Positions 1 through 64,000 of a stretch of DNA of 64,000 nt are shown here, in pieces. The translations under genes were made by a program, and so were the position numbers. The notes under the pieces are model-generated. The model was not told the origin of the DNA, searched no databases, and worked only from the letters and a program-made list of their open reading frames with translations. The stretch lies in IMG/VR virus record IMGVR_UViG_3300021255_002126, positions 4,253 through 68,252 of that record; one strand, 5' to 3'. Positions within the stretch are counted from its first letter, which is position 1, and every line of letters begins with the position of its first letter. The DNA is from a virus.

Positions 1-128
1 GAACTGCTTTCCGCATTTCTCGCAGACATACACATCAACGCCTTCGTTGCGACCATCATACATTTTTGCAGATTCTATGCCGGCAACCTTTTCATCGTAC
101 TTTTGTTTTAACTCTGTTGTTTTCATAA

Positions 129-407
129 TTATTTGTTTTTAAGTTCTTCAACAAGTGCATCTGCTTGCTCGACAGCAAGTTTTGCAATAGTCTCTCTATT
201 ATAATCTATACTACCAAAGAAATTCATCACTCCTTGCATAGCGGCTATGGCTGCCTGTATTCTAACACCTTGCCATTGGTCTGGAAGTTGTATTATGTGG
301 TTTTGAAACTCACATTCTTTTTCTCCATCGGATGTCCTGTAGTGGCAATCCATTGTGCAATCCTTACATTTCATAATCATTTCTTTAATTGTTTTGTTTT
401 TAATCAT
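129..407 (-). CDS. Hypothetical phage protein
   Basis: ORF with common phage motif AAIAAMQG...A.LAVEQADALVEELK. Confidence 0.7.
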   Translation of the reverse strand: MIKNKTIKEMIMKCKDCTMDCHYRTSDGEKECEFQNHIIQLPDQWQGVRIQAAIAAMQGVMNFFGSIDYNRETIAKLAVEQADALVEELKNK

Positions 408-651
408 CAGATATAAGTGCTTGCACCATGAGTTTAAACACTCCCAAATCTAACTTTTCAAGTAGCACACTTGTTGCTCTCCTGCTGTTAGGAGTATAGT
501 GCCATACTATCTTTACTGTCCATCTATCAACGAACACATCTAAGAGACTATCTTCAATATTCTTGGTAAAGACATCTCTAGGAAACTCTGCATCTCTCTC
601 ATACTTATACTCTTCTGAGAGCAGATAATCTTTTAATTCTTCTCTTTCCAT
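400..651 (-). CDS. Hypothetical protein
   Basis: 83-aa ORF packed against neighbour. Confidence 0.6.
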   Translation of the reverse strand: MEREELKDYLLSEEYKYERDAEFPRDVFTKNIEDSLLDVFVDRWTVKIVWHYTPNSRRATSVLLEKLDLGVFKLMVQALISDD

Positions 652-671
652 AGTTGTATAGTTTTTATTAG

Positions 672-1258
672 TGGACTCTGAGAGAATCGAACTCTCATCT
701 ATAGACTACCACACTATGTTACCATAGCCAAACAATTCGTTACAAGACACAATGCCGAGTAACTACATTTTCGGTTTACACAACCTCGGATTTTCAACCC
801 TATTGTTTGTTGTGGTCTGGACTGTCTCTTTACCATATTGAAATTCTTGCAAGATATAACAACATATCACAATCTGTCAAAACTCCATGTGTTATAAATT
901 TCAACTTAGGTATCTCCCGTTTGGCCTCTACACGATTATGAGAAATCAAGCCCCTATCTTGCCTGAATTATTTCGTCATACGGGTCCTACACTCAATGCC
1001 TACACGCGTATTATTTCAACATTTTCGTTTTTATAGTAGGATTCTCATTTTCGCTCGGTATTGTCCTCACACATTATTGATTAGTGTTGTTTGCTCCATC
1101 TTAGGATTCACACCCTTCTTATACGCAACGCATATTAGGTTATACCAATGAAGACTTAATTAAGGATTTCCACCGAATTTAGGAGATTCTACATAGGGAT
1201 TTCTCGCCCATGCACTCTTTTCATGAGTCTATATGTTCTACCATTGAACTAAGAGTCC
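672..1258 (-). tRNA. Intron-split tRNA, probable anticodon CAU (Met or Ile2); exons ~1223-1258 and ~672-708
   Basis: 5' exon GGACTCT-TA-GTTC-AATGGTA-GAAC-A-TATAGA-CTCAT; 3' exon TCTATA-GAT-GAGAG-TTCGATT-CTCTC-AGAGTCC-A; acceptor, D, anticodon and T stems all pair. Confidence 0.85.
709..1222 (-). ncRNA. Group I intron (tRNA-type, no homing endonuclease ORF)
   Basis: P1 CAU/GUG, P2 CAUGGG/CCUAUG, P3 AUCUCC/GGAGAU, AAAUUCGGUGGAAA core, P7 segments GUAGAGGCC and AAGAGACAGUCC, P9.0-like ACCACA/UGUGGU; 3' splice site uncertain by a few nt. Confidence 0.85.
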
Positions 1259-1360
1259 AAGTTGCCCCTACGCTTAGGGGCCAGAAATGAATATATAGTA
1301 ATAAACACTAAGAAAAAGACCCTCTCGGGCATCATATAAGAAACTATAATACAATAACTA

Positions 1361-1450
1361 TGGAGGGTAGAGGGGAGACTCGAACTCCCAACCCAACGTG
1401 TTCAACGTCGCTCTGCCTATGTGCTTACACCGCACTTGAGTTACTCTCCC
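1361..1450 (-). tRNA. Atypical tRNA-Phe(GAA)-like gene with a hairpin inserted in the D-loop
   Basis: GGGAGAG/CTCT(A)CCC acceptor, CGACG-TTGAACA-CGTTG anticodon arm, GGGAG-TTCGAGT-CTCCC T arm, encoded CCA. Confidence 0.7.
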
Positions 1451-1498
1451 TACATGCAAAACAAAAATTTAACGCGACAGCCCTCTCGGGTTTACCTT

Positions 1499-1756
1499 CT
1501 ATCTCACTTCGTCAGAGTCACATACAAGCACATCTCCCACAATAATGTCGTAACCACAAAGTTCCGTAGCCTTGATGTTTATGGGCAATCCATTTACCTT
1601 GCCCTCTTCGTTCACTACCATGATTCTATTGCCTGATAGAGTGACTATCTCTATGTAACCACCGACTATCTTTTTCAATTCTTCAAGTTTGAAATCACGC
1701 CCGTTCTTTGGCTGTGTTTCAATCTTTTGTCCGTCTGCTTTGAAAATTGTTGCCAT
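1499..1756 (-). CDS. DUF3846 family protein
   Basis: LEELKKIVGGYIE...VNEEGK..LPIN..AT motif. Confidence 0.8.
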   Translation of the reverse strand: MATIFKADGQKIETQPKNGRDFKLEELKKIVGGYIEIVTLSGNRIMVVNEEGKVNGLPINIKATELCGYDIIVGDVLVCDSDEVR

Positions 1757-1767
1757 ATTCCCAATCT

Positions 1768-1974
1768 TTACATACTTGCTTTCCAAAATTTAACTATCTC
1801 TAATCCTGTGTAGAACTTACGACCATTAGACTTCCTGTGCTGACAATTTATGCCAGTAGGGCCAACGTTCGTATGTCTTCTTAGCGTATTCCGATGGCAT
1901 CCAAGTATTTTGGCTGCCTCTCCAATACTGAACCTTGCAGTAGGAGAAACCTTCGGCTCTTCGTTGACCATCAT
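1768..1974 (-). CDS. xis: Excisionase / MerR-like HTH DNA-binding protein
   Basis: FSIGEAAKILGCHRNTLRR HTH; small, basic, divergent from integrase across attP. Confidence 0.75.
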   Translation of the reverse strand: MMVNEEPKVSPTARFSIGEAAKILGCHRNTLRRHTNVGPTGINCQHRKSNGRKFYTGLEIVKFWKASM

Positions 1975-2192
1975 TGCTCGTCGTCTTTGATTGGAACATA
2001 TTTAGAGACGCAGTATGCCGCGCAAGCGAAGTTGACTACCGCTATTGATGTGAGTACGAGATTACCTCCGCACACTCCCAATGCCACGAATGACAATCCA
2101 AACCATGCAGAAATAGCCTTCTGCTTTAATGACTTACTATCCCATTGTACTGACTCCTTCCAAAGGGACCACAAATTCTTTGTTTCTTTCAT
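1971..2192 (-). CDS. Small membrane protein
   Basis: Two hydrophobic segments; starts in AAGAGCAATG motif. Confidence 0.65.
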   Translation of the reverse strand: MKETKNLWSLWKESVQWDSKSLKQKAISAWFGLSFVALGVCGGNLVLTSIAVVNFACAAYCVSKYVPIKDDEQ

Positions 2193-2215
2193 TGCTCTTG
2201 CCTTTTAGATGATTA

Positions 2216-2572
2216 TTACCAATACCTGCAGTTCCTCCACAGGTAATCTTTAAACTCTCTTTCTTCTTCAAAATCGTTCAGCGCCTCGGTATGGATAGAC
2301 CACCAATCCGGCATCATACCTGTTATGGTGGACTTAAGCAAAGGAGATTCGTGACCATTGCTATGAATGACATCAACCTCGCACTTTCCATTGCTATACA
2401 TCGTGATTTCAATAAGTCCAGACTCGCACTCGTAAACCAACCTTGCAACGGAATTTGTCAAACACTCCTCGTAAATTTCCTTTTCCATGCTCTCGACGAG
2501 AAAATCAAGGAACTTGGAAATGCCTATCCTGTCGGTGGCACCTTCTCCATGTCTTTTTATTCCTGTATTCAT
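2216..2572 (-). CDS. Hypothetical protein
   Basis: 118-aa ORF downstream of TAnnTTTG boxes. Confidence 0.65.
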   Translation of the reverse strand: MNTGIKRHGEGATDRIGISKFLDFLVESMEKEIYEECLTNSVARLVYECESGLIEITMYSNGKCEVDVIHSNGHESPLLKSTITGMMPDWWSIHTEALNDFEEEREFKDYLWRNCRYW

Positions 2573-2643
2573 TTTCTTTCGATTTTTGTTGCGGCACTGA
2601 AACTTTCTTTGTATCTTTGCGCCGTTAGTATAATATGGTAATG

Positions 2644-2690
2644 CAAAGGTACAAAAAATATTTAGAAAAATCTAAGAATAGTCTTAGAAA
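2644..2690 (-). promoter_or_regulatory. Promoter of xis operon with palindromic operator
   Basis: TACCTTTG at 2644-2651 (minus); inverted repeat TCTAAGA-ATAG-TCTTAGA at 2671-2688. Confidence 0.55.
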
Positions 2691-2761
2691 TATCTACTTA
2701 TAAATAAAATTTAACATTTGACAGGGAGTTGTGGTCCGAGGGGGGAAACCGAAAAAAGTGA

Positions 2762-3017
2762 AAATAACGTGCAAAAGCAAAATGTCGGTTTTGTAATTCG
2801 TTGGGAATTAGTGCTTTGCATCGCAAGGGTGCACGCCTGGAAAGCGTGTAATCGGCGAAACCGATTCGGGGGTTCGAATCCCCCTCTCTCCGCTGAAACG
2901 CAGGGAAACAAAGGGATTCTGAACGCTCACCATGATGGTTGGGCGTTCTTGGTTTTGAACAACTTTGCACCATTTTGATGCTTTCTGCACAAATAAACGT
3001 GCAAATAACGTGCAAGT
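2762..3017 (+). repeat. Integrase arm-type binding repeats (AATAACGTGCAA)
   Basis: Copies at ~2762-2775 and tandem at ~2991-3017 flanking the att core. Confidence 0.7.
2831..2893 (+). other. attP core = 3' two-thirds of tRNA-Ser(GGA)
   Basis: GCACGCCTGGAAAGCGTG...GGGGGTTCGAATCCCCCTCTCTCCGC; 5' acceptor strand and D arm missing; adjacent to integrase. Confidence 0.9.
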
Positions 3018-3022
3018 AAAAT

Positions 3023-4237
3023 ATGGCAACTACTAAACTTTATCTGGACACAAGAGCCACTAAGAGAGGCGAAACAGCACCTCTAAAGTTGCGCATTACG
3101 AAAAATGGGGAGGCAGGGTTTATCCCTCTACACATCCGTGTGCTTCCGAGTCAATGGGACAAAGAGCATGGTAAAGTAAAAGATAACCCGAACAAGACAT
3201 CTATAAATGCTTACATTCAGAGTCAGAAGCAGAGAATTGATAATATCCTTCTAAAACTGACCTCTGAAGGTCGTCTCGCAAATATGTCTGCCGTGCAAAT
3301 CAAAAATCTCATCTTGGAACTTCTCAATCCGAAAAACAACGATAAGTCGCTTTTCCTAAACCGCTTCAAAGGTTATATGGAAACGAGGCAGAAGGAGCGT
3401 ACCCGTGACCTTTACCTGCAGACCTATAAACGCATTACGCAGTTCGACACGAAAGCCGGACAACTGTCCTTTGAGCAGATCGGCAAGGACTGGCTCACGC
3501 GATTCGATAGGTTCCTGATGGAATTTGAGCCTTCGCAGAACTCCAGGAGTATCCACTTCCGAAATATCCGTGCCGTATTCAACGACGCTATAGACAACGA
3601 CATTACCACATCTTATCCATTCCGCAAGTTTATGGTAAGACCTGTGCCTACAGTCAAGCGAGCATATAGCATAGAGAGACTGAGGGAACTTTTCAACTAC
3701 CCCGTGCTTCCTCATCAACAAAAATATGTAGATGTGTTTAAACTAATCTTTTATCTCGTTGGAATCAATCTTGTAGACCTCTGTAACCTAACTAAAATCG
3801 ATGATGGGAGAATAGTGTATCAACGCTCCAAAACATCACGTCTATATAACATCAAAGTGGAACCCGAGGCACAAGAAATCATAGACCGATACCGAGGAAC
3901 AAAGAAATTGCTTAACATTGCCGACAAGTTCAAAAACGTACATACATTCACAAGCACAGTCAACAGGGCATTAAAACAAATTGGAACCCGAGAGCATGTG
4001 GTCACTAATGGAAGAAAACAACTTGTCTATCATTCTGCTTTCCCCGACCTCTCTACCTATGTGGCCAGACACACATGGGCTACCATCGCCTACGAACTGG
4101 AGATACCTAACGAGACGATAGCAGCCGCCCTCGGCCATTCTTTCGGCAATAGGACAACTGCTATCTACATAGACAAGGACATTCGTAAGGTTGACGAAGC
4201 CAACCGCAAAGTCATTGATTACGTTCTTGGACTATAA
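3023..4237 (+). CDS. int: Tyrosine integrase (Bacteroidetes arm-binding + SAM-like + catalytic domains)
   Basis: KLYLDTR...PLKLRIT N-terminus; YVARHTWAT, LGHS, TAIY catalytic motifs. Confidence 0.95.
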   Translation: MATTKLYLDTRATKRGETAPLKLRITKNGEAGFIPLHIRVLPSQWDKEHGKVKDNPNKTSINAYIQSQKQRIDNILLKLTSEGRLANMSAVQIKNLILELLNPKNNDKSLFLNRFKGYMETRQKERTRDLYLQTYKRITQFDTKAGQLSFEQIGKDWLTRFDRFLMEFEPSQNSRSIHFRNIRAVFNDAIDNDITTSYPFRKFMVRPVPTVKRAYSIERLRELFNYPVLPHQQKYVDVFKLIFYLVGINLVDLCNLTKIDDGRIVYQRSKTSRLYNIKVEPEAQEIIDRYRGTKKLLNIADKFKNVHTFTSTVNRALKQIGTREHVVTNGRKQLVYHSAFPDLSTYVARHTWATIAYELEIPNETIAAALGHSFGNRTTAIYIDKDIRKVDEANRKVIDYVLGL

Positions 4238-4570
4238 CAATTCCGCTACACGTTCCATCTCTTCCAATTCTTTCTTCAAGCCCGTTATCTTCTGAGGCAA
4301 AACCCTGTATAGTTTCTCCGCCTTGAACAAGTCTAACCAATGAGTCTTGTTCTCAGGGTCTCGCTTCTGTATGAATGGTATGAGGTTGTCGAGGTGGCTA
4401 TCTTCGAGTTCATACACCCAAATACTCTTGCCGTCTTGCGTCTTCCACGCTGGATAAGTTTTCCTCTTTGCCTTATAGTCTTCCATCCACATTTCATACT
4501 CGGCAATATCCCATCTAATACTGTCCATGCGACCGAAGAAAATGTCTAACTGATAATCTATGAAACTCAT
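4232..4570 (-). CDS. Hypothetical early protein
   Basis: ORF in tightly packed minus-strand cassette. Confidence 0.7.
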   Translation of the reverse strand: MSFIDYQLDIFFGRMDSIRWDIAEYEMWMEDYKAKRKTYPAWKTQDGKSIWVYELEDSHLDNLIPFIQKRDPENKTHWLDLFKAEKLYRVLPQKITGLKKELEEMERVAELL

Positions 4571-4573
4571 GGC

Positions 4574-4960
4574 TTACCCCCTGTAGTTTTGCATAACCCA
4601 ATCAACAAGTTTCTTCCTGTTCTCGGTGTCGAGTTCGCAGTAGAAGAACATCATCCGTGCATCGCCTCTGTGCTCGAACTTCTGCCACATCTCGATGATG
4701 TGCTGGGTGAAGTAGTTGTCCTCGCAGTAGTAGCGTCCGCCGAAGCCGGACAGCGTGCCGCCCCAAATCTTACAAATGACATGCTCGAAGGGAGTGCGGT
4801 AGTTAAAGCACCACAGCGTCCACTTCTTGATGATGCTGTTGATGTCAGCCGACTCCTCGCGTACCATCTGAACGGCCTTCATGGCATCGTCCACACTTAC
4901 ATACTGAGCCTGGTCGGAACCTCCGACCGTGGCAATCTTGATATAATCTTCTGCTTTCAT
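4574..4960 (-). CDS. Hypothetical early protein
   Basis: ORF in packed cassette. Confidence 0.7.
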   Translation of the reverse strand: MKAEDYIKIATVGGSDQAQYVSVDDAMKAVQMVREESADINSIIKKWTLWCFNYRTPFEHVICKIWGGTLSGFGGRYYCEDNYFTQHIIEMWQKFEHRGDARMMFFYCELDTENRKKLVDWVMQNYRG

Positions 4961-4963
4961 ATT

Positions 4964-5206
4964 TTAATCTAAGTGTCTGTTTACATATCTTTTGAACTCT
5001 TCATCGGTCAGTTTTTCGAGGACTTCATCATCCACATAACCGTAAATCTGTTCATCTATCGCTTGCGCCTCTCTGTCTGGATAATCACCATTGACAACTA
5101 TTTTGTTCTCCAGAGAAAAGCCGCCTATATTCACATGACCACCTGCCATGTGAAACACGCTACGGATGAGAAATTTCTCACCCTTATAATTGATTTCGCA
5201 CTTCAT
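4964..5206 (-). CDS. Hypothetical early protein
   Basis: ORF in packed cassette. Confidence 0.7.
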   Translation of the reverse strand: MKCEINYKGEKFLIRSVFHMAGGHVNIGGFSLENKIVVNGDYPDREAQAIDEQIYGYVDDEVLEKLTDEEFKRYVNRHLD

Positions 5207-5523
5207 TATTCTTTAACTTTTTCGTTGATGTATGCTGAAAACTCTTTCGCTATGCGGATGGCATCTTCGTCCGTCAGCTCGTCGAAGTCGCCTCTGTACT
5301 CATCCTCTCCGTTGAACTCTCCGTCAAGGATTTCCCTCACATACAGGCTGTCAGAGCCGATGTGGTGATAACACTTGCTGATACGCACCTGAGCATATCC
5401 GCTGTCGCTTGTAACCATGATGCAAGGTTCCTGTATGCCCTCGCTCTCAAATGTCGTTCTTTCTACTTTCATAACATTGTCCGTTTTATATTCCAATATA
5501 ACTTGCTCTGTCGCATTCTCCAT
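5206..5523 (-). CDS. Hypothetical acidic protein
   Basis: ORF, stop overlaps next start. Confidence 0.65.
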   Translation of the reverse strand: MENATEQVILEYKTDNVMKVERTTFESEGIQEPCIMVTSDSGYAQVRISKCYHHIGSDSLYVREILDGEFNGEDEYRGDFDELTDEDAIRIAKEFSAYINEKVKE

Positions 5524-5628
5524 TCTTCCACTTTATCAAAATGGAATATCCGCCTAAATCAATCGATATTTCTTCGACATCTTCAGGTTCAAATTGAACT
5601 TCTCCGCGTTCATCCCATAGTCTTGCTT

Positions 5629-5874
5629 TCATATCGCTATTTGTTCTACTTTTAACTTATCGAAGGGAACCATCAGTTCCCCTTGCTTCAGATACCCTGC
5701 CTCACCGCAATGGATGAACAGGTTGCAATAACCCTCCTCGGATGGCATGATGTGCAGGAACGGCTTCCCGTCCTTCGTGGCCCACCGATGGGAGGTGGCG
5801 CCAGCCCTATCCGGCTCTGTCAGCGTATAGGTGTGAACCGAACCATTCGGAAACTTCTTCTCTAAGGTCTGCAT
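5629..5874 (-). CDS. Hypothetical early protein
   Basis: ORF in packed cassette. Confidence 0.65.
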   Translation of the reverse strand: MQTLEKKFPNGSVHTYTLTEPDRAGATSHRWATKDGKPFLHIMPSEEGYCNLFIHCGEAGYLKQGELMVPFDKLKVEQIAI

Positions 5875-5877
5875 AGG

Positions 5878-6111
5878 CTACGCTTCTATCACTTCTTGGA
5901 GGCTTTCAATCAAATCGTCAAAGTTACTCTCCTGGTCTTCGAGGGTGCTGATGTTCTCATACATCTGAGAACCCCTCTCACCATCCTGCAGGCTTTCCGG
6001 CATGTTGTCGTAGGCTTCTTGTTCTTCCTCACAAATGGAGGAAACCTCTTCTTTCAAATTCTCCAGTTGGTCTATGACCTCCTGCAGTCTCTTTCTTCTT
6101 TCTTTGTTCAT
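5878..6111 (-). CDS. Conserved acidic coiled-coil phage protein
   Basis: MNKERRKRL...EEQEAYDNMPESLQ motif; AGAGCAATG start. Confidence 0.75.
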   Translation of the reverse strand: MNKERRKRLQEVIDQLENLKEEVSSICEEEQEAYDNMPESLQDGERGSQMYENISTLEDQESNFDDLIESLQEVIEA

Positions 6112-6130
6112 TGCTCTTGATTTTTATGGT

Positions 6131-6964
6131 TTATGAAACTCTTGTATAATACTTCTTCATTGTCCTGCTGATAATATCAGCAATCTCCTCTTCGCTTTTC
6201 GTGCCTCCGAACTTGTCATTGGCCCATGCCGTCACCTTGTCGATGTTGTCATTATACAACTGCTCGTTCTTGATTCTCAACTTCTCTGCTTTTGCCTCAT
6301 CATCGATATTGGTGTACTCGCCCAAGTCTTCCACAGCGGCTTCGGAAACAACCGCTCTCACAAACATTCTCCAATTCCTGTTGAATGTTTCCCTGTCGCA
6401 ACTCGAGTAACTTGCATCGTACGCCAACTGATGTATGAGGTTAGGCAACTTTTCATTCTTCACCGACCAAGACTTGAAAACGTCGAGCAAATTATCCATC
6501 TTCAACTCGACATATCCGGCGCAAATGTTACGAGCAACCTTTGTCACAGGGTCTAAGACTTCGCATAAGGTCTTTGTTGGATAATACATACTCTTCTCCT
6601 CAAAAACTCTTACCGCTATTCCATCGCCCTTGAATTTTCTTCCCCTACTCACTGTACATGGGAGGCATATTCTTTTGTCAACAAAGTCTCCTGCGTAACT
6701 TAGAACTCTGATTATCGAACCACCGAAATGGTCAACGACAACCGACACCAAATCTTCGTATTTGGTCAAACCTTGCTCTATTGCTGTTCTCCAAGGCACT
6801 CCTTTATAACTATCACCCGTGCCATGACCAAAATTCGACCTTACGATTTCCTTCTCTTGCATGTCGTAATAGAACGAACACCATACTCCGTAGTCGTCCC
6901 AATCATAGGGAATGTCCGCTTCTAATACGATGTACCTGTCTTTCAATTCTTTCTTTTCTTTCAT
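6131..6964 (-). CDS. Hypothetical early protein
   Basis: Start placed at AGAGCAATG just downstream of promoter repeat 1. Confidence 0.75.
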   Translation of the reverse strand: MKEKKELKDRYIVLEADIPYDWDDYGVWCSFYYDMQEKEIVRSNFGHGTGDSYKGVPWRTAIEQGLTKYEDLVSVVVDHFGGSIIRVLSYAGDFVDKRICLPCTVSRGRKFKGDGIAVRVFEEKSMYYPTKTLCEVLDPVTKVARNICAGYVELKMDNLLDVFKSWSVKNEKLPNLIHQLAYDASYSSCDRETFNRNWRMFVRAVVSEAAVEDLGEYTNIDDEAKAEKLRIKNEQLYNDNIDKVTAWANDKFGGTKSEEEIADIISRTMKKYYTRVS

Positions 6965-6990
6965 TGCTCTTCTTTTTTTGCGGTTAAACA

Positions 6991-7097
6991 TGTTTCTTAT
7001 ATTTACATGTAAATGTACTCATTTTTTTTCAAATGACCAAGTGGAAATTCCTAAATTTTCAGCATAACTACCTGTTATTCAGATAGTTTAACTTTTG
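6991..7097 (-). promoter_or_regulatory. Early promoter repeat, copy 1
   Basis: TACATTTA box (7010-7017) followed by AAATATAAGAAACA leader. Confidence 0.75.
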
Positions 7098-7585
7098 TAC
7101 TGAGCGTGCAGCAAAGCGGTCTCCATATCATTGTAGATGAAACCTCTGCTTTCCATCTGATTCTCCGCATACTCCAGCCGCCAGGTCTCTTTCGTGACAT
7201 TGCCAGTAGGGATGCCGTTCTCATCCAACTCACAGACGTAGTACACATGGTTAAGGTCGGCCACCATGTCATATACTGCATCGTACAGATCGTCGAGTGT
7301 GTCCGTGACTACCTTGCCTGCATGTTCGCAGGGAAGCCAAAAGTCTTCATCGAACGGCAAGATGTAGATTTCGCCATCCTCATACTTAACCTTCCTAACC
7401 AGTACCTCCCGAGTGCTGTCTGCTCCATCCGTGCTGAGGATAACGAAGCAGTTGCGCTGCCATCCTCCATCGTCCGGCAGGAAGTCAAACTCGGTTATGC
7501 TCGTCTTCTCAAAGAGAGCCACTATAGCCTCCAGCATTTCGTTGTGGAGCGCTTTCTTCTTCTCATAGAAATCAATTCTCTTCAT
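7088..7585 (-). CDS. Hypothetical acidic protein
   Basis: 165-aa ORF. Confidence 0.7.
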   Translation of the reverse strand: MKRIDFYEKKKALHNEMLEAIVALFEKTSITEFDFLPDDGGWQRNCFVILSTDGADSTREVLVRKVKYEDGEIYILPFDEDFWLPCEHAGKVVTDTLDDLYDAVYDMVADLNHVYYVCELDENGIPTGNVTKETWRLEYAENQMESRGFIYNDMETALLHAQYKS

Positions 7586-7724
7586 TGTTGTCTAATTCAT
7601 TGTTCAACGATATTACCTTTCTCTTGCAGAACCGCTTCCCCTTGCCGATGAAGGAGAAGGTGCGGCTGCCGTTGTCATAGACAGCCCACTTGCCTTTGTA
7701 CTTTGCTAACTCGAAATCCATATC

Positions 7725-7928
7725 TTACTCATTATAACCAACCGATCCGAAGCGGGCGCCGAAGAGCCAATACACTTGACTCTTCTTCTCGCTCACCTTT
7801 TCAACATACTGCATCGGCACATTATACCTCTGCATTTCCCTCTCTGTATACAACTCGTTCTGAACGAATATCGAACCATCACTACGTTCATGGTTGTCGA
7901 ACTCCTTCTTAATCCTGTAGTACGTCAT
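7725..7928 (-). CDS. Hypothetical protein
   Basis: ORF overlapping neighbour by 4 nt. Confidence 0.65.
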   Translation of the reverse strand: MTYYRIKKEFDNHERSDGSIFVQNELYTEREMQRYNVPMQYVEKVSEKKSQVYWLFGARFGSVGYNE

Positions 7929-8146
7929 ACCTTTTCCTCCCTCGTTGATGAAACAATCTCTTCAAAAACTTGAAGGTTGCGGGCATTGTTGACCACAGCC
8001 TTCAACTCTTCAAATTCATCCTTATCGATAAGTACCATGTCGTTACCGATAATTACTCTTGCATATCCTTCATAGTTGGCATCCTCCAACTGGCTCCAGG
8101 CAGTATCTAATATCTGCTGGGCGATGCTTGGCAAGTAGTCAATCAT
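7925..8146 (-). CDS. Hypothetical protein
   Basis: ORF overlapping neighbours. Confidence 0.65.
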   Translation of the reverse strand: MIDYLPSIAQQILDTAWSQLEDANYEGYARVIIGNDMVLIDKDEFEELKAVVNNARNLQVFEEIVSSTREEKV

Positions 8147-8627
8147 GGCTCACCTCCTTTACCTCAATGATGTCAATGGTGTTGTGCTCAAACGTATAGA
8201 CCTTCTTGCACATTTCCCCTGCCTGCTCTGGTGTGGGTGCATAGAAGTTCTGATGTTCTTTGACCACACATTGGCTGTCCTTATACTCTACCTCCCAATA
8301 CTTCCAGCCTTCTGGAACCCTGTTCTTTGCCTCGGCTACTGCCTTGTCAAGCCTTTTATTCTCCTGCCCGAAGAACGTAAGGCACTTCTCCAAGTTCTCA
8401 ATCGTACTGATGATGTCGCCCACATAGAAATGGCTATGCAGGTCCATGTACTTTTCAAAGACTTCATTCTCGAACTCTTCATCGGTACACAGCCCGCTGT
8501 GATGTTGCTCCAACTGTTCGTAGTACCATGCGGACTTCTTGCTGTCATACTCATTGAATTCATCCTGCATTTCCTGTAGGATTGCCGTTAGTTCTTCTAC
8601 GGCTGCTTTCAGTCTTTCTTTCTTCAT
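8139..8627 (-). CDS. Hypothetical acidic protein
   Basis: AGAGCAATG start. Confidence 0.7.
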   Translation of the reverse strand: MKKERLKAAVEELTAILQEMQDEFNEYDSKKSAWYYEQLEQHHSGLCTDEEFENEVFEKYMDLHSHFYVGDIISTIENLEKCLTFFGQENKRLDKAVAEAKNRVPEGWKYWEVEYKDSQCVVKEHQNFYAPTPEQAGEMCKKVYTFEHNTIDIIEVKEVSHD

Positions 8628-8645
8628 TGCTCTAATCTTTAAAGG

Positions 8646-9005
8646 TTAAACATTTTTCATTCTCAACTCTATCGTGTTCTCTGCGTTCACAGCCTCTCGC
8701 CAACCCTTGTGGTCTTGTCCTGTCAACTGCGAGTATCTGTTGCGGAAAAAGAAGCATACATCATCTTCCAAGGTTTCCGGACAAGAGATGGTCTCGAACC
8801 AAACCCACTGCCACTCACTCTTACCTTTTCTACCTGCTATGTTGCACATTCCAAACTCATAACCTACTATACAGCGTTTCTCTTTCCAGACTAACTTTCC
8901 GTCCTCTAATTCCGGACACTCATAAGGCTTGCTGTAAATCGGGTGAACTTCGTGGCGAACATTCTTTGTTTCGAAGAAATCTTTCAATTCTTTGTATGTC
9001 TTCAT
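8646..9005 (-). CDS. Hypothetical early protein
   Basis: First gene after promoter repeat 2; AGAGCAATG start. Confidence 0.75.
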   Translation of the reverse strand: MKTYKELKDFFETKNVRHEVHPIYSKPYECPELEDGKLVWKEKRCIVGYEFGMCNIAGRKGKSEWQWVWFETISCPETLEDDVCFFFRNRYSQLTGQDHKGWREAVNAENTIELRMKNV

Positions 9006-9023
9006 TGCTCTTCTATTTTAATG

Positions 9024-9130
9024 GTTTCTTATATTTCTACTGTAAAGGTAGTCATTTTTTGGCAATTTTCCAAACGTTTTTCAAAGTATTTTTCCTCGCA
9101 ACTTGCTGATTTTCAAATATTTAACTTTTG
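9024..9130 (-). promoter_or_regulatory. Early promoter repeat, copy 2
   Basis: TTGG-N7-CCAA palindrome, TACCTTTA (9043-9050), AAATATAAGAAAC leader. Confidence 0.8.
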
Positions 9131-9164
9131 CCCAAATATTAGAGAGGAAACCCAAAAGCGTTGG

Positions 9165-9280
9165 CGCATTTTTGCGACATACGCTTATATATTATTATTC
9201 TTCTTATATATTCTTATATGTTGACCTGTTTGTTGACCTATTTGTTCGCCCGTTTGTTGACCCGTTTGTTGACCCGTTTT
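9165..9280. repeat. Non-coding copy of origin-like iteron array (5 x 12-bp TGTTGACCYGTT) with AT-rich flank
   Basis: Aligns by eye with 58190-58310 inside the rep gene. Confidence 0.85.
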
Positions 9281-9310
9281 CCAAGTGTCTTTCAGATCCT
9301 TTCAAAAGAT

Positions 9311-9340
9311 AAAAAACCGCCCACCTTCACAGGCAAGCGG
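9311..9340 (-). terminator. Intrinsic terminator with GUGA tetraloop (end of lysis operon)
   Basis: CCGC-TTG-CCT-GTGA-AGG-TGG-GCGG-TTTTTT. Confidence 0.8.
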
Positions 9341-9446
9341 CATTCAATTCAAAATCATGAAAATTACTCAACTTAAACTAAACTTAATGTGTCTAACTAC
9401 AATGAAAAACTTAATTAGCATGAAAAAATCATTTAACCCTTCATTT

Positions 9447-9935
9447 TTAAATACCGTTCCTCGCTCGGAACACTCTAAGAGAAATCACTAAAACAATTAT
9501 CATAAACAAACTTATAACAAACCCTAACCCAATATAAGCCGCCTTATCCTGCCAGCGCATCTTACGTTCCGTAACCACTGGCATAGGCACTCTAATACTG
9601 TCAACTCTTATTGAGTCTCGATAGACTATCTTGTCTCTCCATCTGTCTTTGTATAAGACGGAGAACTTTTCTTTCCATATAGTGTCGCCCTGCATCCACA
9701 TATACACAGAGTCCTTTTGGTAGATACTATCCCTCGTCACCAACGTATCGTGCTTTTCAACGTACACATTGTGATATTCAGGTACAGGAATGTATGTTTT
9801 ACAACTGCCCAAGAAAAAGCACACTATCCCCGACACCACCAGCCAGAAGAACATGCTCAGACACCCATCATTATGGAGGTCTTCATTGCCACCCCACGGC
9901 TCATCATAGTATTCTTGTCTCTTATCCCACCACAT
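9447..9935 (-). CDS. Spanin-like lipoprotein
   Basis: Hydrophobic segment + LGSC lipobox, DT/DS repeats, C-terminal TM helix; next to endolysin. Confidence 0.7.
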   Translation of the reverse strand: MWWDKRQEYYDEPWGGNEDLHNDGCLSMFFWLVVSGIVCFFLGSCKTYIPVPEYHNVYVEKHDTLVTRDSIYQKDSVYMWMQGDTIWKEKFSVLYKDRWRDKIVYRDSIRVDSIRVPMPVVTERKMRWQDKAAYIGLGFVISLFMIIVLVISLRVFRARNGI

Positions 9936-9983
9936 AGCCTATAACCTTTTTATATTGTCCCCTATGCTGCGATGCTATCGCAG

Positions 9984-10781
9984 TTAAATTTCATTCCAAA
10001 ACCTTTCCCACTCCTTAGAGTTGCCCTTAGTAGAGGTAATTTTGCCCTTGGTGTCATAGATGTTGTAGTCATTCCAACCTATAATTCCAGGGCACAACTT
10101 ACCAGACACATCATAATGCCTGATAACATTCTCCTTTGGAACATCATACATCTTCATTAAATACCTCACAAGTTTCTTTGCATTCTCCAATGAAGCATCA
10201 GTAAAATACCATCCTCCGTGATTGGGTGTTGCCACATCAGTATTAGGCAAAAGATTAGAGCATATCTCAACACTCACAGTGTTCTTATTAGTAGCCACTC
10301 CATAGAGTCTTCCACCTCCTGTAACAGTATTCTTTGGGTCTCCTACTGACCAGCAGTAGTAATTCTTCAAGTTAGGGTTTATCTGAACTATCTCCTCATC
10401 ATCCACTACAAAGTCAGCAGAAGCCTTCCTCAACATGAAAGTATTCCTCTCTGCCCTTGCTCTACCTTTCTTTGAAGAACTGCCTGCAGTAAAATGAATG
10501 GCAATATACTTTATAGGCCTGTTCTTAAGAGGAGTTATATGCACGTTAATAGGGGTATCTATGATATGTATATCACTCTTTGGAAGAGACAGAGCATAAT
10601 CCTCTAATGCCTCCCAGGTCTTCTTACCCACTACTCCATCTGGATATAGCAGATACCTTCTTTGGAAGTCCTTGACAGCCCTTTCAGTGCCATACCCAAA
10701 AATGCCATCATCTCCTATTCCCAAGAGCCTCTGCAAGGTTTTTACTTCCTCTCCCTTGCTGCCACGTCTTAATACCACCAT
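9984..10781 (-). CDS. Endolysin: peptidoglycan-binding domain + N-acetylmuramoyl-L-alanine amidase
   Basis: LRRGSKGEEVKTLQ...DGIFG..TERAVKDFQ PG-binding motif; IAIHFTA, SVEIC, RHYDVSGKLCPG amidase motifs. Confidence 0.92.
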   Translation of the reverse strand: MVVLRRGSKGEEVKTLQRLLGIGDDGIFGYGTERAVKDFQRRYLLYPDGVVGKKTWEALEDYALSLPKSDIHIIDTPINVHITPLKNRPIKYIAIHFTAGSSSKKGRARAERNTFMLRKASADFVVDDEEIVQINPNLKNYYCWSVGDPKNTVTGGGRLYGVATNKNTVSVEICSNLLPNTDVATPNHGGWYFTDASLENAKKLVRYLMKMYDVPKENVIRHYDVSGKLCPGIIGWNDYNIYDTKGKITSTKGNSKEWERFWNEI

Positions 10782-10793
10782 AACCTATAACCT

Positions 10794-11261
10794 TTAAACT
10801 TTATCTTCTTTGTTTGTCGTCTTTTTAAGGTACTCGCTCAAAAATGGTATCTTATCCACCACTTTTAACGTAAGCACATAGTAGAGTATATCCACTACCC
10901 GATACATTCCACTGCCTTCTAACAACATGCTCCTTGTATTTCTAAGAATATTGACACCGTAGATGTAGAACGCAATGTAGCAGATGTAACTAACACATTG
11001 TATTGCTCCTTGCTCGTTGTGCATGTAATGCCCGCAAGTAAACACCGCCGCCGCAAGCACAAAGAACACAAGGCAATGTGTAATAAACCTAAACGCCTTT
11101 TTCCAACTCCACTCCGAGCCGTTAACCATATCGGCGGTCAAGCCAAACAGGAAATTCAAGATAAACAATATCACTATGGCGGTCATGAAGTCCTGTATCG
11201 GAGACAAGAACCCCAAGACCGCTGTGATGACATTGACTATAATAACCTTAACCTCGTTCAT
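10794..11261 (-). CDS. Holin
   Basis: Multi-TM protein directly upstream of endolysin. Confidence 0.8.
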   Translation of the reverse strand: MNEVKVIIVNVITAVLGFLSPIQDFMTAIVILFILNFLFGLTADMVNGSEWSWKKAFRFITHCLVFFVLAAAVFTCGHYMHNEQGAIQCVSYICYIAFYIYGVNILRNTRSMLLEGSGMYRVVDILYYVLTLKVVDKIPFLSEYLKKTTNKEDKV

Positions 11262-11286
11262 CGTCCAGACACATGTTAGATGTTAA

Positions 11287-11541
11287 CTACATAAAGAACG
11301 AGAACACGATGGCAACACCGCATCCTATGGCATCAGCAAGCAAGTCTTGTAGGTCAAAGCCAGTTCCTCTAAACTTATCCCATACCTCTTTTGCTACACC
11401 GAGACATATAGTCACTATGCCTGCGAGTATTCCACACATGATACCTGCTGTATCTTCATTCACACTCTTAATAACAATAGCGAGAACTATTGTAATCACT
11501 AAACTCACGACGAAGTGAGCCACTTTGTCTGCTCTAATCAT
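11287..11541 (-). CDS. Small membrane protein (VanZ-like)
   Basis: DKVAHF...KEVWD...DLLADAIG motif, three TM segments. Confidence 0.65.
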   Translation of the reverse strand: MIRADKVAHFVVSLVITIVLAIVIKSVNEDTAGIMCGILAGIVTICLGVAKEVWDKFRGTGFDLQDLLADAIGCGVAIVFSFFM

Positions 11542-11559
11542 AATCTTTCAATTTTAAAG

Positions 11560-12096
11560 TTATAAATTCATTATTGGTCTCTCTGGATAGCCTTTCGTGA
11601 AGTCATACCGAAGAATCTCCTCCGCATCTTCCATCATCTGTATGTTAATCATGTGCAATGATGTGGCGTTGTAGCATTTCACTGCATAGCACTCCAATTC
11701 TTCAAGTGCATGCAGCAGTGCATCACACGGAACGTTAAGACTCACCCCATGCTCACGCAAATCAAGGGTATAGTTCTCGTTGCCGGCCTTCTGCCAGAGT
11801 TGCACGCTTCTTGCAAGTTCGTTTCTCTTGCTAACTGGCAGCCATATTTCATAGTCCACCCCCTTGCTAACCAGCATGGCACTATTCACTGTCTTGCCCT
11901 TGTCATGCCTGTCGATAAGCCTGCCGATAAAGTTGCGCGCTGCCGCTGCGGCATCATCTGCCGCCACTACATCCTGCGATGCAATCACGGTATTTGTTGC
12001 CTCGTCAAGTCTTTCAGGGTGGTTAACCCTGTACCTGCCGCCAGCCAGAGCCCTGACCAGCGGTTCATCTTTCATTAATCCTGTTTTTACTATCAT
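11560..12096 (-). CDS. DUF4376-like tail fibre-associated protein
   Basis: LEELECYAVKCYNATSLH...YDFTKGYPE motif. Confidence 0.65.
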   Translation of the reverse strand: MIVKTGLMKDEPLVRALAGGRYRVNHPERLDEATNTVIASQDVVAADDAAAAARNFIGRLIDRHDKGKTVNSAMLVSKGVDYEIWLPVSKRNELARSVQLWQKAGNENYTLDLREHGVSLNVPCDALLHALEELECYAVKCYNATSLHMINIQMMEDAEEILRYDFTKGYPERPIMNL

Positions 12097-13208
12097 ATCC
12101 TTTTCTTTTTAAGTTTAACACTATTCAAATGATTTGTCATATAGATATTGTCCCAACGCTCCGCAGGTATTCTCCTCGCAATCTTGCGTTTTATATTATA
12201 ACTATTGAAATGCATCATCATGCCGAGGTATGAGTTTATGCGGCACTGAAACATTTTGTCATCGTCATCACATTCAAGCATCTTATAGCAGTTGCCTACG
12301 GTGCTGTTGCTGATGTACGTCCTACTCTTCTTAATCACCGCACCCGTCCATTTCACTCCATGGTAATAGGGCTGTATATAGACTTTCTTCGGGTGCAGCA
12401 GCAGTCCGATTTTCCTCAATTCCTTTCGTGCGAAGCATATAGCATCAAGACATTTCCCTTTGCTTCCTATGACTATGCCATCGTCCATGAAATTGGCAAA
12501 ATAGCCGTATTTATCACGCATCACCCTACCGAAATCGGCGAGCATTAGGTTTCCGCTCCACTGCGATATAACGCTGCCGGGTGCCATACCATGAGTGCCT
12601 CCTGTGTTGAAAAGGCTCTTGTCGGGAGGGAAATCAGCCCACGACTTCTTGGGAGAAATCAGGATGGCGTTATCCTCCGCCCTATACCATACAAAGAGCC
12701 GCATCAGCCAGTATATGTCGTCCTTGTCTTTCCCCCGATATCCCTCCAGTACCTCTTCCCACTTTTTCCAAAGAACGCTTATATCGAGACTCCAAAAGAA
12801 ACTCTTTATGTCGAAAGTTAAAACCCACACATCTTCTGTATAGCCATGCGATGCCTCCCTTATCATCTGCGACACCCTTTCTATCCCATGCAGGACTCCC
12901 TTGCCTTTCCGGCAGTTATAACTGTCCTCAATCAACCTCTCCTCGACAAGACTCTCAAGTTTCATTATGACCAGTGTCTGCGCTATCCTGTCTCTCACGG
13001 CAGGCTCTACTATCTCCCTCTTTCTCGGTCGCGTAACGATGAAGAAACGCGATTTCCCCACCTTGTATGTCCTGTTATTCACATCTTGCCATAGCCCAAT
13101 CAGATTACTGTCCTTGCTCATCGCAAACTGCGCCACGGCTTCCGAGTGCATGTTACCTGTTCGGTAGATATTCCACGCCTTGTACCAGTCCTTTAATTCT
13201 ATCGGCAT
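12093..13208 (-). CDS. DGR reverse transcriptase
   Basis: RPRKREI..P..RDRI.Q, SYNCRKGKG, DIKSFF, GMAPGSVISQ, FMDD; reading frame is open upstream through the TR. Confidence 0.93.
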   Translation of the reverse strand: MPIELKDWYKAWNIYRTGNMHSEAVAQFAMSKDSNLIGLWQDVNNRTYKVGKSRFFIVTRPRKREIVEPAVRDRIAQTLVIMKLESLVEERLIEDSYNCRKGKGVLHGIERVSQMIREASHGYTEDVWVLTFDIKSFFWSLDISVLWKKWEEVLEGYRGKDKDDIYWLMRLFVWYRAEDNAILISPKKSWADFPPDKSLFNTGGTHGMAPGSVISQWSGNLMLADFGRVMRDKYGYFANFMDDGIVIGSKGKCLDAICFARKELRKIGLLLHPKKVYIQPYYHGVKWTGAVIKKSRTYISNSTVGNCYKMLECDDDDKMFQCRINSYLGMMMHFNSYNIKRKIARRIPAERWDNIYMTNHLNSVKLKKKRI

Positions 13209-13227
13209 ATACGTCGCTCTCCCTAAT

Positions 13228-13317
13228 GCTGCCACCGCCCTCACTGCGTTGTTGTTGTTCTTGTTGTTGTTCGCCAGCGCACCCGACGAGAACGTAAAGT
13301 TGAACGCGTTAGAGGCG
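13228..13317 (-). repeat. DGR template repeat (TR)
   Basis: 90 bp, AAC-rich; differs from VR at 11 positions, all TR adenines. Confidence 0.95.
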
Positions 13318-13418
13318 GTGTGCGGCTCTCTTCTGTTTCTTAACTACTCCCTTCTGGGTTGATAGTGCGCCGCCCTTTAAAAGGAGCGATGTCTGCAAGG
13401 GGACATGTTCACCCCATG

Positions 13419-13799
13419 CTACCCTTGCATTCTCGCCGTAGTGCTGTGAAGCCATCCTTGCAACTGTTTCTGTATGTTCTCGCAGTGCATGCCGAGTTCC
13501 GCTTGCTTTGCCTCGTTCACGATAGGCTCCCCGTTTTGTTTCTCGTCTTCAACCTCCCATATCATTACTTCCAGCACTCCGAAATCAGCCATGGCGCGCA
13601 ATATCCACTCCTTGCGGTTTTGTGCGTTTTGTGCCTCCATGTTGGCTCTGACTATATCTCGGATTAACTCATGCATCGTGTGCCGTATGTCGATGCCCAC
13701 GCTGTACTTTAGGTCTCGCGGCAGATGACGAATCGCAAAGCGCAAGGCCTTGTTCAGCCGAGTTGCCTCTGTAAATATGGGGGTCTGTTGATGGCGCAT
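13419..13799 (-). CDS. avd: DGR accessory variability determinant (four-helix bundle)
   Basis: LPRDLKYSVG..IR, IQKQLQGW motifs; lies between target and TR. Confidence 0.88.
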   Translation of the reverse strand: MRHQQTPIFTEATRLNKALRFAIRHLPRDLKYSVGIDIRHTMHELIRDIVRANMEAQNAQNRKEWILRAMADFGVLEVMIWEVEDEKQNGEPIVNEAKQAELGMHCENIQKQLQGWLHSTTARMQG

Positions 13800-13838
13800 G
13801 TGACAGTATTCGTTTTTTAAAGATTAAAAGAATAAAGG

Positions 13839-15095
13839 TTAATTATTAAAAGCTGCCACCGCCCTCACTGCGTAGTTGAAGGTCTTGAGGTTGGACGCCA
13901 GCGCACCCGACGAGAACGTAAAGTAGAACGCGAAAGAGGCGTTATAGTGCGTTCCGCTCCATGTCGCAGCGCCCAGTGCTGTACCTCCACATGCTGAGAG
14001 GCAGTCGTTAATCTCTGCCATATTGAGCCACATCTCGTAGAGGACTCCTGCCGTGGGAAGATAACCTTGCCGACCATCGGCGAAATGAACACTGTACGCT
14101 CTGTTGGCTGCGGTGTAACCACCTTTCTCCACCATCGCAACGGTGCTTTCTTCAAAGTTGAAGTCCTGTCTTGCCGTCTCGAAGTTCGTCGTTGTGAGGC
14201 AGCCGCTCGGAGCGGCGACACCGCTATTTCCGAATGCGATATTCGTAGCATGGGTCTTCTGGATGAGAATACTAACGTTGCCCGTCTTCAGCACCACGCC
14301 ATAGGCTGCAGAAGCCGCTTTCTCGCTCTCTCGCCACGCTTCGGCGGTGTAAATCTGACTGCCGTCCCAGATGCCTACCACATTCGTTGACAGTCCATAT
14401 TGCAAGTTAACCACTTTTACAGGTTCCTCTGCTGTGAACGACACCGTACCAGGTCTGTCATATCCCGTCATTGGACCGCACCAATATTGCAGAGCCGTGC
14501 CTAAGGGGTAATATTGCACTATCTCCGCTGCCATGCCGACGGTCTTCTGCGTCGTGCCCACCCTGTAGTAAAGCGTCTGCATTGTGATGTCGCCTTCGCC
14601 GTCCTCGGTGCTGCACCGGATAACAACCTTGCAAGTGGTGTATTCCAGAGGAACGGCTCTCACTTGCCCTGCCACCGCAAGCATCGTCTCGCTCTGGCAC
14701 GCGTTGTAGTTGGTACGAGCCTCCGCTTTAACGTAGTACTCTATTCCCGCCTCCACGTTGACGGCGATGGGGTTGCCGTCCCATTCGAACGATTGTATGA
14801 GCGAGCCGTCGCTCTTGTACAGCCCAACAGTTTTGCCCGTGACATCTTCGTCTTGGTTCGACGACAGGCTTATAGTCACTATCTCATAATCGAAACTCGG
14901 AATCCACTGCGCATTAATGCAGCACATCCACCAGTCTGTGTCGCTCAGAGCGTGTCCGCTGTTGTCGTCGCGCTTAGACATATAGAGCGCGGTTTGCTTA
15001 TCATTGGTTACGAAATCAAGTTTGTTGTATTTCGCACTCTCATCATACACCCCTTCGGGTGTCGGTGCTACCTTCCCAATTCTTATTTTTGCCAT
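13839..15095 (-). CDS. DGR target: tail-associated receptor-binding protein with C-terminal C-type-lectin-like fold
   Basis: GYLPTAGVL..., WSGT...VRAVAAF terminus containing the VR; located at end of tail module. Confidence 0.88.
   Translation of the reverse strand: MAKIRIGKVAPTPEGVYDESAKYNKLDFVTNDKQTALYMSKRDDNSGHALSDTDWWMCCINAQWIPSFDYEIVTISLSSNQDEDVTGKTVGLYKSDGSLIQSFEWDGNPIAVNVEAGIEYYVKAEARTNYNACQSETMLAVAGQVRAVPLEYTTCKVVIRCSTEDGEGDITMQTLYYRVGTTQKTVGMAAEIVQYYPLGTALQYWCGPMTGYDRPGTVSFTAEEPVKVVNLQYGLSTNVVGIWDGSQIYTAEAWRESEKAASAAYGVVLKTGNVSILIQKTHATNIAFGNSGVAAPSGCLTTTNFETARQDFNFEESTVAMVEKGGYTAANRAYSVHFADGRQGYLPTAGVLYEMWLNMAEINDCLSACGGTALGAATWSGTHYNASFAFYFTFSSGALASNLKTFNYAVRAVAAFNN
13852..13941 (-). 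repeat. DGR variable repeat (VR)
   Basis: 90-bp match to TR at 3' end of target gene. Confidence 0.95.
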
Positions 15096-15114
15096 ATCTA
15101 TATATTGTTTTTAG

Positions 15115-15633
15115 TTATTCATTCGTTCCATAACACAAATACCCGTCAGCATCAATAGACAGGTCAGCACCTACCCTTGAAGCAAGGTCAACCTTTTGCT
15201 CTTGCGTCATGTCATCGTAAGTGAACATATCGCCTTTGATATACATGTTCGCTATCAGTTCCAAGTCCTCAACAGAGAACTCGGCATCATCGGGAATGTT
15301 TGCCTCGTCGTCATAGCGCACAACGGCAAGTTGCCAACGCTTGCGAGACACATATTCTTCCTCGCCACGCACGACACCCACCTCAATGACATAATTACCA
15401 ACGGTTAACTCCCTACCTACCTTAAAGGTAAGGGTGTTGCCGTCAATGCGTGGCTCGTAACTCTCTGTCTTGAACGTGCCTCGGATATTGACCGAGACAA
15501 CATCGCCTTCCTGAATGTAAAAGGGGGCGGTCTCGCCAGTCTCTACATCAAGGAGTTCTTCAAGAGTGATAGCAACCGTCTTGGTATTGCCGTACACCCA
15601 CTTTACTCTCGCTTCGCTATTTTCGCAACTCAT
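15115..15633 (-). CDS. Baseplate/tail adaptor protein (BppU-like)
   Basis: Beta-rich ORF between tail tip and receptor-binding genes. Confidence 0.55.
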   Translation of the reverse strand: MSCENSEARVKWVYGNTKTVAITLEELLDVETGETAPFYIQEGDVVSVNIRGTFKTESYEPRIDGNTLTFKVGRELTVGNYVIEVGVVRGEEEYVSRKRWQLAVVRYDDEANIPDDAEFSVEDLELIANMYIKGDMFTYDDMTQEQKVDLASRVGADLSIDADGYLCYGTNE

Positions 15634-15652
15634 ATCTCTTTCCTCCTTTCTT

Positions 15653-15793
15653 TTAGGTTGTTGTTACTACTTCGGTATCTACGCACAGGTAGCCGTCCTC
15701 GTCAACCGAGAACCCCAGTTGTGCGTTAATGCTCTCACTCTCTATCTGGGCGATTACCTCTTGTACTATCTCTTGCTTCTCTTCTGGTTCCAT
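15653..15793 (-). CDS. 46-aa tail-associated peptide (below ORF-track cutoff)
   Basis: MEPEEKQEIVQEVIAQ...FSVDEDGYLCV resembles C-terminus of 15115-15633 (QEQKVDL...LSIDADGYLCY). Confidence 0.65.
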   Translation of the reverse strand: MEPEEKQEIVQEVIAQIESESINAQLGFSVDEDGYLCVDTEVVTTT

Positions 15794-15812
15794 ATCTCGC
15801 TATTTTATTAGT

Positions 15813-18800
15813 TTATGATATAATGTAATGGTCTTTCGTCGAGCCATCGCTATTAGTGATAAAGTACACGTTGTCGGAACTCTTGTTAGTCTTATTTCGT
15901 GTCACCGCAATCTGCTCGGAGCGTATCACACGGCTGTTCTGCACCCAATACAATACACAGGTGGCCGTATAGTTAATCATCGGCATGCGTGCAATCGGCT
16001 CGCTCGTATCATCCCATCCATCAAGCCTTGTGCGGAAACCTACCCATAACGTGATGTCATTCTCCAATGCTCCAGATATATCATCAAGGGTCTGCAATGT
16101 CGATACAGGGAAACGGTTGGGATTGCTCTCGTCAATAGTGTTGCCATTGTAGTACATGCCATCGTAATTGGGTGTAGCGGGTACGAGGACGTAAGTGCCG
16201 TTTGCCTGCTTCATTCGCGTCTGGTTGTAGCGGTAGAAGTATTGCGACAGTGGGTCGGTGCAGCCATTGTATAAGTCCTCGCATGGCACTCCCTCTTCAA
16301 GATAATCATCGACAAAACCGAGCAACACCAAACGAACTTCATTGCTGAAACTTGCTTTCACACCCTCGTCAATAAGGCTGACAAGACCTTTGTAGCCTAA
16401 GTTGTAGGCTTCCGTTACGCCATCGGGCATCATAAAGATAAGGTATGGCATATTGTCCTCGTCAACACCAATCTTGATAAACGGCAAGCGGTCAATGCTG
16501 CGTAGGAACTGTGTCTGGTCGGCAAGCAAGTCAATGCGGGAGTTCTCTCCGTCAAGGTGTATTCCAGCCGTTTCAAGGTCGTCTTTCTTGGCAGACAAAC
16601 TAATGCGCTGGCTGCTCTGCTCTATGGCTGACTGCCATTGCTCGGTAGTCACCGTGCCGTCATCGTTGGTATAACTTACTGTCTTCTTAGACACCTCTTG
16701 CATCACGTCACCTTTTACCGTCATCTTCCATGTTCCAAGCAGATTCGCCGCCCAATTAATAACAAGGTCTATTGGTGTGCCGTTGTAAGTTACTGTTATC
16801 ACCACCTTTCCTGACGTGTAGGGTGCTTTTGTCGTAGAGTCGATGTTAAGAGCCGTTATCGTCACAATGTTTCCCGACACGTTAAAGTCACAATGCCCGT
16901 CCTGCTTTGATGAGTCGTAACCGACACTATAATCACTCGGCTGTAGTACCGTTGTGCCTTTCCATACCCTTATTGTCGATACAAACGGCAGTCCGTTAAT
17001 GGTGCTTGTGTTGTTCTCGTCTTGCTCGAAGATAACCGTTGCAGGGTCTAACGTCACACTAATGCCGTCCACTCCGTCAGCACCTTGTATCTTGCCCATG
17101 TCAGTCCACGAGGTAGATGTGTTGTCAGCGTTCCATAGGTGTCCTGCTTCCGTGGTGGCGTAGTCCGTTGCGAGGTAGTTTAACTCTGCTGTGATAGGCA
17201 CGTTAGTCAATACGTCTTTACCGTTCCAATGCCAAAGGGTTGCAACCTGCGTTCCGCTTGCATCGGTGTCACAAAGATAATACCCTACAAACTTCGGTGC
17301 TGTCATGCTTAAAGTAAGCACATTCCACATCGTGCCATAGTCCGCAAAGTGCCATTGCCCTCTATCAAACTCTATGGACTTTCCCACAAACCTCGTTCCC
17401 TGCGTCCATGTGGTGCCGCCATCATAAGAATAGCGCACATAGATGTCGGTAGCCGCAAGTGCCGAGTGCCAACTGCTATTGTCGGTTGAATATTGGGCAA
17501 CGACATTGGCGGCAGACTTTTGCACTATCATCGGTGCTGAGGTGTCGGCACTCTGCGTCTCTCCATTGTAGGTAAATTCGATATGCGCAATAAAGTCGGT
17601 GGGGTTGATTACGGGGTGTGTCGTTTCTGTTCCGCTCGGAGTAAGACGTGTCTCAGGGCGATACTCCCATACGGTTTCGATGTTCCCTGTATTAATCGTA
17701 ATGCTATACAATACGACACCGTATTCGTCAAGAGAGAGTGACCCGTTAAGTACATGTGTCTTTCCCTTCCACTTGATATAACTGTTCGCCAAATCCCAAT
17801 CGGAGGTAGGTATCTGGTTCCCCTCAACATACACCTCAACGGTGGTCGGCAATCCCGTGACTTGCGAGATATTGCTTATCTTGCCCTCGTAGTTGGCACT
17901 GACAACGGCATTGGCACTATCCAACTCCGCTTGCGGTGCGCCCATACCACGACGTGCGTACACTTGCCAGTACGCGCTGCCCTCCGATGGCTCATAGTCG
18001 ATACCCTTTATTGTTGTGCCCACAGCCACCACACACCGCCATGTTGAGCCGTGATGCTGCACAATGTCGCCACGTCCGTAGGTCTGATTGCTATCCCACG
18101 CGCCTCTTTCACAAGTAAGTGTGGAACTGCCCGTTCCGCTTGCCGATAGTATCTCAAACTTATCAGCACGCATATACACTCCCTTTGGCGATTGCTTCTG
18201 TATGACGTATCTTTCCAAGTCAAAAGGATAGTCAGTGTCACTGCCGATACCCGAATACATCTTGACACATGGGACACCCAAACTTTGAGGGTCGCTTGCG
18301 TTGGGGTCGTAAGTGATGTATTGCAATGCACCACCTCTTTCTTCGGGAATAATCTGGTTGCCGAGACAAGCCACGTCGTCGCCCGCTTCGGGAGCATCGT
18401 TAAAGTTCTGCCCTCCGTTCGTCTCGTAGCCCTTGCACGTCTTACTCACTCCGTCAGCGGTGAGGTTTAGCCACAATGTATTGGATAGGTCTATATAAGC
18501 GTATTCCGTGCCCTCGATAGTCTCATATCCCGTTGCCTCCACGATACGCCAATATCTCTTGTTAGAGGTGTAACCGCTCATAGTATGCCCGTCCTTATCG
18601 TGGGTGCGCAAGTTAAATGTCTGGCAAAAGGCTTGGTCGCCCACTTTCCAGTTGTTCACAACGGCTTTCTTCTCTTCCTTGTCTTCCGCAGTCCAATAGC
18701 AGCGGTAGTATGCTACCTTTGCATCGGGGTCTTCTTGCCACACACCAAAGAACTGACCCGTCAGATGCACAAGTTTCAGCGCAAGGTTAACGCCAGCAAA

Positions 18801-21047
18801 CTTGTATCTTCGAGCGTACCATTTGTCAACTATCTCATTGCCTTTCGCATCGAATTTCTTAACCAATGCAAGTGTGTTGCCCGCAGGACTCTCAATCCTG
18901 TTGCCTGCCGAATGTTCTATCTTGCGTATCTCCAACGACGCAAAGAATGCCTTAACTCTTGCCGTGAAGTAGTCGGTAATGACATGGCTCTTACCCTCGT
19001 CGTCTTCCCACACCTTAAAGCCTTTGTCCGACACGATGTCCGTACCACTATATGATGGTGTCTGCGCACTATTCATAGACACATCATTCATCGTGGCATC
19101 ATTCAACGTGGCGTTGCCTTGCTCGTCTATGCCGTGAGTGCCGTCGCCAACAAACAGCCCTTTAACAAAAGTGATTACGCCTTGCGCGAAGTCCGCAACA
19201 ACTTTCGACAAGAAGAACTTGCTACCGAAACGTTTAACGAGATTGCTGAACTGGCTCTCGGTATATCCACCGCCCTCGCCACCACCTGCGGTAATGATAG
19301 TCTCTATCTGTTCCTTCATGGTGGTCATCGTGCCTTTCACTTTCTCGTTGCCTACGGTAATCTCCACCTCGCAAGGGAAATCGAGGTTAGTGACAAGTTT
19401 AATGATATGCGACTGGTACTCGTATGCCGTGCCACCATTAAGGTCTTGTCCGTCGTTGTAAACTGCTGTCTGCCCAAGATGCAATGTCGGTGGGTTCTGC
19501 TCGAATGCCACAGGGTTGCTCTTAAAGGTGTAGTTGTTTAGGTCGGAACGCAAACGGTTCTTTTCTTTTGTAGCGGCTGTCAGCAGTCTTTCCCTTGCGA
19601 CGCGCATCTCATCATCACCGATAGCAATGTTAAAGAGGCTTATGATGTTGTTCTCCGCTGACGGGGTAGCAGCACCTTTCGGCACAAGCCCCATAGGAGA
19701 GGTGGTCGGTATTATCAGTTCCCCTTCCTCGGCGAACACGATACGATAGTCTCCTGGTTGCGCCGTGAAGCCATCGGGGTTGATGTCGTCTTGCTCTTTC
19801 TCCCTTGTCTCTTGCTTAAAGAACACAAGTTCAAACTCACGTCCTGCAAGTGGAGAGGTGTATGTATGGCTTTCCTCATTTGCTTGGAACTCAAGGGATA
19901 GTGTCTCGCCACTTATTATTTGGTCGTCTTGCACAAGGTAGTCCTCCCACCCTGTAATCTCGCCTAACTCGTTCTTTACCGGCGAAGCAAGACGGATATA
20001 CCACTTAGAGTAATACTTGTACTTCTTACCATCAGCAGGGTCGAGTTTTCCGTTTACCTCGTCCTCTGTGCGGTTGCCGTCTTCATCAAGCAGCCAGCAC
20101 TCACGCTCTCTTGGGTTATAGAGGTAAAGGTCGATGCGAGGATAGATGTTATCAAGCACTAACTCCTTTGTCAGTTGCGGTATGCCGAGAGCAAGGAACT
20201 GTTCTCTTGTTATCACATTACCGCTATTGTCGGTGTAGAGTATGCTGTCGGGATATGTTGTCGGGTCAAGGTCAAGGCGACGGAACACTTGCATGTTTCC
20301 CGACTCCGTAGGCTGTGACAAGTTGCGTGTCGAGCCATGTACGAGGAAAGCATTATAATAGTCCTCTTTGGTGTTCGATACACTTGCTACCTGTACGTTG
20401 TCACCTACCTTAAACGTAACACTGTCCCCATACGATACAGTACCGAAACGGAACGTCTTTTCCGCATAGTCGAAATGGAACTCACAGTCAAACTTGTTTG
20501 CCATTTCCGATGCAGCACCGAAGATACTCAACGATGAGAAGTTGCACGTTGCCGATGCTGCGAGGTCGTCACTTACAACAGCCGTCCACCCGTCATCAAA
20601 CACCTCACCGATAGCAGGGTCAACGGTAGAGAGCCAGTTGATGCACTCCACAAGACGTGCCGCTATTGTCGAAGCACTACCTGTGTAAGTCCAATCGGTG
20701 TCCTTTGTTGCCGTTTCCCATGATGACGTGTCACCGCTTACATGGATAAAAGGTATCTTCGTAAGCCACATCACAGGGTGTTGGAACTGAGGGGAGTATG
20801 TGAATGAAGCCTCGTTCTTCTGCTCTGGCGTGTACGGGTCGAGAAGCATGTACTTCACCCCGTCAAGAACGATGTATGCCCCGACAGGCAAGGTGTATTT
20901 CCTTGTGTCATTCCACGACACCGCCACGAAGTCGGATTTCATCATCTCCTGTTCGTGTGTCGGAATGCCGTTAAAGTCAAGGTTCTCGCCGTCAAAGACT
21001 ACGAGTGCGCTTCCGTTGGGGTTGTATATGGTGTTTTGTTCAAACAT
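15813..21047 (-). CDS. Tail tip / baseplate hub-fibre protein
   Basis: 1744 aa, follows distal tail gene; Bacteroidetes phage tail motifs (LMKSDFV-like, GSTRNL, DNIYPR). Confidence 0.85.
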   Translation of the reverse strand: MFEQNTIYNPNGSALVVFDGENLDFNGIPTHEQEMMKSDFVAVSWNDTRKYTLPVGAYIVLDGVKYMLLDPYTPEQKNEASFTYSPQFQHPVMWLTKIPFIHVSGDTSSWETATKDTDWTYTGSASTIAARLVECINWLSTVDPAIGEVFDDGWTAVVSDDLAASATCNFSSLSIFGAASEMANKFDCEFHFDYAEKTFRFGTVSYGDSVTFKVGDNVQVASVSNTKEDYYNAFLVHGSTRNLSQPTESGNMQVFRRLDLDPTTYPDSILYTDNSGNVITREQFLALGIPQLTKELVLDNIYPRIDLYLYNPRERECWLLDEDGNRTEDEVNGKLDPADGKKYKYYSKWYIRLASPVKNELGEITGWEDYLVQDDQIISGETLSLEFQANEESHTYTSPLAGREFELVFFKQETREKEQDDINPDGFTAQPGDYRIVFAEEGELIIPTTSPMGLVPKGAATPSAENNIISLFNIAIGDDEMRVARERLLTAATKEKNRLRSDLNNYTFKSNPVAFEQNPPTLHLGQTAVYNDGQDLNGGTAYEYQSHIIKLVTNLDFPCEVEITVGNEKVKGTMTTMKEQIETIITAGGGEGGGYTESQFSNLVKRFGSKFFLSKVVADFAQGVITFVKGLFVGDGTHGIDEQGNATLNDATMNDVSMNSAQTPSYSGTDIVSDKGFKVWEDDEGKSHVITDYFTARVKAFFASLEIRKIEHSAGNRIESPAGNTLALVKKFDAKGNEIVDKWYARRYKFAGVNLALKLVHLTGQFFGVWQEDPDAKVAYYRCYWTAEDKEEKKAVVNNWKVGDQAFCQTFNLRTHDKDGHTMSGYTSNKRYWRIVEATGYETIEGTEYAYIDLSNTLWLNLTADGVSKTCKGYETNGGQNFNDAPEAGDDVACLGNQIIPEERGGALQYITYDPNASDPQSLGVPCVKMYSGIGSDTDYPFDLERYVIQKQSPKGVYMRADKFEILSASGTGSSTLTCERGAWDSNQTYGRGDIVQHHGSTWRCVVAVGTTIKGIDYEPSEGSAYWQVYARRGMGAPQAELDSANAVVSANYEGKISNISQVTGLPTTVEVYVEGNQIPTSDWDLANSYIKWKGKTHVLNGSLSLDEYGVVLYSITINTGNIETVWEYRPETRLTPSGTETTHPVINPTDFIAHIEFTYNGETQSADTSAPMIVQKSAANVVAQYSTDNSSWHSALAATDIYVRYSYDGGTTWTQGTRFVGKSIEFDRGQWHFADYGTMWNVLTLSMTAPKFVGYYLCDTDASGTQVATLWHWNGKDVLTNVPITAELNYLATDYATTEAGHLWNADNTSTSWTDMGKIQGADGVDGISVTLDPATVIFEQDENNTSTINGLPFVSTIRVWKGTTVLQPSDYSVGYDSSKQDGHCDFNVSGNIVTITALNIDSTTKAPYTSGKVVITVTYNGTPIDLVINWAANLLGTWKMTVKGDVMQEVSKKTVSYTNDDGTVTTEQWQSAIEQSSQRISLSAKKDDLETAGIHLDGENSRIDLLADQTQFLRSIDRLPFIKIGVDEDNMPYLIFMMPDGVTEAYNLGYKGLVSLIDEGVKASFSNEVRLVLLGFVDDYLEEGVPCEDLYNGCTDPLSQYFYRYNQTRMKQANGTYVLVPATPNYDGMYYNGNTIDESNPNRFPVSTLQTLDDISGALENDITLWVGFRTRLDGWDDTSEPIARMPMINYTATCVLYWVQNSRVIRSEQIAVTRNKTNKSSDNVYFITNSDGSTKDHYIIS

Positions 21048-21050
21048 ATT

Positions 21051-21527
21051 CTAATCTCTATCTGAAGGGTCTGGCTCATTAACTTTAAGACTAAATACAG
21101 CCATCTCACCTCTAAACTGTGTTAGTTGGGTACATGACTGATAAGTGAACTTATACGTAGCATCTGAAATCCATGATGTCCTAATGTCGAAATATCCCGC
21201 CTGTAACACCTCAGCACGAAAAGAGTTGTACTTCGACTCAAAATCTTCCTTGCTCGAAGCAACAATATGAAAGGGTAGGGTATAGTCCATCTCATCCATG
21301 CGTGCTGTTGTCCTCAACACCTGTTTGCCATGACGGAGACGGTTCTTATTCTCCACCAACTCCTTCATGGTAGGGAGTGTCCTTAATGCTGATATGGCAC
21401 CGTCCTCGAAACTCACACCATAGCGAACAAAGGCATCATACCATGTCTGCCCATTAGCCACTCTTCCTAAAACGACATCCGTTTGCGGTACTTCCGCTAA
21501 CTTTATGAATAACTCTCCTGCCGGCAT
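21051..21527 (-). CDS. Distal tail protein
   Basis: Follows tape measure; ends EPDPSDR. Confidence 0.7.
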   Translation of the reverse strand: MPAGELFIKLAEVPQTDVVLGRVANGQTWYDAFVRYGVSFEDGAISALRTLPTMKELVENKNRLRHGKQVLRTTARMDEMDYTLPFHIVASSKEDFESKYNSFRAEVLQAGYFDIRTSWISDATYKFTYQSCTQLTQFRGEMAVFSLKVNEPDPSDRD

Positions 21528-21530
21528 ATC

Positions 21531-24500
21531 TTATAACCTTTCTTCCGTTACTCTTACTAACTTATTTAACTGAACATCAAACTGAGAGACGGCCTTGGAA
21601 TACTTGGCAATATCCTCCAAGAATCCATTAGATGTAATCATCATGTCTCGTATCTCGAGAAGCACAGCATTCCTTTGAGTCGATGCGCTTGTGAGGGTGT
21701 TGAGGTTGGACAGCGAAGCAATGATGTTCCATGCCATGTTGTCTCGTTGAACATTGCCTTGCTCTACCGCAATCTGAACTGCCGTAATACGACCTATGAT
21801 TTGGTCTGCTTGGTCTTGAGTGATATTTTGAATACCTTGAGACGTAGCGGACTGGTCTTTCATTATGGCATCATAGTCCATGAGGTCAACATATCTGTCT
21901 CTCTCCTGTATGAGCAAATCACGTTTCTTAACCGCCTCTTCCCTCAATGCCTCTAACTCGTTCGTATTGTTATTCTTAACCGCCTCGGCATATTTCTTCT
22001 GCCAATTTTGAAGCCATGCGTCAAACTCATCATTCAATACAAGGGAGTTCATCACCGCCTTGAACATCATCTCTTCAAAAGACTTGGCAAAGTCCTCGCT
22101 ACTGCTTTCCATGTCGGTTAACGCATCAAGGAAACTGTCTCTAAGGCTGTCAAATGAAGTCTGCGTGAGGTTGTTGTTTATCTGCTCGGTAAGTTCTTCT
22201 GTTCTTCCCGCTTGCTCTACAACTTGCTCCCAATACTCAGATTTGTCATACTTACCTACTTCGGTAAGATAACTCCACAACTGCGGTGCAAAGTCCTTGA
22301 TTGCCTTCAACTCTTCTGGTGTCAAGCCGTAAATGCTTTCCAAGCCATTGATGTTGAAATTATATCCCGCTCTTGACAGAGTGCTTCTGGAATTTCCGAA
22401 TAACTCTCGTATCTCTCTATCACTTGCATAATAACTATTAGAATGGTGTGAACTATGGTAACCCATCTGCGCACGAAGAATCTCCATGTTATTCTTCTGC
22501 AATTCTTTCTGCGCTTCTAAAGCAGCCTCGTAAGCACTGATTGCCTTTTGACCTGCTGAGTTACCTATCACTTCGGTAAGGTCTGAGATACGGTCTGCCA
22601 ACACCTCATTTGCCTTCGTTAAACGTTCTGTGGTCTCCGCTACCTCTTTCTCATTACCTCCACCGATTCCAAGCATGCGACCAAAATTCTTGACTGCACT
22701 TATGCCTTTCACAGCGGCACCTATATAGTTTCCTGAAGCAAAATCTGCTGCGGCACCTGCTGCATCGTTGAATCCAGCGAGTCCTTGTGATGCTTTCTCT
22801 CCGGCCTTGCCGAGACCTAAAGAGTTTAAGAGGTCAGGTATCTGGTCAATGCCTTTCTCCGTGATGAATTGCTGGGCATCGGCAAACCAATCTGCTACCG
22901 CTTGTGCAGACTTGCGCTTGCTTGCGTCTTCTGCGTTCTTGGCCTTGTTTGTGGCTTTCTCAGTCTCTCTTCTCGCTTTTGCAAGATTACCTTCCCCTAC
23001 ACGCAAGATAGTGAGGAGTTCTGACATGCGCTTATACTCTTCCGAATTCTTGTCAAAGGTCGAAAGCAGTTCATCGTCGATGTCGGTGTCCCTATCCATG
23101 CCTACACTCGCAAGTATATCACGGATTTGCTCTGTCGCATCAAGCACCTCCTTCTGTGCATCCTCTTCGTCTTTCTTTGCTTTAGTAAGTGCATCTCGTG
23201 CGTCGTCTGCTTCCTGCACGAGGCGTGTGTGCTCCCGTGCCCTGTCGCCTTGGAACTGGAACAATCCGTTCTGCTTGCTTATCTCGGTGTTGATGTCACG
23301 GAGTTTCTCCTGGACTACCGACATCTGCTCTGGGGTAAGTGTTCCTTCGTTAAGCACTCCCTGTAACTGGTCGCGAAGGCCCACAAGATATTCCTTTGTA
23401 TGGCCTTCAAGGTCAGAGAATATCCCAGCCCAATCTATCTCCTCCTCAAACTGCTTCGCATCGAAATCTTTTAATGCTTGGTTACGTTCAAGCATCAATG
23501 CCGCACGTTCGGTAGGAGACATCGCATCCAATATCTTTTGCTCATACTCTTGAGTGATAGCGAGTCTTTGTTGCTCTATGCTTCCATACTCTTTGAGGTA
23601 GTCACGCATGACACTTTGACTTTCAAGGTATCTCTTCTTGATAATTCTATCATACTCGAGGTTTTCCTTGTCAATCTGAGCATTGATTATTGATTGCTGT
23701 TCAACCGACAACTGAATGCTATCCCATCCTTTCTTTCCTTCTTCCGTAAGTTCGTAAGGACTATTCTTGTGAGAATTTTCCCATACAGTCTTATTGTGCT
23801 GATAAATTGCCTTGCGCATTTCCTCCGCTTGCAATTCTATCTGGCGAATATTGCGTCTGTGTTGCTCATCTTGCTCTGCTCTTTCTCGCTCTCCTTCATC
23901 CTGAATTGCTGCGATGTTGGCATCTATTCGAGCATCCTCAGCCTCACGTTGGATTTTGGCAAGTTCTTCTTGGTATCTTCTCTCCTCCTGGATTTGCTTT
24001 ACAAGTTGGGAGTTTTTGTCGTTTGCGGAACCACTCCTTCCTCCTCCGCTACCTTTAGATGATTTCTTTCCCGACTTACCAGAAACATCGCCACCTACTT
24101 CCTTGAAGGCGTCGGAAGCAGTCTTAAATTCCGATGTAGCAGCGACATACTCCTCCTTGGTATACTTCGCCCTGTTTTTTTCAATGTCCGAGAGTTTCTT
24201 TTGGGCGGCAAGATAACGTGCCTGTGCCGAATCGTAATCTTGTTGCAAATTCGTTGCGCCACCCTCCGCTGTCTTGCCGAAAAGTCGCTGGAGGGAATTA
24301 TTCATCTTTGTCCAAGTGCTGAGGAAACTCTGGTAGTCCATCTTGAAGCGCAATGGTATGGTGGTGGTCCCCGTCTTATCCATCTCCGACTTCATGCTTA
24401 TGATGTTGTCGTAGATTTTCTGCTTCTCCTGATATTCCATCTGCAGACGGACATCCATAGGGTTGTCCTCTATTTGACGGCGCAAATCATCTAAATCTTG

Positions 24501-26717
24501 CTCTGTGGTTTGAATAAACTCTTCTACGTTGCTCTTGCCAGTTGCAAAGTTTATACTGTCGTTTGCCTCTTGCCAATGCTCAACGAGGTCCATAGCCTCT
24601 TCGTAGAAACTCTTGATGTTTGACATGGCGTCAACATTCTCTTGAGCCTCCTTTATGCGTATCTCGATAGGCCTTGACTCCTCTATGGCTTGTTCTCTCG
24701 CTTCCTCCATTTCAGCGAGTTTGTCTTGGTAGATTTTCAATTCCTCTTCCCAGACATGAAGTTGCTTATAAGCCATTTCCGAAATAGCAGCCGCACCTTG
24801 ACCAGGCTCTGCGTTCTTCAACGATTCTTGGAGAGTCTTGTCAAAGCCATCGATGTTCTTCTGAAGTTCTGCAATGTTCTTCTTAACATCATTGACCTCC
24901 ATGTCTTCAAGTGACTCGTTGAACTTCGCTTGGCTCTCTGCCGCTTTCATGGATGCGAGTTCCTGCCGACTATATTCCTCCGTGATTTGAGGGGCGATTT
25001 CCTTCAATCGGTTGTAAGCCCTAACCTTCTCGTACTCGCTTGCTGTCTCATCTTGTATAGTACGGACAAGTTTATCTATCTCATCCCTACGCTCACCGAG
25101 TTTCTTGTCCTGTTCCTCCATTGCTTCGTTGGCTTTCCTTACCGCTCTCTCATGTTCTGATTCTGCGGTTACCAACTTATATACAGCATAGGTCAAACCT
25201 ACTATTGCAGCGGCAGCCCAAAAATATGGAGATGCAAGGAACGAGGCATTTACCGCATCGATCGCCTTCTTTAACGCAATCTTTGCCTGAGTAAGGATTC
25301 CCGTAGATGTGGTATCGCCGACATTTGCCGCTGTCTCTATCTGTGTTGCTACAGTGTTCTTTTCCTTGGCGGCGGCTTCTAATTCGGTGTTGGCAACATT
25401 CACTTTCTTGGCCGCTGAATTGTAGGTTGATGATGCGGTGTTCAACTGAATCTCTGCCGTATTAAGTTCTTCGGCTGCCGTCTCAATCTTCTTCGCATCC
25501 CCGAGGGCCAATGCTTGGTCATAGGCTTGCTGCATTGCATCATATTGTTCCTGGGCCGCTTCGAGGTCGAGACCTGCTTGTGCTGCTTCCGTAGTTGCAG
25601 CGTCAAAGGCCGCCTTTGCTTCTGCTTCTTTTGCCGTAAGCAACTGCAAATGCGCTTGGGCCTCTTCTCGCAAGATGGCTATCTGCTCTGCTTTCTCCGC
25701 CGTCAGCCTTCCGCTCGCAACCGCTTGTTCCAAATCACCCTGTGCCGCCTGCTCCTTCAAGGGTATAACACTTTGCAATGCCGCAATCTCCGCATCATAG
25801 GCTATATTGGTCGCTGCATTGTTGTAAGCAGACATCGCCATGAGGGTGGCCTTGTAAATACCATAGGCCTCTGCAGCCGCAAGGATTGCCTGACCGACCG
25901 TCTCCCAATTCTCAACGAGCAATGAGACTCCAGAAAGACCTGCATTGATAGCCCCCTCCGAACTCTTTCCAATCTCGTTGAACATCTCATCGATGGCATC
26001 TTCAATGTTGGAGATTTGACCTGTGATACTTGCAGACTGCCTGGCCATAAGACCACCAAACTTGCTTCCTTCATCAGTCATAGACCAAATGGCCTTCTTA
26101 ACTGCTTCGGCACTTACCTTACCGGCGGTAACGAGACCAGCAACCTCGTCCTTCGTAACACCGAATTGTTTCGCCAATTCTTCAGCCATTGGAATACCTC
26201 GACCCATGAACTGTCTCAAGTCCATAGTGAACATCCGGCCCTGTGTCATGGTCGTTCCGAACAGATATACCAAGTCGCCAAGAGGGATTGAAAGTCCGGC
26301 TGCTATGTCGCCAAGTCTCGTTATCGTCTCATTGATATCCTCTGCAGCCGTACCGTAGGCAAGCAACTGCTTTGCCCCCTCTGCCACACCTTTCAAGTCG
26401 AATGGCGTCTTTGCAGCCGTATCGACAAGTTGCTTCATGAGAGCATTCGCCTTTTCTTCCGACTGGAGCATGGTAGAAAATGCTATCTCTAACTGTTGGA
26501 ACTGGCCCCTGACACTCATAATTGTACTCACGAACCTCTTAGCCATGTCCGCAGAGAAAGCAATACCTGCAGCCTCACCGATGCGCTTGAACATATCCTC
26601 AATGCCCATGCCCTGCTGCTCTACCTCTCTTGCGGTGCGCCTGACGCCCTCTCTTACCCCGTCAAAAGATGAGAGTACGTTCCTATTGTCGCCCGTTATC
26701 TCAAACTTCAGTGCCAT
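21531..26717 (-). CDS. Tape measure protein
   Basis: 1728 aa helical; AAKTPFDL...AKQLLAYG tape-measure domain. Confidence 0.93.
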   Translation of the reverse strand: MALKFEITGDNRNVLSSFDGVREGVRRTAREVEQQGMGIEDMFKRIGEAAGIAFSADMAKRFVSTIMSVRGQFQQLEIAFSTMLQSEEKANALMKQLVDTAAKTPFDLKGVAEGAKQLLAYGTAAEDINETITRLGDIAAGLSIPLGDLVYLFGTTMTQGRMFTMDLRQFMGRGIPMAEELAKQFGVTKDEVAGLVTAGKVSAEAVKKAIWSMTDEGSKFGGLMARQSASITGQISNIEDAIDEMFNEIGKSSEGAINAGLSGVSLLVENWETVGQAILAAAEAYGIYKATLMAMSAYNNAATNIAYDAEIAALQSVIPLKEQAAQGDLEQAVASGRLTAEKAEQIAILREEAQAHLQLLTAKEAEAKAAFDAATTEAAQAGLDLEAAQEQYDAMQQAYDQALALGDAKKIETAAEELNTAEIQLNTASSTYNSAAKKVNVANTELEAAAKEKNTVATQIETAANVGDTTSTGILTQAKIALKKAIDAVNASFLASPYFWAAAAIVGLTYAVYKLVTAESEHERAVRKANEAMEEQDKKLGERRDEIDKLVRTIQDETASEYEKVRAYNRLKEIAPQITEEYSRQELASMKAAESQAKFNESLEDMEVNDVKKNIAELQKNIDGFDKTLQESLKNAEPGQGAAAISEMAYKQLHVWEEELKIYQDKLAEMEEAREQAIEESRPIEIRIKEAQENVDAMSNIKSFYEEAMDLVEHWQEANDSINFATGKSNVEEFIQTTEQDLDDLRRQIEDNPMDVRLQMEYQEKQKIYDNIISMKSEMDKTGTTTIPLRFKMDYQSFLSTWTKMNNSLQRLFGKTAEGGATNLQQDYDSAQARYLAAQKKLSDIEKNRAKYTKEEYVAATSEFKTASDAFKEVGGDVSGKSGKKSSKGSGGGRSGSANDKNSQLVKQIQEERRYQEELAKIQREAEDARIDANIAAIQDEGERERAEQDEQHRRNIRQIELQAEEMRKAIYQHNKTVWENSHKNSPYELTEEGKKGWDSIQLSVEQQSIINAQIDKENLEYDRIIKKRYLESQSVMRDYLKEYGSIEQQRLAITQEYEQKILDAMSPTERAALMLERNQALKDFDAKQFEEEIDWAGIFSDLEGHTKEYLVGLRDQLQGVLNEGTLTPEQMSVVQEKLRDINTEISKQNGLFQFQGDRAREHTRLVQEADDARDALTKAKKDEEDAQKEVLDATEQIRDILASVGMDRDTDIDDELLSTFDKNSEEYKRMSELLTILRVGEGNLAKARRETEKATNKAKNAEDASKRKSAQAVADWFADAQQFITEKGIDQIPDLLNSLGLGKAGEKASQGLAGFNDAAGAAADFASGNYIGAAVKGISAVKNFGRMLGIGGGNEKEVAETTERLTKANEVLADRISDLTEVIGNSAGQKAISAYEAALEAQKELQKNNMEILRAQMGYHSSHHSNSYYASDREIRELFGNSRSTLSRAGYNFNINGLESIYGLTPEELKAIKDFAPQLWSYLTEVGKYDKSEYWEQVVEQAGRTEELTEQINNNLTQTSFDSLRDSFLDALTDMESSSEDFAKSFEEMMFKAVMNSLVLNDEFDAWLQNWQKKYAEAVKNNNTNELEALREEAVKKRDLLIQERDRYVDLMDYDAIMKDQSATSQGIQNITQDQADQIIGRITAVQIAVEQGNVQRDNMAWNIIASLSNLNTLTSASTQRNAVLLEIRDMMITSNGFLEDIAKYSKAVSQFDVQLNKLVRVTEERL

Positions 26718-26781
26718 ATCAAAGTGTCTGCTATATCGTTTATCCTCGCGCGTGCGCGTGGGTTGTTACCTTCGTTTATTT

Positions 26782-27522
26782 TCATCTCCAATCCATAGAG
26801 AGGATTCTCTCCATATTTGCCTTGTCGTCGGCCTTTATAGTGTCCTCACTATTTAGGAATCTACTTGGAACTTTCTTCTTCTCTTCGTCTGATAGATATA
26901 TGCTTTGCACCTTATCTGCAAGCATCAACTGTAAATTTATGACTGATATGCCCCATAGCACATAGTCGTAAGACCATCCATACCTTTCACATGCCGCATC
27001 GATTAGAGTCCCGTAGATTGTCATTCCTCCAAACTCGAAATCGTTTTGGCTTCCTTGCGCTTTTTTCTTCGCCTCCACAACTTTTCTCAATCTTTGATTC
27101 TCTTTCGTGATACCGAGATGCTTCTTGTATAACTCCACATTGTCCTTTGTGAGAATGAGTATTAACAATGTGGCAAGGTCTTCATCGGTCGCAAGGTCAT
27201 TGATTGTTTTCACTCTTTCCTCTACAAGAGAGTAGTCAAAGATGTCTCTTTTCTTCTTTAGAGTGTGGTAAGTAATAATACGGCACACATCCTCTCTCTG
27301 GTTCTTCACTATTCTGAGCGCTTCAAGATAAGGCTCTTTCTCAAAATTGCTCAAATTGAAATCGAGGTTGTCAGTATGCCTCTTTAAGACATGGAGTTTG
27401 CCGAGGGTTACTGGGTACAAATAAAAATGCCGCCCATCCTTGCCGTCTGCATTTAGTTCAAAGCAGTGCGGTTTCTCGATGAGGGCATCATCAATATTCA
27501 TATCCAAGTAGTTCTCTGCCAT
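26782..27522 (-). CDS. Tail assembly chaperone
   Basis: Between tail tube and tape measure genes. Confidence 0.7.
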   Translation of the reverse strand: MAENYLDMNIDDALIEKPHCFELNADGKDGRHFYLYPVTLGKLHVLKRHTDNLDFNLSNFEKEPYLEALRIVKNQREDVCRIITYHTLKKKRDIFDYSLVEERVKTINDLATDEDLATLLILILTKDNVELYKKHLGITKENQRLRKVVEAKKKAQGSQNDFEFGGMTIYGTLIDAACERYGWSYDYVLWGISVINLQLMLADKVQSIYLSDEEKKKVPSRFLNSEDTIKADDKANMERILSMDWR

Positions 27523-27538
27523 CTTCTTTCTTCTTTTG

Positions 27539-27611
27539 AGCGGAGAAATGGATTCGCACCATTGGCCTCTGTCATGGAACTGGCAGCGCTCTACTCCTGA
27601 GCTATCTCCGC
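27539..27611 (-). tRNA. Atypical tRNA-Gly(UCC)-like gene
   Basis: GCGGAGA/TCTCCGC acceptor with U73, GCTC/GAGC D stem, AATGG-TGCGAAT-CCATT T arm, irregular anticodon arm containing TTCCA. Confidence 0.7.
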
Positions 27612-27684
27612 ATGTGGCAATTCTCTCCTACCGAACTGCCAAGGGGTGTCTTTCCACTCGTCGTTTATGAAAGGAGGGTTTTGA

Positions 27685-28233
27685 CTAAGAAGCGAGGACA
27701 ACCACTTCTCCTGTGACTGTTGTCGCTGTGGACTGGTCTTCTGCGAGTTGAGTCTCAGTAAAGGTTATAGATGTTGTGCTTCCGCTTTCTGAAATCTCCA
27801 CAGTTCCCCACTTCACAGTATTTCCAGACGTCGCTGCTATAGCATCGTGCTGGATTGCCCAGATGGCACCGTCAGCCGCCGTGAAGGTATCATCAACGGT
27901 GACAGTCGTCTTCTCAATGTAGAAACCGACATTTTCCGAGTCTTCTGGTTGAAGAATGAAACCATAGTGCTTAGATGCTACGCCATTCTTGTTTGGAATA
28001 GGCACCGCACGATTCTTATACTTACGGATATTATACACAACAGCATACTCGCCATCCTTGTACTTTACCTCTTCGTTCTCACCGCCCTCAATAGGAGCCT
28101 CCATCTTGTCGCCCTTGGTGACTTGGAGTTCTGTGCTGTCCTCTACTGGAGTGTTCAACTCTTTCCATTTAGCACCTGTAGTATCGAGGTCTTTTACGAA
28201 AATTCGGGGTTTACCCCAAGAAAGATTACTCAT
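27685..28233 (-). CDS. Major tail tube protein
   Basis: LSWGKPRI...TPVEDSTEL motif; position in tail module. Confidence 0.75.
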   Translation of the reverse strand: MSNLSWGKPRIFVKDLDTTGAKWKELNTPVEDSTELQVTKGDKMEAPIEGGENEEVKYKDGEYAVVYNIRKYKNRAVPIPNKNGVASKHYGFILQPEDSENVGFYIEKTTVTVDDTFTAADGAIWAIQHDAIAATSGNTVKWGTVEISESGSTTSITFTETQLAEDQSTATTVTGEVVVLAS

Positions 28234-28234
28234 A

Positions 28235-28639
28235 TTAATTCTCGTTTATTTGTCTATAATTCAGTCTATTGTTAATTATATGTTCCTTCGTGCCTTCAAC
28301 TTCCATGACACGTTGGCTTTCGAGAGTGAATCGGAAGTCATCTCCGCTGCCGACTTCTAACACGTCAGATGCAATTTCACATAATTGTCTGAGGCGAATG
28401 GTTGCTTCCATGTTCTGACCATCACTTTTCTCATCATCTTGCACATATATGTTTACGTTCACTACCGCATCTTGCAGTTGACCATTCATATTGGCAATAA
28501 CCGAAATGACAATATCTTCCTTGTCCGAACCTTTCGGCCTTACACCCTGCTTGCATATCTTGCCTGTTACGGCAGATGCGAGAGGACTCTTCTTGATGAT
28601 TGCATACACATCATCCTTGATGAGAATGTCTGACTTCAT
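28235..28639 (-). CDS. Tail terminator / completion protein
   Basis: Position; VNVNIYVQD motif. Confidence 0.65.
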   Translation of the reverse strand: MKSDILIKDDVYAIIKKSPLASAVTGKICKQGVRPKGSDKEDIVISVIANMNGQLQDAVVNVNIYVQDDEKSDGQNMEATIRLRQLCEIASDVLEVGSGDDFRFTLESQRVMEVEGTKEHIINNRLNYRQINEN

Positions 28640-29133
28640 AACGATACTTCAAGTTTCTGAATCTCGTTTTCCGCTTCCTTGATTGCCTTCTGCAGATACT
28701 TGTTTACCTCCGCTTTGGCAAAAATCTCGGTTGATGCGAGAACGTCTTTCGACTCTATTGCCTCTACATATTCTGCATACTCCATAGCGGCTAACACCAC
28801 AAGTGCATAGGTGTCTGAGTATTGCGAAGCAAGTTCATCAACCATCTTTTTCCCTTTTTGGGGGCCTTCCCCTGCACCAAGGACTGGCTCAAATGCCGAC
28901 TCTACTTGCTTTTTGCCGTAGGAGTATATTGCATATCCTATCGAACTTCTTAGGTTTCCCGTTTGGTCGTACCAACTTTCAGCACCGCTTCTGTCTCTTA
29001 TTCGCCTAATGCAAAGCGAACCGAGATAGTTAAGATTATACTGAACCTTGTCGAAGATTATCTTCGCAGCCTGACGGAACAGTTCATCTATGGCTTTCGT
29101 TGATGTTACCAATCTTATGTCGCTCATACCCAC
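28636..29133 (-). CDS. Neck protein (HK97 gp10-like)
   Basis: DQTGNLRSSIG...MEYAEYVE motif. Confidence 0.75.
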   Translation of the reverse strand: MGMSDIRLVTSTKAIDELFRQAAKIIFDKVQYNLNYLGSLCIRRIRDRSGAESWYDQTGNLRSSIGYAIYSYGKKQVESAFEPVLGAGEGPQKGKKMVDELASQYSDTYALVVLAAMEYAEYVEAIESKDVLASTEIFAKAEVNKYLQKAIKEAENEIQKLEVSL

Positions 29134-29462
29134 ATTTTACATTGGTGTTGGTAGGAGTGAAACCCTTTCACGACAAACTCCCTCTTCTCCTGTGGTGCGC
29201 CTTTCCCCCAAAAGCAAATCCTTACTTTTTCTCCTGTATGGAACTCCCTTGTTCTCTTCGGTAGATATATGGTGTAGGAGTATTGTAACTCTACGCCATC
29301 TGGGAGCGTAATCTTGTTTGCTTGTCCTGCTGGAACGACATCACATTTGCCTAACCTTAACCACTTCTCGGTGCCTTCATGGAAATCACCATTCTCATCC
29401 TCGTACTCATCCGTATGAATGAGATATTCAAGGATATGTGGTTTCATCGTTAGTATCGGCAT
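29124..29462 (-). CDS. Head closure protein
   Basis: Position and size. Confidence 0.6.
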   Translation of the reverse strand: MPILTMKPHILEYLIHTDEYEDENGDFHEGTEKWLRLGKCDVVPAGQANKITLPDGVELQYSYTIYLPKRTREFHTGEKVRICFWGKGAPQEKREFVVKGFHSYQHQCKMWV

Positions 29463-29465
29463 ATT

Positions 29466-29795
29466 TCAACAGTTGATGTAAACCATCGGCTTGGCTTCGT
29501 CGATGACTTCTTCCTCACCGATGGCTTTATATATGGAGTTTGCGATTGCTAAGAGTCTTTTTCTGACCTCATCCGATAGAGAACCTACTGACTTGTCCGA
29601 CTCCGAAAAGTTCACCGCCTGTATCAAAGTCACAAGACAATCAGCATAAGCACCTCTGTACTCAGTAGACTTTGCAACGTCTAATGTGTACGTTTCGTCC
29701 CCATTGATGCCTCTGGCAACAAGTTTGTTTTCAACCTTGCCTTCTGGTATGGGATAAATGATTTCGTCTATCAATGCTTCTCTGATTGTCTTCAT
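29466..29795 (-). CDS. Head-tail adaptor protein
   Basis: Directly after capsid gene. Confidence 0.6.
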   Translation of the reverse strand: MKTIREALIDEIIYPIPEGKVENKLVARGINGDETYTLDVAKSTEYRGAYADCLVTLIQAVNFSESDKSVGSLSDEVRKRLLAIANSIYKAIGEEEVIDEAKPMVYINC

Positions 29796-29806
29796 AACTC
29801 TGATTT

Positions 29807-31138
29807 TTAACTAACAGGCGTAAGTGCAGCAAAGAACACCTCCTCTTCCTCGTCGCTCAGAGCGTTGACCTTCTTCATGATGGTCTCGTCCTTTGCTGTG
29901 GCAGAGGTCTTGTAACCCATAGTTGTCAACTGTGCGGCTACATCACTCTTGCTATACTTATTGCCGTTAATGGTGATGTAAACATCTTCGGTGTCATCTT
30001 CCTCTGCTTCTGGGTCAACCTCGTAAGCATTACTCTTGTCGAGAGTGTAAATCATGTCTACATTCTCAATAACAGGAATTACTAATGCCTCGCCAGTTGT
30101 ATGCTCAATAAGAGGTTTCGTTGTCGAATACTCAGAAATCAACTTGTATTGGTCGATAGTCTGGTAGTTTACGCCGTTTACAGGATTTGTTACCTCAGCA
30201 AGTGTTCCCCATACAAGCGAACCTACCTGCATAGAAGAGAGGAATACCAACTTATCTGCATTAAACGGCTTCTTCGGTGTACGATGACCATTCTTCTCGA
30301 AGTAAACTGTGCGGTCAATCTTCAAGAATTCAATGCCTCCGAACTCTGTAGCAAATGCCTCATCAAATGCCGTTGCATTAGGTATAGGCAAATTTGTCGA
30401 GTCTGTGTAAGACATGTCCTTTGAATCGGCAACCAACTCACGAGCCCAACGCTCTTTCTTCATCTCACGATATGTTGAGAGAGCAATAGCAATGGTGGTG
30501 ATTGTCACACCGTCAGAGTTCGCCTTGTTGATAACTCGCTCAATATCATCACGGCTAATATGACCAAGAACCTCTACACCGAAATGGTTGCCTGGGAACT
30601 TGTCATAACCGAACGACACGCGAAGTGCTGTACCTGTATTCTCATCATCTGGTACTGCCATAACGCCGTCAGAAAGAGCGGAGAGGAAATTAGCCTCGTT
30701 CTTTTCATCAATACCTACTGAGCAATAAACGGCATCATCTGCAAAGCGCTGGATAATGCGCTGACGCTGAGAAGCGGCTGCAGCATTGTTTCCGCCTGCC
30801 ACAAGCGCTTGGTACTGAGCATTCATGATGTTGAGGGTGTTGATGTCTGTCTCACCCTTTTTCTTTTCCATACCAATCTTTGGCAATTTGCCGTTTGATG
30901 TTGCTATAGAATCGCGCTTCTTAACTGGAAGCGGAGAATCCATTGCAACCATATCAGCAGCAACATAAACCGTATTGGCAGATGTTCCCTCCCACTTCTG
31001 GTCTGCGCTGTACACAGGTTCCAACATCTCTTTGTGGAGGTATGTCATGGCCTTGCCGTTATTCACCTTTGTTGTCACATAGAGCGACAATTTTGGGAAA
31101 AGCGCCATGATAAACTGAATGAATAATGATTCTTGCAT
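29807..31138 (-). CDS. Major capsid protein
   Basis: VAADMVAMDSPLPVKKR..GKLPKIGM motif; follows scaffold and decoration genes. Confidence 0.85.
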   Translation of the reverse strand: MQESLFIQFIMALFPKLSLYVTTKVNNGKAMTYLHKEMLEPVYSADQKWEGTSANTVYVAADMVAMDSPLPVKKRDSIATSNGKLPKIGMEKKKGETDINTLNIMNAQYQALVAGGNNAAAASQRQRIIQRFADDAVYCSVGIDEKNEANFLSALSDGVMAVPDDENTGTALRVSFGYDKFPGNHFGVEVLGHISRDDIERVINKANSDGVTITTIAIALSTYREMKKERWARELVADSKDMSYTDSTNLPIPNATAFDEAFATEFGGIEFLKIDRTVYFEKNGHRTPKKPFNADKLVFLSSMQVGSLVWGTLAEVTNPVNGVNYQTIDQYKLISEYSTTKPLIEHTTGEALVIPVIENVDMIYTLDKSNAYEVDPEAEEDDTEDVYITINGNKYSKSDVAAQLTTMGYKTSATAKDETIMKKVNALSDEEEEVFFAALTPVS

Positions 31139-31170
31139 ATCCTATTCTTCTGGTTTATTGGTTCTGCAAC

Positions 31171-31581
31171 TTAGTCGTGCATAAACACGAGGCTCGGAAG
31201 TGCAGTCTTCAGAGCAGCCTTAATTGATGTTACTGGGTACGGACTTGCGATGTCGTTTACCTCGCCTGCGTACATGATACCTACAAGAGGATAATCAACA
31301 GGCTTGGTAGCAACTACTACACCCACATACTCGTAACCACTTGGCAATGATGCGTATGCTTCACCGCCAGAGGCAACAGGCATTGGCTTGTAGAGAGTTT
31401 CATCCGTAGTGCTGCGGATAACCACATGACCTGCACGAATACATTTAAGGTCTGAGGGGAAATCCGTCATGTCAAGAGTACGGCCACCAACAATGCCGGC
31501 ACCATACTTACGAATTACGATTGAGTCATTTGCTGACAAAATGCGTATTCCTTCTGAGTTCAAATCTGCTTGTGCTCCCAT
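31171..31581 (-). CDS. Head decoration protein
   Basis: GGRTLD...IRAGHVVI motif; between scaffold and capsid. Confidence 0.65.
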   Translation of the reverse strand: MGAQADLNSEGIRILSANDSIVIRKYGAGIVGGRTLDMTDFPSDLKCIRAGHVVIRSTTDETLYKPMPVASGGEAYASLPSGYEYVGVVVATKPVDYPLVGIMYAGEVNDIASPYPVTSIKAALKTALPSLVFMHD

Positions 31582-31595
31582 AATTGGTTTTTGTT

Positions 31596-32360
31596 TTACT
31601 TTGTTTCTTTCTTTCCGCCAGCGAGAGCGATCACCTCATCGTCTGACAGTTCGTCATATTTGTTTTTTTCGTTGCTTTTATGACCCTTGCCCGCTGGAAT
31701 GTCACCGAGTTTCTTCAAACCCTCATTCGCCCGCTCTTGGTTAAGGTCATCTAAATCCTTCTGCACTTCATCAAGATAATCATCAAAAGATTCATCATCT
31801 TTAAACGTCATGTGGTCGAATTGCTTTAATACCGACTTGCCGAACGTACCTGTGTCTTCTACGAGTTTTTTAAGTTTGGTGCGCCTCGATTCATGCACAC
31901 GGTCGCCCTGCATGGTGTCAATCTGACCTTTCAATGACTTGATAGCCTCACTCTGCTCTTTTAGGAGTCTCATGAGTTCGCTATCCTCTGAACTGCTGTT
32001 GGATTTCCGATTCTTGCTCTTTCCCCGCTGGCGGTTTTCTTCCACGTCATCGTTCTGACCATCGTCGTCAGAATCATCATCATTTTCATCGTCATCTTCG
32101 TTACCCTGCTGGGCACGCATACGTTGAAGTGATGTTTGGATAGAGCGCTGAGCCACGGACTGGCTCACTTCTAAGAACGGGAGTGCCGCTTCAACTGCCG
32201 TTTCTATGGCTGCGTCAACATCCTCGTCCGAGGCATCTTCTTCGAGTTCAAGGTTCTTGTCAATCTTCAGCGCAAGACCCTCTAACTCCTTACGATTGAA
32301 ACCGAGCGCCTTAGTCTTCGTTTTCAATAAGGCGAAAACCTTTCGTTGTCTTTTGTTCAT
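31596..32360 (-). CDS. Capsid scaffolding protein
   Basis: Acidic coiled-coil, first gene of head operon. Confidence 0.7.
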   Translation of the reverse strand: MNKRQRKVFALLKTKTKALGFNRKELEGLALKIDKNLELEEDASDEDVDAAIETAVEAALPFLEVSQSVAQRSIQTSLQRMRAQQGNEDDDENDDDSDDDGQNDDVEENRQRGKSKNRKSNSSSEDSELMRLLKEQSEAIKSLKGQIDTMQGDRVHESRRTKLKKLVEDTGTFGKSVLKQFDHMTFKDDESFDDYLDEVQKDLDDLNQERANEGLKKLGDIPAGKGHKSNEKNKYDELSDDEVIALAGGKKETK

Positions 32361-32463
32361 CGAATGTAATTTTGGTTAATACTACTGATACGCTGTAACT
32401 GCGCATCGTAGATTACCAACAACTGAAGGCTTTCTTTGCGCATCTACATACGCTTTCTTGCTA

Positions 32464-32506
32464 CAAAAATACAAAACTTTTGGTTTTTCTGCTTGAAAAC
32501 AAAGCA
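32464..32506 (-). promoter_or_regulatory. Promoter + TGCTT-N7-AAGCA operator (capsid operon)
   Basis: TATTTTTG box at 32464-32471; palindrome at 32490-32506. Confidence 0.7.
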
Positions 32507-32593
32507 CATTTTATTAAATTCTTACTAAATTCATATCTACCTTTGGGATTTTTGAGATATTTCACTACCTTCGCATAAGCAAACGAAACAACT

Positions 32594-33097
32594 ATGGAAT
32601 ACTACAAAACACCTTCATGGGTGCAAATAGCAAAAACAGCGTCATCGGGAAGCATGCGAGTCTTGAAGAAGGAACTCGAGGAACGTTACACACAATTCGC
32701 CATTCTCCCCGTGAAACTTTTTTGGGAAATCCCAGACAGTCTTGGTTACATCAACGTGCCCACAAAGACATTGGTCGGCATGGAGAATAAATTGCAAAAG
32801 GAACTCTCAAAAAAGAAACTTCTTGACGAATGCGTTTCACGAAACAACCAAGGCATCGCTCTCGAAAATAGGGGAGATGTTGATGCCGCAATAAGCATCT
32901 ACGAGGAAAATATCAAACCTGGTTGTTATCCGGCTATGCACTCGTTTGATAGGTTACTCATCTTATACAGGAAAAACAAAGATTTCAAAAACGAGTTGCG
33001 AGTCTGCAAGAGAGCAATAATTGTATTCAAGAAAATGGACAAATACAGCGAACGGCTGAAAAAGATTGAAGAACTTATCTCTAAAACACTAAAATAG
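32594..33097 (+). CDS. TPR-containing moron protein
   Basis: NNQGIALENRGDVDAAISIYE TPR-like helices; opposite strand with own terminator. Confidence 0.75.
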   Translation: MEYYKTPSWVQIAKTASSGSMRVLKKELEERYTQFAILPVKLFWEIPDSLGYINVPTKTLVGMENKLQKELSKKKLLDECVSRNNQGIALENRGDVDAAISIYEENIKPGCYPAMHSFDRLLILYRKNKDFKNELRVCKRAIIVFKKMDKYSERLKKIEELISKTLK

Positions 33098-33128
33098 GTG
33101 TCTAAGAACTCGCTTAGACACCTTATTC
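33093..33128. terminator. Bidirectional terminator
   Basis: GGTGTCTAAG-AACTCG-CTTAGACACC between convergent genes. Confidence 0.75.
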
Positions 33129-33146
33129 TTACAGGGTGTGAGATTA

Positions 33147-33350
33147 TTAAATCATTCTCATCAAGAACTCTTCAAGGTAATCTGGTTCTACTCCCATTTC
33201 ATACATCAGGTCTTCTATGTCTTCGATTCGGCATTCCTCATCTGTGAGCATCTCTCTTCCAATACTTGCTTGCTCTTCGATGAACCTATCCGCCTCCTTT
33301 TCGGTAATCTCGAGTGACCTGCTTACAGCATCAGTCAATATTCTTGCCAT
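33147..33350 (-). CDS. Small acidic protein
   Basis: ORF in early cassette. Confidence 0.65.
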   Translation of the reverse strand: MARILTDAVSRSLEITEKEADRFIEEQASIGREMLTDEECRIEDIEDLMYEMGVEPDYLEEFLMRMI

Positions 33351-33364
33351 AATGTCCTCCTTTC

Positions 33365-34042
33365 TTAAATTGCCGTTGATACATACTTGATGGCCGAGTC
33401 ATTCTGTCGGAAAGCGAACTGACAGAGTGCATCCCCTACTTTGAATACTGTCCACTTGGTTATCTCCTCACCTACAGGAATGCCGCATGCAGATTTCCAA
33501 AAACTACCCGCCGTTCTTATGGTCTTTCCCTTCTTACCTCCGAGTGCCTTGCATACCTCAGCGAAAGTCTTCCATCCGAAGCCGTCAACGTTAACTAACA
33601 TCTTCGTGCTTATTTTACGTTCAGTGTCACTCTCCTGCTTGAAATACTCCTTGACAATGCAATAGCGGTTGAGCGCCTTGTTGCCCTTCTTCAGCAGTTC
33701 CTTGATTTCCTCGACATCGATAACGGCATCCAACTCTTCGTTACAGTCAAATTGGTATTCCGGTTCATCGACCTCCTTGGGTTCCTCAAGAATGTCCTCG
33801 ACCTTACCTACCTCATCATTGGTGATGGTCACCTCCTCGACAGGAGCAAGGTTCTCTTCTTGCTCGATGGCTTCCGTGGCGCCAGCCTTCTTGCGGTAGT
33901 GGCCGACCAGTGAGGAAAGGCTGCGCTTACCTGCTACGTTCTCGTACTCCTGGAACAAATCTTTGTTCAGTTCCATTGCGGTTGCAAACTCGTTGTTCTC
34001 AAAGTTAGCCTTGATGGCTGCTTTCAATTCTTCTTTCTTCAT
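33365..34042 (-). CDS. Hypothetical early protein
   Basis: AGAGCAATG start. Confidence 0.75.
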   Translation of the reverse strand: MKKEELKAAIKANFENNEFATAMELNKDLFQEYENVAGKRSLSSLVGHYRKKAGATEAIEQEENLAPVEEVTITNDEVGKVEDILEEPKEVDEPEYQFDCNEELDAVIDVEEIKELLKKGNKALNRYCIVKEYFKQESDTERKISTKMLVNVDGFGWKTFAEVCKALGGKKGKTIRTAGSFWKSACGIPVGEEITKWTVFKVGDALCQFAFRQNDSAIKYVSTAI

Positions 34043-34068
34043 TGCTCTAAATTTTTAAAAAGTTTTAC

Positions 34069-34338
34069 TTATAATAGTCTCCATATGTCATTGGCAACAT
34101 CGCTGCCGTATTTTATTGCGATGATGATGAGCATCCTTTCAGATGCCTCATGCCTTTCCTTGAACTCATCCGTCGTAATGCCGTCTCTGTTGACATACTC
34201 TTCGAAAAATTTGCTGTACTCCGGGTAGTCAAAGAAATCCGCTACCATCTTCAATGCCTCTGCGTGGCAGTTGTAACTTGTCTCTTTTTCAACCTTTCTT
34301 AAAAGGGTAGAAAACCGTTTCTTGTCTATCGTCTCCAT
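34069..34338 (-). CDS. Hypothetical early protein
   Basis: AGAGCAATG start; first gene after promoter repeat 3. Confidence 0.75.
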   Translation of the reverse strand: METIDKKRFSTLLRKVEKETSYNCHAEALKMVADFFDYPEYSKFFEEYVNRDGITTDEFKERHEASERMLIIIAIKYGSDVANDIWRLL

Positions 34339-34367
34339 TGCTCTCCTTGTTTAAACGTTAAAAATAA

Positions 34368-34474
34368 TGTTTCTTATATTACATTGTAAAGGTAGTCATT
34401 TTTTGGCAAATTACCAAGCGTTTTTCAAGTTATTATTTCTTCTAACAACTTGATTTTTATATATTTAACTTTTG
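34368..34474 (-). promoter_or_regulatory. Early promoter repeat, copy 3
   Basis: TTGG-N7-CCAA, TACCTTTA (34387-34394), ATATAAGAAACA leader. Confidence 0.8.
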
Positions 34475-34562
34475 CAGAAACTCCGTCGTAAAAATATGAC
34501 TACGATTCCTTTCCAATATTCCAAAATCTTTTGTATCTTTGCAAGGACAAAAGATAGCGTCT

Positions 34563-34763
34563 ATGACAAAAGAAGAAGCATTACAGATCGCCAAGAAATT
34601 TCTGAAGGAGAACAACTGGCATTACAAAAAGATTTCCTTATCCGAGGAAACGGACGAAGGGATTGTGTTCGACCTACACATTCCTCAGATTTTTGACGGA
34701 GATTTCGGTGGGCCGTTTAGTGTCTTAGTTCAGTCCTCAAAGGAATGTAAGATTATCGAGTAA
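34563..34763 (+). CDS. Small protein, candidate immunity protein for MuF toxin
   Basis: MTKEEALQIAKKFL...; own TATCTTTG box at 34534-34541; 3' end overlaps MuF 3' end. Confidence 0.6.
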   Translation: MTKEEALQIAKKFLKENNWHYKKISLSEETDEGIVFDLHIPQIFDGDFGGPFSVLVQSSKECKIIE

Positions 34764-36450
34764 CAACATCTGCGATGTATTTCGTATTGATTAATTTGTC
34801 GTCAATACGAACAACATCTATTCCTTTAATATACCAAACGTTGTCTTTCGCTATTAAATCAAGCCAATCCTTAAAGACTCTCTTCGTTTGTGGACAAACT
34901 ATCTGCAGTGTTCCGTCAGAAAGTCTTTCGGCAACCAATCTGTGACCTCCCCTATTCATTCGGACGTATGCCAGTTGGTATATGCCCCTCTCTTTCGTTG
35001 CTTCATCCAACTGACTTAATGCTTCTCCCACGGGGTTCTTCTCACCGATATTTTTGCAAGTATTTTTAATGGCAGCCTTTTCTCCATTTTTTGGATTCAG
35101 ATACATAATTGACTGGTTCTCACGAAATGCAATCTTATACGGAATACTGTCTTTGAGAGTAATGTCAAGTCCAACTGCTTTAACGTCAAATCCCATACGT
35201 CTCATGAGATATGCAACCACGCTACACTGACAATTATACCTGTATTCCGATGCTCCATCTGTACGGTCTGCATTTGCTCCTTCGAGAGCATCTTGTATAG
35301 TTTGTAATGCGTCACGCTTAATCTTCAGGGTATCCTCCACTGATTGTAGATTGGCGAGCTGTTCCTTAGACAAGGATATAACCTCTTTGGAATTATTCTT
35401 GAGAAAACTGCCGATATTTTCATTGGCTCCAGAATCTAATGTCATAACCGTGCTTTTGTTTCTCACGAAATTATCCTTGTACCAATAAGGCAATGAAGAG
35501 CGTTCATTGGCATCGGCTATCCTGTCTGTATTATTGGCAATCCATTCTTTCATTCCTTGAGGAACATCTTTGACTGTTTCAACATCTTCTTCTTCCCAGA
35601 ATTCTTCCTCAGTCTTTAGGATAGGTATTACATAGCACATGCAGTTCGGGTGCCAGCCGAGAAAGATGAAGTCCTTCGGGTACTTTCCTGCAAGGTCGTC
35701 ACATATGTCAGGCACATGGTGGCCGTTCTGGGTGGTCTTAACCTCATAGCCAAGCACAAAGTCGAACTGTTTCCAACGTTCCTGCTCTGCCTTGCGGTAG
35801 GCCATATTTATCTCCGACCGAGCGAGGCGGATAGACCGATATTCACAATCCTGACAAGTGAAAGCATTTCCGAACTTCTCCTTATAATCATGCTTTAGGG
35901 AAGGGAAATCGACAAGGTATTTGCTCAACCGCTTTGAGAGAGTGACTGCGCTTGTCCCTTTCTCTATTGCAGAAGATATAGCATATTCCATTTCCGTCTT
36001 ATACTCCTTGGTCTGATTCCATAACTTTTGCGACAAATTCAAGCCTTTGTCCTTCCGCTCCTGGAAAGCCTTCAGCACATCTGAATTAGCCTGATAGTAA
36101 ACCCTGTGCTTTTTACCTCCTGCCTTGCTGCCATAGAATTTCAGAACCTTGTCAGCAAGCAAATCCTGAACAAGATTACTCTCGTTCCACTCTGCATTTG
36201 TTCCACCATATATGACCGCTCGGAGGTCGCGAACAAAAGCGGACTGCACCTCCTCGAACTTCTTTTTGGCAAGTGGATAGTCTGCGAAGCGGAACGGCAC
36301 CGAACCATCGTATGATGTCCGGACAACAGACTTCGCAATCTCCTTGTTCAAGGTATCATAAACCGACTGCACCCTATCCGCATATCTTGCAAGACGGATA
36401 GCATGCGCCCGCCATCTGGCCTTCTGATTGATACCCTTTGGTTTTGCCAT
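34753..36450 (-). CDS. Minor head protein (MuF/SPP1 gp7-like) with C-terminal papain-fold toxin domain
   Basis: RLARSEIN.AY, CDDLAG.YP, HPNCMC MuF motifs; NCQCSVVAYLMRRMGFDVKA...GGH...CPQT tail. Confidence 0.85.
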   Translation of the reverse strand: MAKPKGINQKARWRAHAIRLARYADRVQSVYDTLNKEIAKSVVRTSYDGSVPFRFADYPLAKKKFEEVQSAFVRDLRAVIYGGTNAEWNESNLVQDLLADKVLKFYGSKAGGKKHRVYYQANSDVLKAFQERKDKGLNLSQKLWNQTKEYKTEMEYAISSAIEKGTSAVTLSKRLSKYLVDFPSLKHDYKEKFGNAFTCQDCEYRSIRLARSEINMAYRKAEQERWKQFDFVLGYEVKTTQNGHHVPDICDDLAGKYPKDFIFLGWHPNCMCYVIPILKTEEEFWEEEDVETVKDVPQGMKEWIANNTDRIADANERSSLPYWYKDNFVRNKSTVMTLDSGANENIGSFLKNNSKEVISLSKEQLANLQSVEDTLKIKRDALQTIQDALEGANADRTDGASEYRYNCQCSVVAYLMRRMGFDVKAVGLDITLKDSIPYKIAFRENQSIMYLNPKNGEKAAIKNTCKNIGEKNPVGEALSQLDEATKERGIYQLAYVRMNRGGHRLVAERLSDGTLQIVCPQTKRVFKDWLDLIAKDNVWYIKGIDVVRIDDKLINTKYIADVVTR

Positions 36451-36848
36451 TATTTAGGGAGATAATTCTGTAAAACTTTCCAACTCATTTTTGCAATCCA
36501 TCCGGCAAGATAGGCAAAATGTTCATCGTCATGCTTAGTGTAGTTTACACCTATTTCGCTGAATATCATATTAGCTGCATGTATGCTTTCGTGAGTTATG
36601 GAAGAAACTATCTGAGAACCGCCTTCTGCGAGCAATTCTTTAGTATAATGAATGACTACACCTTTCCATTCTAAATCCCCTTTTTTTACGACTGGTAAGG
36701 TAATAGCAAATGCTCCACTGAAAGCATCCTCCGTAATTTCCTCGTCTTCTGTTCCAACAAACGATGACATTACGGTTTCCTCACTATCATAGACAACCCA
36801 TAACTTTCGTGGATATATTTCATTGTCAAATTCATATATCTTTTTCAT
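36450..36848 (-). CDS. HExxH metallopeptidase-like protein
   Basis: ITHESIHAA...DEHFAYL. Confidence 0.7.
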   Translation of the reverse strand: MKKIYEFDNEIYPRKLWVVYDSEETVMSSFVGTEDEEITEDAFSGAFAITLPVVKKGDLEWKGVVIHYTKELLAEGGSQIVSSITHESIHAANMIFSEIGVNYTKHDDEHFAYLAGWIAKMSWKVLQNYLPK

Positions 36849-37039
36849 GATTTCATCTTGAAATGTTCTACACATGCTCTCTGACTCAGCAGCACGCACT
36901 TGGATTGCGTCCAGTAAGGACACTCGCCCATCGTAGGTTCCCCTTTAATACTAAGAGTATGAAACCTGGTAACTAACGTGACGTTGCAACACTCTTTGCA
37001 ATAGTGTTCTGAAATTGGCAATTTACTTTTCTTCTTCAC
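36845..37039 (-). CDS. Small Cys-rich protein
   Basis: CKEC...CP...C. Confidence 0.6.
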   Translation of the reverse strand: MKKKSKLPISEHYCKECCNVTLVTRFHTLSIKGEPTMGECPYWTQSKCVLLSQRACVEHFKMKS

Positions 37040-37388
37040 GTTCGTTGTCTGGCCTCCTTACATAAATCTTTAACTCACCACTTATGCGATAATTCCCGTG
37101 ACTTTCCTTTACATCATACTCTATAAGATGATTCGCATCTATACACCCTATAACATGCTTGCGAATGTTGCGTTTAACCTCTCTTATAAGACCACTCTTA
37201 CCCTCACGCAAAGACATCCTCGCTCCATCCTTGAAACGATATTCCTTTATGTCTTTCTTCGTGACCTCATAGGTCAATCCTATTTTCTTGGCTTCATAAT
37301 CCTCTACCACCTGCGCATTTTCAATACAGGTATCTGGGTCGAGTCTCTTCGCGACCAACAACAACCATTTTGCTAATCTCTTTTTCAT
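37023..37388 (-). CDS. Hypothetical protein
   Basis: ORF following portal. Confidence 0.65.
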   Translation of the reverse strand: MKKRLAKWLLLVAKRLDPDTCIENAQVVEDYEAKKIGLTYEVTKKDIKEYRFKDGARMSLREGKSGLIREVKRNIRKHVIGCIDANHLIEYDVKESHGNYRISGELKIYVRRPDNEREEEK

Positions 37389-37405
37389 GATGTATGGGAG
37401 TTATG

Positions 37406-38848
37406 TTATTCTGCCGACGCACCGCCAAAGATGTCTTGCACACGACTCTCCAACGAAGCATTTTGCTCATTTTGATATTCCTCGTAGGTTGCATCTGGGT
37501 CTTCAGATACACCCGCTTTTCTGATAGACTCCAAGTGACCTATGAGAGGTTTGTCACCATTTGCCTTCATCCATTTCTCTATCTCGTACTTCTCATCATT
37601 TTGAACGAATGGAGTAATGATATGCTCAACATCGATATTATCTATCTCCGATGCCCACTTTACATTCATCTTCTTCAAAAAGGCTTTAATTACATTACAC
37701 TCTCTTTCCAAGAACTCTATCCAAGCACCTGCCTCATCTCCTATCTTTAAGTGGGCGTCTGTAAACAAAGTTTGTCTTGCATCATATCCAATACTTCCCA
37801 AACCTTTTAAGTTGTCAAACGATACATCCGGCATTTGCGCTTGCATAAAGAACAACTTTATCAGCATGTCTATATGGTACTTTAGAGCCTCTACCGACTG
37901 TTGCCAAGAAACGTAAGACACGTCACCTCCGTTTGCCATTCTGAATGCCCTACGGGCATCACCTTTCGCTTCTTCTCCAATTATATCTCCCGAAATCTTT
38001 AACACTGGTGCCGAGTTGTAGGCTATCACATCACTATTACGAGACAAAGTGTACTCCATCTCTTCTCGCAGATAAGATAACCCATGATAAACGGGAGCAG
38101 GCCTCCACAAGTATACTCCTGGTATCTTCATGATGTTTATCTTCTCCCCGCTGACCTCTTCTCCGTCTTCCGAAGATGACACACTTATCTCCGACCAGCC
38201 ATCAGATGCCAAACTGTCTCGCTTCCATATATAATGCCTGTCTGCCGTGAAAGTCTCAAAGTATGTTACTGAGGTAGAACCTACTTTCTTCTCATATTCA
38301 AAGGACATTGCAAGCATATCATCCATTTCATCAATGAGAGGGTACAACTTATATCCCTCCATTGGCGAGTACGTCTTACACTTTAACTTATACTTGCTTG
38401 GAAAACCATACAAGGTATTATCTCTCTCCACAGTGTACCATATAGTAAAAATCTCACATGCGGCATAGTAAGCAAGTCCTCTTTTTAAATTAACCGAATC
38501 AATGCGTGCATGCTTGTATATAGATTCAATGGCATTCGCTATATCCTTACGGACATCCGTGTCAAGGTTAGAATACACTCTCTTTACAGGTAGAGAGAAT
38601 GTGTATTCGTTGTAACGATGCGAAAGCAATTTCTCCATGCCAACATAGATTCTGCTTGCTTTTTCAACAACTCCGTCAGATCGTTGCCTATCCTTACGGC
38701 CTATCATATCATGAACTATCTTATGATTCGTTGGCTCGTACTCTTTTAGCAAGGATGCCCAATCTGGCACCTCTACTGACTTTTTCTTTAACTCATTAAT
38801 AATAGTGCCGACGGAACCGGCATTGAAGATTTCTTTGATAGATAGCAT
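37406..38848 (-). CDS. Portal protein (SPP1 gp6-like)
   Basis: 480 aa, between terminase and MuF. Confidence 0.85.
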   Translation of the reverse strand: MLSIKEIFNAGSVGTIINELKKKSVEVPDWASLLKEYEPTNHKIVHDMIGRKDRQRSDGVVEKASRIYVGMEKLLSHRYNEYTFSLPVKRVYSNLDTDVRKDIANAIESIYKHARIDSVNLKRGLAYYAACEIFTIWYTVERDNTLYGFPSKYKLKCKTYSPMEGYKLYPLIDEMDDMLAMSFEYEKKVGSTSVTYFETFTADRHYIWKRDSLASDGWSEISVSSSEDGEEVSGEKINIMKIPGVYLWRPAPVYHGLSYLREEMEYTLSRNSDVIAYNSAPVLKISGDIIGEEAKGDARRAFRMANGGDVSYVSWQQSVEALKYHIDMLIKLFFMQAQMPDVSFDNLKGLGSIGYDARQTLFTDAHLKIGDEAGAWIEFLERECNVIKAFLKKMNVKWASEIDNIDVEHIITPFVQNDEKYEIEKWMKANGDKPLIGHLESIRKAGVSEDPDATYEEYQNEQNASLESRVQDIFGGASAE

Positions 38849-38871
38849 ACGCCCAAAATGTTATAACGCCG

Positions 38872-38903
38872 CAAATATACAAAAAATGCTTGAAAGTCAA
38901 GCA
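38872..38903 (-). promoter_or_regulatory. Promoter + TGCTT-N7-AAGCA operator (portal operon)
   Basis: TATATTTG at 38872-38879; TGCTTG-AAAGT-CAAGCA at 38887-38903. Confidence 0.75.
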
Positions 38904-38965
38904 CAAATCTTTAAAAAATGTGCGTGCCTCAAGCATTTTTTTGTACTTTTTTGCTAAATCTGCGT

Positions 38966-39253
38966 CTATTTACCTCTCATCTCTGCGTATGCCTGTGTGA
39001 ACTGAATCGACTTGCTTAACATGTCGATTATCTCCTTTTTCTTTCCTACAAAATATTTCACTCCGCTAAATCTAAACGGCACATAATGACCCTCCTTCCA
39101 TTGAAAGGTCTCTATATACCACTTGGAACCATAGTATCGAGTAATGCCGTTACATTCCTCCATGATTGACCTTCTGACGGCACTCAACTTGAATACTCCG
39201 CTGTCGCTGTATATGAGTATTCGTTTCCCTGTATTCTCACACACCTTGCTCAT
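38966..39253 (-). CDS. Hypothetical protein
   Basis: 95-aa ORF. Confidence 0.65.
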   Translation of the reverse strand: MSKVCENTGKRILIYSDSGVFKLSAVRRSIMEECNGITRYYGSKWYIETFQWKEGHYVPFRFSGVKYFVGKKKEIIDMLSKSIQFTQAYAEMRGK

Positions 39254-39256
39254 ATA

Positions 39257-39505
39257 CTAATCATCTATTTCATTTATCTCCGTATAGAACTCCGTAATGC
39301 CATACTCCTTTAGACGCTCGTCTGCGAAATTCCGAAGACCTTTTGCCGCATCTTCGTCATAACCGACTTCGTATCGACCTGACGAATACCAAACTCCGTT
39401 TCCTTGATATTCAAACTCCTCTCTCATTACCGAATCCCAATTAAGGTGGTAATTCGCAAGAGTCTCTTGCTCTGCCATGATGTGAATTTCTACTTGTAGT
39501 CTCAT
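39257..39505 (-). CDS. Hypothetical acidic protein
   Basis: Start placed at MRLQVEI downstream of terminator. Confidence 0.6.
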   Translation of the reverse strand: MRLQVEIHIMAEQETLANYHLNWDSVMREEFEYQGNGVWYSSGRYEVGYDEDAAKGLRNFADERLKEYGITEFYTEINEIDD

Positions 39506-39530
39506 ATCTTTCTTGATTTTGGGGTTTCTG

Positions 39531-39565
39531 AAAAACCTATGCCTATCTTCGCAGACCAGCATAGG
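39531..39565 (-). terminator. Intrinsic terminator with GCGA tetraloop
   Basis: CCTATGC-TGG-TCT-GCGA-AGA-TAG-GCATAGG-TTTTT. Confidence 0.8.
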
Positions 39566-39592
39566 GGTTCTTCATCTATTGAAGAGCAATAA

Positions 39593-39937
39593 TTATCTTC
39601 GATTACTATCTTTTGGTCGGACCAACTCACTTATACTTCTCTTCTCCGTCTGATGCGGTTTCTCCAGTTGGTCGCAAATAGCAACTCTTCTACCTGCTCT
39701 AATCAGCTTCGGTAGATAAGCGTCAAGCGCATGATGAGGGAATCCTACAACTTTAATGTCGTTGCTTTCCGTCTCGTGATACATTCTTACCGTGACACCT
39801 AAAATCTTTCCACAATCCTCGGCATCATCATCGTATGCCTCATAGAAGTCTCCGCATCGTAGCAACAAAAGAGCATCTGGATGTTTCGACTTGAAATCGT
39901 CGTACTGTTTTCTAATCACCGTTGTCATAATAGTCAC
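39593..39937 (-). CDS. Stand-alone MutS domain I protein
   Basis: QYDDFKSKHPDALLLLRCGDFYE...GFPHHALDAYL.KLI.AG.RVAICDQ. Confidence 0.9.
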   Translation of the reverse strand: MTIMTTVIRKQYDDFKSKHPDALLLLRCGDFYEAYDDDAEDCGKILGVTVRMYHETESNDIKVVGFPHHALDAYLPKLIRAGRRVAICDQLEKPHQTEKRSISELVRPKDSNRR

Positions 39938-39944
39938 TTTTTGA

Positions 39945-40278
39945 TTTTACAACAATCTCCGAAGAGAGGTGTTGACCTGTTATCGCCTCAGTAGTGTTGT
40001 TCACATGTTGCGCCTCACGAGGTATTTTCTGCCTATTTCGCTCTGGCGGTTTCTTATCCCATTTTCCTATCGGGCACGTTGTAGTGTGCTAACATTCTTG
40101 ATTTTTGGCACGTCTCGCCCTTGCAGTATGGTCGCTCGTTCACCTCCTCATCTCATGTCACTTTTTTCCTGTAGGGGTGGCATCCGCTGGGATTGAAGTC
40201 TATACCCTGTTAACTATAGTCCTTTGCGCCCACAGGGGTTCCAATGTCTCCGTTTTTCCCTTTCGGCTGTGGGCAATA
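39945..40278 (-). ncRNA. Candidate structured ncRNA (~330 nt)
   Basis: No minus-strand ORF in track; GCCCACAG/CTGTGGGC stem, CC-GAAA-GG, TCTC-TTCG-GAGA, CCT-CGTG-AGG hairpins. Confidence 0.5.
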
Positions 40279-40281
40279 TCA

Positions 40282-40671
40282 TTATTCCATCTTCGTAAAT
40301 ACGCTATCTACAAAGTCCAACTGGGTGTCGAAACTTTTCCAGTATCTCTTACAAGTACCCATCATTTCTTTCTTATGCTCCTTAATGATGTTCCATACCG
40401 TGTCTTCTTCCCATCCATCTACCATAGGAAAGTCCTCTATCGACCTAATCTTGTTCTTCTTTTCCTTTGGGAGGTAACTGCGAAGATAGCGCAACATGTA
40501 GTGCATGATGTCCAAGTTCTTATCCGTACCTTCAAAGATTCCGAAAATCACTGTGTTCATTCCGTTGGTCGTGATAGTCTGTCCTTCTTCCCAATCAAAA
40601 TGGTGTTCACGCAAACCTATTACCTGTTGTTCTTCGTTGTAATAGACCAAAAATCTTTTTTCTGCTTTCAT
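40282..40671 (-). CDS. Hypothetical early protein
   Basis: AGAGCAATG start. Confidence 0.75.
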   Translation of the reverse strand: MKAEKRFLVYYNEEQQVIGLREHHFDWEEGQTITTNGMNTVIFGIFEGTDKNLDIMHYMLRYLRSYLPKEKKNKIRSIEDFPMVDGWEEDTVWNIIKEHKKEMMGTCKRYWKSFDTQLDFVDSVFTKME

Positions 40672-40717
40672 TGCTCTTACTTTTTTGATGAATAACTATG
40701 TTTCTTATAACTCTTGC

Positions 40718-41023
40718 TTAGATTCTTTCAAAGACTTCTTTTCCTCTGCTGATTCTATAACCTGCGAACTTTTCTCCGTCGAATAGTTCTTTGGCTGCAT
40801 CGTAGGCATATATTTTGTAGTATGCCGAACCATAAACACACTCTTGCTCTTCCTTTTCGTTTCCAGAAAAATCGAACTTCTTTCGACTTCCGTAGTAGTC
40901 CACAAAGACTGATGCCTTGGTCACCTTTACTACGTCTACTACTTTAATCGTGCAATAATTTCCCAACTGAGGGTTGTGACGGAACATTGCCATAATTACT
41001 TGCTTTGTCTCTTTTGTTTTCAT
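40718..41023 (-). CDS. Hypothetical early protein
   Basis: AGAGCAATG start; first gene after promoter repeat 4. Confidence 0.75.
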   Translation of the reverse strand: MKTKETKQVIMAMFRHNPQLGNYCTIKVVDVVKVTKASVFVDYYGSRKKFDFSGNEKEEQECVYGSAYYKIYAYDAAKELFDGEKFAGYRISRGKEVFERI

Positions 41024-41052
41024 TGCTCTTCTACTTTAAACGTTAATAATGA

Positions 41053-41158
41053 TGTTTCTTATATTTACATGTAAAGATACTCATTTTTTGGCAATTTACC
41101 AAAAGTTTTTCTTCTAAATATTTCTGTAACTTCTTGATTTTCAAATAGTTTAACTTTT
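41053..41158 (-). promoter_or_regulatory. Early promoter repeat, copy 4
   Basis: TTGG-N7-CCAA, TATCTTTA (41072-41079), AAATATAAGAAACA leader. Confidence 0.8.
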
Positions 41159-41194
41159 ACGTGCTTTTGGTTGTGAAGCCTTTTTCACAACCAC

Positions 41195-41275
41195 AAAAAA
41201 GCCAGTCCTTAATCTCACGACTTGGACTGGCAAGAGCAATGAAGACTGCAGAATGCAGCCTCATATAAGAAACAC
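41195..41275 (-). ncRNA. Putative trans-acting antisense sRNA with two seed regions
   Basis: Promoter TTTG-N19-TAACTTTG (41278-41308); GUGUUUCUUAUAUGA-GGCUGCA-UUC-UGCAGUC-UUCAUUGCUCUU then terminator GCCAGUCC..GUGA..GGACUGGC-UUUUUU. Confidence 0.8.
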
Positions 41276-41312
41276 GGCAAAGTTAAGCAAAAAATTTCAT
41301 TCCACAAAAATA

Positions 41313-42824
41313 TTAAAGGAAATCTTTGAACAATTCACTTTCCTGTATTATCTCATAATCTCTTGGATAGAATGTGTTTGCCAATGCGTCGAAGTAGTCC
41401 GGCGACCTACCGAGACGTTTCTTTATATCTTCTTTCGATTCCATTATGACATCACCGCTGCTACTAAATTTCCAATGTATATCAGTGCATTCTTGCATGA
41501 GCATATCATTAGGCGGCAATGCTGGTTGGAAGCCATTTTTCGGGTTTAACCAATCTCTAACAGCCCAATACAAGTATGCTCTCATATTTGCAAACGTATA
41601 GACCTCCGTCACATCGTGAAGATTTCTTGTCCCCTCTGAGAACTTGCACGAATAAGCATTCTGGTAATTCAATTCTCTTAGTCGAGAGAAAACACCCGCA
41701 CCCTCTCCGATGGTATCTATAAATGCCTTGGCTCCTCTTTTCTTTAGGTAGGGGATAGTCATGCCTGCAACGTGCATGTGGTCTGCTACTCCTGCCGAAC
41801 TGTGAACCTCGAACTTCTCTACATAATTCCCATATCTTGGACAAAGAACCGAAGAGTCTCTTCCCATGCCCGCAACATCGACACCGAGACGGCATTTCTT
41901 CTTGGACTCAAACCCTTCTTCCCGTAGTTCTTTCCACCTTTCGTTGGCAATCTCTACCCATTCGTATGGTATGAGGACATCTTCTGACACTTTCGGGAAC
42001 ATTCCAAGCACCTTAACACGGAAAAGGTCGTTCGGACGATACCATTGACCTTCCCATTCAAAATCCCCCTCTCCATCATTCACCTCTTCCTTTCTTATGC
42101 CAACGCACCAATTCTCTACCTTGTCCTTTACCCACTCATAGTCAACTTGACCAGGAATTACATTCTTCTTACTTACTACATTCTCTGCAAATAGAGAGTT
42201 TAGTCTGAATCTCTTAAAACGAGACGACTTCATTGCTTTCGCAGCATAACCTGTAGTGATGTTGGGGTTAAACACAATCAACAATCGTGAGTTGCCCTGC
42301 AAGTTACCTTCAATAGCATTATATATCGTTTCCGAGATACCCGACGCCTCCGTTACAACAAACATCGTATTAACGGCATGGAAGCCAGACCATGCCTCCG
42401 TATTGTCCGCACTTGACTTAAAACCCGTCAAGAACCACTCTTCATAATTTGTTCGTATATCATATCCAACCAGTCGGCCAGGAAGCACACCGGCTGCCTT
42501 GTATAAACGTCTTACCTCTGGAACCATGATATTCCTAACTTGTCTGTCTGTCGGCGCTGTCATGGCAATCTTTGTATTCTCTATCAATTTTCCATTCTTC
42601 CATCGTGGAGTGAGGTACATAAAGCACAAGCACGCAACAGCCGCAATATAGTCCTTGCCTCGAGCGGTACCCGAAGCAACGGCAACCATACGTTCATTTT
42701 GTACGGCACGCAAAATTGCCTTTTGTTCATCATCAAGACGAGCATGAAGTACCTGCTTGGCAAACAATGTCCAGTCCTTGCGCCATGCCCGCATCTTGTT
42801 TTTTCGACTTTCGACACTCATCAA
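41313..42824 (-). CDS. terL: Terminase large subunit
   Basis: SGTARGKD Walker A, VVTEASG Walker B, GVDVAGMGRDSS and SPDYFDAL nuclease motifs. Confidence 0.93.
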   Translation of the reverse strand: MMSVESRKNKMRAWRKDWTLFAKQVLHARLDDEQKAILRAVQNERMVAVASGTARGKDYIAAVACLCFMYLTPRWKNGKLIENTKIAMTAPTDRQVRNIMVPEVRRLYKAAGVLPGRLVGYDIRTNYEEWFLTGFKSSADNTEAWSGFHAVNTMFVVTEASGISETIYNAIEGNLQGNSRLLIVFNPNITTGYAAKAMKSSRFKRFRLNSLFAENVVSKKNVIPGQVDYEWVKDKVENWCVGIRKEEVNDGEGDFEWEGQWYRPNDLFRVKVLGMFPKVSEDVLIPYEWVEIANERWKELREEGFESKKKCRLGVDVAGMGRDSSVLCPRYGNYVEKFEVHSSAGVADHMHVAGMTIPYLKKRGAKAFIDTIGEGAGVFSRLRELNYQNAYSCKFSEGTRNLHDVTEVYTFANMRAYLYWAVRDWLNPKNGFQPALPPNDMLMQECTDIHWKFSSSGDVIMESKEDIKKRLGRSPDYFDALANTFYPRDYEIIQESELFKDFL

Positions 42825-43159
42825 TCATCATCTTCTGTATCTTGCATCAACTTCTCAAATTGATTGATATTGACATCGCTCTCCACTTTCTCTACATATC
42901 CTCGTTTCTTCCCTTTTGTCCTTAGAAAGAAAATCAATGCTTGTACGTCGTCATTATTGATATGCTCTACCAACTTGGACTCTGCGAAGTCAATGATTGC
43001 TTCTTCAGCGGCTTCAAGGCCTTCGGCGAGTTTTTTCTTTTTTTCTTTCCATTCATAGAAAGTCTTGCGAGAGATTCCAAGAGCAGTACATGTTGCCGTG
43101 ATGTTACAACCCTTCTTCTCATATATCTCTATAATATTCTCAATCGGTATATTCTTCAT
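42821..43159 (-). CDS. terS: Terminase small subunit
   Basis: HTH (NITATCTALGISRKTFYEW), IFFLRTKGKKRGY; overlaps terL. Confidence 0.85.
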   Translation of the reverse strand: MKNIPIENIIEIYEKKGCNITATCTALGISRKTFYEWKEKKKKLAEGLEAAEEAIIDFAESKLVEHINNDDVQALIFFLRTKGKKRGYVEKVESDVNINQFEKLMQDTEDDD

Positions 43160-44022
43160 TTCGTTGCTGATTTCAAAATGTTCATGATGGTGTCAACGTA
43201 GGAGATATTCTCCGTCAAAAGCAGGCACTTTGAGAAGTGCGCTGATGGTCCAAGACCGGGCAGCAGGTTCACGTCAATGAGATACACCTCACCATTCTCC
43301 GTGAAGCGGAAGTCTATCCTTGCATGGTGTCTGATACCGAGGAGGTCGAAAACATATTTACTCATGGCGCAAGCCTTCCTGCCTATCGAACCTTTCAAAG
43401 CATAGCAATATTCATTGTAGTCGAACTTGCCCTTGTGCGTCTGAATGGCACCCTTCGTCTCGCAGTCAACGGCAATAGCATGGGCACATACCCCATTGTT
43501 TTGTGGGTCGTAATAGCAGGCAACTGTCGCGTCATTTCCTTCTATGAAGTCCTCAATGACACTCTCGTAACCCAACTCCTGCAATCTCATAACCTGGAAC
43601 TTCACGTCTTCCTTGCTGTGGCAGATGTTGTATTCCGTTATGCCAAAACTCTCGCTGCCGAAGCGTGGCTTGACAAAATACGTATCTCCAGGCTGAAGAT
43701 GGTCAATGCTATATTGTCTCGGCACCTTGATTCCGTGCTCGCTCAAAAGTCTTGACAGTTCTGCCTTATCACTTGCCTGTTGATAGACCGAATAATGCTC
43801 TGCCGTAGTGGCCACACCCTTTGCCTCTATCGTCTCAATGAGAAACCTGCTCGCAGTACGAAGCAGAACTATGTCTTTCTCCCCAACGAAGTCGAGAGGG
43901 TCGTCCTCATCCACTACTGACAGTCTGATATTCTCCCTGCCTACAACCTCTCGGTAATACTGGAAAACAGGAGGGATATTGTAGTCCTCCATTTCCTTCT
44001 TGCTTACAATAGTCCATATCAT
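43156..44022 (-). CDS. ATP-grasp ligase (D-Ala-D-Ala-ligase-like)
   Basis: DK, FVKPRFGSESFGI, IEDFIEG, ARIDFR, LIDVNLLPGL. Confidence 0.88.
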   Translation of the reverse strand: MIWTIVSKKEMEDYNIPPVFQYYREVVGRENIRLSVVDEDDPLDFVGEKDIVLLRTASRFLIETIEAKGVATTAEHYSVYQQASDKAELSRLLSEHGIKVPRQYSIDHLQPGDTYFVKPRFGSESFGITEYNICHSKEDVKFQVMRLQELGYESVIEDFIEGNDATVACYYDPQNNGVCAHAIAVDCETKGAIQTHKGKFDYNEYCYALKGSIGRKACAMSKYVFDLLGIRHHARIDFRFTENGEVYLIDVNLLPGLGPSAHFSKCLLLTENISYVDTIMNILKSATK

Positions 44023-44720
44023 GACTTATCCTCCTTTATCTCTTTAAGTCTTTCCTTTGCCAATTCCAACAATTTCGCAAACGTTATAGACGGAGACTTG
44101 ATGTTGAATTGGTTACCTATCTCTTGCTGCAATTTCAAAAGCAGCATTTCATTAGTCTGGTCAGCCAAGATGAGGGTATCACTTTTCTTTGCCTGTTCAC
44201 GAATATCACCATACAACTCATCGAGATTTTCAAACGAATTGGGGTAGAGGATAATCGTAAACACAAAGTTCTCCTTCAGCGCATAAATGCTAATACCATC
44301 CGTGCTGACAGGACTTACCTCATCGATGTTGATATGAGCGAATTTCTTGAAATCTACCGACTGGATTTGCTCGAACAGTTTTTTCAATATACTCGTATTG
44401 TCTTGACCATGCAGCGAGTTGTGTGAGAGTTGGATAGCAATTATCTCATCCTTGCTCAACTCGCTTTCATCGCACCAAAGAATTCCAATCATACTGTAGT
44501 GGAGTTTTTTGCATGCTCTGAGTCTGTGATGCCCACTTATCATCACATACCTTCCGTTGGCTTTCTTATAGCAACATGGTACGCTACTAAGTCCAGACTT
44601 GCCAATGTTATCACACAGCGCTGCAAAGTCCTCGCCTGTCATTTCATTGGCATTCATTTCTGCTTCGTCGATTAGGTTGATGTCAACCTTGTCGTACTTC
44701 CATCTTTCTTCATTTCCCAT
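44019..44720 (-). CDS. ParB/Sulfiredoxin-domain protein
   Basis: NANEM...L.DNI..SG...YVMISGHHRLRA...QLSHNSLHG. Confidence 0.88.
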   Translation of the reverse strand: MGNEERWKYDKVDINLIDEAEMNANEMTGEDFAALCDNIGKSGLSSVPCCYKKANGRYVMISGHHRLRACKKLHYSMIGILWCDESELSKDEIIAIQLSHNSLHGQDNTSILKKLFEQIQSVDFKKFAHINIDEVSPVSTDGISIYALKENFVFTIILYPNSFENLDELYGDIREQAKKSDTLILADQTNEMLLLKLQQEIGNQFNIKSPSITFAKLLELAKERLKEIKEDKS

Positions 44721-46785
44721 TCTTCAACATTTTACTATATTTTTCAATAACTTCTTTATTCGTGGCATATTTACCTAACTCTCCTTCATAAGCGAGATAC
44801 GATGACGTACAATGCTCTTTCACCTTTGTATAGACACCACGATACTTCATGCTGACAGGTTTGTGCGTATAGGCACATGAGATAACTCTCTCACAAAGTT
44901 TGTGCATACGTCTGCTTAGTTCTTTTTGAACGCCCGCTGTCTGCAAACAAAGCAATATCAGTTTGGCAAGTCTCGGTACGTTATTGTTCGTACAAAAGTC
45001 TGTCAGTTGGAACAAATCATATCCCTTGTGTTGAGGTAGGGTGAAACCGAATCCACCAAGCGTGTACTTCTCATACATTACCACAAAAGCATAAGTACAA
45101 TGCGACACAGTGTCTACTTTTCGGATATACTTCTTTTGCAAGGCATAAAGGTAACCAGAGTCCACTCTCGCTATCTTCAGACTATTCGGGTTGTCGATAA
45201 CCAAATCATCTGGTGGTACAATCTCATTAACCTCTATATGATTCGACTTGTATGATGTGTTGACTTGGTTGCTTTCACACTTCTTGTTGCAATACAAAAA
45301 ACGTCCAGCCGACCATCTCTCTCCCCTTGAAGAGTTCCACATTGCCAACTTGTGCATGTTCCTCAAATACGGACTATTACTGAAATAGTAGAAGTACGAG
45401 TCTTTTGGCAACGTCTCTATTATCTCATAGTAATCGTTGCGCTTAACGTCGAACTCCATTTCCAAGTCACTGTTCTCAGAAATCAACTTGAACGTGCGCT
45501 TCTGAGTCTTATCCTTGCCGTAATTGAAGAATATAACCTTCTCTTTCGGTATCGCGTCTTGCAAGGTGCCAACATGATACTCGCAAGTTGTAAGCAGGTT
45601 CAGCAATCGTTCGCTGCCCTTCTCGGTTTTCTCGATGGACTCTTTGGCACGCATCTTTACCGATTCTATAACTGCTTCATTCCTCTTTGAGTCGCTCATG
45701 GAGAACTTCTGCAACTTTTCGGCATACAATGCTAAAGCAAGTTGCCGAGATGGGGTGTCATTATTAAAGTCTTCCAACCACGATAACTTGTCCCTGTATT
45801 TGAGAGTAATCTTTCCGTTTGCTACCATCCACAGCAAATGGCAATACGGATCTTGCGCATAGATAGACAACTTCACCTTGTCCATGAAGAACAACTCGTA
45901 ATAATACATAAAACCATTCACTATGCAAAGTTTCTTATGGCCATGACTCTTGACCGCTTCCCACAATGCAGACGCTTGCTTCGAGTTATAGGGCAGAGAT
46001 TTGGTCTGGAACGTCTCTATTGCACTATAGGGGTTTCCTTGATAAAGGAGCGGCACTAACTCCGCTGGTGTGCCGTATTTGAGGTCTATAATCCTCAAAA
46101 ATTGCTCATAAGAAGATATGGATTTAAAGTCCTCCAATTCATGGTTTACCGCATAATAAAACATCCTGTATGTTGACAGAACGCAATTCATGGCTTCGTT
46201 ATAGTCGTTCGTACCATGATATGTTCTAAACTCAATCGTCTTGGTCTTGAAATATGCCGAGATATTTACCGCATGCCTTATAAACCCTTTCTTGGACTGA
46301 TTCGTGAACAACTTGTTAATATCCTCATACGTCTCGGCCTCGAGCAAACCATTGTAATACTTTTCCGTAGGAAGCGGCTGACAATTAAAGATGAGTTCAT
46401 CCCAATCAGACAACTTCGTGTATCTCTTGAAATACGGATAGCACAAGTAGAAAAACAACCATACCTTTTTTATCTGCTCTACCGTCAGATCTCCTGCGTA
46501 TATATGAACATGAGTGTAGGTAGTCCATTTTATCAAACCTCCAGCATCTCTCATTGAGTCATATACCGCTTTAAGGTTTTTTCTATCTTTTGCACTATAA
46601 ACACATAAGGGAGGGGTGTTTACTTCCCCTCCGAAACGCTTATTACACGAACCATCGGTATTTACAATCTCTTCATCTTTGCTCCATGAGAATCCATCCG
46701 GCAGACTAACCAACTGCCTGTCGAGGTTGCACATTTCAATCTCGATACCAAAGGTTCTCGTTTTCAAATCTTCTCCTATTTTCAT
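44710..46785 (-). CDS. Amidoligase (COOH-NH2 ligase) fused to degenerate methyltransferase-like and GNAT-like domains
   Basis: TFGIEIE, EVNTPPL, HVHI, TIEFR amidoligase motifs; C-terminal TDF...RLAKLIL...AYTHKPVSMKYRG (domain names for middle and C-terminus are less certain). Confidence 0.8.
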   Translation of the reverse strand: MKIGEDLKTRTFGIEIEMCNLDRQLVSLPDGFSWSKDEEIVNTDGSCNKRFGGEVNTPPLCVYSAKDRKNLKAVYDSMRDAGGLIKWTTYTHVHIYAGDLTVEQIKKVWLFFYLCYPYFKRYTKLSDWDELIFNCQPLPTEKYYNGLLEAETYEDINKLFTNQSKKGFIRHAVNISAYFKTKTIEFRTYHGTNDYNEAMNCVLSTYRMFYYAVNHELEDFKSISSYEQFLRIIDLKYGTPAELVPLLYQGNPYSAIETFQTKSLPYNSKQASALWEAVKSHGHKKLCIVNGFMYYYELFFMDKVKLSIYAQDPYCHLLWMVANGKITLKYRDKLSWLEDFNNDTPSRQLALALYAEKLQKFSMSDSKRNEAVIESVKMRAKESIEKTEKGSERLLNLLTTCEYHVGTLQDAIPKEKVIFFNYGKDKTQKRTFKLISENSDLEMEFDVKRNDYYEIIETLPKDSYFYYFSNSPYLRNMHKLAMWNSSRGERWSAGRFLYCNKKCESNQVNTSYKSNHIEVNEIVPPDDLVIDNPNSLKIARVDSGYLYALQKKYIRKVDTVSHCTYAFVVMYEKYTLGGFGFTLPQHKGYDLFQLTDFCTNNNVPRLAKLILLCLQTAGVQKELSRRMHKLCERVISCAYTHKPVSMKYRGVYTKVKEHCTSSYLAYEGELGKYATNKEVIEKYSKMLKNGK

Positions 46786-47864
46786 GTAGTCGCATATAAA
46801 TGGTCTATATATCTTTCTGCTCCAAGTCTAAGCACAGTACGCCCTTCTTTTCGGAAATCAATACCGAGCGCTGTTCCTGCCAAGTCTATAAGAGAGGTTG
46901 CTATTGGCACATTAACTCCAACTCGATTCGCTATGCTCTCCATCAGAACAAGGCCCTGCGACACGTCTTCCGTGATGTATCTCGAATGAATAGAGGTTGG
47001 ACTGATAGCCCTGTCGCTCGATTCCGAATATTCATAGAAACTCTCCATGCCTTTGAGAAAACCTCCAGCCTCCAACACGTCAATGGGTCTTCCTCCAAGT
47101 GCTTTCAATACATTCATCTTCTCTTCATCCAACTGGAACATCACTCTTAGCGTTGCATCATTCTTGTGGCAATATGCCTCACGATACATGCAAAAGTTTC
47201 CGTCGCTATACTCTATTCGAGGGATGCTCATGATGGCTCCAACGGTGTGTATCACCAAGTTCGGATTGAGCAAAGCAGACTCGATAGGGGAGTAGTCGTT
47301 ACTGAGACCTTTGTACAGGGATTTCAATTTCTTCATACATTCCTTCTCATAACTTTTATTAAAGACGGACAAAGGACTCCGCGTAAGACGGCAACCAACT
47401 CTAAATACAACCTCATCCGGCTTGTCGTTTAATTCTACACGTCCTTCAAGGTATGGGCCAGTTGCTTCTGCTATGGCAGGGAATGATATATGGCAACTTT
47501 CTTGGCATTGCTTCAACAAATAGAAAGAAGAGAGGTAACTGCAAACGATTAGCACCGTCTGCTCATCTTTGATGTATTTTGACACCTTCCTATACAACTC
47601 CTTATGGTAGGTGCTTTGGATAGTAACTATGACAACATCGGCATCACGCACCTTACTAAGGTCATGCGAGACATCTTGAATGGTTGTCTCGGTGTATTTT
47701 CCATCTTCTTTCAAATACATCCTATTGCCGTTCCTTATAAGCCTATCCAAAGATTCAGATTTCGTTCCAGAGGTTTTTATCAAATCCACTTCATGACCAC
47801 CAATAGATAAGTCGGCCGCTATTGCCATGCCGACATTTCCCGTTCCTAATATTGCTACTCTCAT
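46782..47864 (-). CDS. NAD/NADP-dependent opine (octopine/nopaline) dehydrogenase
   Basis: ILGTGNVG Rossmann motif; LLNPNLVIH, LDEE, SRYITEDVSQGL motifs. Confidence 0.9.
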   Translation of the reverse strand: MRVAILGTGNVGMAIAADLSIGGHEVDLIKTSGTKSESLDRLIRNGNRMYLKEDGKYTETTIQDVSHDLSKVRDADVVIVTIQSTYHKELYRKVSKYIKDEQTVLIVCSYLSSFYLLKQCQESCHISFPAIAEATGPYLEGRVELNDKPDEVVFRVGCRLTRSPLSVFNKSYEKECMKKLKSLYKGLSNDYSPIESALLNPNLVIHTVGAIMSIPRIEYSDGNFCMYREAYCHKNDATLRVMFQLDEEKMNVLKALGGRPIDVLEAGGFLKGMESFYEYSESSDRAISPTSIHSRYITEDVSQGLVLMESIANRVGVNVPIATSLIDLAGTALGIDFRKEGRTVLRLGAERYIDHLYATT

Positions 47865-47886
47865 TTCAATGATTGTTTTAATCTTG

Positions 47887-47960
47887 TTGCGGAAGTGGGA
47901 CTCGAACCACACGACCTCTACGTTATGAGCGTAGCGAGCTGCCTACTGCTCCATTCCGCT
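47887..47960 (-). tRNA. tRNA-Met(CAU), partly initiator-like
   Basis: AGCGGAA/TTCCGCA with 1:72 mismatch, GAGC/GCTC D stem, CTACG-CTCATAA-CGTAG, TTCGAGT T loop. Confidence 0.85.
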
Positions 47961-47965
47961 ATCTC

Positions 47966-47996
47966 AAAAACCTGCCATCTTCACAGACAACAGGTT
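47966..47996 (-). terminator. Terminator-like hairpin with GUGA tetraloop
   Basis: AACCTG-TTG-TCT-GTGA-AGA-TGG-CAGGTT-TTT. Confidence 0.7.
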
Positions 47997-48043
47997 GAAA
48001 AACTAATCTAATATTCAAAAATCTAATCTTTATGACAAAAAAG

Positions 48044-48442
48044 TTAATCAAACAATGACAACTCCACTGCTTGCTCTTTCTTCTCTTTCGGCTCCCACTC
48101 GTTTACATCATATCCGTTATTTCGTAACCATTCCGAGAGAAGGTGCCTATGACAAAATTCTCCAGGCTTCTCATAGCAGCAAAGAGCAACGTCTCTTCCT
48201 TGGCTAATAGCACTCACAGCATTTATGATTTCCTGTGGGTTGAGTTTTGACAACATGTCCTTATACTTGCGCACATACTCCTCATGCCCACAAGCATTGC
48301 TCAACATGTAACTCGTGGGCGCTACCGCCAAATATCGAGGGCCCTGAAACCATTTAGGAGAGTATCTTGCAATGCTTATAGGCATCACACCCTCCTTGCT
48401 AAAGGCTCTTGAATTTGCGAAGTAACTCGTATATATCTTCAT
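48044..48442 (-). CDS. DUF488-family protein
   Basis: MKIYTSYF...LAVAP...LCCYEKPGEFCHRHL. Confidence 0.85.
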   Translation of the reverse strand: MKIYTSYFANSRAFSKEGVMPISIARYSPKWFQGPRYLAVAPTSYMLSNACGHEEYVRKYKDMLSKLNPQEIINAVSAISQGRDVALCCYEKPGEFCHRHLLSEWLRNNGYDVNEWEPKEKKEQAVELSLFD

Positions 48443-48465
48443 CTGATTGGTATTGTTTAATAATG

Positions 48466-48497
48466 CAAAGATACAAAATATGCTTGAAATAAAAGCA
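48466..48497 (-). promoter_or_regulatory. Promoter + TGCTT-N7-AAGCA operator (modification/terminase operon)
   Basis: TATCTTTG at 48466-48473; palindrome at 48481-48497. Confidence 0.75.
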
Positions 48498-48521
48498 TAT
48501 TTCAGCACGAAATCGCATCTT

Positions 48522-48806
48522 TTAAGAGTTTTTTAACATTTCTCTTATTTCTTTCTCATTCTTGTTGAACGCATATCCCATTGCTAATTCTGACCTATGC
48601 TCCTGCGTGTATTTTTCCGTGGCTTCCATAAGTCTCTTTGCTAAATACTCCAAATAGACCTCGCCGTCCTCAAACACATAAACGTGCTTTGCAACTATTT
48701 GAGCAAGTATATGAACAGCCACTTCTTCCGCATCTTTATTTGTCATACCTTTCATCACACGAGACACCTTTTCAATGGGTGTCATTTCCGATAATTTCTT
48801 TCCCAT
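48522..48806 (-). CDS. Hypothetical protein
   Basis: 94-aa ORF. Confidence 0.65.
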   Translation of the reverse strand: MGKKLSEMTPIEKVSRVMKGMTNKDAEEVAVHILAQIVAKHVYVFEDGEVYLEYLAKRLMEATEKYTQEHRSELAMGYAFNKNEKEIREMLKNS

Positions 48807-48829
48807 GTTCTTTCCAATTTTACAATTAA

Positions 48830-49606
48830 CTATAACTTATCTACCTTTATAGGATTGACCTTCATGGTGTCAAGATTCAAAAATGCGCCATGCACATCGA
48901 GAACACCTTTTGTAAACATCTTCCACATTATTGCCATTCCTATCTGGGCAAGTGTGGAGTTGATGAATAAATCCTGCTTTCTTAGCGCCTCCGCAAGAGA
49001 ACAACTCGGACCGCTGTCTTTGTCTTTGACATTTGCGAGGTCAAAGAAATCTGTTACGCACCGCAGTTTGCCAACATCGGTCTTCTTCTTGTTCTGACTG
49101 ATGTCACGCTTGGTCCCGAGTATCACCTGTCCCGTGGACTGCGTATTGCCGAAGTCCAGCCAGTAATAATTCACCTGCATATCGTAAACGTTCATCCCTC
49201 TCTTGTTCGGACATTCGAGGTTCTTATCGATTGCAAGTCGAGAGGCTATCGTATCGACACAGGAAATCACGATGTTCGCTTGCTCCGTACTCTCATCATA
49301 AATTTCGGGAATACTCTCCCATGATGTGCCGAAGAACATATTCAGTTTTGTTGTCAGTACCTCTGCCTTGTTCCGACCGACCTCTATGGGGGAGAACAGT
49401 TGACGTCCACAGTTGGCAGGTGTCACGATGTCTGCGTCATACACTTTCACATGAAGGCCTGGATGTCCTAACTCCCTCAATGCGTAATTCATCCTACCGA
49501 GGGAGGTCAACACCTGCGAGCCAGTACCGCCAGCACCTACCAAGGCTATCGTCAGCGGATGCGCAGGGTCTAAGATGTACGGATGAACAAAATGCTTGTA
49601 CTTCAT
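48830..49606 (-). CDS. PRTRC system ThiF (E1-like) protein
   Basis: VGAGGTGS, D.D.V..AN.GRQ, CVD, WLDFGN, PSCSLAEAL..QDLFIN. Confidence 0.9.
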   Translation of the reverse strand: MKYKHFVHPYILDPAHPLTIALVGAGGTGSQVLTSLGRMNYALRELGHPGLHVKVYDADIVTPANCGRQLFSPIEVGRNKAEVLTTKLNMFFGTSWESIPEIYDESTEQANIVISCVDTIASRLAIDKNLECPNKRGMNVYDMQVNYYWLDFGNTQSTGQVILGTKRDISQNKKKTDVGKLRCVTDFFDLANVKDKDSGPSCSLAEALRKQDLFINSTLAQIGMAIMWKMFTKGVLDVHGAFLNLDTMKVNPIKVDKL

Positions 49607-49607
49607 A

Positions 49608-49808
49608 TCACAACTCTCCTATATTTGCTTCTTCCATGTGGTTGTAGTGACTGCAAGTCCGCAGCCACCGCTTCTTCGTTTCCTCGTCTTCGAGCTGGTC
49701 TGCGAGGTGTGCTATCTCCGGCCAGTTTGCCCAGCCCAAATCTTCGTCAATCTGACGGATCTTCTTCAGCAATTCCTTGTCATGCTGACTCAATTTTTTC
49801 TGCTCCAT
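49608..49808 (-). CDS. Hypothetical protein
   Basis: Small ORF inside PRTRC cassette. Confidence 0.6.
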   Translation of the reverse strand: MEQKKLSQHDKELLKKIRQIDEDLGWANWPEIAHLADQLEDEETKKRWLRTCSHYNHMEEANIGEL

Positions 49809-49809
49809 A

Positions 49810-50508
49810 CTATTTCTTGAATAATGATTGTAATGTTGTCTTTATAACTATCAGGGAACTCAAAGGGAACGGCTTGTGACCGCTGATGCACTCCTTCATT
49901 ATGATGGATAGGTTGCCTTTCACAGGATTGCCGCCCATGAGGTGGGAAAACTCAGTCTTCCAAAACAACTCCTCCCAATAGGCCATCCAGTTCGCGTAGG
50001 TCTGATCCTTCGGTTTCGGCAACTTTCCGCTGCCGAGGCAGACTTTCGTACTCGTATTGAAGAAGGGCGCTTGATACAGCAACCTCTTCGGTTTCCTCCC
50101 CTTGAAGGCATACATCGACAGACTCTTTCCGTCCGTCACATACACAAGGCCAGGCACCAATACCTCGCCATTGGGAATGCCAAGGCTCTCTGAGAAGTAG
50201 AACATTCTCTTCTCCGGCTTCCTGTACCACACCAGTTTGTAGGAGTCGATGCTCGTGCTGGCATACAGCAGGTTCTCGGGTATCTCTCCATGCAGAGAGA
50301 CCATCGACGTGGTTCCGTGCGCGTACTTATCGACTGTCTTCAGCAAGTTCGCTATGACATCGACTTCAAGAGGCTTACCTGCGCACATCGCTCCGTTTCT
50401 GATTGGACGATGCTCCACATACGCACCCTCATTGAGGCTGCTCTTGTAGAACACCAAAGCATCGGTAGCCTCCAGTTTCTCATTCAGTATCTTGCTCAGA
50501 TTTCCCAT
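49810..50508 (-). CDS. PRTRC system protein B (E2-like)
   Basis: LYQAPFFN...VCLG...WEELFW.TEFSH. Confidence 0.88.
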   Translation of the reverse strand: MGNLSKILNEKLEATDALVFYKSSLNEGAYVEHRPIRNGAMCAGKPLEVDVIANLLKTVDKYAHGTTSMVSLHGEIPENLLYASTSIDSYKLVWYRKPEKRMFYFSESLGIPNGEVLVPGLVYVTDGKSLSMYAFKGRKPKRLLYQAPFFNTSTKVCLGSGKLPKPKDQTYANWMAYWEELFWKTEFSHLMGGNPVKGNLSIIMKECISGHKPFPLSSLIVIKTTLQSLFKK

Positions 50509-51682
50509 ACAGGTCAAATTTTTCGGTTGCCCGATAGAACGTCCTCAGCCACTTGTCGAATGACGCGCACAAATCCTTGCATCGCATAAACTCAAGTATG
50601 TCTGCCTTCTTCATCTTCGGTGACAACCATTGATGGATATTCCAGCCAGTCATCATGATACCGGCATTCACTTCATTATTCACGCTGTCGAGCAGGGCTT
50701 CTGATATGCCGTCATGCTCTGAATAGAGGATGGCCGAGGCGAACACGCTGCTTGCATATCCGTCCGAGCCATAGTTGCCATATTCGTCTTCGATACCATC
50801 ATCGTCGGGGTTGAACTCGAACCAGTAGCAGTTCATGTCCTTGACAATATCGATACCTTCCATCATGGCTTCCACAAGTTCCGTCTCATTGACTGGGCAT
50901 TCGTGAAGATACTCCTCCAATGCCTCATACAGATCCTCCGGCTTCTCTCTCGACAATCCGTAGATTTCGTCGAACAGGTTCCAAAACTCTCCGTCCACCT
51001 TGTACTTTTCAAGGACAGGGTCTTTCTCCTTCACCTCTTCCTCATCATCTTCGTAATGGTCGAAATCATCTTCGTCGTACATGTTCATCATGCAGTCAAG
51101 GTAGAAATTCTCCGAGTGCTCTGGGATGCCGAGAGGTATCTGAGTGCAGTCCGAGACGAACTTCATGAACCGCTTGTACATCTGACTGCCTGCTGGCGAC
51201 AAATACCTTGCAGGAGCGCAGTAGAGGATAACGATTGTGTCCTCCAGTTCACTTCCCCAACGATAGACCACACATTGCAGAACGTCCGTTTCATCACCTT
51301 GCGGAAACTTCATGCTGACTACGAGAGAAAGTCCGAAAGGCTCGATCTTGTTTTCAAAGTAATCTATCAATTCTCCGAGCGCCTGAGATTTGGTAAAGCC
51401 AACGATAGGCTCGTAATCAAACTCTATTCCAACAAATTTCAGAAAACGCTTACAGCAGGCAAGTACATTGGAATAACTATTATCAATGTTTATGCCCAGC
51501 CTGGCCGTCGCATCCTTTTCCGAAGGTCTTATCGGTTCTATCGTGGTAGTCAGAAAAGCAGGGGCGCTGAGGGAGGGAGCAGCGGTTGCCGCTCCTCGTC
51601 CCTTGCCCTGAACTCTTGCCTTCGTTCTGACTCCAGTACCGAATACAAAGCCTTGTGAAACTCTGGTAGCTCCTTGTTGCAT
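50480..51682 (-). CDS. PRTRC system protein F-like acidic protein
   Basis: Position between protein C and protein B; very acidic. Confidence 0.6.
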   Translation of the reverse strand: MQQGATRVSQGFVFGTGVRTKARVQGKGRGAATAAPSLSAPAFLTTTIEPIRPSEKDATARLGINIDNSYSNVLACCKRFLKFVGIEFDYEPIVGFTKSQALGELIDYFENKIEPFGLSLVVSMKFPQGDETDVLQCVVYRWGSELEDTIVILYCAPARYLSPAGSQMYKRFMKFVSDCTQIPLGIPEHSENFYLDCMMNMYDEDDFDHYEDDEEEVKEKDPVLEKYKVDGEFWNLFDEIYGLSREKPEDLYEALEEYLHECPVNETELVEAMMEGIDIVKDMNCYWFEFNPDDDGIEDEYGNYGSDGYASSVFASAILYSEHDGISEALLDSVNNEVNAGIMMTGWNIHQWLSPKMKKADILEFMRCKDLCASFDKWLRTFYRATEKFDLYGKSEQDTE

Positions 51683-51686
51683 TTCT

Positions 51687-51899
51687 TCATCCCTTAGTAC
51701 CAACTGTAGTCTTGAACTCATACACAGCCCTGTTACGGTCATCGACCTTCGGGCCGTGTACGTTACTCGTCGTCAACTCTGGATAGGTAGCCGAGTAGAA
51801 CTGCATCACCTCTTCAGGGGACATGTTCTTGTCGGGGTCTTCCAACTCTCGTGTTCCATGCTTGAACACACGCTTCATTCCTGTTACATTCAGTGCCAT
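51687..51899 (-). CDS. PRTRC system protein C (ubiquitin-like)
   Basis: RVF..L.DPD...SPEEV..FYSATYPELT...F..VGTKG. Confidence 0.9.
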   Translation of the reverse strand: MALNVTGMKRVFKHGTRELEDPDKNMSPEEVMQFYSATYPELTTSNVHGPKVDDRNRAVYEFKTTVGTKG

Positions 51900-52085
51900 A
51901 TTCTATTCCTCCCAATAATTGTCTGTCATAAAATCATCATAGCGGATCTCCCAAACACCTACGTTTGTAGAGTCTTCTACTCCTACTATCTTGAAATCTG
52001 GATTAGTATTTCCTCTTGTTACTACAACAGCAGCATCATCTGGAATTTTCTCCACCAACTTCTTTAAATCTTTTCCTAACATATA

Positions 52086-52718
52086 TTATTCCTCCTCTTC
52101 GTTTTCGTTATCATCATTGTCGTCTAACTCCATAGCCTTCTTGAAGGCTTCGCCTACAGCATCCTTGGTAGTTTTGGTGGAATCACCTACATCCTTGCCG
52201 TCGCTCAAATCCTCTTCACCTCCGAACATGTTACCAACACCCGACTTTGCATCAATCTCCTTACTTACTTTGTCAATGATGTTCTTCTCTGCTGCAGGGA
52301 GTGCTGAAGCCTTGGAGAGAACAGCACGAGCATCCTTGAACTTGTGCTCTTCGTTGTTCTTACGAGCGAGGGCTATGAGGTCGTTGAACTCCTTCTTCTG
52401 CTTTGCGGCTTCGTCCTTCAACTTCTTAGCCATTTCGGACTCGCGCTTGGCTTTCTCGGTGCTCTCCTCAAACTCCTTGATGTTAGACACTAAGCCCTGA
52501 GCCTCGGCGAGAGGTTTCAGAGCATCCTTGAAGCCTTCCTCGAAGTCTTCTGGAGTGCCGCTCATGACCAGCGGAGTGATGTGCTCCACAGCCTTGTCCT
52601 TGACACCTCTGTTGTCGGGCATGATACTCACTGCGATGTTACCACCGCTCTTTCTGATGGCCATCGTAACCTGTTGGCCGTCCTGCAGGAAATCTGCAAT
52701 CGTCTTGAAAAATTCCAT
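52086..52718 (-). CDS. PRTRC system protein E
   Basis: MEFF..I...VSIMP...PLVMSGTPEDFEEGF. Confidence 0.88.
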   Translation of the reverse strand: MEFFKTIADFLQDGQQVTMAIRKSGGNIAVSIMPDNRGVKDKAVEHITPLVMSGTPEDFEEGFKDALKPLAEAQGLVSNIKEFEESTEKAKRESEMAKKLKDEAAKQKKEFNDLIALARKNNEEHKFKDARAVLSKASALPAAEKNIIDKVSKEIDAKSGVGNMFGGEEDLSDGKDVGDSTKTTKDAVGEAFKKAMELDDNDDNENEEEE

Positions 52719-52743
52719 ACTTCAATTACTTTTATGGTGAATA

Positions 52744-53442
52744 CTAAAATAACTCATCGTCTGTCTGCTCCTCTACCTGTTCCTTGATTGTCGCTATGAT
52801 TTCGGGAGTCAGCTCAAACTTCTTGTTCCACATGTCGTCTATGAACTGGCAGCGAGAGAGTATCGTCCTCACTCCCTCTGATACCATTCTCACCGTGAAG
52901 GCCTCAACGTTGTCGAATGGGTTGCTACGTTCCCCGAAGTTCATCTTCTCATACTCCAAATACTCTCCGGCTTCGTAGAACCACTCATTGAGATACCTAT
53001 GCGCTTCTGCCGTGGAGTAGGTGAACGTACCATCGCAACACATGCCCTCGGTCATGGTGATACCGAAATCGCAGGCATACACATCGTTGCCCTCATACTC
53101 CTCGATGTTCTCCAAGATGTAGTCCTTGCAGAAAGCGAAGAACTCAGGCACCTCTTCCTTGACATCTTCCTTGACCTCTTCCGATACGGGGTACAACTCA
53201 TCAACATCTATCCAATCGAATGTACGACCTTTCTCATACATCTGTGTAAACTCGTTGCCGTTGAGATACCAGCCTTTCAGCCCATCGGCTTGCACATACT
53301 GGCATACCCAACTATGAAGTTTCCCGTCTAACCCTCCGTACCCTTTCACAAAGTAGGAGTGTATCTGACGACCTGCAAGGTCTGGCACCTCGTCCGGCCA
53401 CTTGTGCCAAACGGCATTGGGGTTGTTCTTCTCAATCCTCAT
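52744..53442 (-). CDS. Acidic hypothetical protein
   Basis: Start placed at MRIEKNN. Confidence 0.65.
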   Translation of the reverse strand: MRIEKNNPNAVWHKWPDEVPDLAGRQIHSYFVKGYGGLDGKLHSWVCQYVQADGLKGWYLNGNEFTQMYEKGRTFDWIDVDELYPVSEEVKEDVKEEVPEFFAFCKDYILENIEEYEGNDVYACDFGITMTEGMCCDGTFTYSTAEAHRYLNEWFYEAGEYLEYEKMNFGERSNPFDNVEAFTVRMVSEGVRTILSRCQFIDDMWNKKFELTPEIIATIKEQVEEQTDDELF

Positions 53443-53851
53443 CTTCTTCCTCCTCTTCTTCAGTGTTATCTTCAACGTACTGCTTGAACTCCTTGATGAT
53501 GTCCTCATCAGACGTGTTCTCTGCAAACTCATAGTCGATGTAGCCATCTACCATATCCTCGTCGGCATCGGGGAACTCCTCCTCGATAACCTTTCGGGCA
53601 TGGTCGGCCCAATCATCATCATCTTGCTGAGTCAAGGCTTCATAGTTCCGATAGCCGAGCAAGTCTGCAATCGTGTCTCTCTCAAACCAAAGGAAATCAT
53701 TCAACTGAGTATCGGTGATGCCATCGGGGTACAACTCCTCGATGTGTTTTTCCAGCCTTTCACAATCGGAATGGCTCAAATCATTCATGGTGTCCTTTCC
53801 ACCTGACCATGCCTCAAAGTTCTCGAGGCTTGTTTCACAGATAATCTTCAT
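53432..53851 (-). CDS. Very acidic hypothetical protein
   Basis: FEAWSGG..T...TQLNDFLWFE motif; AGAGCAATG start. Confidence 0.75.
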   Translation of the reverse strand: MKIICETSLENFEAWSGGKDTMNDLSHSDCERLEKHIEELYPDGITDTQLNDFLWFERDTIADLLGYRNYEALTQQDDDDWADHARKVIEEEFPDADEDMVDGYIDYEFAENTSDEDIIKEFKQYVEDNTEEEEEEDED

Positions 53852-53900
53852 TGCTCTTACGTTTCTTATGGTGGGAGGGCGGTTACCCCTCCCGTTACCT

Positions 53901-54281
53901 TTACTTGTTCGCTTCCTTTATTAGCCAATCGATTTCGGCATCAGTCAGCGGATAATCTTTCTCTCTCTTGAAATTGATGATGAACAACTGCCCGACAGCG
54001 TTAATCAAGCGGTCGTACATTTGATTTGGTATCTCTCCGTCAAAGTCAACAATCAGACCCCTTACGAAGTTCTTCTTATCCTCCTGTGCTTTCTCCTTGG
54101 CCTCCTTGACATGCTGCTCGAAAACGGATGCCTTCTGATAGAACCGACAACAATATTCTATACCGAAGTCGTTTGCGATGTTATGGCACATCTGGTCGAT
54201 GTCATGACTCCCGAAAAAGTCTGCGAAATACGTGTCACCTTTAAGGGATTGCAAAATCTCGATTTCTTGTTTCTTATCCAT
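53901..54281 (-). CDS. Hypothetical early protein
   Basis: AGAGCAATG start. Confidence 0.75.
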   Translation of the reverse strand: MDKKQEIEILQSLKGDTYFADFFGSHDIDQMCHNIANDFGIEYCCRFYQKASVFEQHVKEAKEKAQEDKKNFVRGLIVDFDGEIPNQMYDRLINAVGQLFIINFKREKDYPLTDAEIDWLIKEANK

Positions 54282-54298
54282 TGCTCTTCTCTCCTATA

Positions 54299-54535
54299 TT
54301 ATGGTAAAACATAAATAACGGTTGCACCTCTTCTTTGGGCCTCTTCCTTGGCTACCCTCACCGCTTCTTTGTAGGTCATGCTATTTGTGAAGAACGCCTT
54401 GGTTACATCTTCGTATCCTTCTTTGCTTCCGATGCTGAATGCCCAGACGCCACGACCTTTCGGCTCTTTTCCTAAATCGGAATAGTAAAGGGTCGTTTCT
54501 ACCTTGATTTCTTTCTTCAATACTTTCGTTTTCAT
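54299..54535 (-). CDS. Hypothetical early protein
   Basis: AGAGCAATG start; first gene after promoter repeat 5. Confidence 0.75.
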   Translation of the reverse strand: MKTKVLKKEIKVETTLYYSDLGKEPKGRGVWAFSIGSKEGYEDVTKAFFTNSMTYKEAVRVAKEEAQRRGATVIYVLP

Positions 54536-54564
54536 TGCTCTTCTTCTTTAAACGTTAATAATGA

Positions 54565-54671
54565 TGTTTCTTATATTTCTACTGTAAAGGTAGTCATTTT
54601 TTGGCAATTTTCCAAATTTTTCGAGCATTATTTTCGTTTCAAACGTCTGATTATCAAAGGTTTAACTTTTG
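54565..54671 (-). promoter_or_regulatory. Early promoter repeat, copy 5
   Basis: TTGG-N7-CCAA, TACCTTTA (54585-54592), AAATATAAGAAACA leader. Confidence 0.8.
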
Positions 54672-54672
54672 C

Positions 54673-54957
54673 TCACATTTGCCTCAATTCTTCAATCGAA
54701 AGAGACTTGATGTCGGTTATACCATAGTTCTCATGCAACCAATCTGAAAAAGTATCTCTGCCGTCAGATCTCCAATAGTATCTTGAGTAGAGTCGACACC
54801 TCAAAAGCCTTCGTTCTTTTCTTTCTGGGTTTTCCGACTCTACTTTTGCCAACCATCTTTTCTGCGATTCGTTTGCTCTGCGTTTGAAACGTTCGTACTC
54901 TTCCTGTGTTTTGAAATGCTCTCGCTTGTATTTATAATTCTTTTTCATGACTATCAT
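54673..54957 (-). CDS. Basic hypothetical protein
   Basis: 3' part of 54673-55116 ORF; start uncertain. Confidence 0.55.
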   Translation of the reverse strand: MIVMKKNYKYKREHFKTQEEYERFKRRANESQKRWLAKVESENPERKERRLLRCRLYSRYYWRSDGRDTFSDWLHENYGITDIKSLSIEELRQM

Positions 54958-55246
54958 GTTTTGAGAGTTTTCTTGTTTCTGCTCTATGCTTAGCGTCATA
55001 ACGGTTGTGGCACCTCTGACAGAGGGCACGCAGGTTAGACGGGTCACAATGTTCGGGAACGTGGTCGAGGTGGGCAATCGTAAGTACAACACGCACCATC
55101 TTCTTCGTCTTTTCATTGAAAAACCATGTGTGGTTCTCGCGTCCGCAAAACTCGCAACGATTCTTTGCCCTTGCGAGGATTGACGGACGAATCTCGCTTT
55201 TCCAGTTCTTAGGATAGCGGTCTTTATTCTCCTTCTTTATTGGCAT
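54932..55246 (-). CDS. HNH-family endonuclease
   Basis: YPKNW..I..CEFCG...LTIAHLDH.P..C...NLRALCQRCHNRYD. Confidence 0.8.
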   Translation of the reverse strand: MPIKKENKDRYPKNWKSEIRPSILARAKNRCEFCGRENHTWFFNEKTKKMVRVVLTIAHLDHVPEHCDPSNLRALCQRCHNRYDAKHRAETRKLSKHDSHEKEL

Positions 55247-55476
55247 AACTGCAACCCCACCTCCCTTATCTTCTTTTGCAATTCGGTATACTTTCTTTGC
55301 CATGTCGAGGAGGAATTCACTGCAGCAATCCATGCCCTCTTGAACTTCTCACATCGATGGCGAAGCATCTTATTTTCCTCTATTGCCTTATCGGCATAGG
55401 CTCGCTCTGGTGTCGCAAAGCGACCTTTCTTGTCCCTTAATTTCATAGCAGGGTCTTTAGAAAACAAATCTTCCAT
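55237..55476 (-). CDS. Hypothetical protein
   Basis: RDKKGRF motif, coiled coil. Confidence 0.6.
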   Translation of the reverse strand: MEDLFSKDPAMKLRDKKGRFATPERAYADKAIEENKMLRHRCEKFKRAWIAAVNSSSTWQRKYTELQKKIREVGLQLCQ

Positions 55477-55477
55477 A

Positions 55478-55636
55478 TTACCTGTCTCTTAACGTTTCGT
55501 CTATCTCTTTCATTACTCCGTACCATTTACGTCCCTCAACAAGACCACCAGACCTGATGAGAGAGCGCAAAGAGCGAAGGTCTTCCTAGTCCATGTATTC
55601 AAGGCAAAAGCCTCTATCCTTTTGGTTAACCAACAT
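55478..55636 (-). pseudogene. 52-codon ORF interrupted by one in-frame TAG
   Basis: MLVNQKDRGFCLEYMD*EDLRSLRSLIRSGG...; fills the gap between neighbours exactly. Confidence 0.5.
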
Positions 55637-55877
55637 TGTCCGGCTTCTTCTCTAATTCTTGACCGATTGCAAACATAGCGACTGCAAGAGGCATCTGAGT
55701 CTTCACTTCTTCATCGTCTATCTTGTCGATGTCAACAAAGATGGGTTCCTCGGAGGATTTCATTCTTTCAATGACCTCCGTCAATTTCTTTTCCTCTTCC
55801 TCCGAGTCAGTATTCATCATGACGACGCCCGATACGAGGTTGAGAATTTTGTCACTGATTTCAAGTACTACTTTCAT
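55626..55877 (-). CDS. Hypothetical protein
   Basis: Start placed at MKVVLEI. Confidence 0.6.
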   Translation of the reverse strand: MKVVLEISDKILNLVSGVVMMNTDSEEEEKKLTEVIERMKSSEEPIFVDIDKIDDEEVKTQMPLAVAMFAIGQELEKKPDNVG

Positions 55878-55896
55878 AACTCTATTCTTTGATGGT

Positions 55897-56247
55897 TTAA
55901 CGATTATCTCCTTCACCACTCAACTTGTTGCGTTTCTGTCTTGATTTCAATTTCTGATAGTTCATGACCGCTATCTCTTCAAGAGAATAACCGAGGTCGT
56001 ATGCCATTGTAGCAACGTACCAAAGTACATCACCTACCTCTTTGGCAAGTTCTTCACGCTTGTCCTCCGGCAAGACAATGGAACCGCTTCCGTCTCGCAC
56101 TACCACGAAGTCGCGCAACACTTTCTTAACTTTGTCCGCTACCTCTCCGGCCTCTCCGTTCATTCCGAGAGCAGGATAGATAGTCTTGTACTCTTTCGGG
56201 TACATTGCTGTTTCCAGCGCCATTTTCTGATACTCATTAATTTCCAT
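55897..56247 (-). CDS. MazG-like nucleotide pyrophosphohydrolase
   Basis: LGMNGEAGEVADKVKK...KEVGDVLWY. Confidence 0.9.
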   Translation of the reverse strand: MEINEYQKMALETAMYPKEYKTIYPALGMNGEAGEVADKVKKVLRDFVVVRDGSGSIVLPEDKREELAKEVGDVLWYVATMAYDLGYSLEEIAVMNYQKLKSRQKRNKLSGEGDNR

Positions 56248-56258
56248 AACTATATTTT

Positions 56259-57086
56259 TTAATTAAACGTAATCAAACCAAATCTCTTTTGGAGAATCTT
56301 CATAGAGGTCTCTATATGACCTTCAAACGCCACCTCACATGGAGATGCAAACTTTTTCATATATTCTTTCAATGTCTCGTTTATCGGGTTTGTGACTGAC
56401 GGAACATAACTGTCCAACTTGCTTGCTATCAAATCATTCATATTGTTATTGTGAATTTCAAGCAAACGGAGGAACACCAAAGCAATACACGCATTAGTCT
56501 TCATAGACAAGTGACTGCAAGTCGGCCAGGTCTTCTTCAATTCGCCATTCATCGAATAGTAAAGCAGAACAAGGTCTCTCTGATTCTTTCTTATATACTC
56601 ATCAGCAGTCCTCTTTAACCTTTCCACATGATTGTTGTCTATATCTTTCTTGCATTCGCTTATGTACTTTTCACGAAGTTCACGAACCGATCTGCTCAAC
56701 TTTATCGTTTCGGATATTCTGTTTTCTGCTGCATACTTGATGACATCCTCAGCGTAACGCCATGCAACCTCTGTTATGATGAGTGGGACAAACGATATAT
56801 TCATATTCTCTTGGAACGTGAACGTTTCCAACATCGTCAACGTATCACTATGTATCTTCCGTTTAAACTGCGCTTCCGTAATAGGAGTTCGTGATACGTT
56901 GCTCATTCCGGACTTCTTATCGTTTTCTCGACAACCGAAATGCGTCTTTCGGTTCAGCACCTTCCTTCCTAACTTGTAGGCAATATTTAGGTACATATCC
57001 CCTTTACGAATAGGCTTGCCACATAGTTGGCAAACGTGTTCTTTCCTTGCCTTGGGAGTAGTTGTGTGCAAAATAACTTCTTTCAT
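56259..57086 (-). CDS. Zn-finger-containing hypothetical protein
   Basis: ARKEHVCQLCG..I..G..Y...H..C; AGAGCAATG start. Confidence 0.7.
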   Translation of the reverse strand: MKEVILHTTTPKARKEHVCQLCGKPIRKGDMYLNIAYKLGRKVLNRKTHFGCRENDKKSGMSNVSRTPITEAQFKRKIHSDTLTMLETFTFQENMNISFVPLIITEVAWRYAEDVIKYAAENRISETIKLSRSVRELREKYISECKKDIDNNHVERLKRTADEYIRKNQRDLVLLYYSMNGELKKTWPTCSHLSMKTNACIALVFLRLLEIHNNNMNDLIASKLDSYVPSVTNPINETLKEYMKKFASPCEVAFEGHIETSMKILQKRFGLITFN

Positions 57087-57107
57087 TGCTCTTATCTTTA
57101 ATGTTTC

Positions 57108-57767
57108 TTATCTTCGATACGTTTCATTGCCGAATATTATCTTTTCAAGCATCTCGTTGAATCTATCCGCAACCCTGTTGCCATACCTTTCCCTTATCTC
57201 CCTCGGCACAAGGTTGGTAGTGATAATTGTAAACAACTGAGCATTATATCTATACTCAAGCAAGTCTATGACAGGATTTAGCACGTTGCCGTATTCCAAC
57301 ACCTCAACAGCCTCCCTGCCCATATCCTCTATTGCTATCATTTCCGTCTGCTTCAATTTTTTAAACCGCTCCGTGTCCTTAGCATACCATGCTACTTCTT
57401 TGGCATCAACTATTTGTATTCCTTTACACTCGCCTTCTACTACACCCCTCTCAATCAAGTAGTTCAACAAGTTCTGGAAGGCATAGAGTAGGGTAGTCTT
57501 TCCGTTGCCACACATACCGCTGAACATCACGCCGAACTTACTCCCTCCATCAACAAGGAACGATGCAAACTTTTCTATGTTCGACATAGTATGCTCGTCT
57601 GGAACATAGGCTCTCTTCCTATATTCCACCTCTGCTTGATACGCCCCTGTAAGAAAATCCACCGCTTGCGCCTTTGTCATAGGCAACCTAAAACGTTCCT
57701 TCGTAATCTTTCGCCTCAGTAGCAGTGACTTCAGAACTTCTACGTTTATCTGTTTTGTTGCTTCCAT
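57108..57767 (-). CDS. DnaC/IstB-like AAA+ helicase loader
   Basis: GMCGNGKT, IEDMG.E, ITTNL, YG.RVADRF. Confidence 0.88.
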   Translation of the reverse strand: MEATKQINVEVLKSLLLRRKITKERFRLPMTKAQAVDFLTGAYQAEVEYRKRAYVPDEHTMSNIEKFASFLVDGGSKFGVMFSGMCGNGKTTLLYAFQNLLNYLIERGVVEGECKGIQIVDAKEVAWYAKDTERFKKLKQTEMIAIEDMGREAVEVLEYGNVLNPVIDLLEYRYNAQLFTIITTNLVPREIRERYGNRVADRFNEMLEKIIFGNETYRR

Positions 57768-58635
57768 TTTGTTTCTTCGTCGCTTTTGCTTGTGCGACTA
57801 TTTCATTATACTTTCCGTTAATACTCGTTACACTAAAATTCTTCAACAGCCACGGGTCTGAAATTGAGTTGAGGAATGCCGACAATCCTTTCAAAACATC
57901 ATCCTCTTCCACACTCATTCCTTTCTGTTGCCTCGAATAGATTATCTTTTTTGTGAGCGAATCCATTGCCACGGCATCCTTTGCTTGCCAATAATATGCG
58001 CCTCCCTCAAACAAATCAGAATAACGTCTCTCAAACAACTCCCTTCCTTTAGTGATGAGAGGGTTGACAGGTTTCTTCTTCTTCCTATTTGCAGATAACC
58101 TATCTTGCTCATCTAAACGTTCCTTCAACTCCGACATCTGCTCTATAAGTTTCTGAAGAATAATCTTTGAGTCTTCCCCCAAGCCGTCGTCGCTTTTTTG
58201 CGACACGGCCTTTATATTATCTTCTTTATCTTCTTTATATATTCTTATAAGATGCTCGTTTGTTGACTCGTTTGTTGACTCGTTTGTTGACCTGTTTGTT
58301 GACTCGTTTTGCTGATACTTGTCATAGTTAGTGATTGATATACAACTAATTACCTTGCTTTTTTGTATGCTTATTCTGCTGTCCGACACAAGGTATGAGA
58401 GAAACCTTTCCACCTTTCCACGACTCCATTTCCACCTCTCCGCCAATTCAAGGACTCCTTTATAGACACATCCTCTCTTTGCCTTGACTCTAATTCCTCT
58501 GACAAAAAACTCCGATGGTGCGTAGTATGCCAGTTGCAAGAGGTCACACCAAGCATGCCATTTAGTGAACGGCTCTTTAAAGTATAGCGGGTCGTTCATC
58601 GACGAACGGAACAATTTGATATATCCTGTTGCCAT
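57688..58635 (-). CDS. Replication initiator (lambda O-like) with internal iterons
   Basis: GYIKLFR...LAERWKWSR..V.RFL...ITNYDKYQ then NEST repeats; upstream of loader. Confidence 0.88.
   Translation of the reverse strand: MATGYIKLFRSSMNDPLYFKEPFTKWHAWCDLLQLAYYAPSEFFVRGIRVKAKRGCVYKGVLELAERWKWSRGKVERFLSYLVSDSRISIQKSKVISCISITNYDKYQQNESTNRSTNESTNESTNEHLIRIYKEDKEDNIKAVSQKSDDGLGEDSKIILQKLIEQMSELKERLDEQDRLSANRKKKKPVNPLITKGRELFERRYSDLFEGGAYYWQAKDAVAMDSLTKKIIYSRQQKGMSVEEDDVLKGLSAFLNSISDPWLLKNFSVTSINGKYNEIVAQAKATKKQNGSNKTDKRRSSEVTATEAKDYEGTF
58258..58310. repeat. Origin iterons (4 x 12 bp GTTTGTTGACYY)
   Basis: Tandem repeats inside rep, next to AT-rich tract. Confidence 0.85.
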
Positions 58636-58772
58636 ATCGATACAATAAAGGAACTAAACAGTTCGCTTCTCTGCTCTTGCAGGTGACATTAGAAACGAAA
58701 CTGCATAGTTCCCAAAATTTCCTTGTGATACAATCTACGAATGTCACTAAGTAGATTATAATAATTCTTATG

Positions 58773-58804
58773 CAAAGATACAAAAAATGCTTGAAATAAA
58801 AGCA
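58773..58804 (-). promoter_or_regulatory. Promoter + TGCTT-N7-AAGCA operator (replication operon)
   Basis: TATCTTTG at 58773-58780; palindrome at 58788-58804. Confidence 0.75.
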
Positions 58805-58841
58805 CATTTTTGCAAGAAATCGCAATGTTGCTAACATTTTT

Positions 58842-59339
58842 TCATATTTTGACATTGATTCCCTTCTCAGCACTTAATCTCTTCACCTCTTGCGTGAAAT
58901 AGTCTATTTTCTCCTTCAATTCGAAGTCCATCCAATGCTTCGTGGAGTGGGCCATCACCTCCAGGCGGTTAACCCTGTCAAGACCAATCTTGTCTACAAG
59001 GTTTCTTCGATAACCTATGAGGTGGTCTGCCGACACTCTATTGCATGCACGGCATTCCATGTGGCAATTATCCGGCTCCCATCGTGTTGCCATGTGAGTT
59101 CTTGAGTGGTAGTGACCACAATCACCTTGTTCAAACCTCTTTATTTGTCCACAACTTATACAACGGAAGCATCCGTTGGGCATGACATCACGCAGACGTA
59201 TGTATGCGCTGAACACCTTGTCGAGTTTCTTGGTGAGGTCAACTGGCTTCCTTCCTGTTGACTTCCTCGCCTTAGAAAAGAGGTCCGGCTCCTCAGATTT
59301 CTTCTTTTTAGGCTTTCGCCTCATGTACCATGGAAACAT
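58842..59339 (-). CDS. ninG: NinG/Rap recombination endonuclease
   Basis: FSAYIRLRD...CISCG...DCGHY.SR...NCH.EC..CN. Confidence 0.88.
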   Translation of the reverse strand: MFPWYMRRKPKKKKSEEPDLFSKARKSTGRKPVDLTKKLDKVFSAYIRLRDVMPNGCFRCISCGQIKRFEQGDCGHYHSRTHMATRWEPDNCHMECRACNRVSADHLIGYRRNLVDKIGLDRVNRLEVMAHSTKHWMDFELKEKIDYFTQEVKRLSAEKGINVKI

Positions 59340-59498
59340 ATCATTAATCTTTCAAAACGTTCATACTCATTATAAACTCTCGCTTCACCTTATCCAAGCA
59401 TTCTCGGCAATAAGGAGAACTCTGAATATCTGGGTCGCAAGCAGGCCAAAAGGCTACCGCTTGCTCGTCACATTTGCAACACTTGCGTTCGCTCGCTT

Positions 59499-59804
59499 TC
59501 ATATTTCTTTCAATGACACTATGGTTTGTTTATGCTCTATATCGTGCAGGACATGACTGACGAATGTGAAGTCGCTAATATCGACGTCTCCCGACAGCAT
59601 AACAAGTGGGCAGTTTTCACACTTATTTACGTTGTAGCATTTTTTAATCATGCCCTCAATCCTTTCTTTAAGTTCTTCGGACAACCATAATCTATCACCA
59701 ACTTTCGGTGCAAACGGAATGTCAATTTCTGGATAGTCTTTAAAACCACCAAACGGAGTATTGCATTCATCTAAATCTACCTTTATCTTCCAATCCTTCA
59801 TCAT
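59499..59804 (-). CDS. Hypothetical protein
   Basis: 101-aa ORF. Confidence 0.6.
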   Translation of the reverse strand: MMKDWKIKVDLDECNTPFGGFKDYPEIDIPFAPKVGDRLWLSEELKERIEGMIKKCYNVNKCENCPLVMLSGDVDISDFTFVSHVLHDIEHKQTIVSLKEI

Positions 59805-60139
59805 CCGAATTTCGTATCGATTATGATTAGCGGCTCTATAGACATCAAGAACTTAACATCGCAGCCTATACTTACGGCCATATTGAATTCTTGAGTGCAT
59901 CCTGCGCTATGATTCCATTTCGGAAGCAAAAGAATTGTGTCGCATTGTAACAACATCTGAAAATCGGCTCTCATGTGTTCGTAGGTCGTTGCATCCTTTT
60001 GTAATCCATTAAACATCGGGTTGAATACCTCATGGCCTTTTTTCTCCAATGCTTGTTGCACTTCAAGGAATAACTTCTTCCTTTCTAAGTAGTCATATCC
60101 GCTAATCGGACCACTGATATATACTTTCGCCATAATCAA
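59801..60139 (-). CDS. DUF4406 family protein
   Basis: KVYISGPISG...FNP...LLQCDTI.LL..W..S.GC..E. Confidence 0.85.
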   Translation of the reverse strand: MIMAKVYISGPISGYDYLERKKLFLEVQQALEKKGHEVFNPMFNGLQKDATTYEHMRADFQMLLQCDTILLLPKWNHSAGCTQEFNMAVSIGCDVKFLMSIEPLIIIDTKFG

Positions 60140-61314
60140 AAATTTACATTAGTGAGTTGTCTTCCTCTTGACGTAACCATCCACTTTGTCGTTCCGGCAG
60201 GGCACTCAATGCGCAAATCAGAAACTCTGCCAAACCTCTTGTAGGAACCTCCAAGGTCTATAACCCATCCTTCCTTTCCCTCACAAGGTCTTATGGCACG
60301 ACCTATCATCTGATAATACAATGCCAAAGATTTCGTTGGGCGAGCAAGGATAACCGTATCTAACTCTGGATAGTCGAAACCTGTAGTGAGCGTTCCTACG
60401 TTTGACACCACCTTGATTCGCCCCGCCTTGAACTCTTCGAGTATGTTCTCCCTCTCTTTCTTCGGCGTCTCACCCGTTACTATTGCGGACTTTACACCTT
60501 CCGACTTCAGTTTAAGTACCAAATTTTCCGCCTCCTCTATGAAGCGAGTGAATACAAGAACACCGTTTCTCGGTATTCCGCTCTTTGGCTTCAATACTCT
60601 GAGTGTAGTGGAGGTCAGTTTGTCATAGAATCCACTTCGTTCATATTCGAGTTTCAAACTTTCTGCATCGTAATCCGCACCTGTAGAGTTGCTTTTAACC
60701 AAATCGAGATTGATAGATGTGAGGTCGTAATAACTCAAATCGGCGAGATAACCCTTTGCAAGCAGATCTCCAATCTGGCAAAAGTACAACACCCTATCGA
60801 AGATGCGAGGACGTGTGCGAGTCAAGAACTTCAATATAGACATTCCTTCAAGTCCTCTACCGAGTCGATATGGTGTGGCCGTAAGACCTACCACCTTTCT
60901 CGGAACTGCGTGAATAAATTTCTCATACTGACCTCCCTTGCTGTTCACACCATGACATTCGTCTATCATCACGTTTCGGAAATGAGAGAAATCATCCAAG
61001 TGATTCATAACACTTCCAATAGTGGCGAACGTGATGCGGTCTATCTCCTTATATCCTACCGATGCAGAATATATCGAACAATCGCAACATCCGTATGATT
61101 TGAGTTTTGCAAAGTTCTGCTCAAGAATCTCTTTAGAGGGTTGCAGGATAAGCAACGGGCCGTCGAGTCTGTGCGCTATGTCGGCAATCACTAAACTCTT
61201 GCCAGCACCAGTAGGAAGGATGAGCAAGCCATTGCTCTCCCTCTTGCTGGTGAAGGCCTCCACAGCCGCGTCACTCGCCTGCTTCTGATATGGTCTGAGA
61301 ACGTACTGCATCAA
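60136..61314 (-). CDS. SF2 DEAD/DEAH helicase (RadD-like)
   Basis: LRPYQ, PTGAGKS, IDECH, TATP, LTTGFD, QMIGRAIR. Confidence 0.92.
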   Translation of the reverse strand: MMQYVLRPYQKQASDAAVEAFTSKRESNGLLILPTGAGKSLVIADIAHRLDGPLLILQPSKEILEQNFAKLKSYGCCDCSIYSASVGYKEIDRITFATIGSVMNHLDDFSHFRNVMIDECHGVNSKGGQYEKFIHAVPRKVVGLTATPYRLGRGLEGMSILKFLTRTRPRIFDRVLYFCQIGDLLAKGYLADLSYYDLTSINLDLVKSNSTGADYDAESLKLEYERSGFYDKLTSTTLRVLKPKSGIPRNGVLVFTRFIEEAENLVLKLKSEGVKSAIVTGETPKKERENILEEFKAGRIKVVSNVGTLTTGFDYPELDTVILARPTKSLALYYQMIGRAIRPCEGKEGWVIDLGGSYKRFGRVSDLRIECPAGTTKWMVTSRGRQLTNVNF

Positions 61315-62003
61315 TCCTCGTCAGGTTCGTCCTCATTATCATCATCACCACCGAACGGGAGGTCATTGCCGTCGTTGTCCTTTTCCTCGGACTTCTCCTC
61401 CGGCTTCGGTGCTTCTGGGAACTCCAGACCGAACAATTCAAGCATTGCCTCCCTGTTCTTTTCCTCGTTAGCCCACAACTCCTGGTGGTCATGAACTTCA
61501 AATGCTTTTGCAAGCATAAACACCTTCTTCTTCTTGTCGTAGGTGTAGATTGCGTAGTAGCCAGCAAGGGCAATGCAGAAGGTCTCTTTCGATGAAAGTT
61601 GAACCTCCCGTGTTCCGGCCTTGACCTCCGCTGCATACTTTGCCACCTCTTCAAGGATAGAGTCATAGGCTTGCTCGGCTCGTTTCTTCATTGCCTTGAT
61701 TTCTTCAAGAGTCTCTTCAAGGTTGAGTTTGCGTTTTGGCACCTCATTCTCTTGCATCACGCAATATTCCTCCCGTATATTGCGAATCTCGAAGTCATCC
61801 AACTTTCTCATTACTGTCTCACCTACAGGGAAGGTCGCAACGAAGTTGTCGCCGATGAACTTGATAATCTCGGCAGAATTCTTAAATTTCTTTGCGCCCT
61901 TAGCAGTCGAAAAATCCAACTCTGTAGGGAATAACTCTTTCACATAGTCTTGGAGTACATACTCCACATTCTCTGGCATGTAGCCCTTTAAATCTGCATA
62001 CAT
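61311..62003 (-). CDS. Hypothetical protein with acidic tail
   Basis: 230-aa ORF. Confidence 0.7.
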   Translation of the reverse strand: MYADLKGYMPENVEYVLQDYVKELFPTELDFSTAKGAKKFKNSAEIIKFIGDNFVATFPVGETVMRKLDDFEIRNIREEYCVMQENEVPKRKLNLEETLEEIKAMKKRAEQAYDSILEEVAKYAAEVKAGTREVQLSSKETFCIALAGYYAIYTYDKKKKVFMLAKAFEVHDHQELWANEEKNREAMLELFGLEFPEAPKPEEKSEEKDNDGNDLPFGGDDDNEDEPDED

Positions 62004-62025
62004 AATTTTACTTTTAATGGTTGTG

Positions 62026-62244
62026 TTACTTATTCATTATTCTCTCGATGAGAGAGCGATTTTCTATCTTAGACAACGATGTTCTGAGGTCAAGTATGGT
62101 CTCTTCTTGCTCTGCAATTTTCTTTTCCATGTCTCTTATCTTCTTGCTTTTATACTTTTCAAATTCTTCATCGAAAATCCCTTGCTTGAAATATTCCTCC
62201 ACATCAGACTTGACTTTACTCAAATTAACATTTCCTTCTTCCAT
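62026..62244 (-). CDS. Small coiled-coil protein
   Basis: 3' part of 62026-62346 ORF; start uncertain. Confidence 0.5.
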   Translation of the reverse strand: MEEGNVNLSKVKSDVEEYFKQGIFDEEFEKYKSKKIRDMEKKIAEQEETILDLRTSLSKIENRSLIERIMNK

Positions 62245-62251
62245 AATTAGG

Positions 62252-62707
62252 TCATAAAAATTCTGCATAAGATTCCATCTGCTGCTGGGCAGCAAACAAC
62301 GCCTCGGTCTCGTTGGGGGAGGGGATATAAAGTCCCGATACCGCACTTGACCAATTTCTGAACCTCTCTATTGCCAACGTCATTTCCGATGTGCTAAGGT
62401 CTCTTGAACTTCTGAGCCTCTTGACCTTTTGACCTCGTTTGTTGACTCGTTCAACTTCAAAAACATCCAAGTTTAACTTGCGCTTAAAAATGTCTTGTTT
62501 TACTTCATCAATGGAATATCCAAACTCCGAGGCATAGTAACCGAGACAAACATGCAAGTAGGCATTCTGCGATGACGAACGTTGTCTGTGCTTCTTCTTC
62601 ACCTCAACAAGGCCGAGGGGTGCTTTGATGCACTCCTCATACACCTTGTTGCAATAGGCTTTAAACTGCTGCCTCTCGTATTCGTTATGGAGATTAAACA
62701 ACGCCAT
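62252..62707 (-). CDS. NinB-like recombination protein
   Basis: RSSSQNAYLH...SSRDLSTSEM..IE. Confidence 0.7.
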   Translation of the reverse strand: MALFNLHNEYERQQFKAYCNKVYEECIKAPLGLVEVKKKHRQRSSSQNAYLHVCLGYYASEFGYSIDEVKQDIFKRKLNLDVFEVERVNKRGQKVKRLRSSRDLSTSEMTLAIERFRNWSSAVSGLYIPSPNETEALFAAQQQMESYAEFL

Positions 62708-62716
62708 ATCCCAATC

Positions 62717-63160
62717 TTAAAAAGGCAAATCATCTTTCTCTTCTTCTCCGTTCTGGTCAACCTTTGGAGGGAACGGCTGATGCTGTGCTTGTGCAGGTTG
62801 TTGACCTGTGGGCGCCGTCTGAGGGTGGTAATGGTTTTGTGCCTCAGCAAGGGCAATCTGGAAAGCATTTATGGTGGTAAAATACTTTGTCTCGCCCGTC
62901 TGCTGGTCAACATACTTTGCGCCTTTCAAAGTAAAGTCTACAGTCAACCTTTGACCTACTTGAAACTGCTCTACGAGTGAGCAATTCTTGCCTGCTAACT
63001 CAAACCTCGGGTGGTTCTCCCACGGCTCTCCCGTATCTGGGTTGTACCTTGTGCAGTCGAGCACAAACTCCCTACGATAGAACTGCTGACCGCCATCCTT
63101 TGGAGTGCGGGCGATAGTCTCGCCCACAAACTCCAGTTTTCCTGTAATCTGAAATGCCAT
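62717..63160 (-). CDS. DUF3127 single-stranded DNA-binding-like protein
   Basis: OB-fold pattern with C-terminal DDLPF. Confidence 0.85.
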   Translation of the reverse strand: MAFQITGKLEFVGETIARTPKDGGQQFYRREFVLDCTRYNPDTGEPWENHPRFELAGKNCSLVEQFQVGQRLTVDFTLKGAKYVDQQTGETKYFTTINAFQIALAEAQNHYHPQTAPTGQQPAQAQHQPFPPKVDQNGEEEKDDLPF

Positions 63161-63163
63161 AAT

Positions 63164-64000
63164 CTATTCCGTTTGACCGAACACCTTCATGTTCGTAATT
63201 AGACTTCTGTTCTGCTCCAGGAACTCAATCACTCTCTCGCATTGCTGTGTGAGCATCTTTCGGGCTTGCTCATGGTCGTAGGTGTAAACCTCCTTGTACT
63301 GAGTGCCCGTGATGAGAGGTGTCCGGCTGGAACCTCCCTTCAGCAGATAAATGGTAAACTCAAACGAATTGACCTCGTTCATCATCCCCGACTCTATCAG
63401 CGTGAACGGATAGGTATAACGCTGCCATTTCTTCTGATAGTTGCCAAAGGCATACTGCTTCGTTGTCTTGGCATCGTACAACCTGTCTTGACGCAGGTAG
63501 TCGATATATCCGTGCAACTCCACAACACCCTTGGAGGTCTCAAGAAGCCCCTTCGTGTAGTACTGGCAGATGCAGTTCTTGAAATACTCTGCTGCTTCAA
63601 GGCAGAAATCCTTGTCGAAGAAGTATTCGAAGCCGTCGATAGAAGCAAAGATGAAAGGCACGCCAATCTTTGCAAACGTAGCGTCATTATCTTCTTTCTT
63701 TGGTTCCGGTTTTCCATTTCTCAGCTGTTCAAGGAATCTAAGCGTTCTCGCTTTATGCAAATCTTCCGCACTTCGTATCGTCTTAATGACGATGGCAGGG
63801 TTGGAGGGCTTGCACTTCTTCACCAGGCAGTCCACAATCTCGTTGAACGCTGTGCCCTTGCTTGCCGCCTCGGATGGCGGTGTGGGCACCTTATTCACCT
63901 TGTCGATGAACTCCTGCTTCAGAAGAGCGTCCACTTCCTCCTCGGAGTAGTGGAGCGTCTCTTCTGCCTCATTCCAGTTGAGGTGCCATGCGCCTGTCTC
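63164..64000 (-). CDS. PD-(D/E)XK exonuclease (5' end outside window)
   Basis: KGTAFNE, HGYIDYL..YDAKTT, QRYTY. Confidence 0.75.
   Translation of the reverse strand, partial: ETGAWHLNWNEAEETLHYSEEEVDALLKQEFIDKVNKVPTPPSEAASKGTAFNEIVDCLVKKCKPSNPAIVIKTIRSAEDLHKARTLRFLEQLRNGKPEPKKEDNDATFAKIGVPFIFASIDGFEYFFDKDFCLEAAEYFKNCICQYYTKGLLETSKGVVELHGYIDYLRQDRLYDAKTTKQYAFGNYQKKWQRYTYPFTLIESGMMNEVNSFEFTIYLLKGGSSRTPLITGTQYKEVYTYDHEQARKMLTQQCERVIEFLEQNRSLITNMKVFGQTE

Follow-up and report, generated by a model that had tools for sequence, protein, structure and literature searches.

As read from its sequence, a tRNA gene of a gut phage is split by a real group I intron, of the IC3 kind that occurs in tRNA genes and from an oversized phage branch, an assignment made because of its relatives, the covariation among them and a core shared with bacterial tRNA introns. 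By the same comparison, its odd splice junction is not the design of this family but a lineage-specific scar, common only to the window (the whole stretch of 64,000 nucleotides analyzed here) and to one near-identical relative, L002. Since AUA and AUG codons would probably not be read by the spliced RNA, the gene would most likely be crippled or retasked. To the full reading, a recently crippled or retasked tRNA gene with a nearly intact ribozyme that joins U1223 to U705, we give about an even chance.

The window belongs to a 68-kb IMG/VR virus record that is estimated to be 91% complete. The split gene lies on its minus strand, where two halves, 1258-1223 and 705-672, were read from the sequence with 515-518 nt between them, the exact figure varying with the choice of splice sites:

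1223-1258, minus strand: tRNA 5' exon, from G1 at 1258 to U36 at 1223 (read directly; Rfam tRNA partial match; ARAGORN with introns)
672-705, minus strand: tRNA 3' exon, identical in L002 (read directly; ARAGORN with introns)
706-1222, minus strand: group I intron, 517 nt with the ribozyme-consistent splice sites, which would make G1222 its first base and G706 its last

The 5' exon runs from the acceptor strand GGACUCU through U8, A9 and a 4-bp D stem with the loop AAUGGUA to A26, and then through UAUAGA and CUCAU to its end at U1223; the Rfam tRNA model matches part of it, at 1211-1258, with 15.8 bits. The 3' exon consists of UCUAUA (the 3' strand of the anticodon stem), the variable loop GAU, the T arm GAGAG-UUCGAUU-CUCUC, the acceptor strand AGAGUCC and the discriminator A672, and CCA is not encoded. 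ARAGORN misses the gene by default. With introns allowed it finds both halves and calls the window Thr(CGU) or Lys(UUU), depending on the intron bounds: under -i0,700 it draws a Thr(CGU) cloverleaf with a 515-nt intron, and under other bounds the window becomes Lys(UUU) and L002 Tyr(GUA). We therefore rejected ARAGORN as an arbiter of the splice junction, its call shifting with the bounds, and its Thr(CGU) call is most plausibly accidental. The body of the tRNA is of an Ile2/Met-like CAU type, to judge by its kin, because 12 of the 22 viral tRNAs that share its acceptor 3' strand and T-loop motif have the loop CUCAUAA; four others have a UUU anticodon, the remaining six have other or unclear loops, and none has a CGU loop. 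The same phage has a second CAU tRNA, at 47886-47961, and a further tRNA with a short loop.

We then asked how far the insert resembles a group I intron. The Rfam group I model (RF00028) was silent at its gathering score across the whole window; over 1-3200, it gave no match even at E values up to 10. In a search of 611 nt, it aligned over the full length of the model to 799-1236 with 19.4 bits, against a gathering score of 50, at an E value of 0.014. The compact relative L013, which has the same 20-nt J8/7-P7-P9.0 core, scores 63 bits against this gathering score of 50, and the low score of the window intron is explained by its long peripheral inserts. A family alignment of 16 sequences (the window, L002 and 14 relatives) was annotated with P2, P3, P4, P5, a conserved P5 hairpin, P6/P6a, P7, P8, a P9.0-like helix and a GUAA-capped P9 hairpin. 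On the window, these elements and their neighbors read as follows:

1213-1218, minus strand: internal guide AGAGUG (read from the sequence; register compared with the 14 relatives)
1192-1212, minus strand: P2 hairpin CAUGGG/CCUAUG with a GAAA-containing loop; 100% of cells paired, five of six pairs compensatory
1182-1187, minus strand: 5' strand of P3, partner 917-912; 96.9% paired, three pairs compensatory
1054-1177, minus strand: P4-P5 domain; P4 is 1177-1172 with 1059-1054, P5 is 1166-1162 with 1068-1064
933-1053, minus strand: P6/P6a with a variable insert; 1053-1051 with 935-933 and 1048-1042 with 944-938, five pairs compensatory
922-928, minus strand: P7 5' strand, G-A-GGCCA (from the alignment)
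832-911, minus strand: P8 with a variable loop; 911-909 with 834-832 and 904-897 with 845-838, 100% paired
819-831, minus strand: J8/7 (831-825) and P7 3' strand CAGUCC (824-819), from the alignment and the 20-mer
708-816, minus strand: P9 domain, closed by the P9.0-like helix ACCAC (816-812)/GUGGU (712-708), with the GUAA-capped hairpin at 727-714
706-707, minus strand: A707-G706, the sole bases between the P9.0 helix and the 3' strand of the anticodon stem

In this P2-P9 structure with its P3/P7 pseudoknot, 96.1% of 997 cells were paired, compared with 34-41% when the partners were slid by one to three columns. Compensatory changes on both sides occur in 23 of the 64 pairs, and none of 500 shuffles reached the observed values on any of five measures. 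The helices P3-P8 and the P3/P7 pseudoknot that define a group I core are thus kept by compensatory changes, and the G-binding G-C pair in P7, beside the bulged A (columns 448/628), is present in all 16 sequences, the window included. Within the P4-P5 domain lie the conserved hairpin (1087-1069) and a peripheral extension alignable with its counterpart in L014; the P9.0-like helix shows one compensatory change, C-G to U-A, in L132. A uridine at -1 in a P1 U:G wobble is also available, as U1223 can pair with G1215 (CAU/GUG) or, in the register of the family, with G1217. At the omega position, the homologous base is U705, and G706, one base upstream, could serve. No endonuclease-sized ORF was found in the insert, where the largest overlapping ORFs reach 40 aa on the strand of the gene and 44, 49 and 51 aa opposite to it.

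These results bear out most of what the initial annotation had said of the architecture. The tRNA halves about 515 nt apart with group I core elements are upheld by the sequence, the RF00028 alignment and the family covariation, and no overlapping ORF exceeds 51 aa, in line with the reported lack of an endonuclease ORF. The covariance-model check proposed there, done with Rfam, stayed below the gathering score for the window itself, but yielded the full-length alignment and a relative, L013, that passes the threshold. The Azoarcus pre-tRNA-Ile(CAU) intron, to which the organization had been likened, is about 205 nt long and has a P1 CAU/GUG whose guide directly adjoins P2; the window's CAU/GUG likewise abuts P2.

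To place the intron among its relatives, we searched with its exons and with its core. A 25-nt exon probe retrieved one twin, L002, which has the same exons, both junctions and all core blocks, together with different peripheral loops and a perfect P7; exact scans with each exon found L002 as the only other copy. The two are about 98% identical in the alignable core (about 300 nt, few differences). The identity of their exons was rejected as evidence of purifying selection, because zero changes in 70 exon bases are expected anyway at this level of core identity. An exact 20-mer from J8/7-P7-P9.0 occurs in 13 IMG/VR stretches (L002-L014), and junction patterns brought in further family members from IMG/VR and metagenomes, so that the oversized family here comprises L003-L014 and L132-L139; L140, from the same junction-pattern search, was set aside as a chance match. 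ARAGORN with introns, run on 19 family regions including the window and L002, called Leu(UAA) in six, Met(CAU) in five and Arg(UCU) in one, found nothing in four and was incoherent for the window and L002; L006, called Ile(UAU), is read as Arg(UCU). The oversized introns thus sit in the anticodon loops of phage tRNA-Leu(UAA), tRNA-Arg(UCU) and tRNA(CAU) genes.

The same exact 20-mer is found in 18 bacterial contigs, 16 of which contain an intron-split tRNA according to ARAGORN: Arg(CCU) in three (two Bartonella, one Saccharibacter) and Leu or Met in the rest. The Cytophagales-type, Spirosoma and Arcicella tRNAs are read as initiator-type tRNA(CAU). A profile of 11 of the bacterial introns matched three collinear blocks of the window with nhmmer (1210-1160, 933-905 and 836-810, the last with an E value of 7.7e-7). 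Among INPHARED phages, blastn in distant mode gave no match to 640-1300, and at that sensitivity the family is absent there. Scanning for an anticodon arm without the intron yielded over 100 stretches; all 117 matches examined were due to chance, in coding or other DNA, with no tRNA among them. A CAU-specific junction pattern, searched in IMG/VR and the JGI metagenomes, recovered only the canonical CAU-type relatives and L002. In IMG/VR, the pattern of a P9.0 helix followed by A-G and then a base other than G was found only in L002 and in two damaged introns, L144 and L145, one of which is without a guide and the other without its 5' half.

Against this family, the splice junction of the window can be compared base by base. 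In all 14 relatives, the 5' exon ends in a U whose partner, a G, precedes P2 by five bases (four in L013). P1 is paired there at three of three positions, and the three bases 5' of that G form a P10 with the start of the 3' exon, where they pair with one to three of its initial three bases. At the other end, all 14 show the helix GUGGY (GUAGC in L132), two bases and then G. This layout, a P9.0 helix followed by 2 nt and G, recurs in those bacterial introns for which a 3' end is available. The window and L002 depart from this rule on both sides. In the register of the family, their P1 pairs at only two of three positions, and the third base after the P9.0 helix is U, compared with G in 14 of 14 relatives. 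In the relatives, the helix is followed by three bases (A-R-G) and then by A37 and A38; compared with L137 and L139, which read GUGGUAG[GAA]UC, the three bracketed bases are absent in the window lineage. The missing bases correspond to the terminal G of the intron (omega-G), A37 and A38 of the CAU-type relatives. The guide differs as well, AGAGUG in the window lineage versus AUUGUGUG, in the context GAAAA-GAGUG versus ...AUU-GUGUG. In terms of the Ile2.5Ug setting, with its loop CUCAU/AA, the 5' side fits (CUCAU|), and the 3' exon is without A37 and A38.

Given these changes, we worked out which splice the ribozyme rules would still permit. G706 is the only G outside the P9.0 helix, and its use gives CUCAU|UCUAUA. 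Under the predicted mechanism, GTP would attack after U1223, within a P1 formed by CAU (1225-1223) and GUG (1215-1213) whose U1223:G1215 wobble adjoins P2; the freed 5' exon would then attack after G706, with the 3' exon held by a P10 between UCU (705-703) and AGA (1218-1216), and the ligated CAU-UCU would sit on the continuous guide AGAGUG. Splicing at U1223|G1222 and G706|U705 is accordingly what ribozyme rules predict, with both sites deduced rather than mapped. The initial annotation had anticipated much of this: the claim that splicing between a U and an omega-G cannot give a 7-nt CAU loop is confirmed by the position of G706, and the junction favored there, a 3' exon starting at 705, is the only one of its three options that unites the U:G pair and a P10 with a terminal G lying outside P9.0. 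Also borne out are its ACCACA/UGUGGU pairing and its anticodon stem of 6 bp, which comes with a variable loop of 3 nt.

Several features of this splice sit less well with the preferred reading. The CAU/GUG pairing lies 2 nt closer to P2 than in the 14 relatives, so that both splice sites would be shifted, and G706 follows the P9.0 helix after 1 nt, not 2 nt. A competing and stronger pairing, ACUC (1228-1225) with GAGU (1217-1214), has four Watson-Crick pairs and uses the standard register of the family; it would place a C-G pair at the cleavage site. Natural Leu.3Cg tRNA introns with C-1:G are reported from 72 bacterial cases (Williams 2020). The AGA/UCU pairing is partly inherited, since GAGUG is the usual guide of the Leu- and Arg-type relatives and only the pair of A1218 is specific to the lineage.

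We next examined the state of the ribozyme itself. The 5' strand of P7 reads G-A-GACUG in 12 of 14 relatives and in L002, compared with G-A-GGCCA in the window, which creates two distal mismatches, C923/A823 and A922/C824, and makes the window the one sequence among 16 that is unpaired at both pairs. The weakening of P7 suspected earlier is therefore real and confined to the window copy. The G-binding G-C and two more pairs are kept, one of them as G:U, as in L136. At the columns that are invariant in all other sequences, the window has a single private change (in P7) and L002 has none. The alignment thus indicates that the core is not generally decayed, and the split from the canonical relatives may be recent.

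RNA from this locus is represented in assembled metatranscriptomes. Three metatranscriptome runs, which come from two studies, contain contigs identical to 824-1191, a record of presence only, and one RNA contig, identical to 678-835, spans the 3' junction and ends 6 nt before the end of the tRNA. No exon-exon joint (1223 to 705-709) was found among the 15 joints listed, all from assembled contigs. In the assembled contigs of the three RNA runs, there is no depth over 1221-1400, which holds the 5' exon and the sequence upstream of it, and almost none over 600-680; a DNA run covers both. Such a gap would be in line with efficient cleavage at the 5' site and would speak against carried-over DNA, but it is a lack of depth in assembled contigs, and loose ends of relatives lie at 1217, so it is given no weight as evidence.

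To see what splicing would produce, we folded five candidate ligated products, in all of which the acceptor, D arm and T arm stay normal. The U1223-U705 product would be a cloverleaf with an anticodon arm two bases short: its 70 nt can form either a 6-bp stem with the loop CUCAU or, once the top pair opens, a 5-bp stem with the loop ACUCAUU, each with a 3-nt variable loop. Besides CAU|UCU, the alternative ligated loops are CUCAUAG, CUCAUUAG and CUCGUAG. In products that keep A707 and G706, C32-G38 and U33-A37 are complementary, and the fold is 8 bp with a 3-nt loop. No junction with U at -1 and a G outside P9.0 gives both U33 and a purine at 37, as a canonical elongator tRNA has, and the variable loop of 3 nt falls short of the canonical 4-5 nt. 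AA at 37-38 is found in all 12 intronless CAU tRNAs that share the acceptor 3' strand and T-loop motif, and in all six aligned CAU-type relatives. Plain decay, as one form of the preferred reading, is not an easy fit to every detail: an extra U-A at the base of the stem, A26:G44 and A15:U48 leave an orderly 5-bp stem and 7-nt loop. The complete exon identity of the window and L002 does not help it either, being uninformative at a core identity of about 98%. As for the suggestions that splicing gates production of the tRNA or shields it from anticodon nucleases, no result supports either.

A more severe outcome, which we regard as somewhat unlikely, is that splicing is not completed, reaching at most the first step or hydrolysis, and that the locus yields no mature product and is a pseudogene with a selfish intron. 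The U at the homologous omega position would be in keeping with this, as would the two P7 mismatches of the window and the finding that L144 and L145, the other IMG/VR cases with only A-G after the helix, are clearly damaged introns. The RNA contig that still joins the intron to the 3' exon points the same way, and the phage possesses its other CAU tRNA (47886-47961) as well as another short-loop tRNA. However, L002 keeps every invariant core column and a perfect P7, and one consistent splice is available, with a U:G pair, a terminal G and a 3-bp P10. Moreover, a relative in the DNA run (loose end at 702) reads helix-AG and then UCUAA, which gives a normal Arg(UCU) loop if this G is omega, so a one-base spacer may work.

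A working tRNA(CAU) with the loop CUCAUAG and a 6-bp anticodon stem, obtained by non-canonical splicing, was an option in the initial annotation, and we now consider it unlikely. Two routes lead to it, a 3' site after U708 without omega-G or a 5' site after A1224 with G709 as omega-G, and our low estimate covers both jointly. With A707 and G706 kept, positions 26 to 48 span 23 nt, equal to the intronless relative L164, and tRNA-Pyl illustrates that a tRNA can work with a 6-bp anticodon stem and a variable loop of 3 nt. Yet the splice requires either U at omega or A at -1 without guide pairing, and G709 lies inside the P9.0 helix, which is supported by covariation. The loop itself is self-complementary (C32-G38, U33-A37), giving an 8-bp stem with a 3-nt loop, and it lacks the AA at 37-38 that all 12 intronless CAU tRNAs and all six CAU-type relatives have.

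It is also conceivable, though quite improbable in our estimate, that the three-base loss and the guide change are co-adapted: the ribozyme would have been re-aimed to join CAU to UCU, and the arm re-registered, by the extra U-A pair at the base of the stem, to 5 bp with the loop ACUCAUU. A related, very improbable reading takes the U1223|U705 product as a working tRNA in which the UCA of this loop reads UGA, making it a splicing-dependent opal suppressor. The product would have a regular 5-bp stem and 7-nt loop with possible A26:G44 and A15:U48 pairs. Such a tRNA needs C33 and U37, however, and tRNAs very seldom have a C at 33 or a U at 37. Its body is of CAU type, and TGA serves as a normal stop in 25 of 86 greedy gene calls, most of these stops lying in ATGA-type start/stop overlaps, with no pattern of long in-frame extensions. 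Recoding of TGA in the phage was rejected for its 91% coding density under code 11 and the concentration of TGA stops in ATGA-type overlaps. In favor, TGA suppressors can occur in relatives of recoded gut phages that themselves use the standard code (Borges et al., preprint).

Finally, a tRNA-Thr(CGU) is hardly credible. Its intron would separate positions 34 and 35, from a 5' site after C1225 (C-G in the standard P1 register) to a 3' site after G710. This reading has the ARAGORN -i0,700 cloverleaf, the strongest P1-like pairing in the standard register (ACUC/GAGU) and the C-1:G of the 72 bacterial Leu.3Cg introns (Williams 2020) on its side, but the ARAGORN call is unstable across intron bounds, G710 is paired inside P9.0, the junction is without P10, a CGU anticodon loop is seen in none of the 22 tRNAs that match its acceptor 3' strand and T-loop motif, and the loop is likewise self-complementary.

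Returning to the preferred reading, a nearly intact ribozyme in a crippled or retasked gene, the intron can be set beside described systems. The Azoarcus sp. BH72 pre-tRNA-Ile(CAU) intron (IC3, Ile2.5Ug) shares the type of host gene, the insertion after U36 of CAU and the lack of an ORF; unlike it, the window intron is about 517 nt long, has large extensions in P5, P6, P8 and P9 and resides in a phage, its 3' exon begins without A37 A38, and U stands at the position homologous to omega-G. With the oversized phage tRNA introns (L003-L014 and L132-L139), it shares nearly identical conserved blocks and the same P2-P9 architecture, its P2 sequence being that of L137 and its P5 extension aligning with that of L014; however, the 14 aligned relatives keep one guide register and give canonical 7-nt loops, whereas the window lineage does not. 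The classical bacterial tRNA-intron settings are Leu.3Ug, Arg.5Ug, fMet.2Ug and Ile2.5Ug, all IC3 (Williams 2020), from which we take the IC3 label used here. Of these, the alphaproteobacterial tRNA-Arg(CCU) introns (Arg.5Ug) and the Cytophagales initiator-tRNA introns (fMet.2Ug type) have in common with the window the exact 20-nt core, the P3/P4 and P7/P3' blocks and the P10-P1-P2 layout, but are compact (226-305 nt), interrupt different tRNAs and have canonical junctions. The proteobacterial Leu.3Cg introns (Williams 2020) also depart from the U:G rule, as the window would if ACUC/GAGU placed C-G at the cleavage site; in Leu.3Cg, the C-G still gives a canonical tRNA-Leu loop, whereas the window has no canonical loop without cutting inside P9.0.

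In the part of a 2014 review available to us, all phage group I introns then known were in protein genes, despite the many phage tRNA genes, in agreement with the background given in the initial annotation. Full-text literature searches found no paper on group I introns in phage tRNA genes. Because of that statement, as far as the review was seen, and these searches, the oversized phage tRNA-intron family seems to be undescribed in print.

If the three-base loss and the guide change were co-adapted, the gene would encode a phage tRNA of a new kind. This could be a suppressor that reads UGA in a phage with the standard code, or else a tRNA mimic without a decoding role. It would also offer a natural case in which a group I ribozyme has shifted its own splice sites and thereby remodeled the RNA that hosts it. 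More generally, genes of this sort are overlooked or mis-called by standard tRNA finders and by Rfam, which distorts the tRNA inventories of phages. The window lineage would amount to a natural "experiment", a nearly intact ribozyme with a changed omega-G, P10 partner and P1 register, that bears on how far IC3 ribozymes tolerate shifts in splice-site register and on how an intron may outlive the function of its host gene.

Around the intron-split tRNA gene (window 672-1258, minus strand) and elsewhere in the window, we noted the following features.

Features near the split tRNA and other tRNA genes of the same phage (window positions)
1263-1281, minus strand: G+C-rich hairpin, then ACUU abutting G1 of the split tRNA
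1362-1452, minus strand: tRNA-like element a short way upstream of the split gene (ARAGORN pseudogene mode; Rfam T arm)
27538-27611, minus strand: intergenic tRNA with an odd anticodon loop (ARAGORN)
47886-47961, minus strand: intact tRNA(CAU) (Rfam, 54.7 bits)

A G+C-rich hairpin followed by ACUU likewise lies just upstream of G1 of the split tRNA in L002, the near-identical twin of the window, and comparison of the two hairpins revealed no sequence relation. This arrangement ahead of both copies may represent a processing or terminator signal. The tRNA-like element has a perfect T arm (GGGAG-UUCGAGU-CUCCC), to which its Rfam match is limited. Its D arm and acceptor are poor, and it was called as a 67-nt Phe(GAA) tRNA by ARAGORN in pseudogene mode only. 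An anticodon arm with GAA can be drawn for this element.

Besides the split tRNA, the intergenic tRNA is the second gene with a non-standard loop in this phage. Its acceptor, D and T arms are all normal. In the ARAGORN model, labeled "anticodon tc", the anticodon loop has 6 nt (GUUCCA) and its stem contains a C/A mismatch; the loop becomes 8 nt if the stem is taken as 5 bp. The D arm of the intact tRNA(CAU) is similar to that of Cytophagales initiator-type tRNAs, and the 5' part of this gene overlaps the end of an ORF at 46782-47912.

Within the wider intron family, three phage contigs (L003, L007 and L010) carry an intron-split tRNA-Leu and also have a tmRNA gene, which lies among large tRNA arrays.

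tmRNA genes on contigs with an intron-split tRNA-Leu
L003, 6341-6705: tmRNA gene (Rfam, 133 bits)
L007, 6555-6905: tmRNA gene (Rfam, 70 bits)
L010, 8967-9376: tmRNA gene (Rfam, 61 bits)

A single locus in L004 holds two separate minus-strand family introns (2293-2849 and 496-1055), and in L141 (approximately 404-440, minus strand) the guide and P2 lie directly 3' of an acceptor/T-arm minihelix (GUAGUAU-GAGG-UUCGAAU-CCUC-AUACUAC) rather than of an anticodon loop. The tRNA-Leu(UAA) member in L005 (2094-3312) reaches 1160 nt and, unlike the window's copy, contains a protein-coding insert in the P6 region, probably a homing endonuclease.

Two members are damaged: L144, which is without the guide sequence and has a small ORF in P9, and L145, in which the 5' half of the intron is missing and the P8'-J8/7-P7' module is duplicated. 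In both, only A-G follows the P9.0 helix, and the resulting loops are one base short. The tandemly duplicated P7-P3'-P8-J8/7 modules of L145 and L012 (1-300), with their differing P8 inserts, suggest recombination among family members.

Relatives were also found in assembled RNA and DNA runs.

Leu-type relative in RNA contigs
Run X2: loose end at window 707
Run X3: loose end at window 1217

In these contigs, the last bases of the intron (...GUGGUAAG) run straight into its first bases (AAUGGAAAUUUGAGUG...), a joint that looks like circular full-length intron RNA or a tandem copy; the 5' junction of the same relative is also present, separately, in unspliced form. At a loose end at window 702, the DNA run X1 contains a relative with the helix GUGGU-AG, then UCUAAGCAGU... 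This relative would fit tRNA-Arg(UCU) only with the intron between U33 and U34 and the terminal G one base past the helix. It would be a candidate for a functional intron with the short spacer that follows the P9.0 helix in the window's copy.

Follow-up and report, generated by a model that had tools for sequence, protein, structure and literature searches.

The window analysed here is a 64,000-nucleotide stretch of viral DNA. On its minus strand, directly downstream of terL (terminase large subunit; phrog_2, E 9.4e-31, with no Pfam match of the product at E 0.001 or better), lie a promoter, a structured non-coding unit and an intrinsic terminator (Table 1). The promoter has the form TTTG-N19-TAACTTTG, and the letters of the Bacteroidetes consensus are reportedly those of Bayley et al. 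2000. We placed the 5' end of the RNA from the position of the -7 box, which gives a predicted transcript that ends in the U run of the terminator. The fold of an 84-nt RNA reached -29.8 kcal/mol (z -4.01), and none of 200 shuffled sequences was as stable. In the predicted structure, the core of hairpin 1 is prolonged by AUGAGG/CUUCAU with one bulge, and the terminator consists of an 8-bp outer stem and an inner stem with a GUGA tetraloop cap. The minimum-energy fold pairs the CUUCAU of seed B inside hairpin 1 and leaves approximately 7-8 nt of this seed unpaired. An earlier, sequence-only reading of this DNA had described the promoter, the ~80-nt non-coding unit, the terminator and two seeds around a 7-bp hairpin; all of these features are present.

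Table 1. Positions in the window of the RNA gene, its elements and the tagged gene starts.
Feature	Position	Strand	Remarks
terL	41313-42824	-	directly upstream of the RNA gene
-33 element TTTG	41305-41308	-	start of the predicted promoter
-7 box TAACTTTG	41278-41285	-	19-nt spacer between box and TTTG
Predicted small RNA, ~80 nt	41195-41274	-	5' end at 41274 set from the -7 box; 3' end at the U run
Seed A (anti-leader) UGUUUCUUAUAU	41263-41274	-	5' end of the predicted RNA
Hairpin 1	41241-41264	-	7-bp core GGCUGCA-UUC-UGCAGUC at 41244-41260
Seed B (anti-tag) CUUCAUUGCUCUU	41232-41244	-	core CAUUGCUC at 41234-41241
Intrinsic terminator	41195-41231	-	stem GCCAGUCC...GGACUGGC 41201-41231, then U6 41195-41200
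Nearest predicted target	41021-41064	-	leader AUAUAAGAAAC 41054-41064, tag AGAGCAAUG 41021-41029; 101-aa gene 40718-41023
Predicted target, leader motif and tag	9003-9034	-	leader motif 9024-9034, tag 9003-9011; gene 8646-9005
Predicted target, leader motif and tag	6962-7002	-	gene 6131-6964
Predicted target, leader motif and tag	34336-34379	-	gene 34069-34338
Predicted target, leader motif and tag	54533-54576	-	gene 54299-54535
Predicted target without promoter repeat	40669-40708	-	AUAAGAAAC 40700-40708, tag 40669-40677; gene 40282-40671
Predicted target	53849-53869	-	AUAAGAAAC 53861-53869, tag 53849-53857; gene 53432-53851
Predicted target	57084-57111	-	AUAAGAAAC 57103-57111, tag 57084-57092; gene 56259-57086
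Tag	2190-2198	-	start of gene 1971-2192
Tag	6109-6117	-	start of gene 5878-6111
Tag	8625-8633	-	start of gene 8139-8627
Tag	34040-34048	-	start of gene 33365-34042
Tag	54279-54287	-	start of gene 53901-54281
Shorter tag GAGCAAUG	1972-1979	-	xis-like ORF 1768-1974, 68 aa, ATG at 1974
Second, partial anti-tag AUUGCUCUU	39582-39590	-	3 nt past the MutS_I gene stop, before a GCGA-loop terminator 39531-39565

A scan for promoters and terminators missed the Bacteroidetes promoter and the real terminator because it used sigma-70 hexamers and loops of 3-8 nt, and it flagged hairpin 1 instead. The -7/-33 motif precedes 81% of primary transcription start sites in Bacteroides thetaiotaomicron, according to the available portion of one study (PMC7366714). 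Metatranscriptomes from four runs in two studies match parts of 38000-46000; the listed Logan contigs, a type of record that cannot show small RNAs, transcript ends or strand, leave 41204-41737 uncovered. The RNA gene is presumably transcribed, and sequence matches point to the separate promoter and intrinsic terminator expected of a trans-encoded base-pairing small RNA (sRNA).

A 35-codon ORF lies within the unit on the same strand (41160-41264). It is not conserved, as the inspected units of the L008 type have no ATG before the seed and the ATG of L003 is in a different frame. We also rejected a peptide on the opposite strand, where the ORFs are 4 to 62 aa long and end at different places, apart from a 200-aa read-through at L061. 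No conserved protein-coding frame was found on either strand of the unit.

Start-codon tags and leader motifs in the window

The sequence AGAGCAATG, referred to as the tag, has 15 matches in the window, whereas 100 shuffles averaged 0.97 and gave 6 at most. All matches are on the minus strand except one, which lies inside the RNA unit. Thirteen of the 14 minus-strand tags begin ORFs of 73-277 aa, and the remaining one, at 61230, opens 13 codons only. For the leader motif ATATAAGAAAC, where 0.01 matches would be expected, there are seven: five minus-strand copies in promoter repeats and two plus-strand copies, at 41263-41273 and 1334-1344. These repeats, which are nearly identical and approximately 75 nt long, precede five of the tagged genes, with the leader motif located right at the predicted transcription start. 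The 13 tagged genes are small, are scattered between modules and have no known function.

The two seeds mirror these motifs. Seed B is complementary to the tag at 13 gene starts encoded elsewhere, with 15 contiguous nt pairing perfectly at the gene starting at 9005. Seed A mirrors 11-12 nt of the leader in each of the five promoter repeats, and its complementarity to three further tag leaders spans 9-11 nt. The xis-like ORF carries the shorter GAGCAATGA; its N-terminus is helix-turn-helix-like, and xis is a candidate name. The complementarities to the five repeat leaders, the 13 tagged starts and xis had been claimed in the sequence-only reading and hold, as does the observation that the seeds stand in swapped order relative to an inverted copy of leader-then-tag. 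That reading had also spoken of an early regulon. The 13 gene starts do share the tag, but "early" was an assumption made for genes without known function.

Predicted duplex energies were less informative. Duplexes of seed B with tagged starts range from -20.8 to -27.7 kcal/mol, and several untagged sites score as well (e.g., -27.4 and -25.3 kcal/mol). Those of seed A with the leaders range from -14.5 to -16.2 kcal/mol and rank only 7th, 17th and 24th. Ranking by duplex energy is too noisy for picking targets. Bacteroidetes mRNAs lack Shine-Dalgarno sequences, and an A at -3 is a positive determinant, as stated in the accessible part of one report (PMC6847099). The nucleotide of the tag at -3 is C, so the tag is not simply an optimal start context.

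Conservation of the unit downstream of terL

We kept 80 TerL-relative loci (72-87% amino acid identity), and the unit lies directly after terL in 64 of them. A pattern scan confirmed at least 69 loci with the unit, and the group includes prophages in Prevotella and Parabacteroides isolates; among these, the prophage loci of Prevotella vespertina A2879 (L170), Prevotella sp. KH2C16 (L172) and Parabacteroides faecalis AGMB00274 (L191) have tagged genes along with the unit. The 27 distinct units stem from 62 rather than 64 loci because a T-run rule excluded L031 and L033. A TAnnTTT[GA] box stands in the same place in all 27 (26 with a final G; L055 with a final A), and neither UUCAUUGCUC nor the GUGA terminator loop varies among the 27 aligned units. 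The 10 letters, the -7 box and the covarying stems are kept across TerL divergence down to 66-72% identity.

Hairpin 1 homologues form a helix of at least 7 bp anchored on the same G-C in 25 of the 27 distinct sequences. Stem positions 5-8 each show three to four pair types, with variants such as GAAAACAC/GUGUUUUC, GAAAUCGU/ACGAUUUC, GAAGCUGC/GCAGUUUC and GAAAAUGUCA/UGAUGUUUUC. In the terminator, 8 of 10 pairs change on both sides across homologues. RNAalifold on a plain MAFFT alignment recovered six terminator pairs alone because hairpin 1 was misaligned, and it was replaced by the anchored count and a model-based alignment (A2). In A2, which was fitted to the model's structure, 88.5% of cells are paired compared with 72.9% in shuffles, and the covariation score is 0.482 compared with 0.219 in shuffles and at most 0.131 in slid controls; none of 500 shuffles reached either value. 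Helix 1 is 98.5% paired in this alignment. Helix 2, comprising the two inner hairpin pairs, is only 45.9% paired because its register differs between clades. Covariation thus supports a conserved secondary structure, as measured in an alignment fitted to the model.

A covariance model (R1) finds the unit at 41197-41267 (51.4 bits, E 1.2e-6) as its sole match in the window, a match by construction since the window sequence belonged to the seed alignment. R1 has one match each in 39 of 50 sources and none in nine loci without the unit. Twelve matches lie outside the seed alignment (L009, L025, L031, L061, L162, L166, L167, L170, L171, L172, L190 and L191). We define a type-1 family of terL-downstream anti-tag RNAs (A1, R1) by a position directly after terL, a -7 box, a G-C-closed hairpin before AUUGCUC and a GUGA-loop terminator, and the unit in the window has all four.

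Seed A is less widespread. It holds its place solely in the window's clade; in L049 it is part of the hairpin loop, and in the L008 clade the letters that match it fall in the promoter spacer, outside the RNA. G026 and G035 have no leader targets for it. Second-segment targets outside the window's clade were rejected as mostly A-rich chance matches, with the exception of three leaders in G024.

Rfam 15 at gathering score gave a tRNA at 47887-47960 alone for the whole window and tRNAs alone for five relatives' loci with type-1, type-2 and type-3 units. ARAGORN found no tRNA in 1-2500. The Rfam C4 antisense RNA has no gathering-score match in the window and is absent from the nine weak matches (E <=10) on 41150-41330. 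There was no blastn match between 40600-43000 and public phage records, and an exact 21-mer of the unit had 0 matches in IMG/VR. On the comparative evidence, the unit is a real, conserved, structured RNA gene with its predicted promoter and terminator.

Anti-tags beyond the terL-downstream unit

Enrichment of AGAGCAATG was found in all 46 relatives' records, with a reversed control giving 0-2 matches per record. The sequence-only reading had regarded relatives that keep the tag but lack the sRNA as evidence against it, and the unit after terL is indeed absent from 16 of the 80 TerL-relative loci. However, nine whole genomes without the terL unit by nhmmer all carry a different, three-hairpin promoter-terminator RNA with CAUUGCUC in an apical loop. 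This second scaffold (type 2; z -3.85, with four pairs changing on both sides) is placed elsewhere in the genome, not after terL. Its presence with the same anti-tag in genomes that lack the terL unit argues for pairing, not against it. Every whole genome examined (22 of 22) has at least one promoter-terminator unit holding CATTGCTC.

A 9-mer profile identified the anti-tag as the segment most complementary to the gene strand of its own genome in every unit profiled. Covariation between seed and tag among relatives had been proposed as a check. The core is invariant in all material examined, so the evidence is joint conservation rather than compensatory change in the pairing. The flanks do fit: seeds match the tags of their own genome for 3.45 nt past the 8-nt core and those of other genomes for 2.75 nt, a difference that none of 5000 label permutations reached; the effect, 0.7 nt, is small, and the genomes are related. 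Type-2 seeds match their own tags just 0.7-3.0 nt past the core. Two prophage loci, L169 (CATTGCTCG) and L178 (CATTGCTT), show changes in the flank or in the final letter of the core, and neither has informative tags within 4.4 kb.

The locus had been read as encoding one sRNA for the whole regulon, which is too simple. The window holds a second, partial anti-tag at 39582-39590, which resembles the unit at G001:30983, and some relatives carry two or three anti-tag units.

Modes of action and comparable systems

We favor, with moderate confidence, the interpretation that the locus encodes a trans-acting antisense RNA of ~80 nt that occludes the tagged start codons. The RNA would be transcribed from its own host-type (-33/-7) promoter, and the late terS-terL read-through transcript probably carries it as a 3' end too. 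The unpaired core AUUGCUCUU, between hairpin 1 and the terminator, would nucleate pairing with AAGAGCAAU, which occupies positions -7 to +2 of tagged mRNAs. Pairing may then spread to the 3' arm of hairpin 1, where CUUC/UUUUC stands opposite GAAG/GAAAA after the AU of the start codon, to form a duplex of ~12-15 bp across the start codon. Such a duplex would keep the 30S subunit, which in this phylum ignores Shine-Dalgarno sequences, off the start codon, and would lower the translation and probably the stability of the 13 accessory mRNAs, with a weaker effect on the xis-like gene. In the window's clade, the 5' end of the RNA would also contact AUAUAAGAAAC, more weakly, close to the 5' end of eight leaders. 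Here we infer transcription, pairing in the cell, repression as the direction of effect, and the timing. The proposal of a master-regulator sRNA thus stands for the conserved RNA gene, whose anti-tag mirrors a start-codon tag kept in 46 records, but not for seed A, which is clade-specific and gives weak predicted duplexes.

An unlikely alternative is that the RNA pairs with the tags but activates or stabilizes the mRNAs, e.g., by protecting them from nucleases, or that it acts mainly in cis on the terL read-through, which would contain the anti-tag along with the next gene's tag. Activation draws on the same comparative evidence for the RNA and its pairing, since that evidence does not say whether the effect is positive or negative. 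A duplex over the start codon normally prevents initiation, though, and GibS works that way in this phylum, as described in the available text of its report (PMC7366714). The tagged leaders are A/U-rich, and by eye, in the unfolded sequence, nothing obviously hides the AUG. For action in cis, the next gene starts at a tag or near-tag in 17 of 19 relatives with a unit right after terL (near-tags are AAGCAATG in L009 and L011, GAGTAATG in L049, and others in L043, L067 and L068), and the next tag in the window is 205 nt downstream of the unit. In contrast, L059 and L076 have no tag-like start within the 330 nt shown, and the RNA gene is tens of kilobases away from most targets. With type-2 units in other parts of their genomes, action in cis cannot be the whole account.

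It is considerably less probable that AGAGCAATG and ATAAGAAAC serve as protein-binding sites in the DNA, recognized in either orientation by a phage repressor, activator or recombination factor, and that the copy in the unit is an operator of the small transcription unit or of terL. On double-stranded DNA, an anti-tag is the same site inverted, and the leader motif sits right at the predicted transcription start of the promoter repeats. In the L008 clade, moreover, the anti-leader letters GTTTCTTTTAG match the clade's leaders CTAAAAGAAAC from within the promoter spacer, a place that allows no role except at the DNA level. Against this, 13 of the 14 tags coincide exactly with a start codon, in a single orientation and on the coding strand, which fits an RNA signal better than an operator, and nearly all tags per genome are in gene orientation. 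The inverted copy is unpaired or in a loop of a covarying RNA within a promoter-terminator frame, in two unrelated scaffolds, and the other inverted copies listed mostly lack such a frame.

Least probable of all, in a manner recalling the promoter-stem-loop cassettes of T4-type phages, the tags and leaders would be conserved borders of mobile promoter-leader cassettes that move accessory genes between phages, and the anti-tag unit would be a recombination by-product retained as the terminator of terL. In its favor, the tagged genes are small and scattered, five share the ~75-nt repeat, and the gene after the unit differs among relatives. A scar, however, would not have preserved a -7 box, covarying stems and 10 invariant letters down to TerL identities of 66-72%, nor would it turn up again as another scaffold that has the same 8-mer in a loop, and the swapped seed order is unlike an inverted cassette.

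If the antisense pairing works, a widespread group of gut Bacteroidota phages would control an accessory gene set post-transcriptionally with one short RNA and an exact start-codon tag. This would add one new RNA family, or two, and a clean natural model of how sRNAs act in a phylum that does without Shine-Dalgarno sequences and Hfq. No obvious Hfq or ProQ exists in Bacteroides, as stated in the accessible portion of one study (PMC7366714). The tag would also be a simple marker of which uncharacterized phage genes share one regulon, and the pair a ready orthogonal tag-and-RNA switch for Bacteroides engineering. More speculatively, and in our view doubtful, the start-codon tag may be a handle that a large group of temperate gut Bacteroidota phages has in common and that two or more unrelated RNA scaffolds recognize; as all members have the same 8-nt core, the RNA of a resident prophage would silence the tagged genes of incoming relatives. 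This would amount to an RNA-based network of cross-immunity or superinfection exclusion, along with an RNA counterpart of T4 RegA for the phage's own accessory genes.

By analogy, the unit would work like GibS or P1 c4, and it is a member of neither family. GibS of B. thetaiotaomicron represses two mRNAs through base pairing at the start region of each, and what is available of its report (PMC7366714) describes the same phylum, no use of Shine-Dalgarno sequences, an sRNA with its own promoter, a conserved single-stranded seed, start-codon-spanning pairing and repression of more than one mRNA; in the phage RNA, the pairing is predicted. The two seed regions of GibS (R1 and R2) touch one target. 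From the same text, GibS is a chromosomal RNA of 145 nt whose seed is extended and imperfect and which has two or three metabolic targets, whereas the phage RNA is ~80 nt long with an exact, dedicated 9-13-nt tag on 13 phage genes. No Rfam match indicates sequence or model similarity between the two. P1 c4 is a phage-encoded RNA of ~77-80 nt that blocks translation through short exposed segments and has links to the control of immunity and lysogeny (PMC8546580). The unit resembles it in size and in its short exposed pairing segments, with the translation block predicted here. Unlike the 13 dispersed tagged genes, the target of c4 is one downstream operon of its own transcript region, and the Rfam C4 model has no match to the unit even at E 10.

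The T4 translational repressor RegA and the endoribonuclease RegB are proteins that reduce the output of many early mRNAs through a short motif at the translation start. The likeness is one phage factor acting on many mRNAs through a motif at the translation start; here, the recognizer would be RNA and the motif is an exact tag. The claim that no described phage system has this design was too strong given the comparable GibS (as far as its available text goes; PMC7366714) and P1 c4 (PMC8546580), although a literature search of titles and abstract openings did not find the design itself. Another Bacteroides sRNA that uses two separate contact segments is MasB of B. thetaiotaomicron, which, in the accessible part of its report (PMC10994844), contacts its target via positions 41-50 and 69-74, with compensatory mutations. 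MasB differs in being chromosomal, with a predicted site ~40 nt downstream of the start codon in a single validated target.

A conserved predicted RNA gene downstream of terL

The window covers 64 kb of a 68,252-base IMG/VR virus record with an estimated completeness of 91%, and its minus strand carries nearly all genes. A sequence-only reading had placed a promoter, a short RNA with two seeds and a terminator after terL (41195-41308, minus strand) and had proposed that the RNA is a master regulator. Its coordinates and letters for this unit were correct on re-reading, and re-reading together with comparison confirmed the predicted promoter, RNA unit and terminator, and the mirror copies of a start-codon tag (seed B, the anti-tag) and of a promoter leader (seed A). 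The 84-nt unit stretch folds at -29.8 kcal/mol (z -4.01). In the predicted fold, part of seed B sits inside hairpin 1, which would constitute a toehold arrangement.

Features of the window and an example of the type-2 RNA
Feature	Position	Strand	Remarks
Tyrosine integrase	3023-4237	+	
SPP1-type portal	37406-38848	-	
terS-like gene	42821-43159		sub-threshold GP3_package match
Large terminase (terL)	41313-42824		phrog_2, E 9.4e-31; no Pfam match
Unit promoter	41308-41305 and 41285-41278	-	TTTG, 19 nt, then TAACTTTG
Seed A	41274-41263	-	UGUUUCUUAUAU
Hairpin 1	41260-41244	-	7 bp, UUC loop
Seed B	41244-41232	-	CUUCAUUGCUCUU
Terminator	41231-41201	-	8-bp stem enclosing short stem with GUGA tetraloop
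U6 run after terminator stem	41200-41195	-	
Promoter-leader repeats (five)	6964-7070, 9005-9110, 34338-34445, 41023-41130, 54535-54640	-	
Type-2 RNA example	L115:8473-8594 (locus of a relative; genome G032)	-	~120 nt, three hairpins, CAUUGCUC in apical loop

From 361 TerL relatives in IMG/VR, we kept the best 80 (72-87% identity). Exactly one unit with UCAUUGCUC follows terL on the gene strand in 64 of these 80 loci. At relative locus L061, an extra gene (4518-5090), which by its first residues resembles a homing-endonuclease-type insert, is inserted between terL and the unit. A TAnnTTT[GA] box precedes the hairpin by 5-20 nt in all 27 distinct units, and 25 have a helix of at least 7 bp anchored on the G-C before AUUGCUC. 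Across distinct units, UUCAUUGCUC, the G-A at the hairpin base and the GUGA loop are invariant; the hairpin keeps its position and its letters change in a compensatory way.

A covariance model of the unit (R1) yielded one match in each of 39 of 50 sources, a single match in the window, and none in nine terL loci without the unit. On the R1-based alignment, which was fitted to the structure and thereby favours it, paired cells reached 88.5% compared with 72.9% in shuffles, and the covariation score was 0.482 compared with 0.219 (0/500 shuffles reached the observed value in either case; slid controls, ≤0.131). Both partners vary in 13 of the 18 pairs, a count that is not significant alone because 41 of 500 shuffles reach it. 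Rfam 15 returned no match to the unit at the gathering score or at E up to 10. Among the homologous units compared, there was no conserved ORF on the opposite strand, and the 35-codon ORF P0002 (41160-41264, minus strand), which begins within the RNA and continues across the terminator, is not common to them.

A gapped pattern retrieved at least 112 IMG/VR loci, 69 of which were confirmed by nhmmer. Relatives found as prophages were labelled Bacteroidota at 41 of 43 loci, with two MAGs labelled Clostridia, and the unit or a variant was present in 11 of 42 prophage downstream regions viewed, three cultured isolates among them. Directly 3' of the terminator U run in the window lies a 9-bp hairpin, GGUUGUGAA-AAAGGC-UUCACAACC (41164-41194, minus strand), which lacks its own U run and has no counterpart among the relatives' terL-downstream sequences viewed.

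Start-codon tags and a second scaffold

Both motifs occur in the window beyond chance: the tag, AGAGCAATG, 15 times against 0.97 expected and the leader motif, ATATAAGAAAC, seven times against 0.01. Fourteen tag copies are on the gene strand, 13 of them at the starts of ORFs of 73-277 aa; the remaining copy lies on the plus strand and is the unit's own mirror copy. Of the 13 tagged proteins, three have matches among PHROGs of unknown function and none scores above a Pfam cut-off; the label "early" for these genes is an assumption, because their proteins have no assigned function. Five ATATAAGAAAC copies lie just 3' of a -7-like box in nearly identical promoter-leader repeats that have ~75 nt in common, including TTGCCAAAAAATGA(C/G)TA(C/T)CTTTACA, and 8 of the 13 tagged genes have the shorter AUAAGAAAC at a distance of 12-40 nt upstream of their tag. 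The box of the five repeats ends in A and that of the RNA gene in G; the A-ending form may differ in strength or depend on another factor.

All 46 records of relatives that we searched were enriched in the tag (reversed control, 0-2 matches per record), including records in which another gene directly follows terL. We compared 22 genomes, consisting of 21 relatives taken whole and the window's genome. The profile of the terL-downstream unit (type 1) gave one strong nhmmer match in 13 genomes and none in nine. Relatives that keep the tag and lack the RNA had been named in advance as evidence against the proposal. The tag is indeed kept without the type-1 unit, but each of the nine such whole genomes has one further unit, which bears CATTGCTC on the gene strand.

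This type-2 unit combines a TATATTTG-type box with two hairpins and a long terminator (fold z -3.85); one hairpin is GCAUGU-GAAGCU-ACAUGC, and the second is predicted to expose UCAUUGCUCU in its apical loop. The 14 type-2 sequences include nine distinct ones, and both partners vary in 4 of the 22 predicted pairs. The type-2 RNA has no match in Rfam and is absent from the window's genome; five genomes contain both types, and relative G001 contains a third variant. The same 8-mer is unpaired in at least two scaffolds not connected by nhmmer, as selection for tag pairing would lead one to expect.

Pairing and the likely mode of action

In an unbiased profile, complementary 9-mers on the gene strand of the same genome were most numerous for the anti-tag segment in every unit, again in line with selection for tag pairing. 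The seed-tag match extended 3.45 nt beyond the core within the same genome compared with 2.75 nt in other genomes (0/5000 permutations reached this), which is weak support because the genomes are related. The pairing core is invariant, so compensatory change in the RNA-RNA contact cannot be read from it, and energy scans did not separate tags from background. Sequence comparison gives good support to the unit as a conserved RNA gene and to the link between anti-tag and tag.

Most likely, a trans-acting antisense RNA would block initiation on the tagged mRNAs, covering them from position -7 to about +8. Repression of a regulon is the interpretation we favour, and we consider it somewhat probable. 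Bacteroidetes mRNAs have no Shine-Dalgarno sequence; their initiation is governed by the sequence and structure around the start codon and is favoured by A at -3 (PMC6847099), where the tag carries C. In the same phylum, the sRNA GibS represses by pairing over a start region (PMC7366714) and MasB pairs via two segments (PMC10994844). P1 c4 is the classical phage trans-acting RNA, repressing antirepressor synthesis (PMC8546580). The unit belongs to none of these families (Rfam 15, no match). In contrast to them, an exact tag here marks many start codons and would be read by interchangeable scaffolds, a design of which a full-text literature search, judged by titles and abstract beginnings, returned no description.

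One gene start each in relatives G032 (oriented 7162) and G008 (oriented 6423) is complementary to the type-2 RNA in two adjacent blocks. The first is GAAACUUAAAAAC in G032 and GAAACUUAAAAAU in G008, and AGAGCAAUG comes immediately after it in both. The blocks stand in normal antiparallel order with a 6-nt bulge in the type-2 RNA, and this gene may be a preferred target.

Seed A and other mirror copies

The proposed two-seed design held in part. Seed A complements the five promoter leaders of the window, plus three more, but is specific to one clade, that of the window, where it lies at the RNA 5' end. Among the relatives in this clade, G001-G003 have four to six leader matches; the G001 RNA reads UUUAAGAAAC in sense, a variant also found in some G001 leaders. 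G024 carries the seed A letters in a hairpin loop and has three leaders, whereas G026 and G035 have no leader targets. In the clade of locus L008, the letters belong to the promoter spacer and are not part of the RNA. The seed A letters may have a role at the DNA level.

ATATAAGAAAC has two mirror copies in the window, at 41263-41273 and 1334-1344. The latter, GUUUCUUAUAU (region 1300-1380, minus strand), is in a non-coding stretch and comes immediately behind a tRNA-like 3' end in CCA; a small hairpin (CCC-GAGA-GGG) follows, as does a U run. ARAGORN did not call a tRNA in this region, and its fold is unremarkable (z 0.19). As a mirror of the leader motif this copy is suggestive; with the integrase nearby, the region could be a host tRNA end copied in attP.

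A second, partial anti-tag, AUUGCUCUU (39582-39590, minus strand), begins 3 nt 3' of the stop codon of the MutS_I gene (39593-39937), and a GCGA-loop terminator comes next (region 39531-39590, minus strand; fold z -2.5). The region, which may be a 3'-UTR-derived anti-tag RNA, resembles the unit at G001:30983, where CAUUGCUC is complete.
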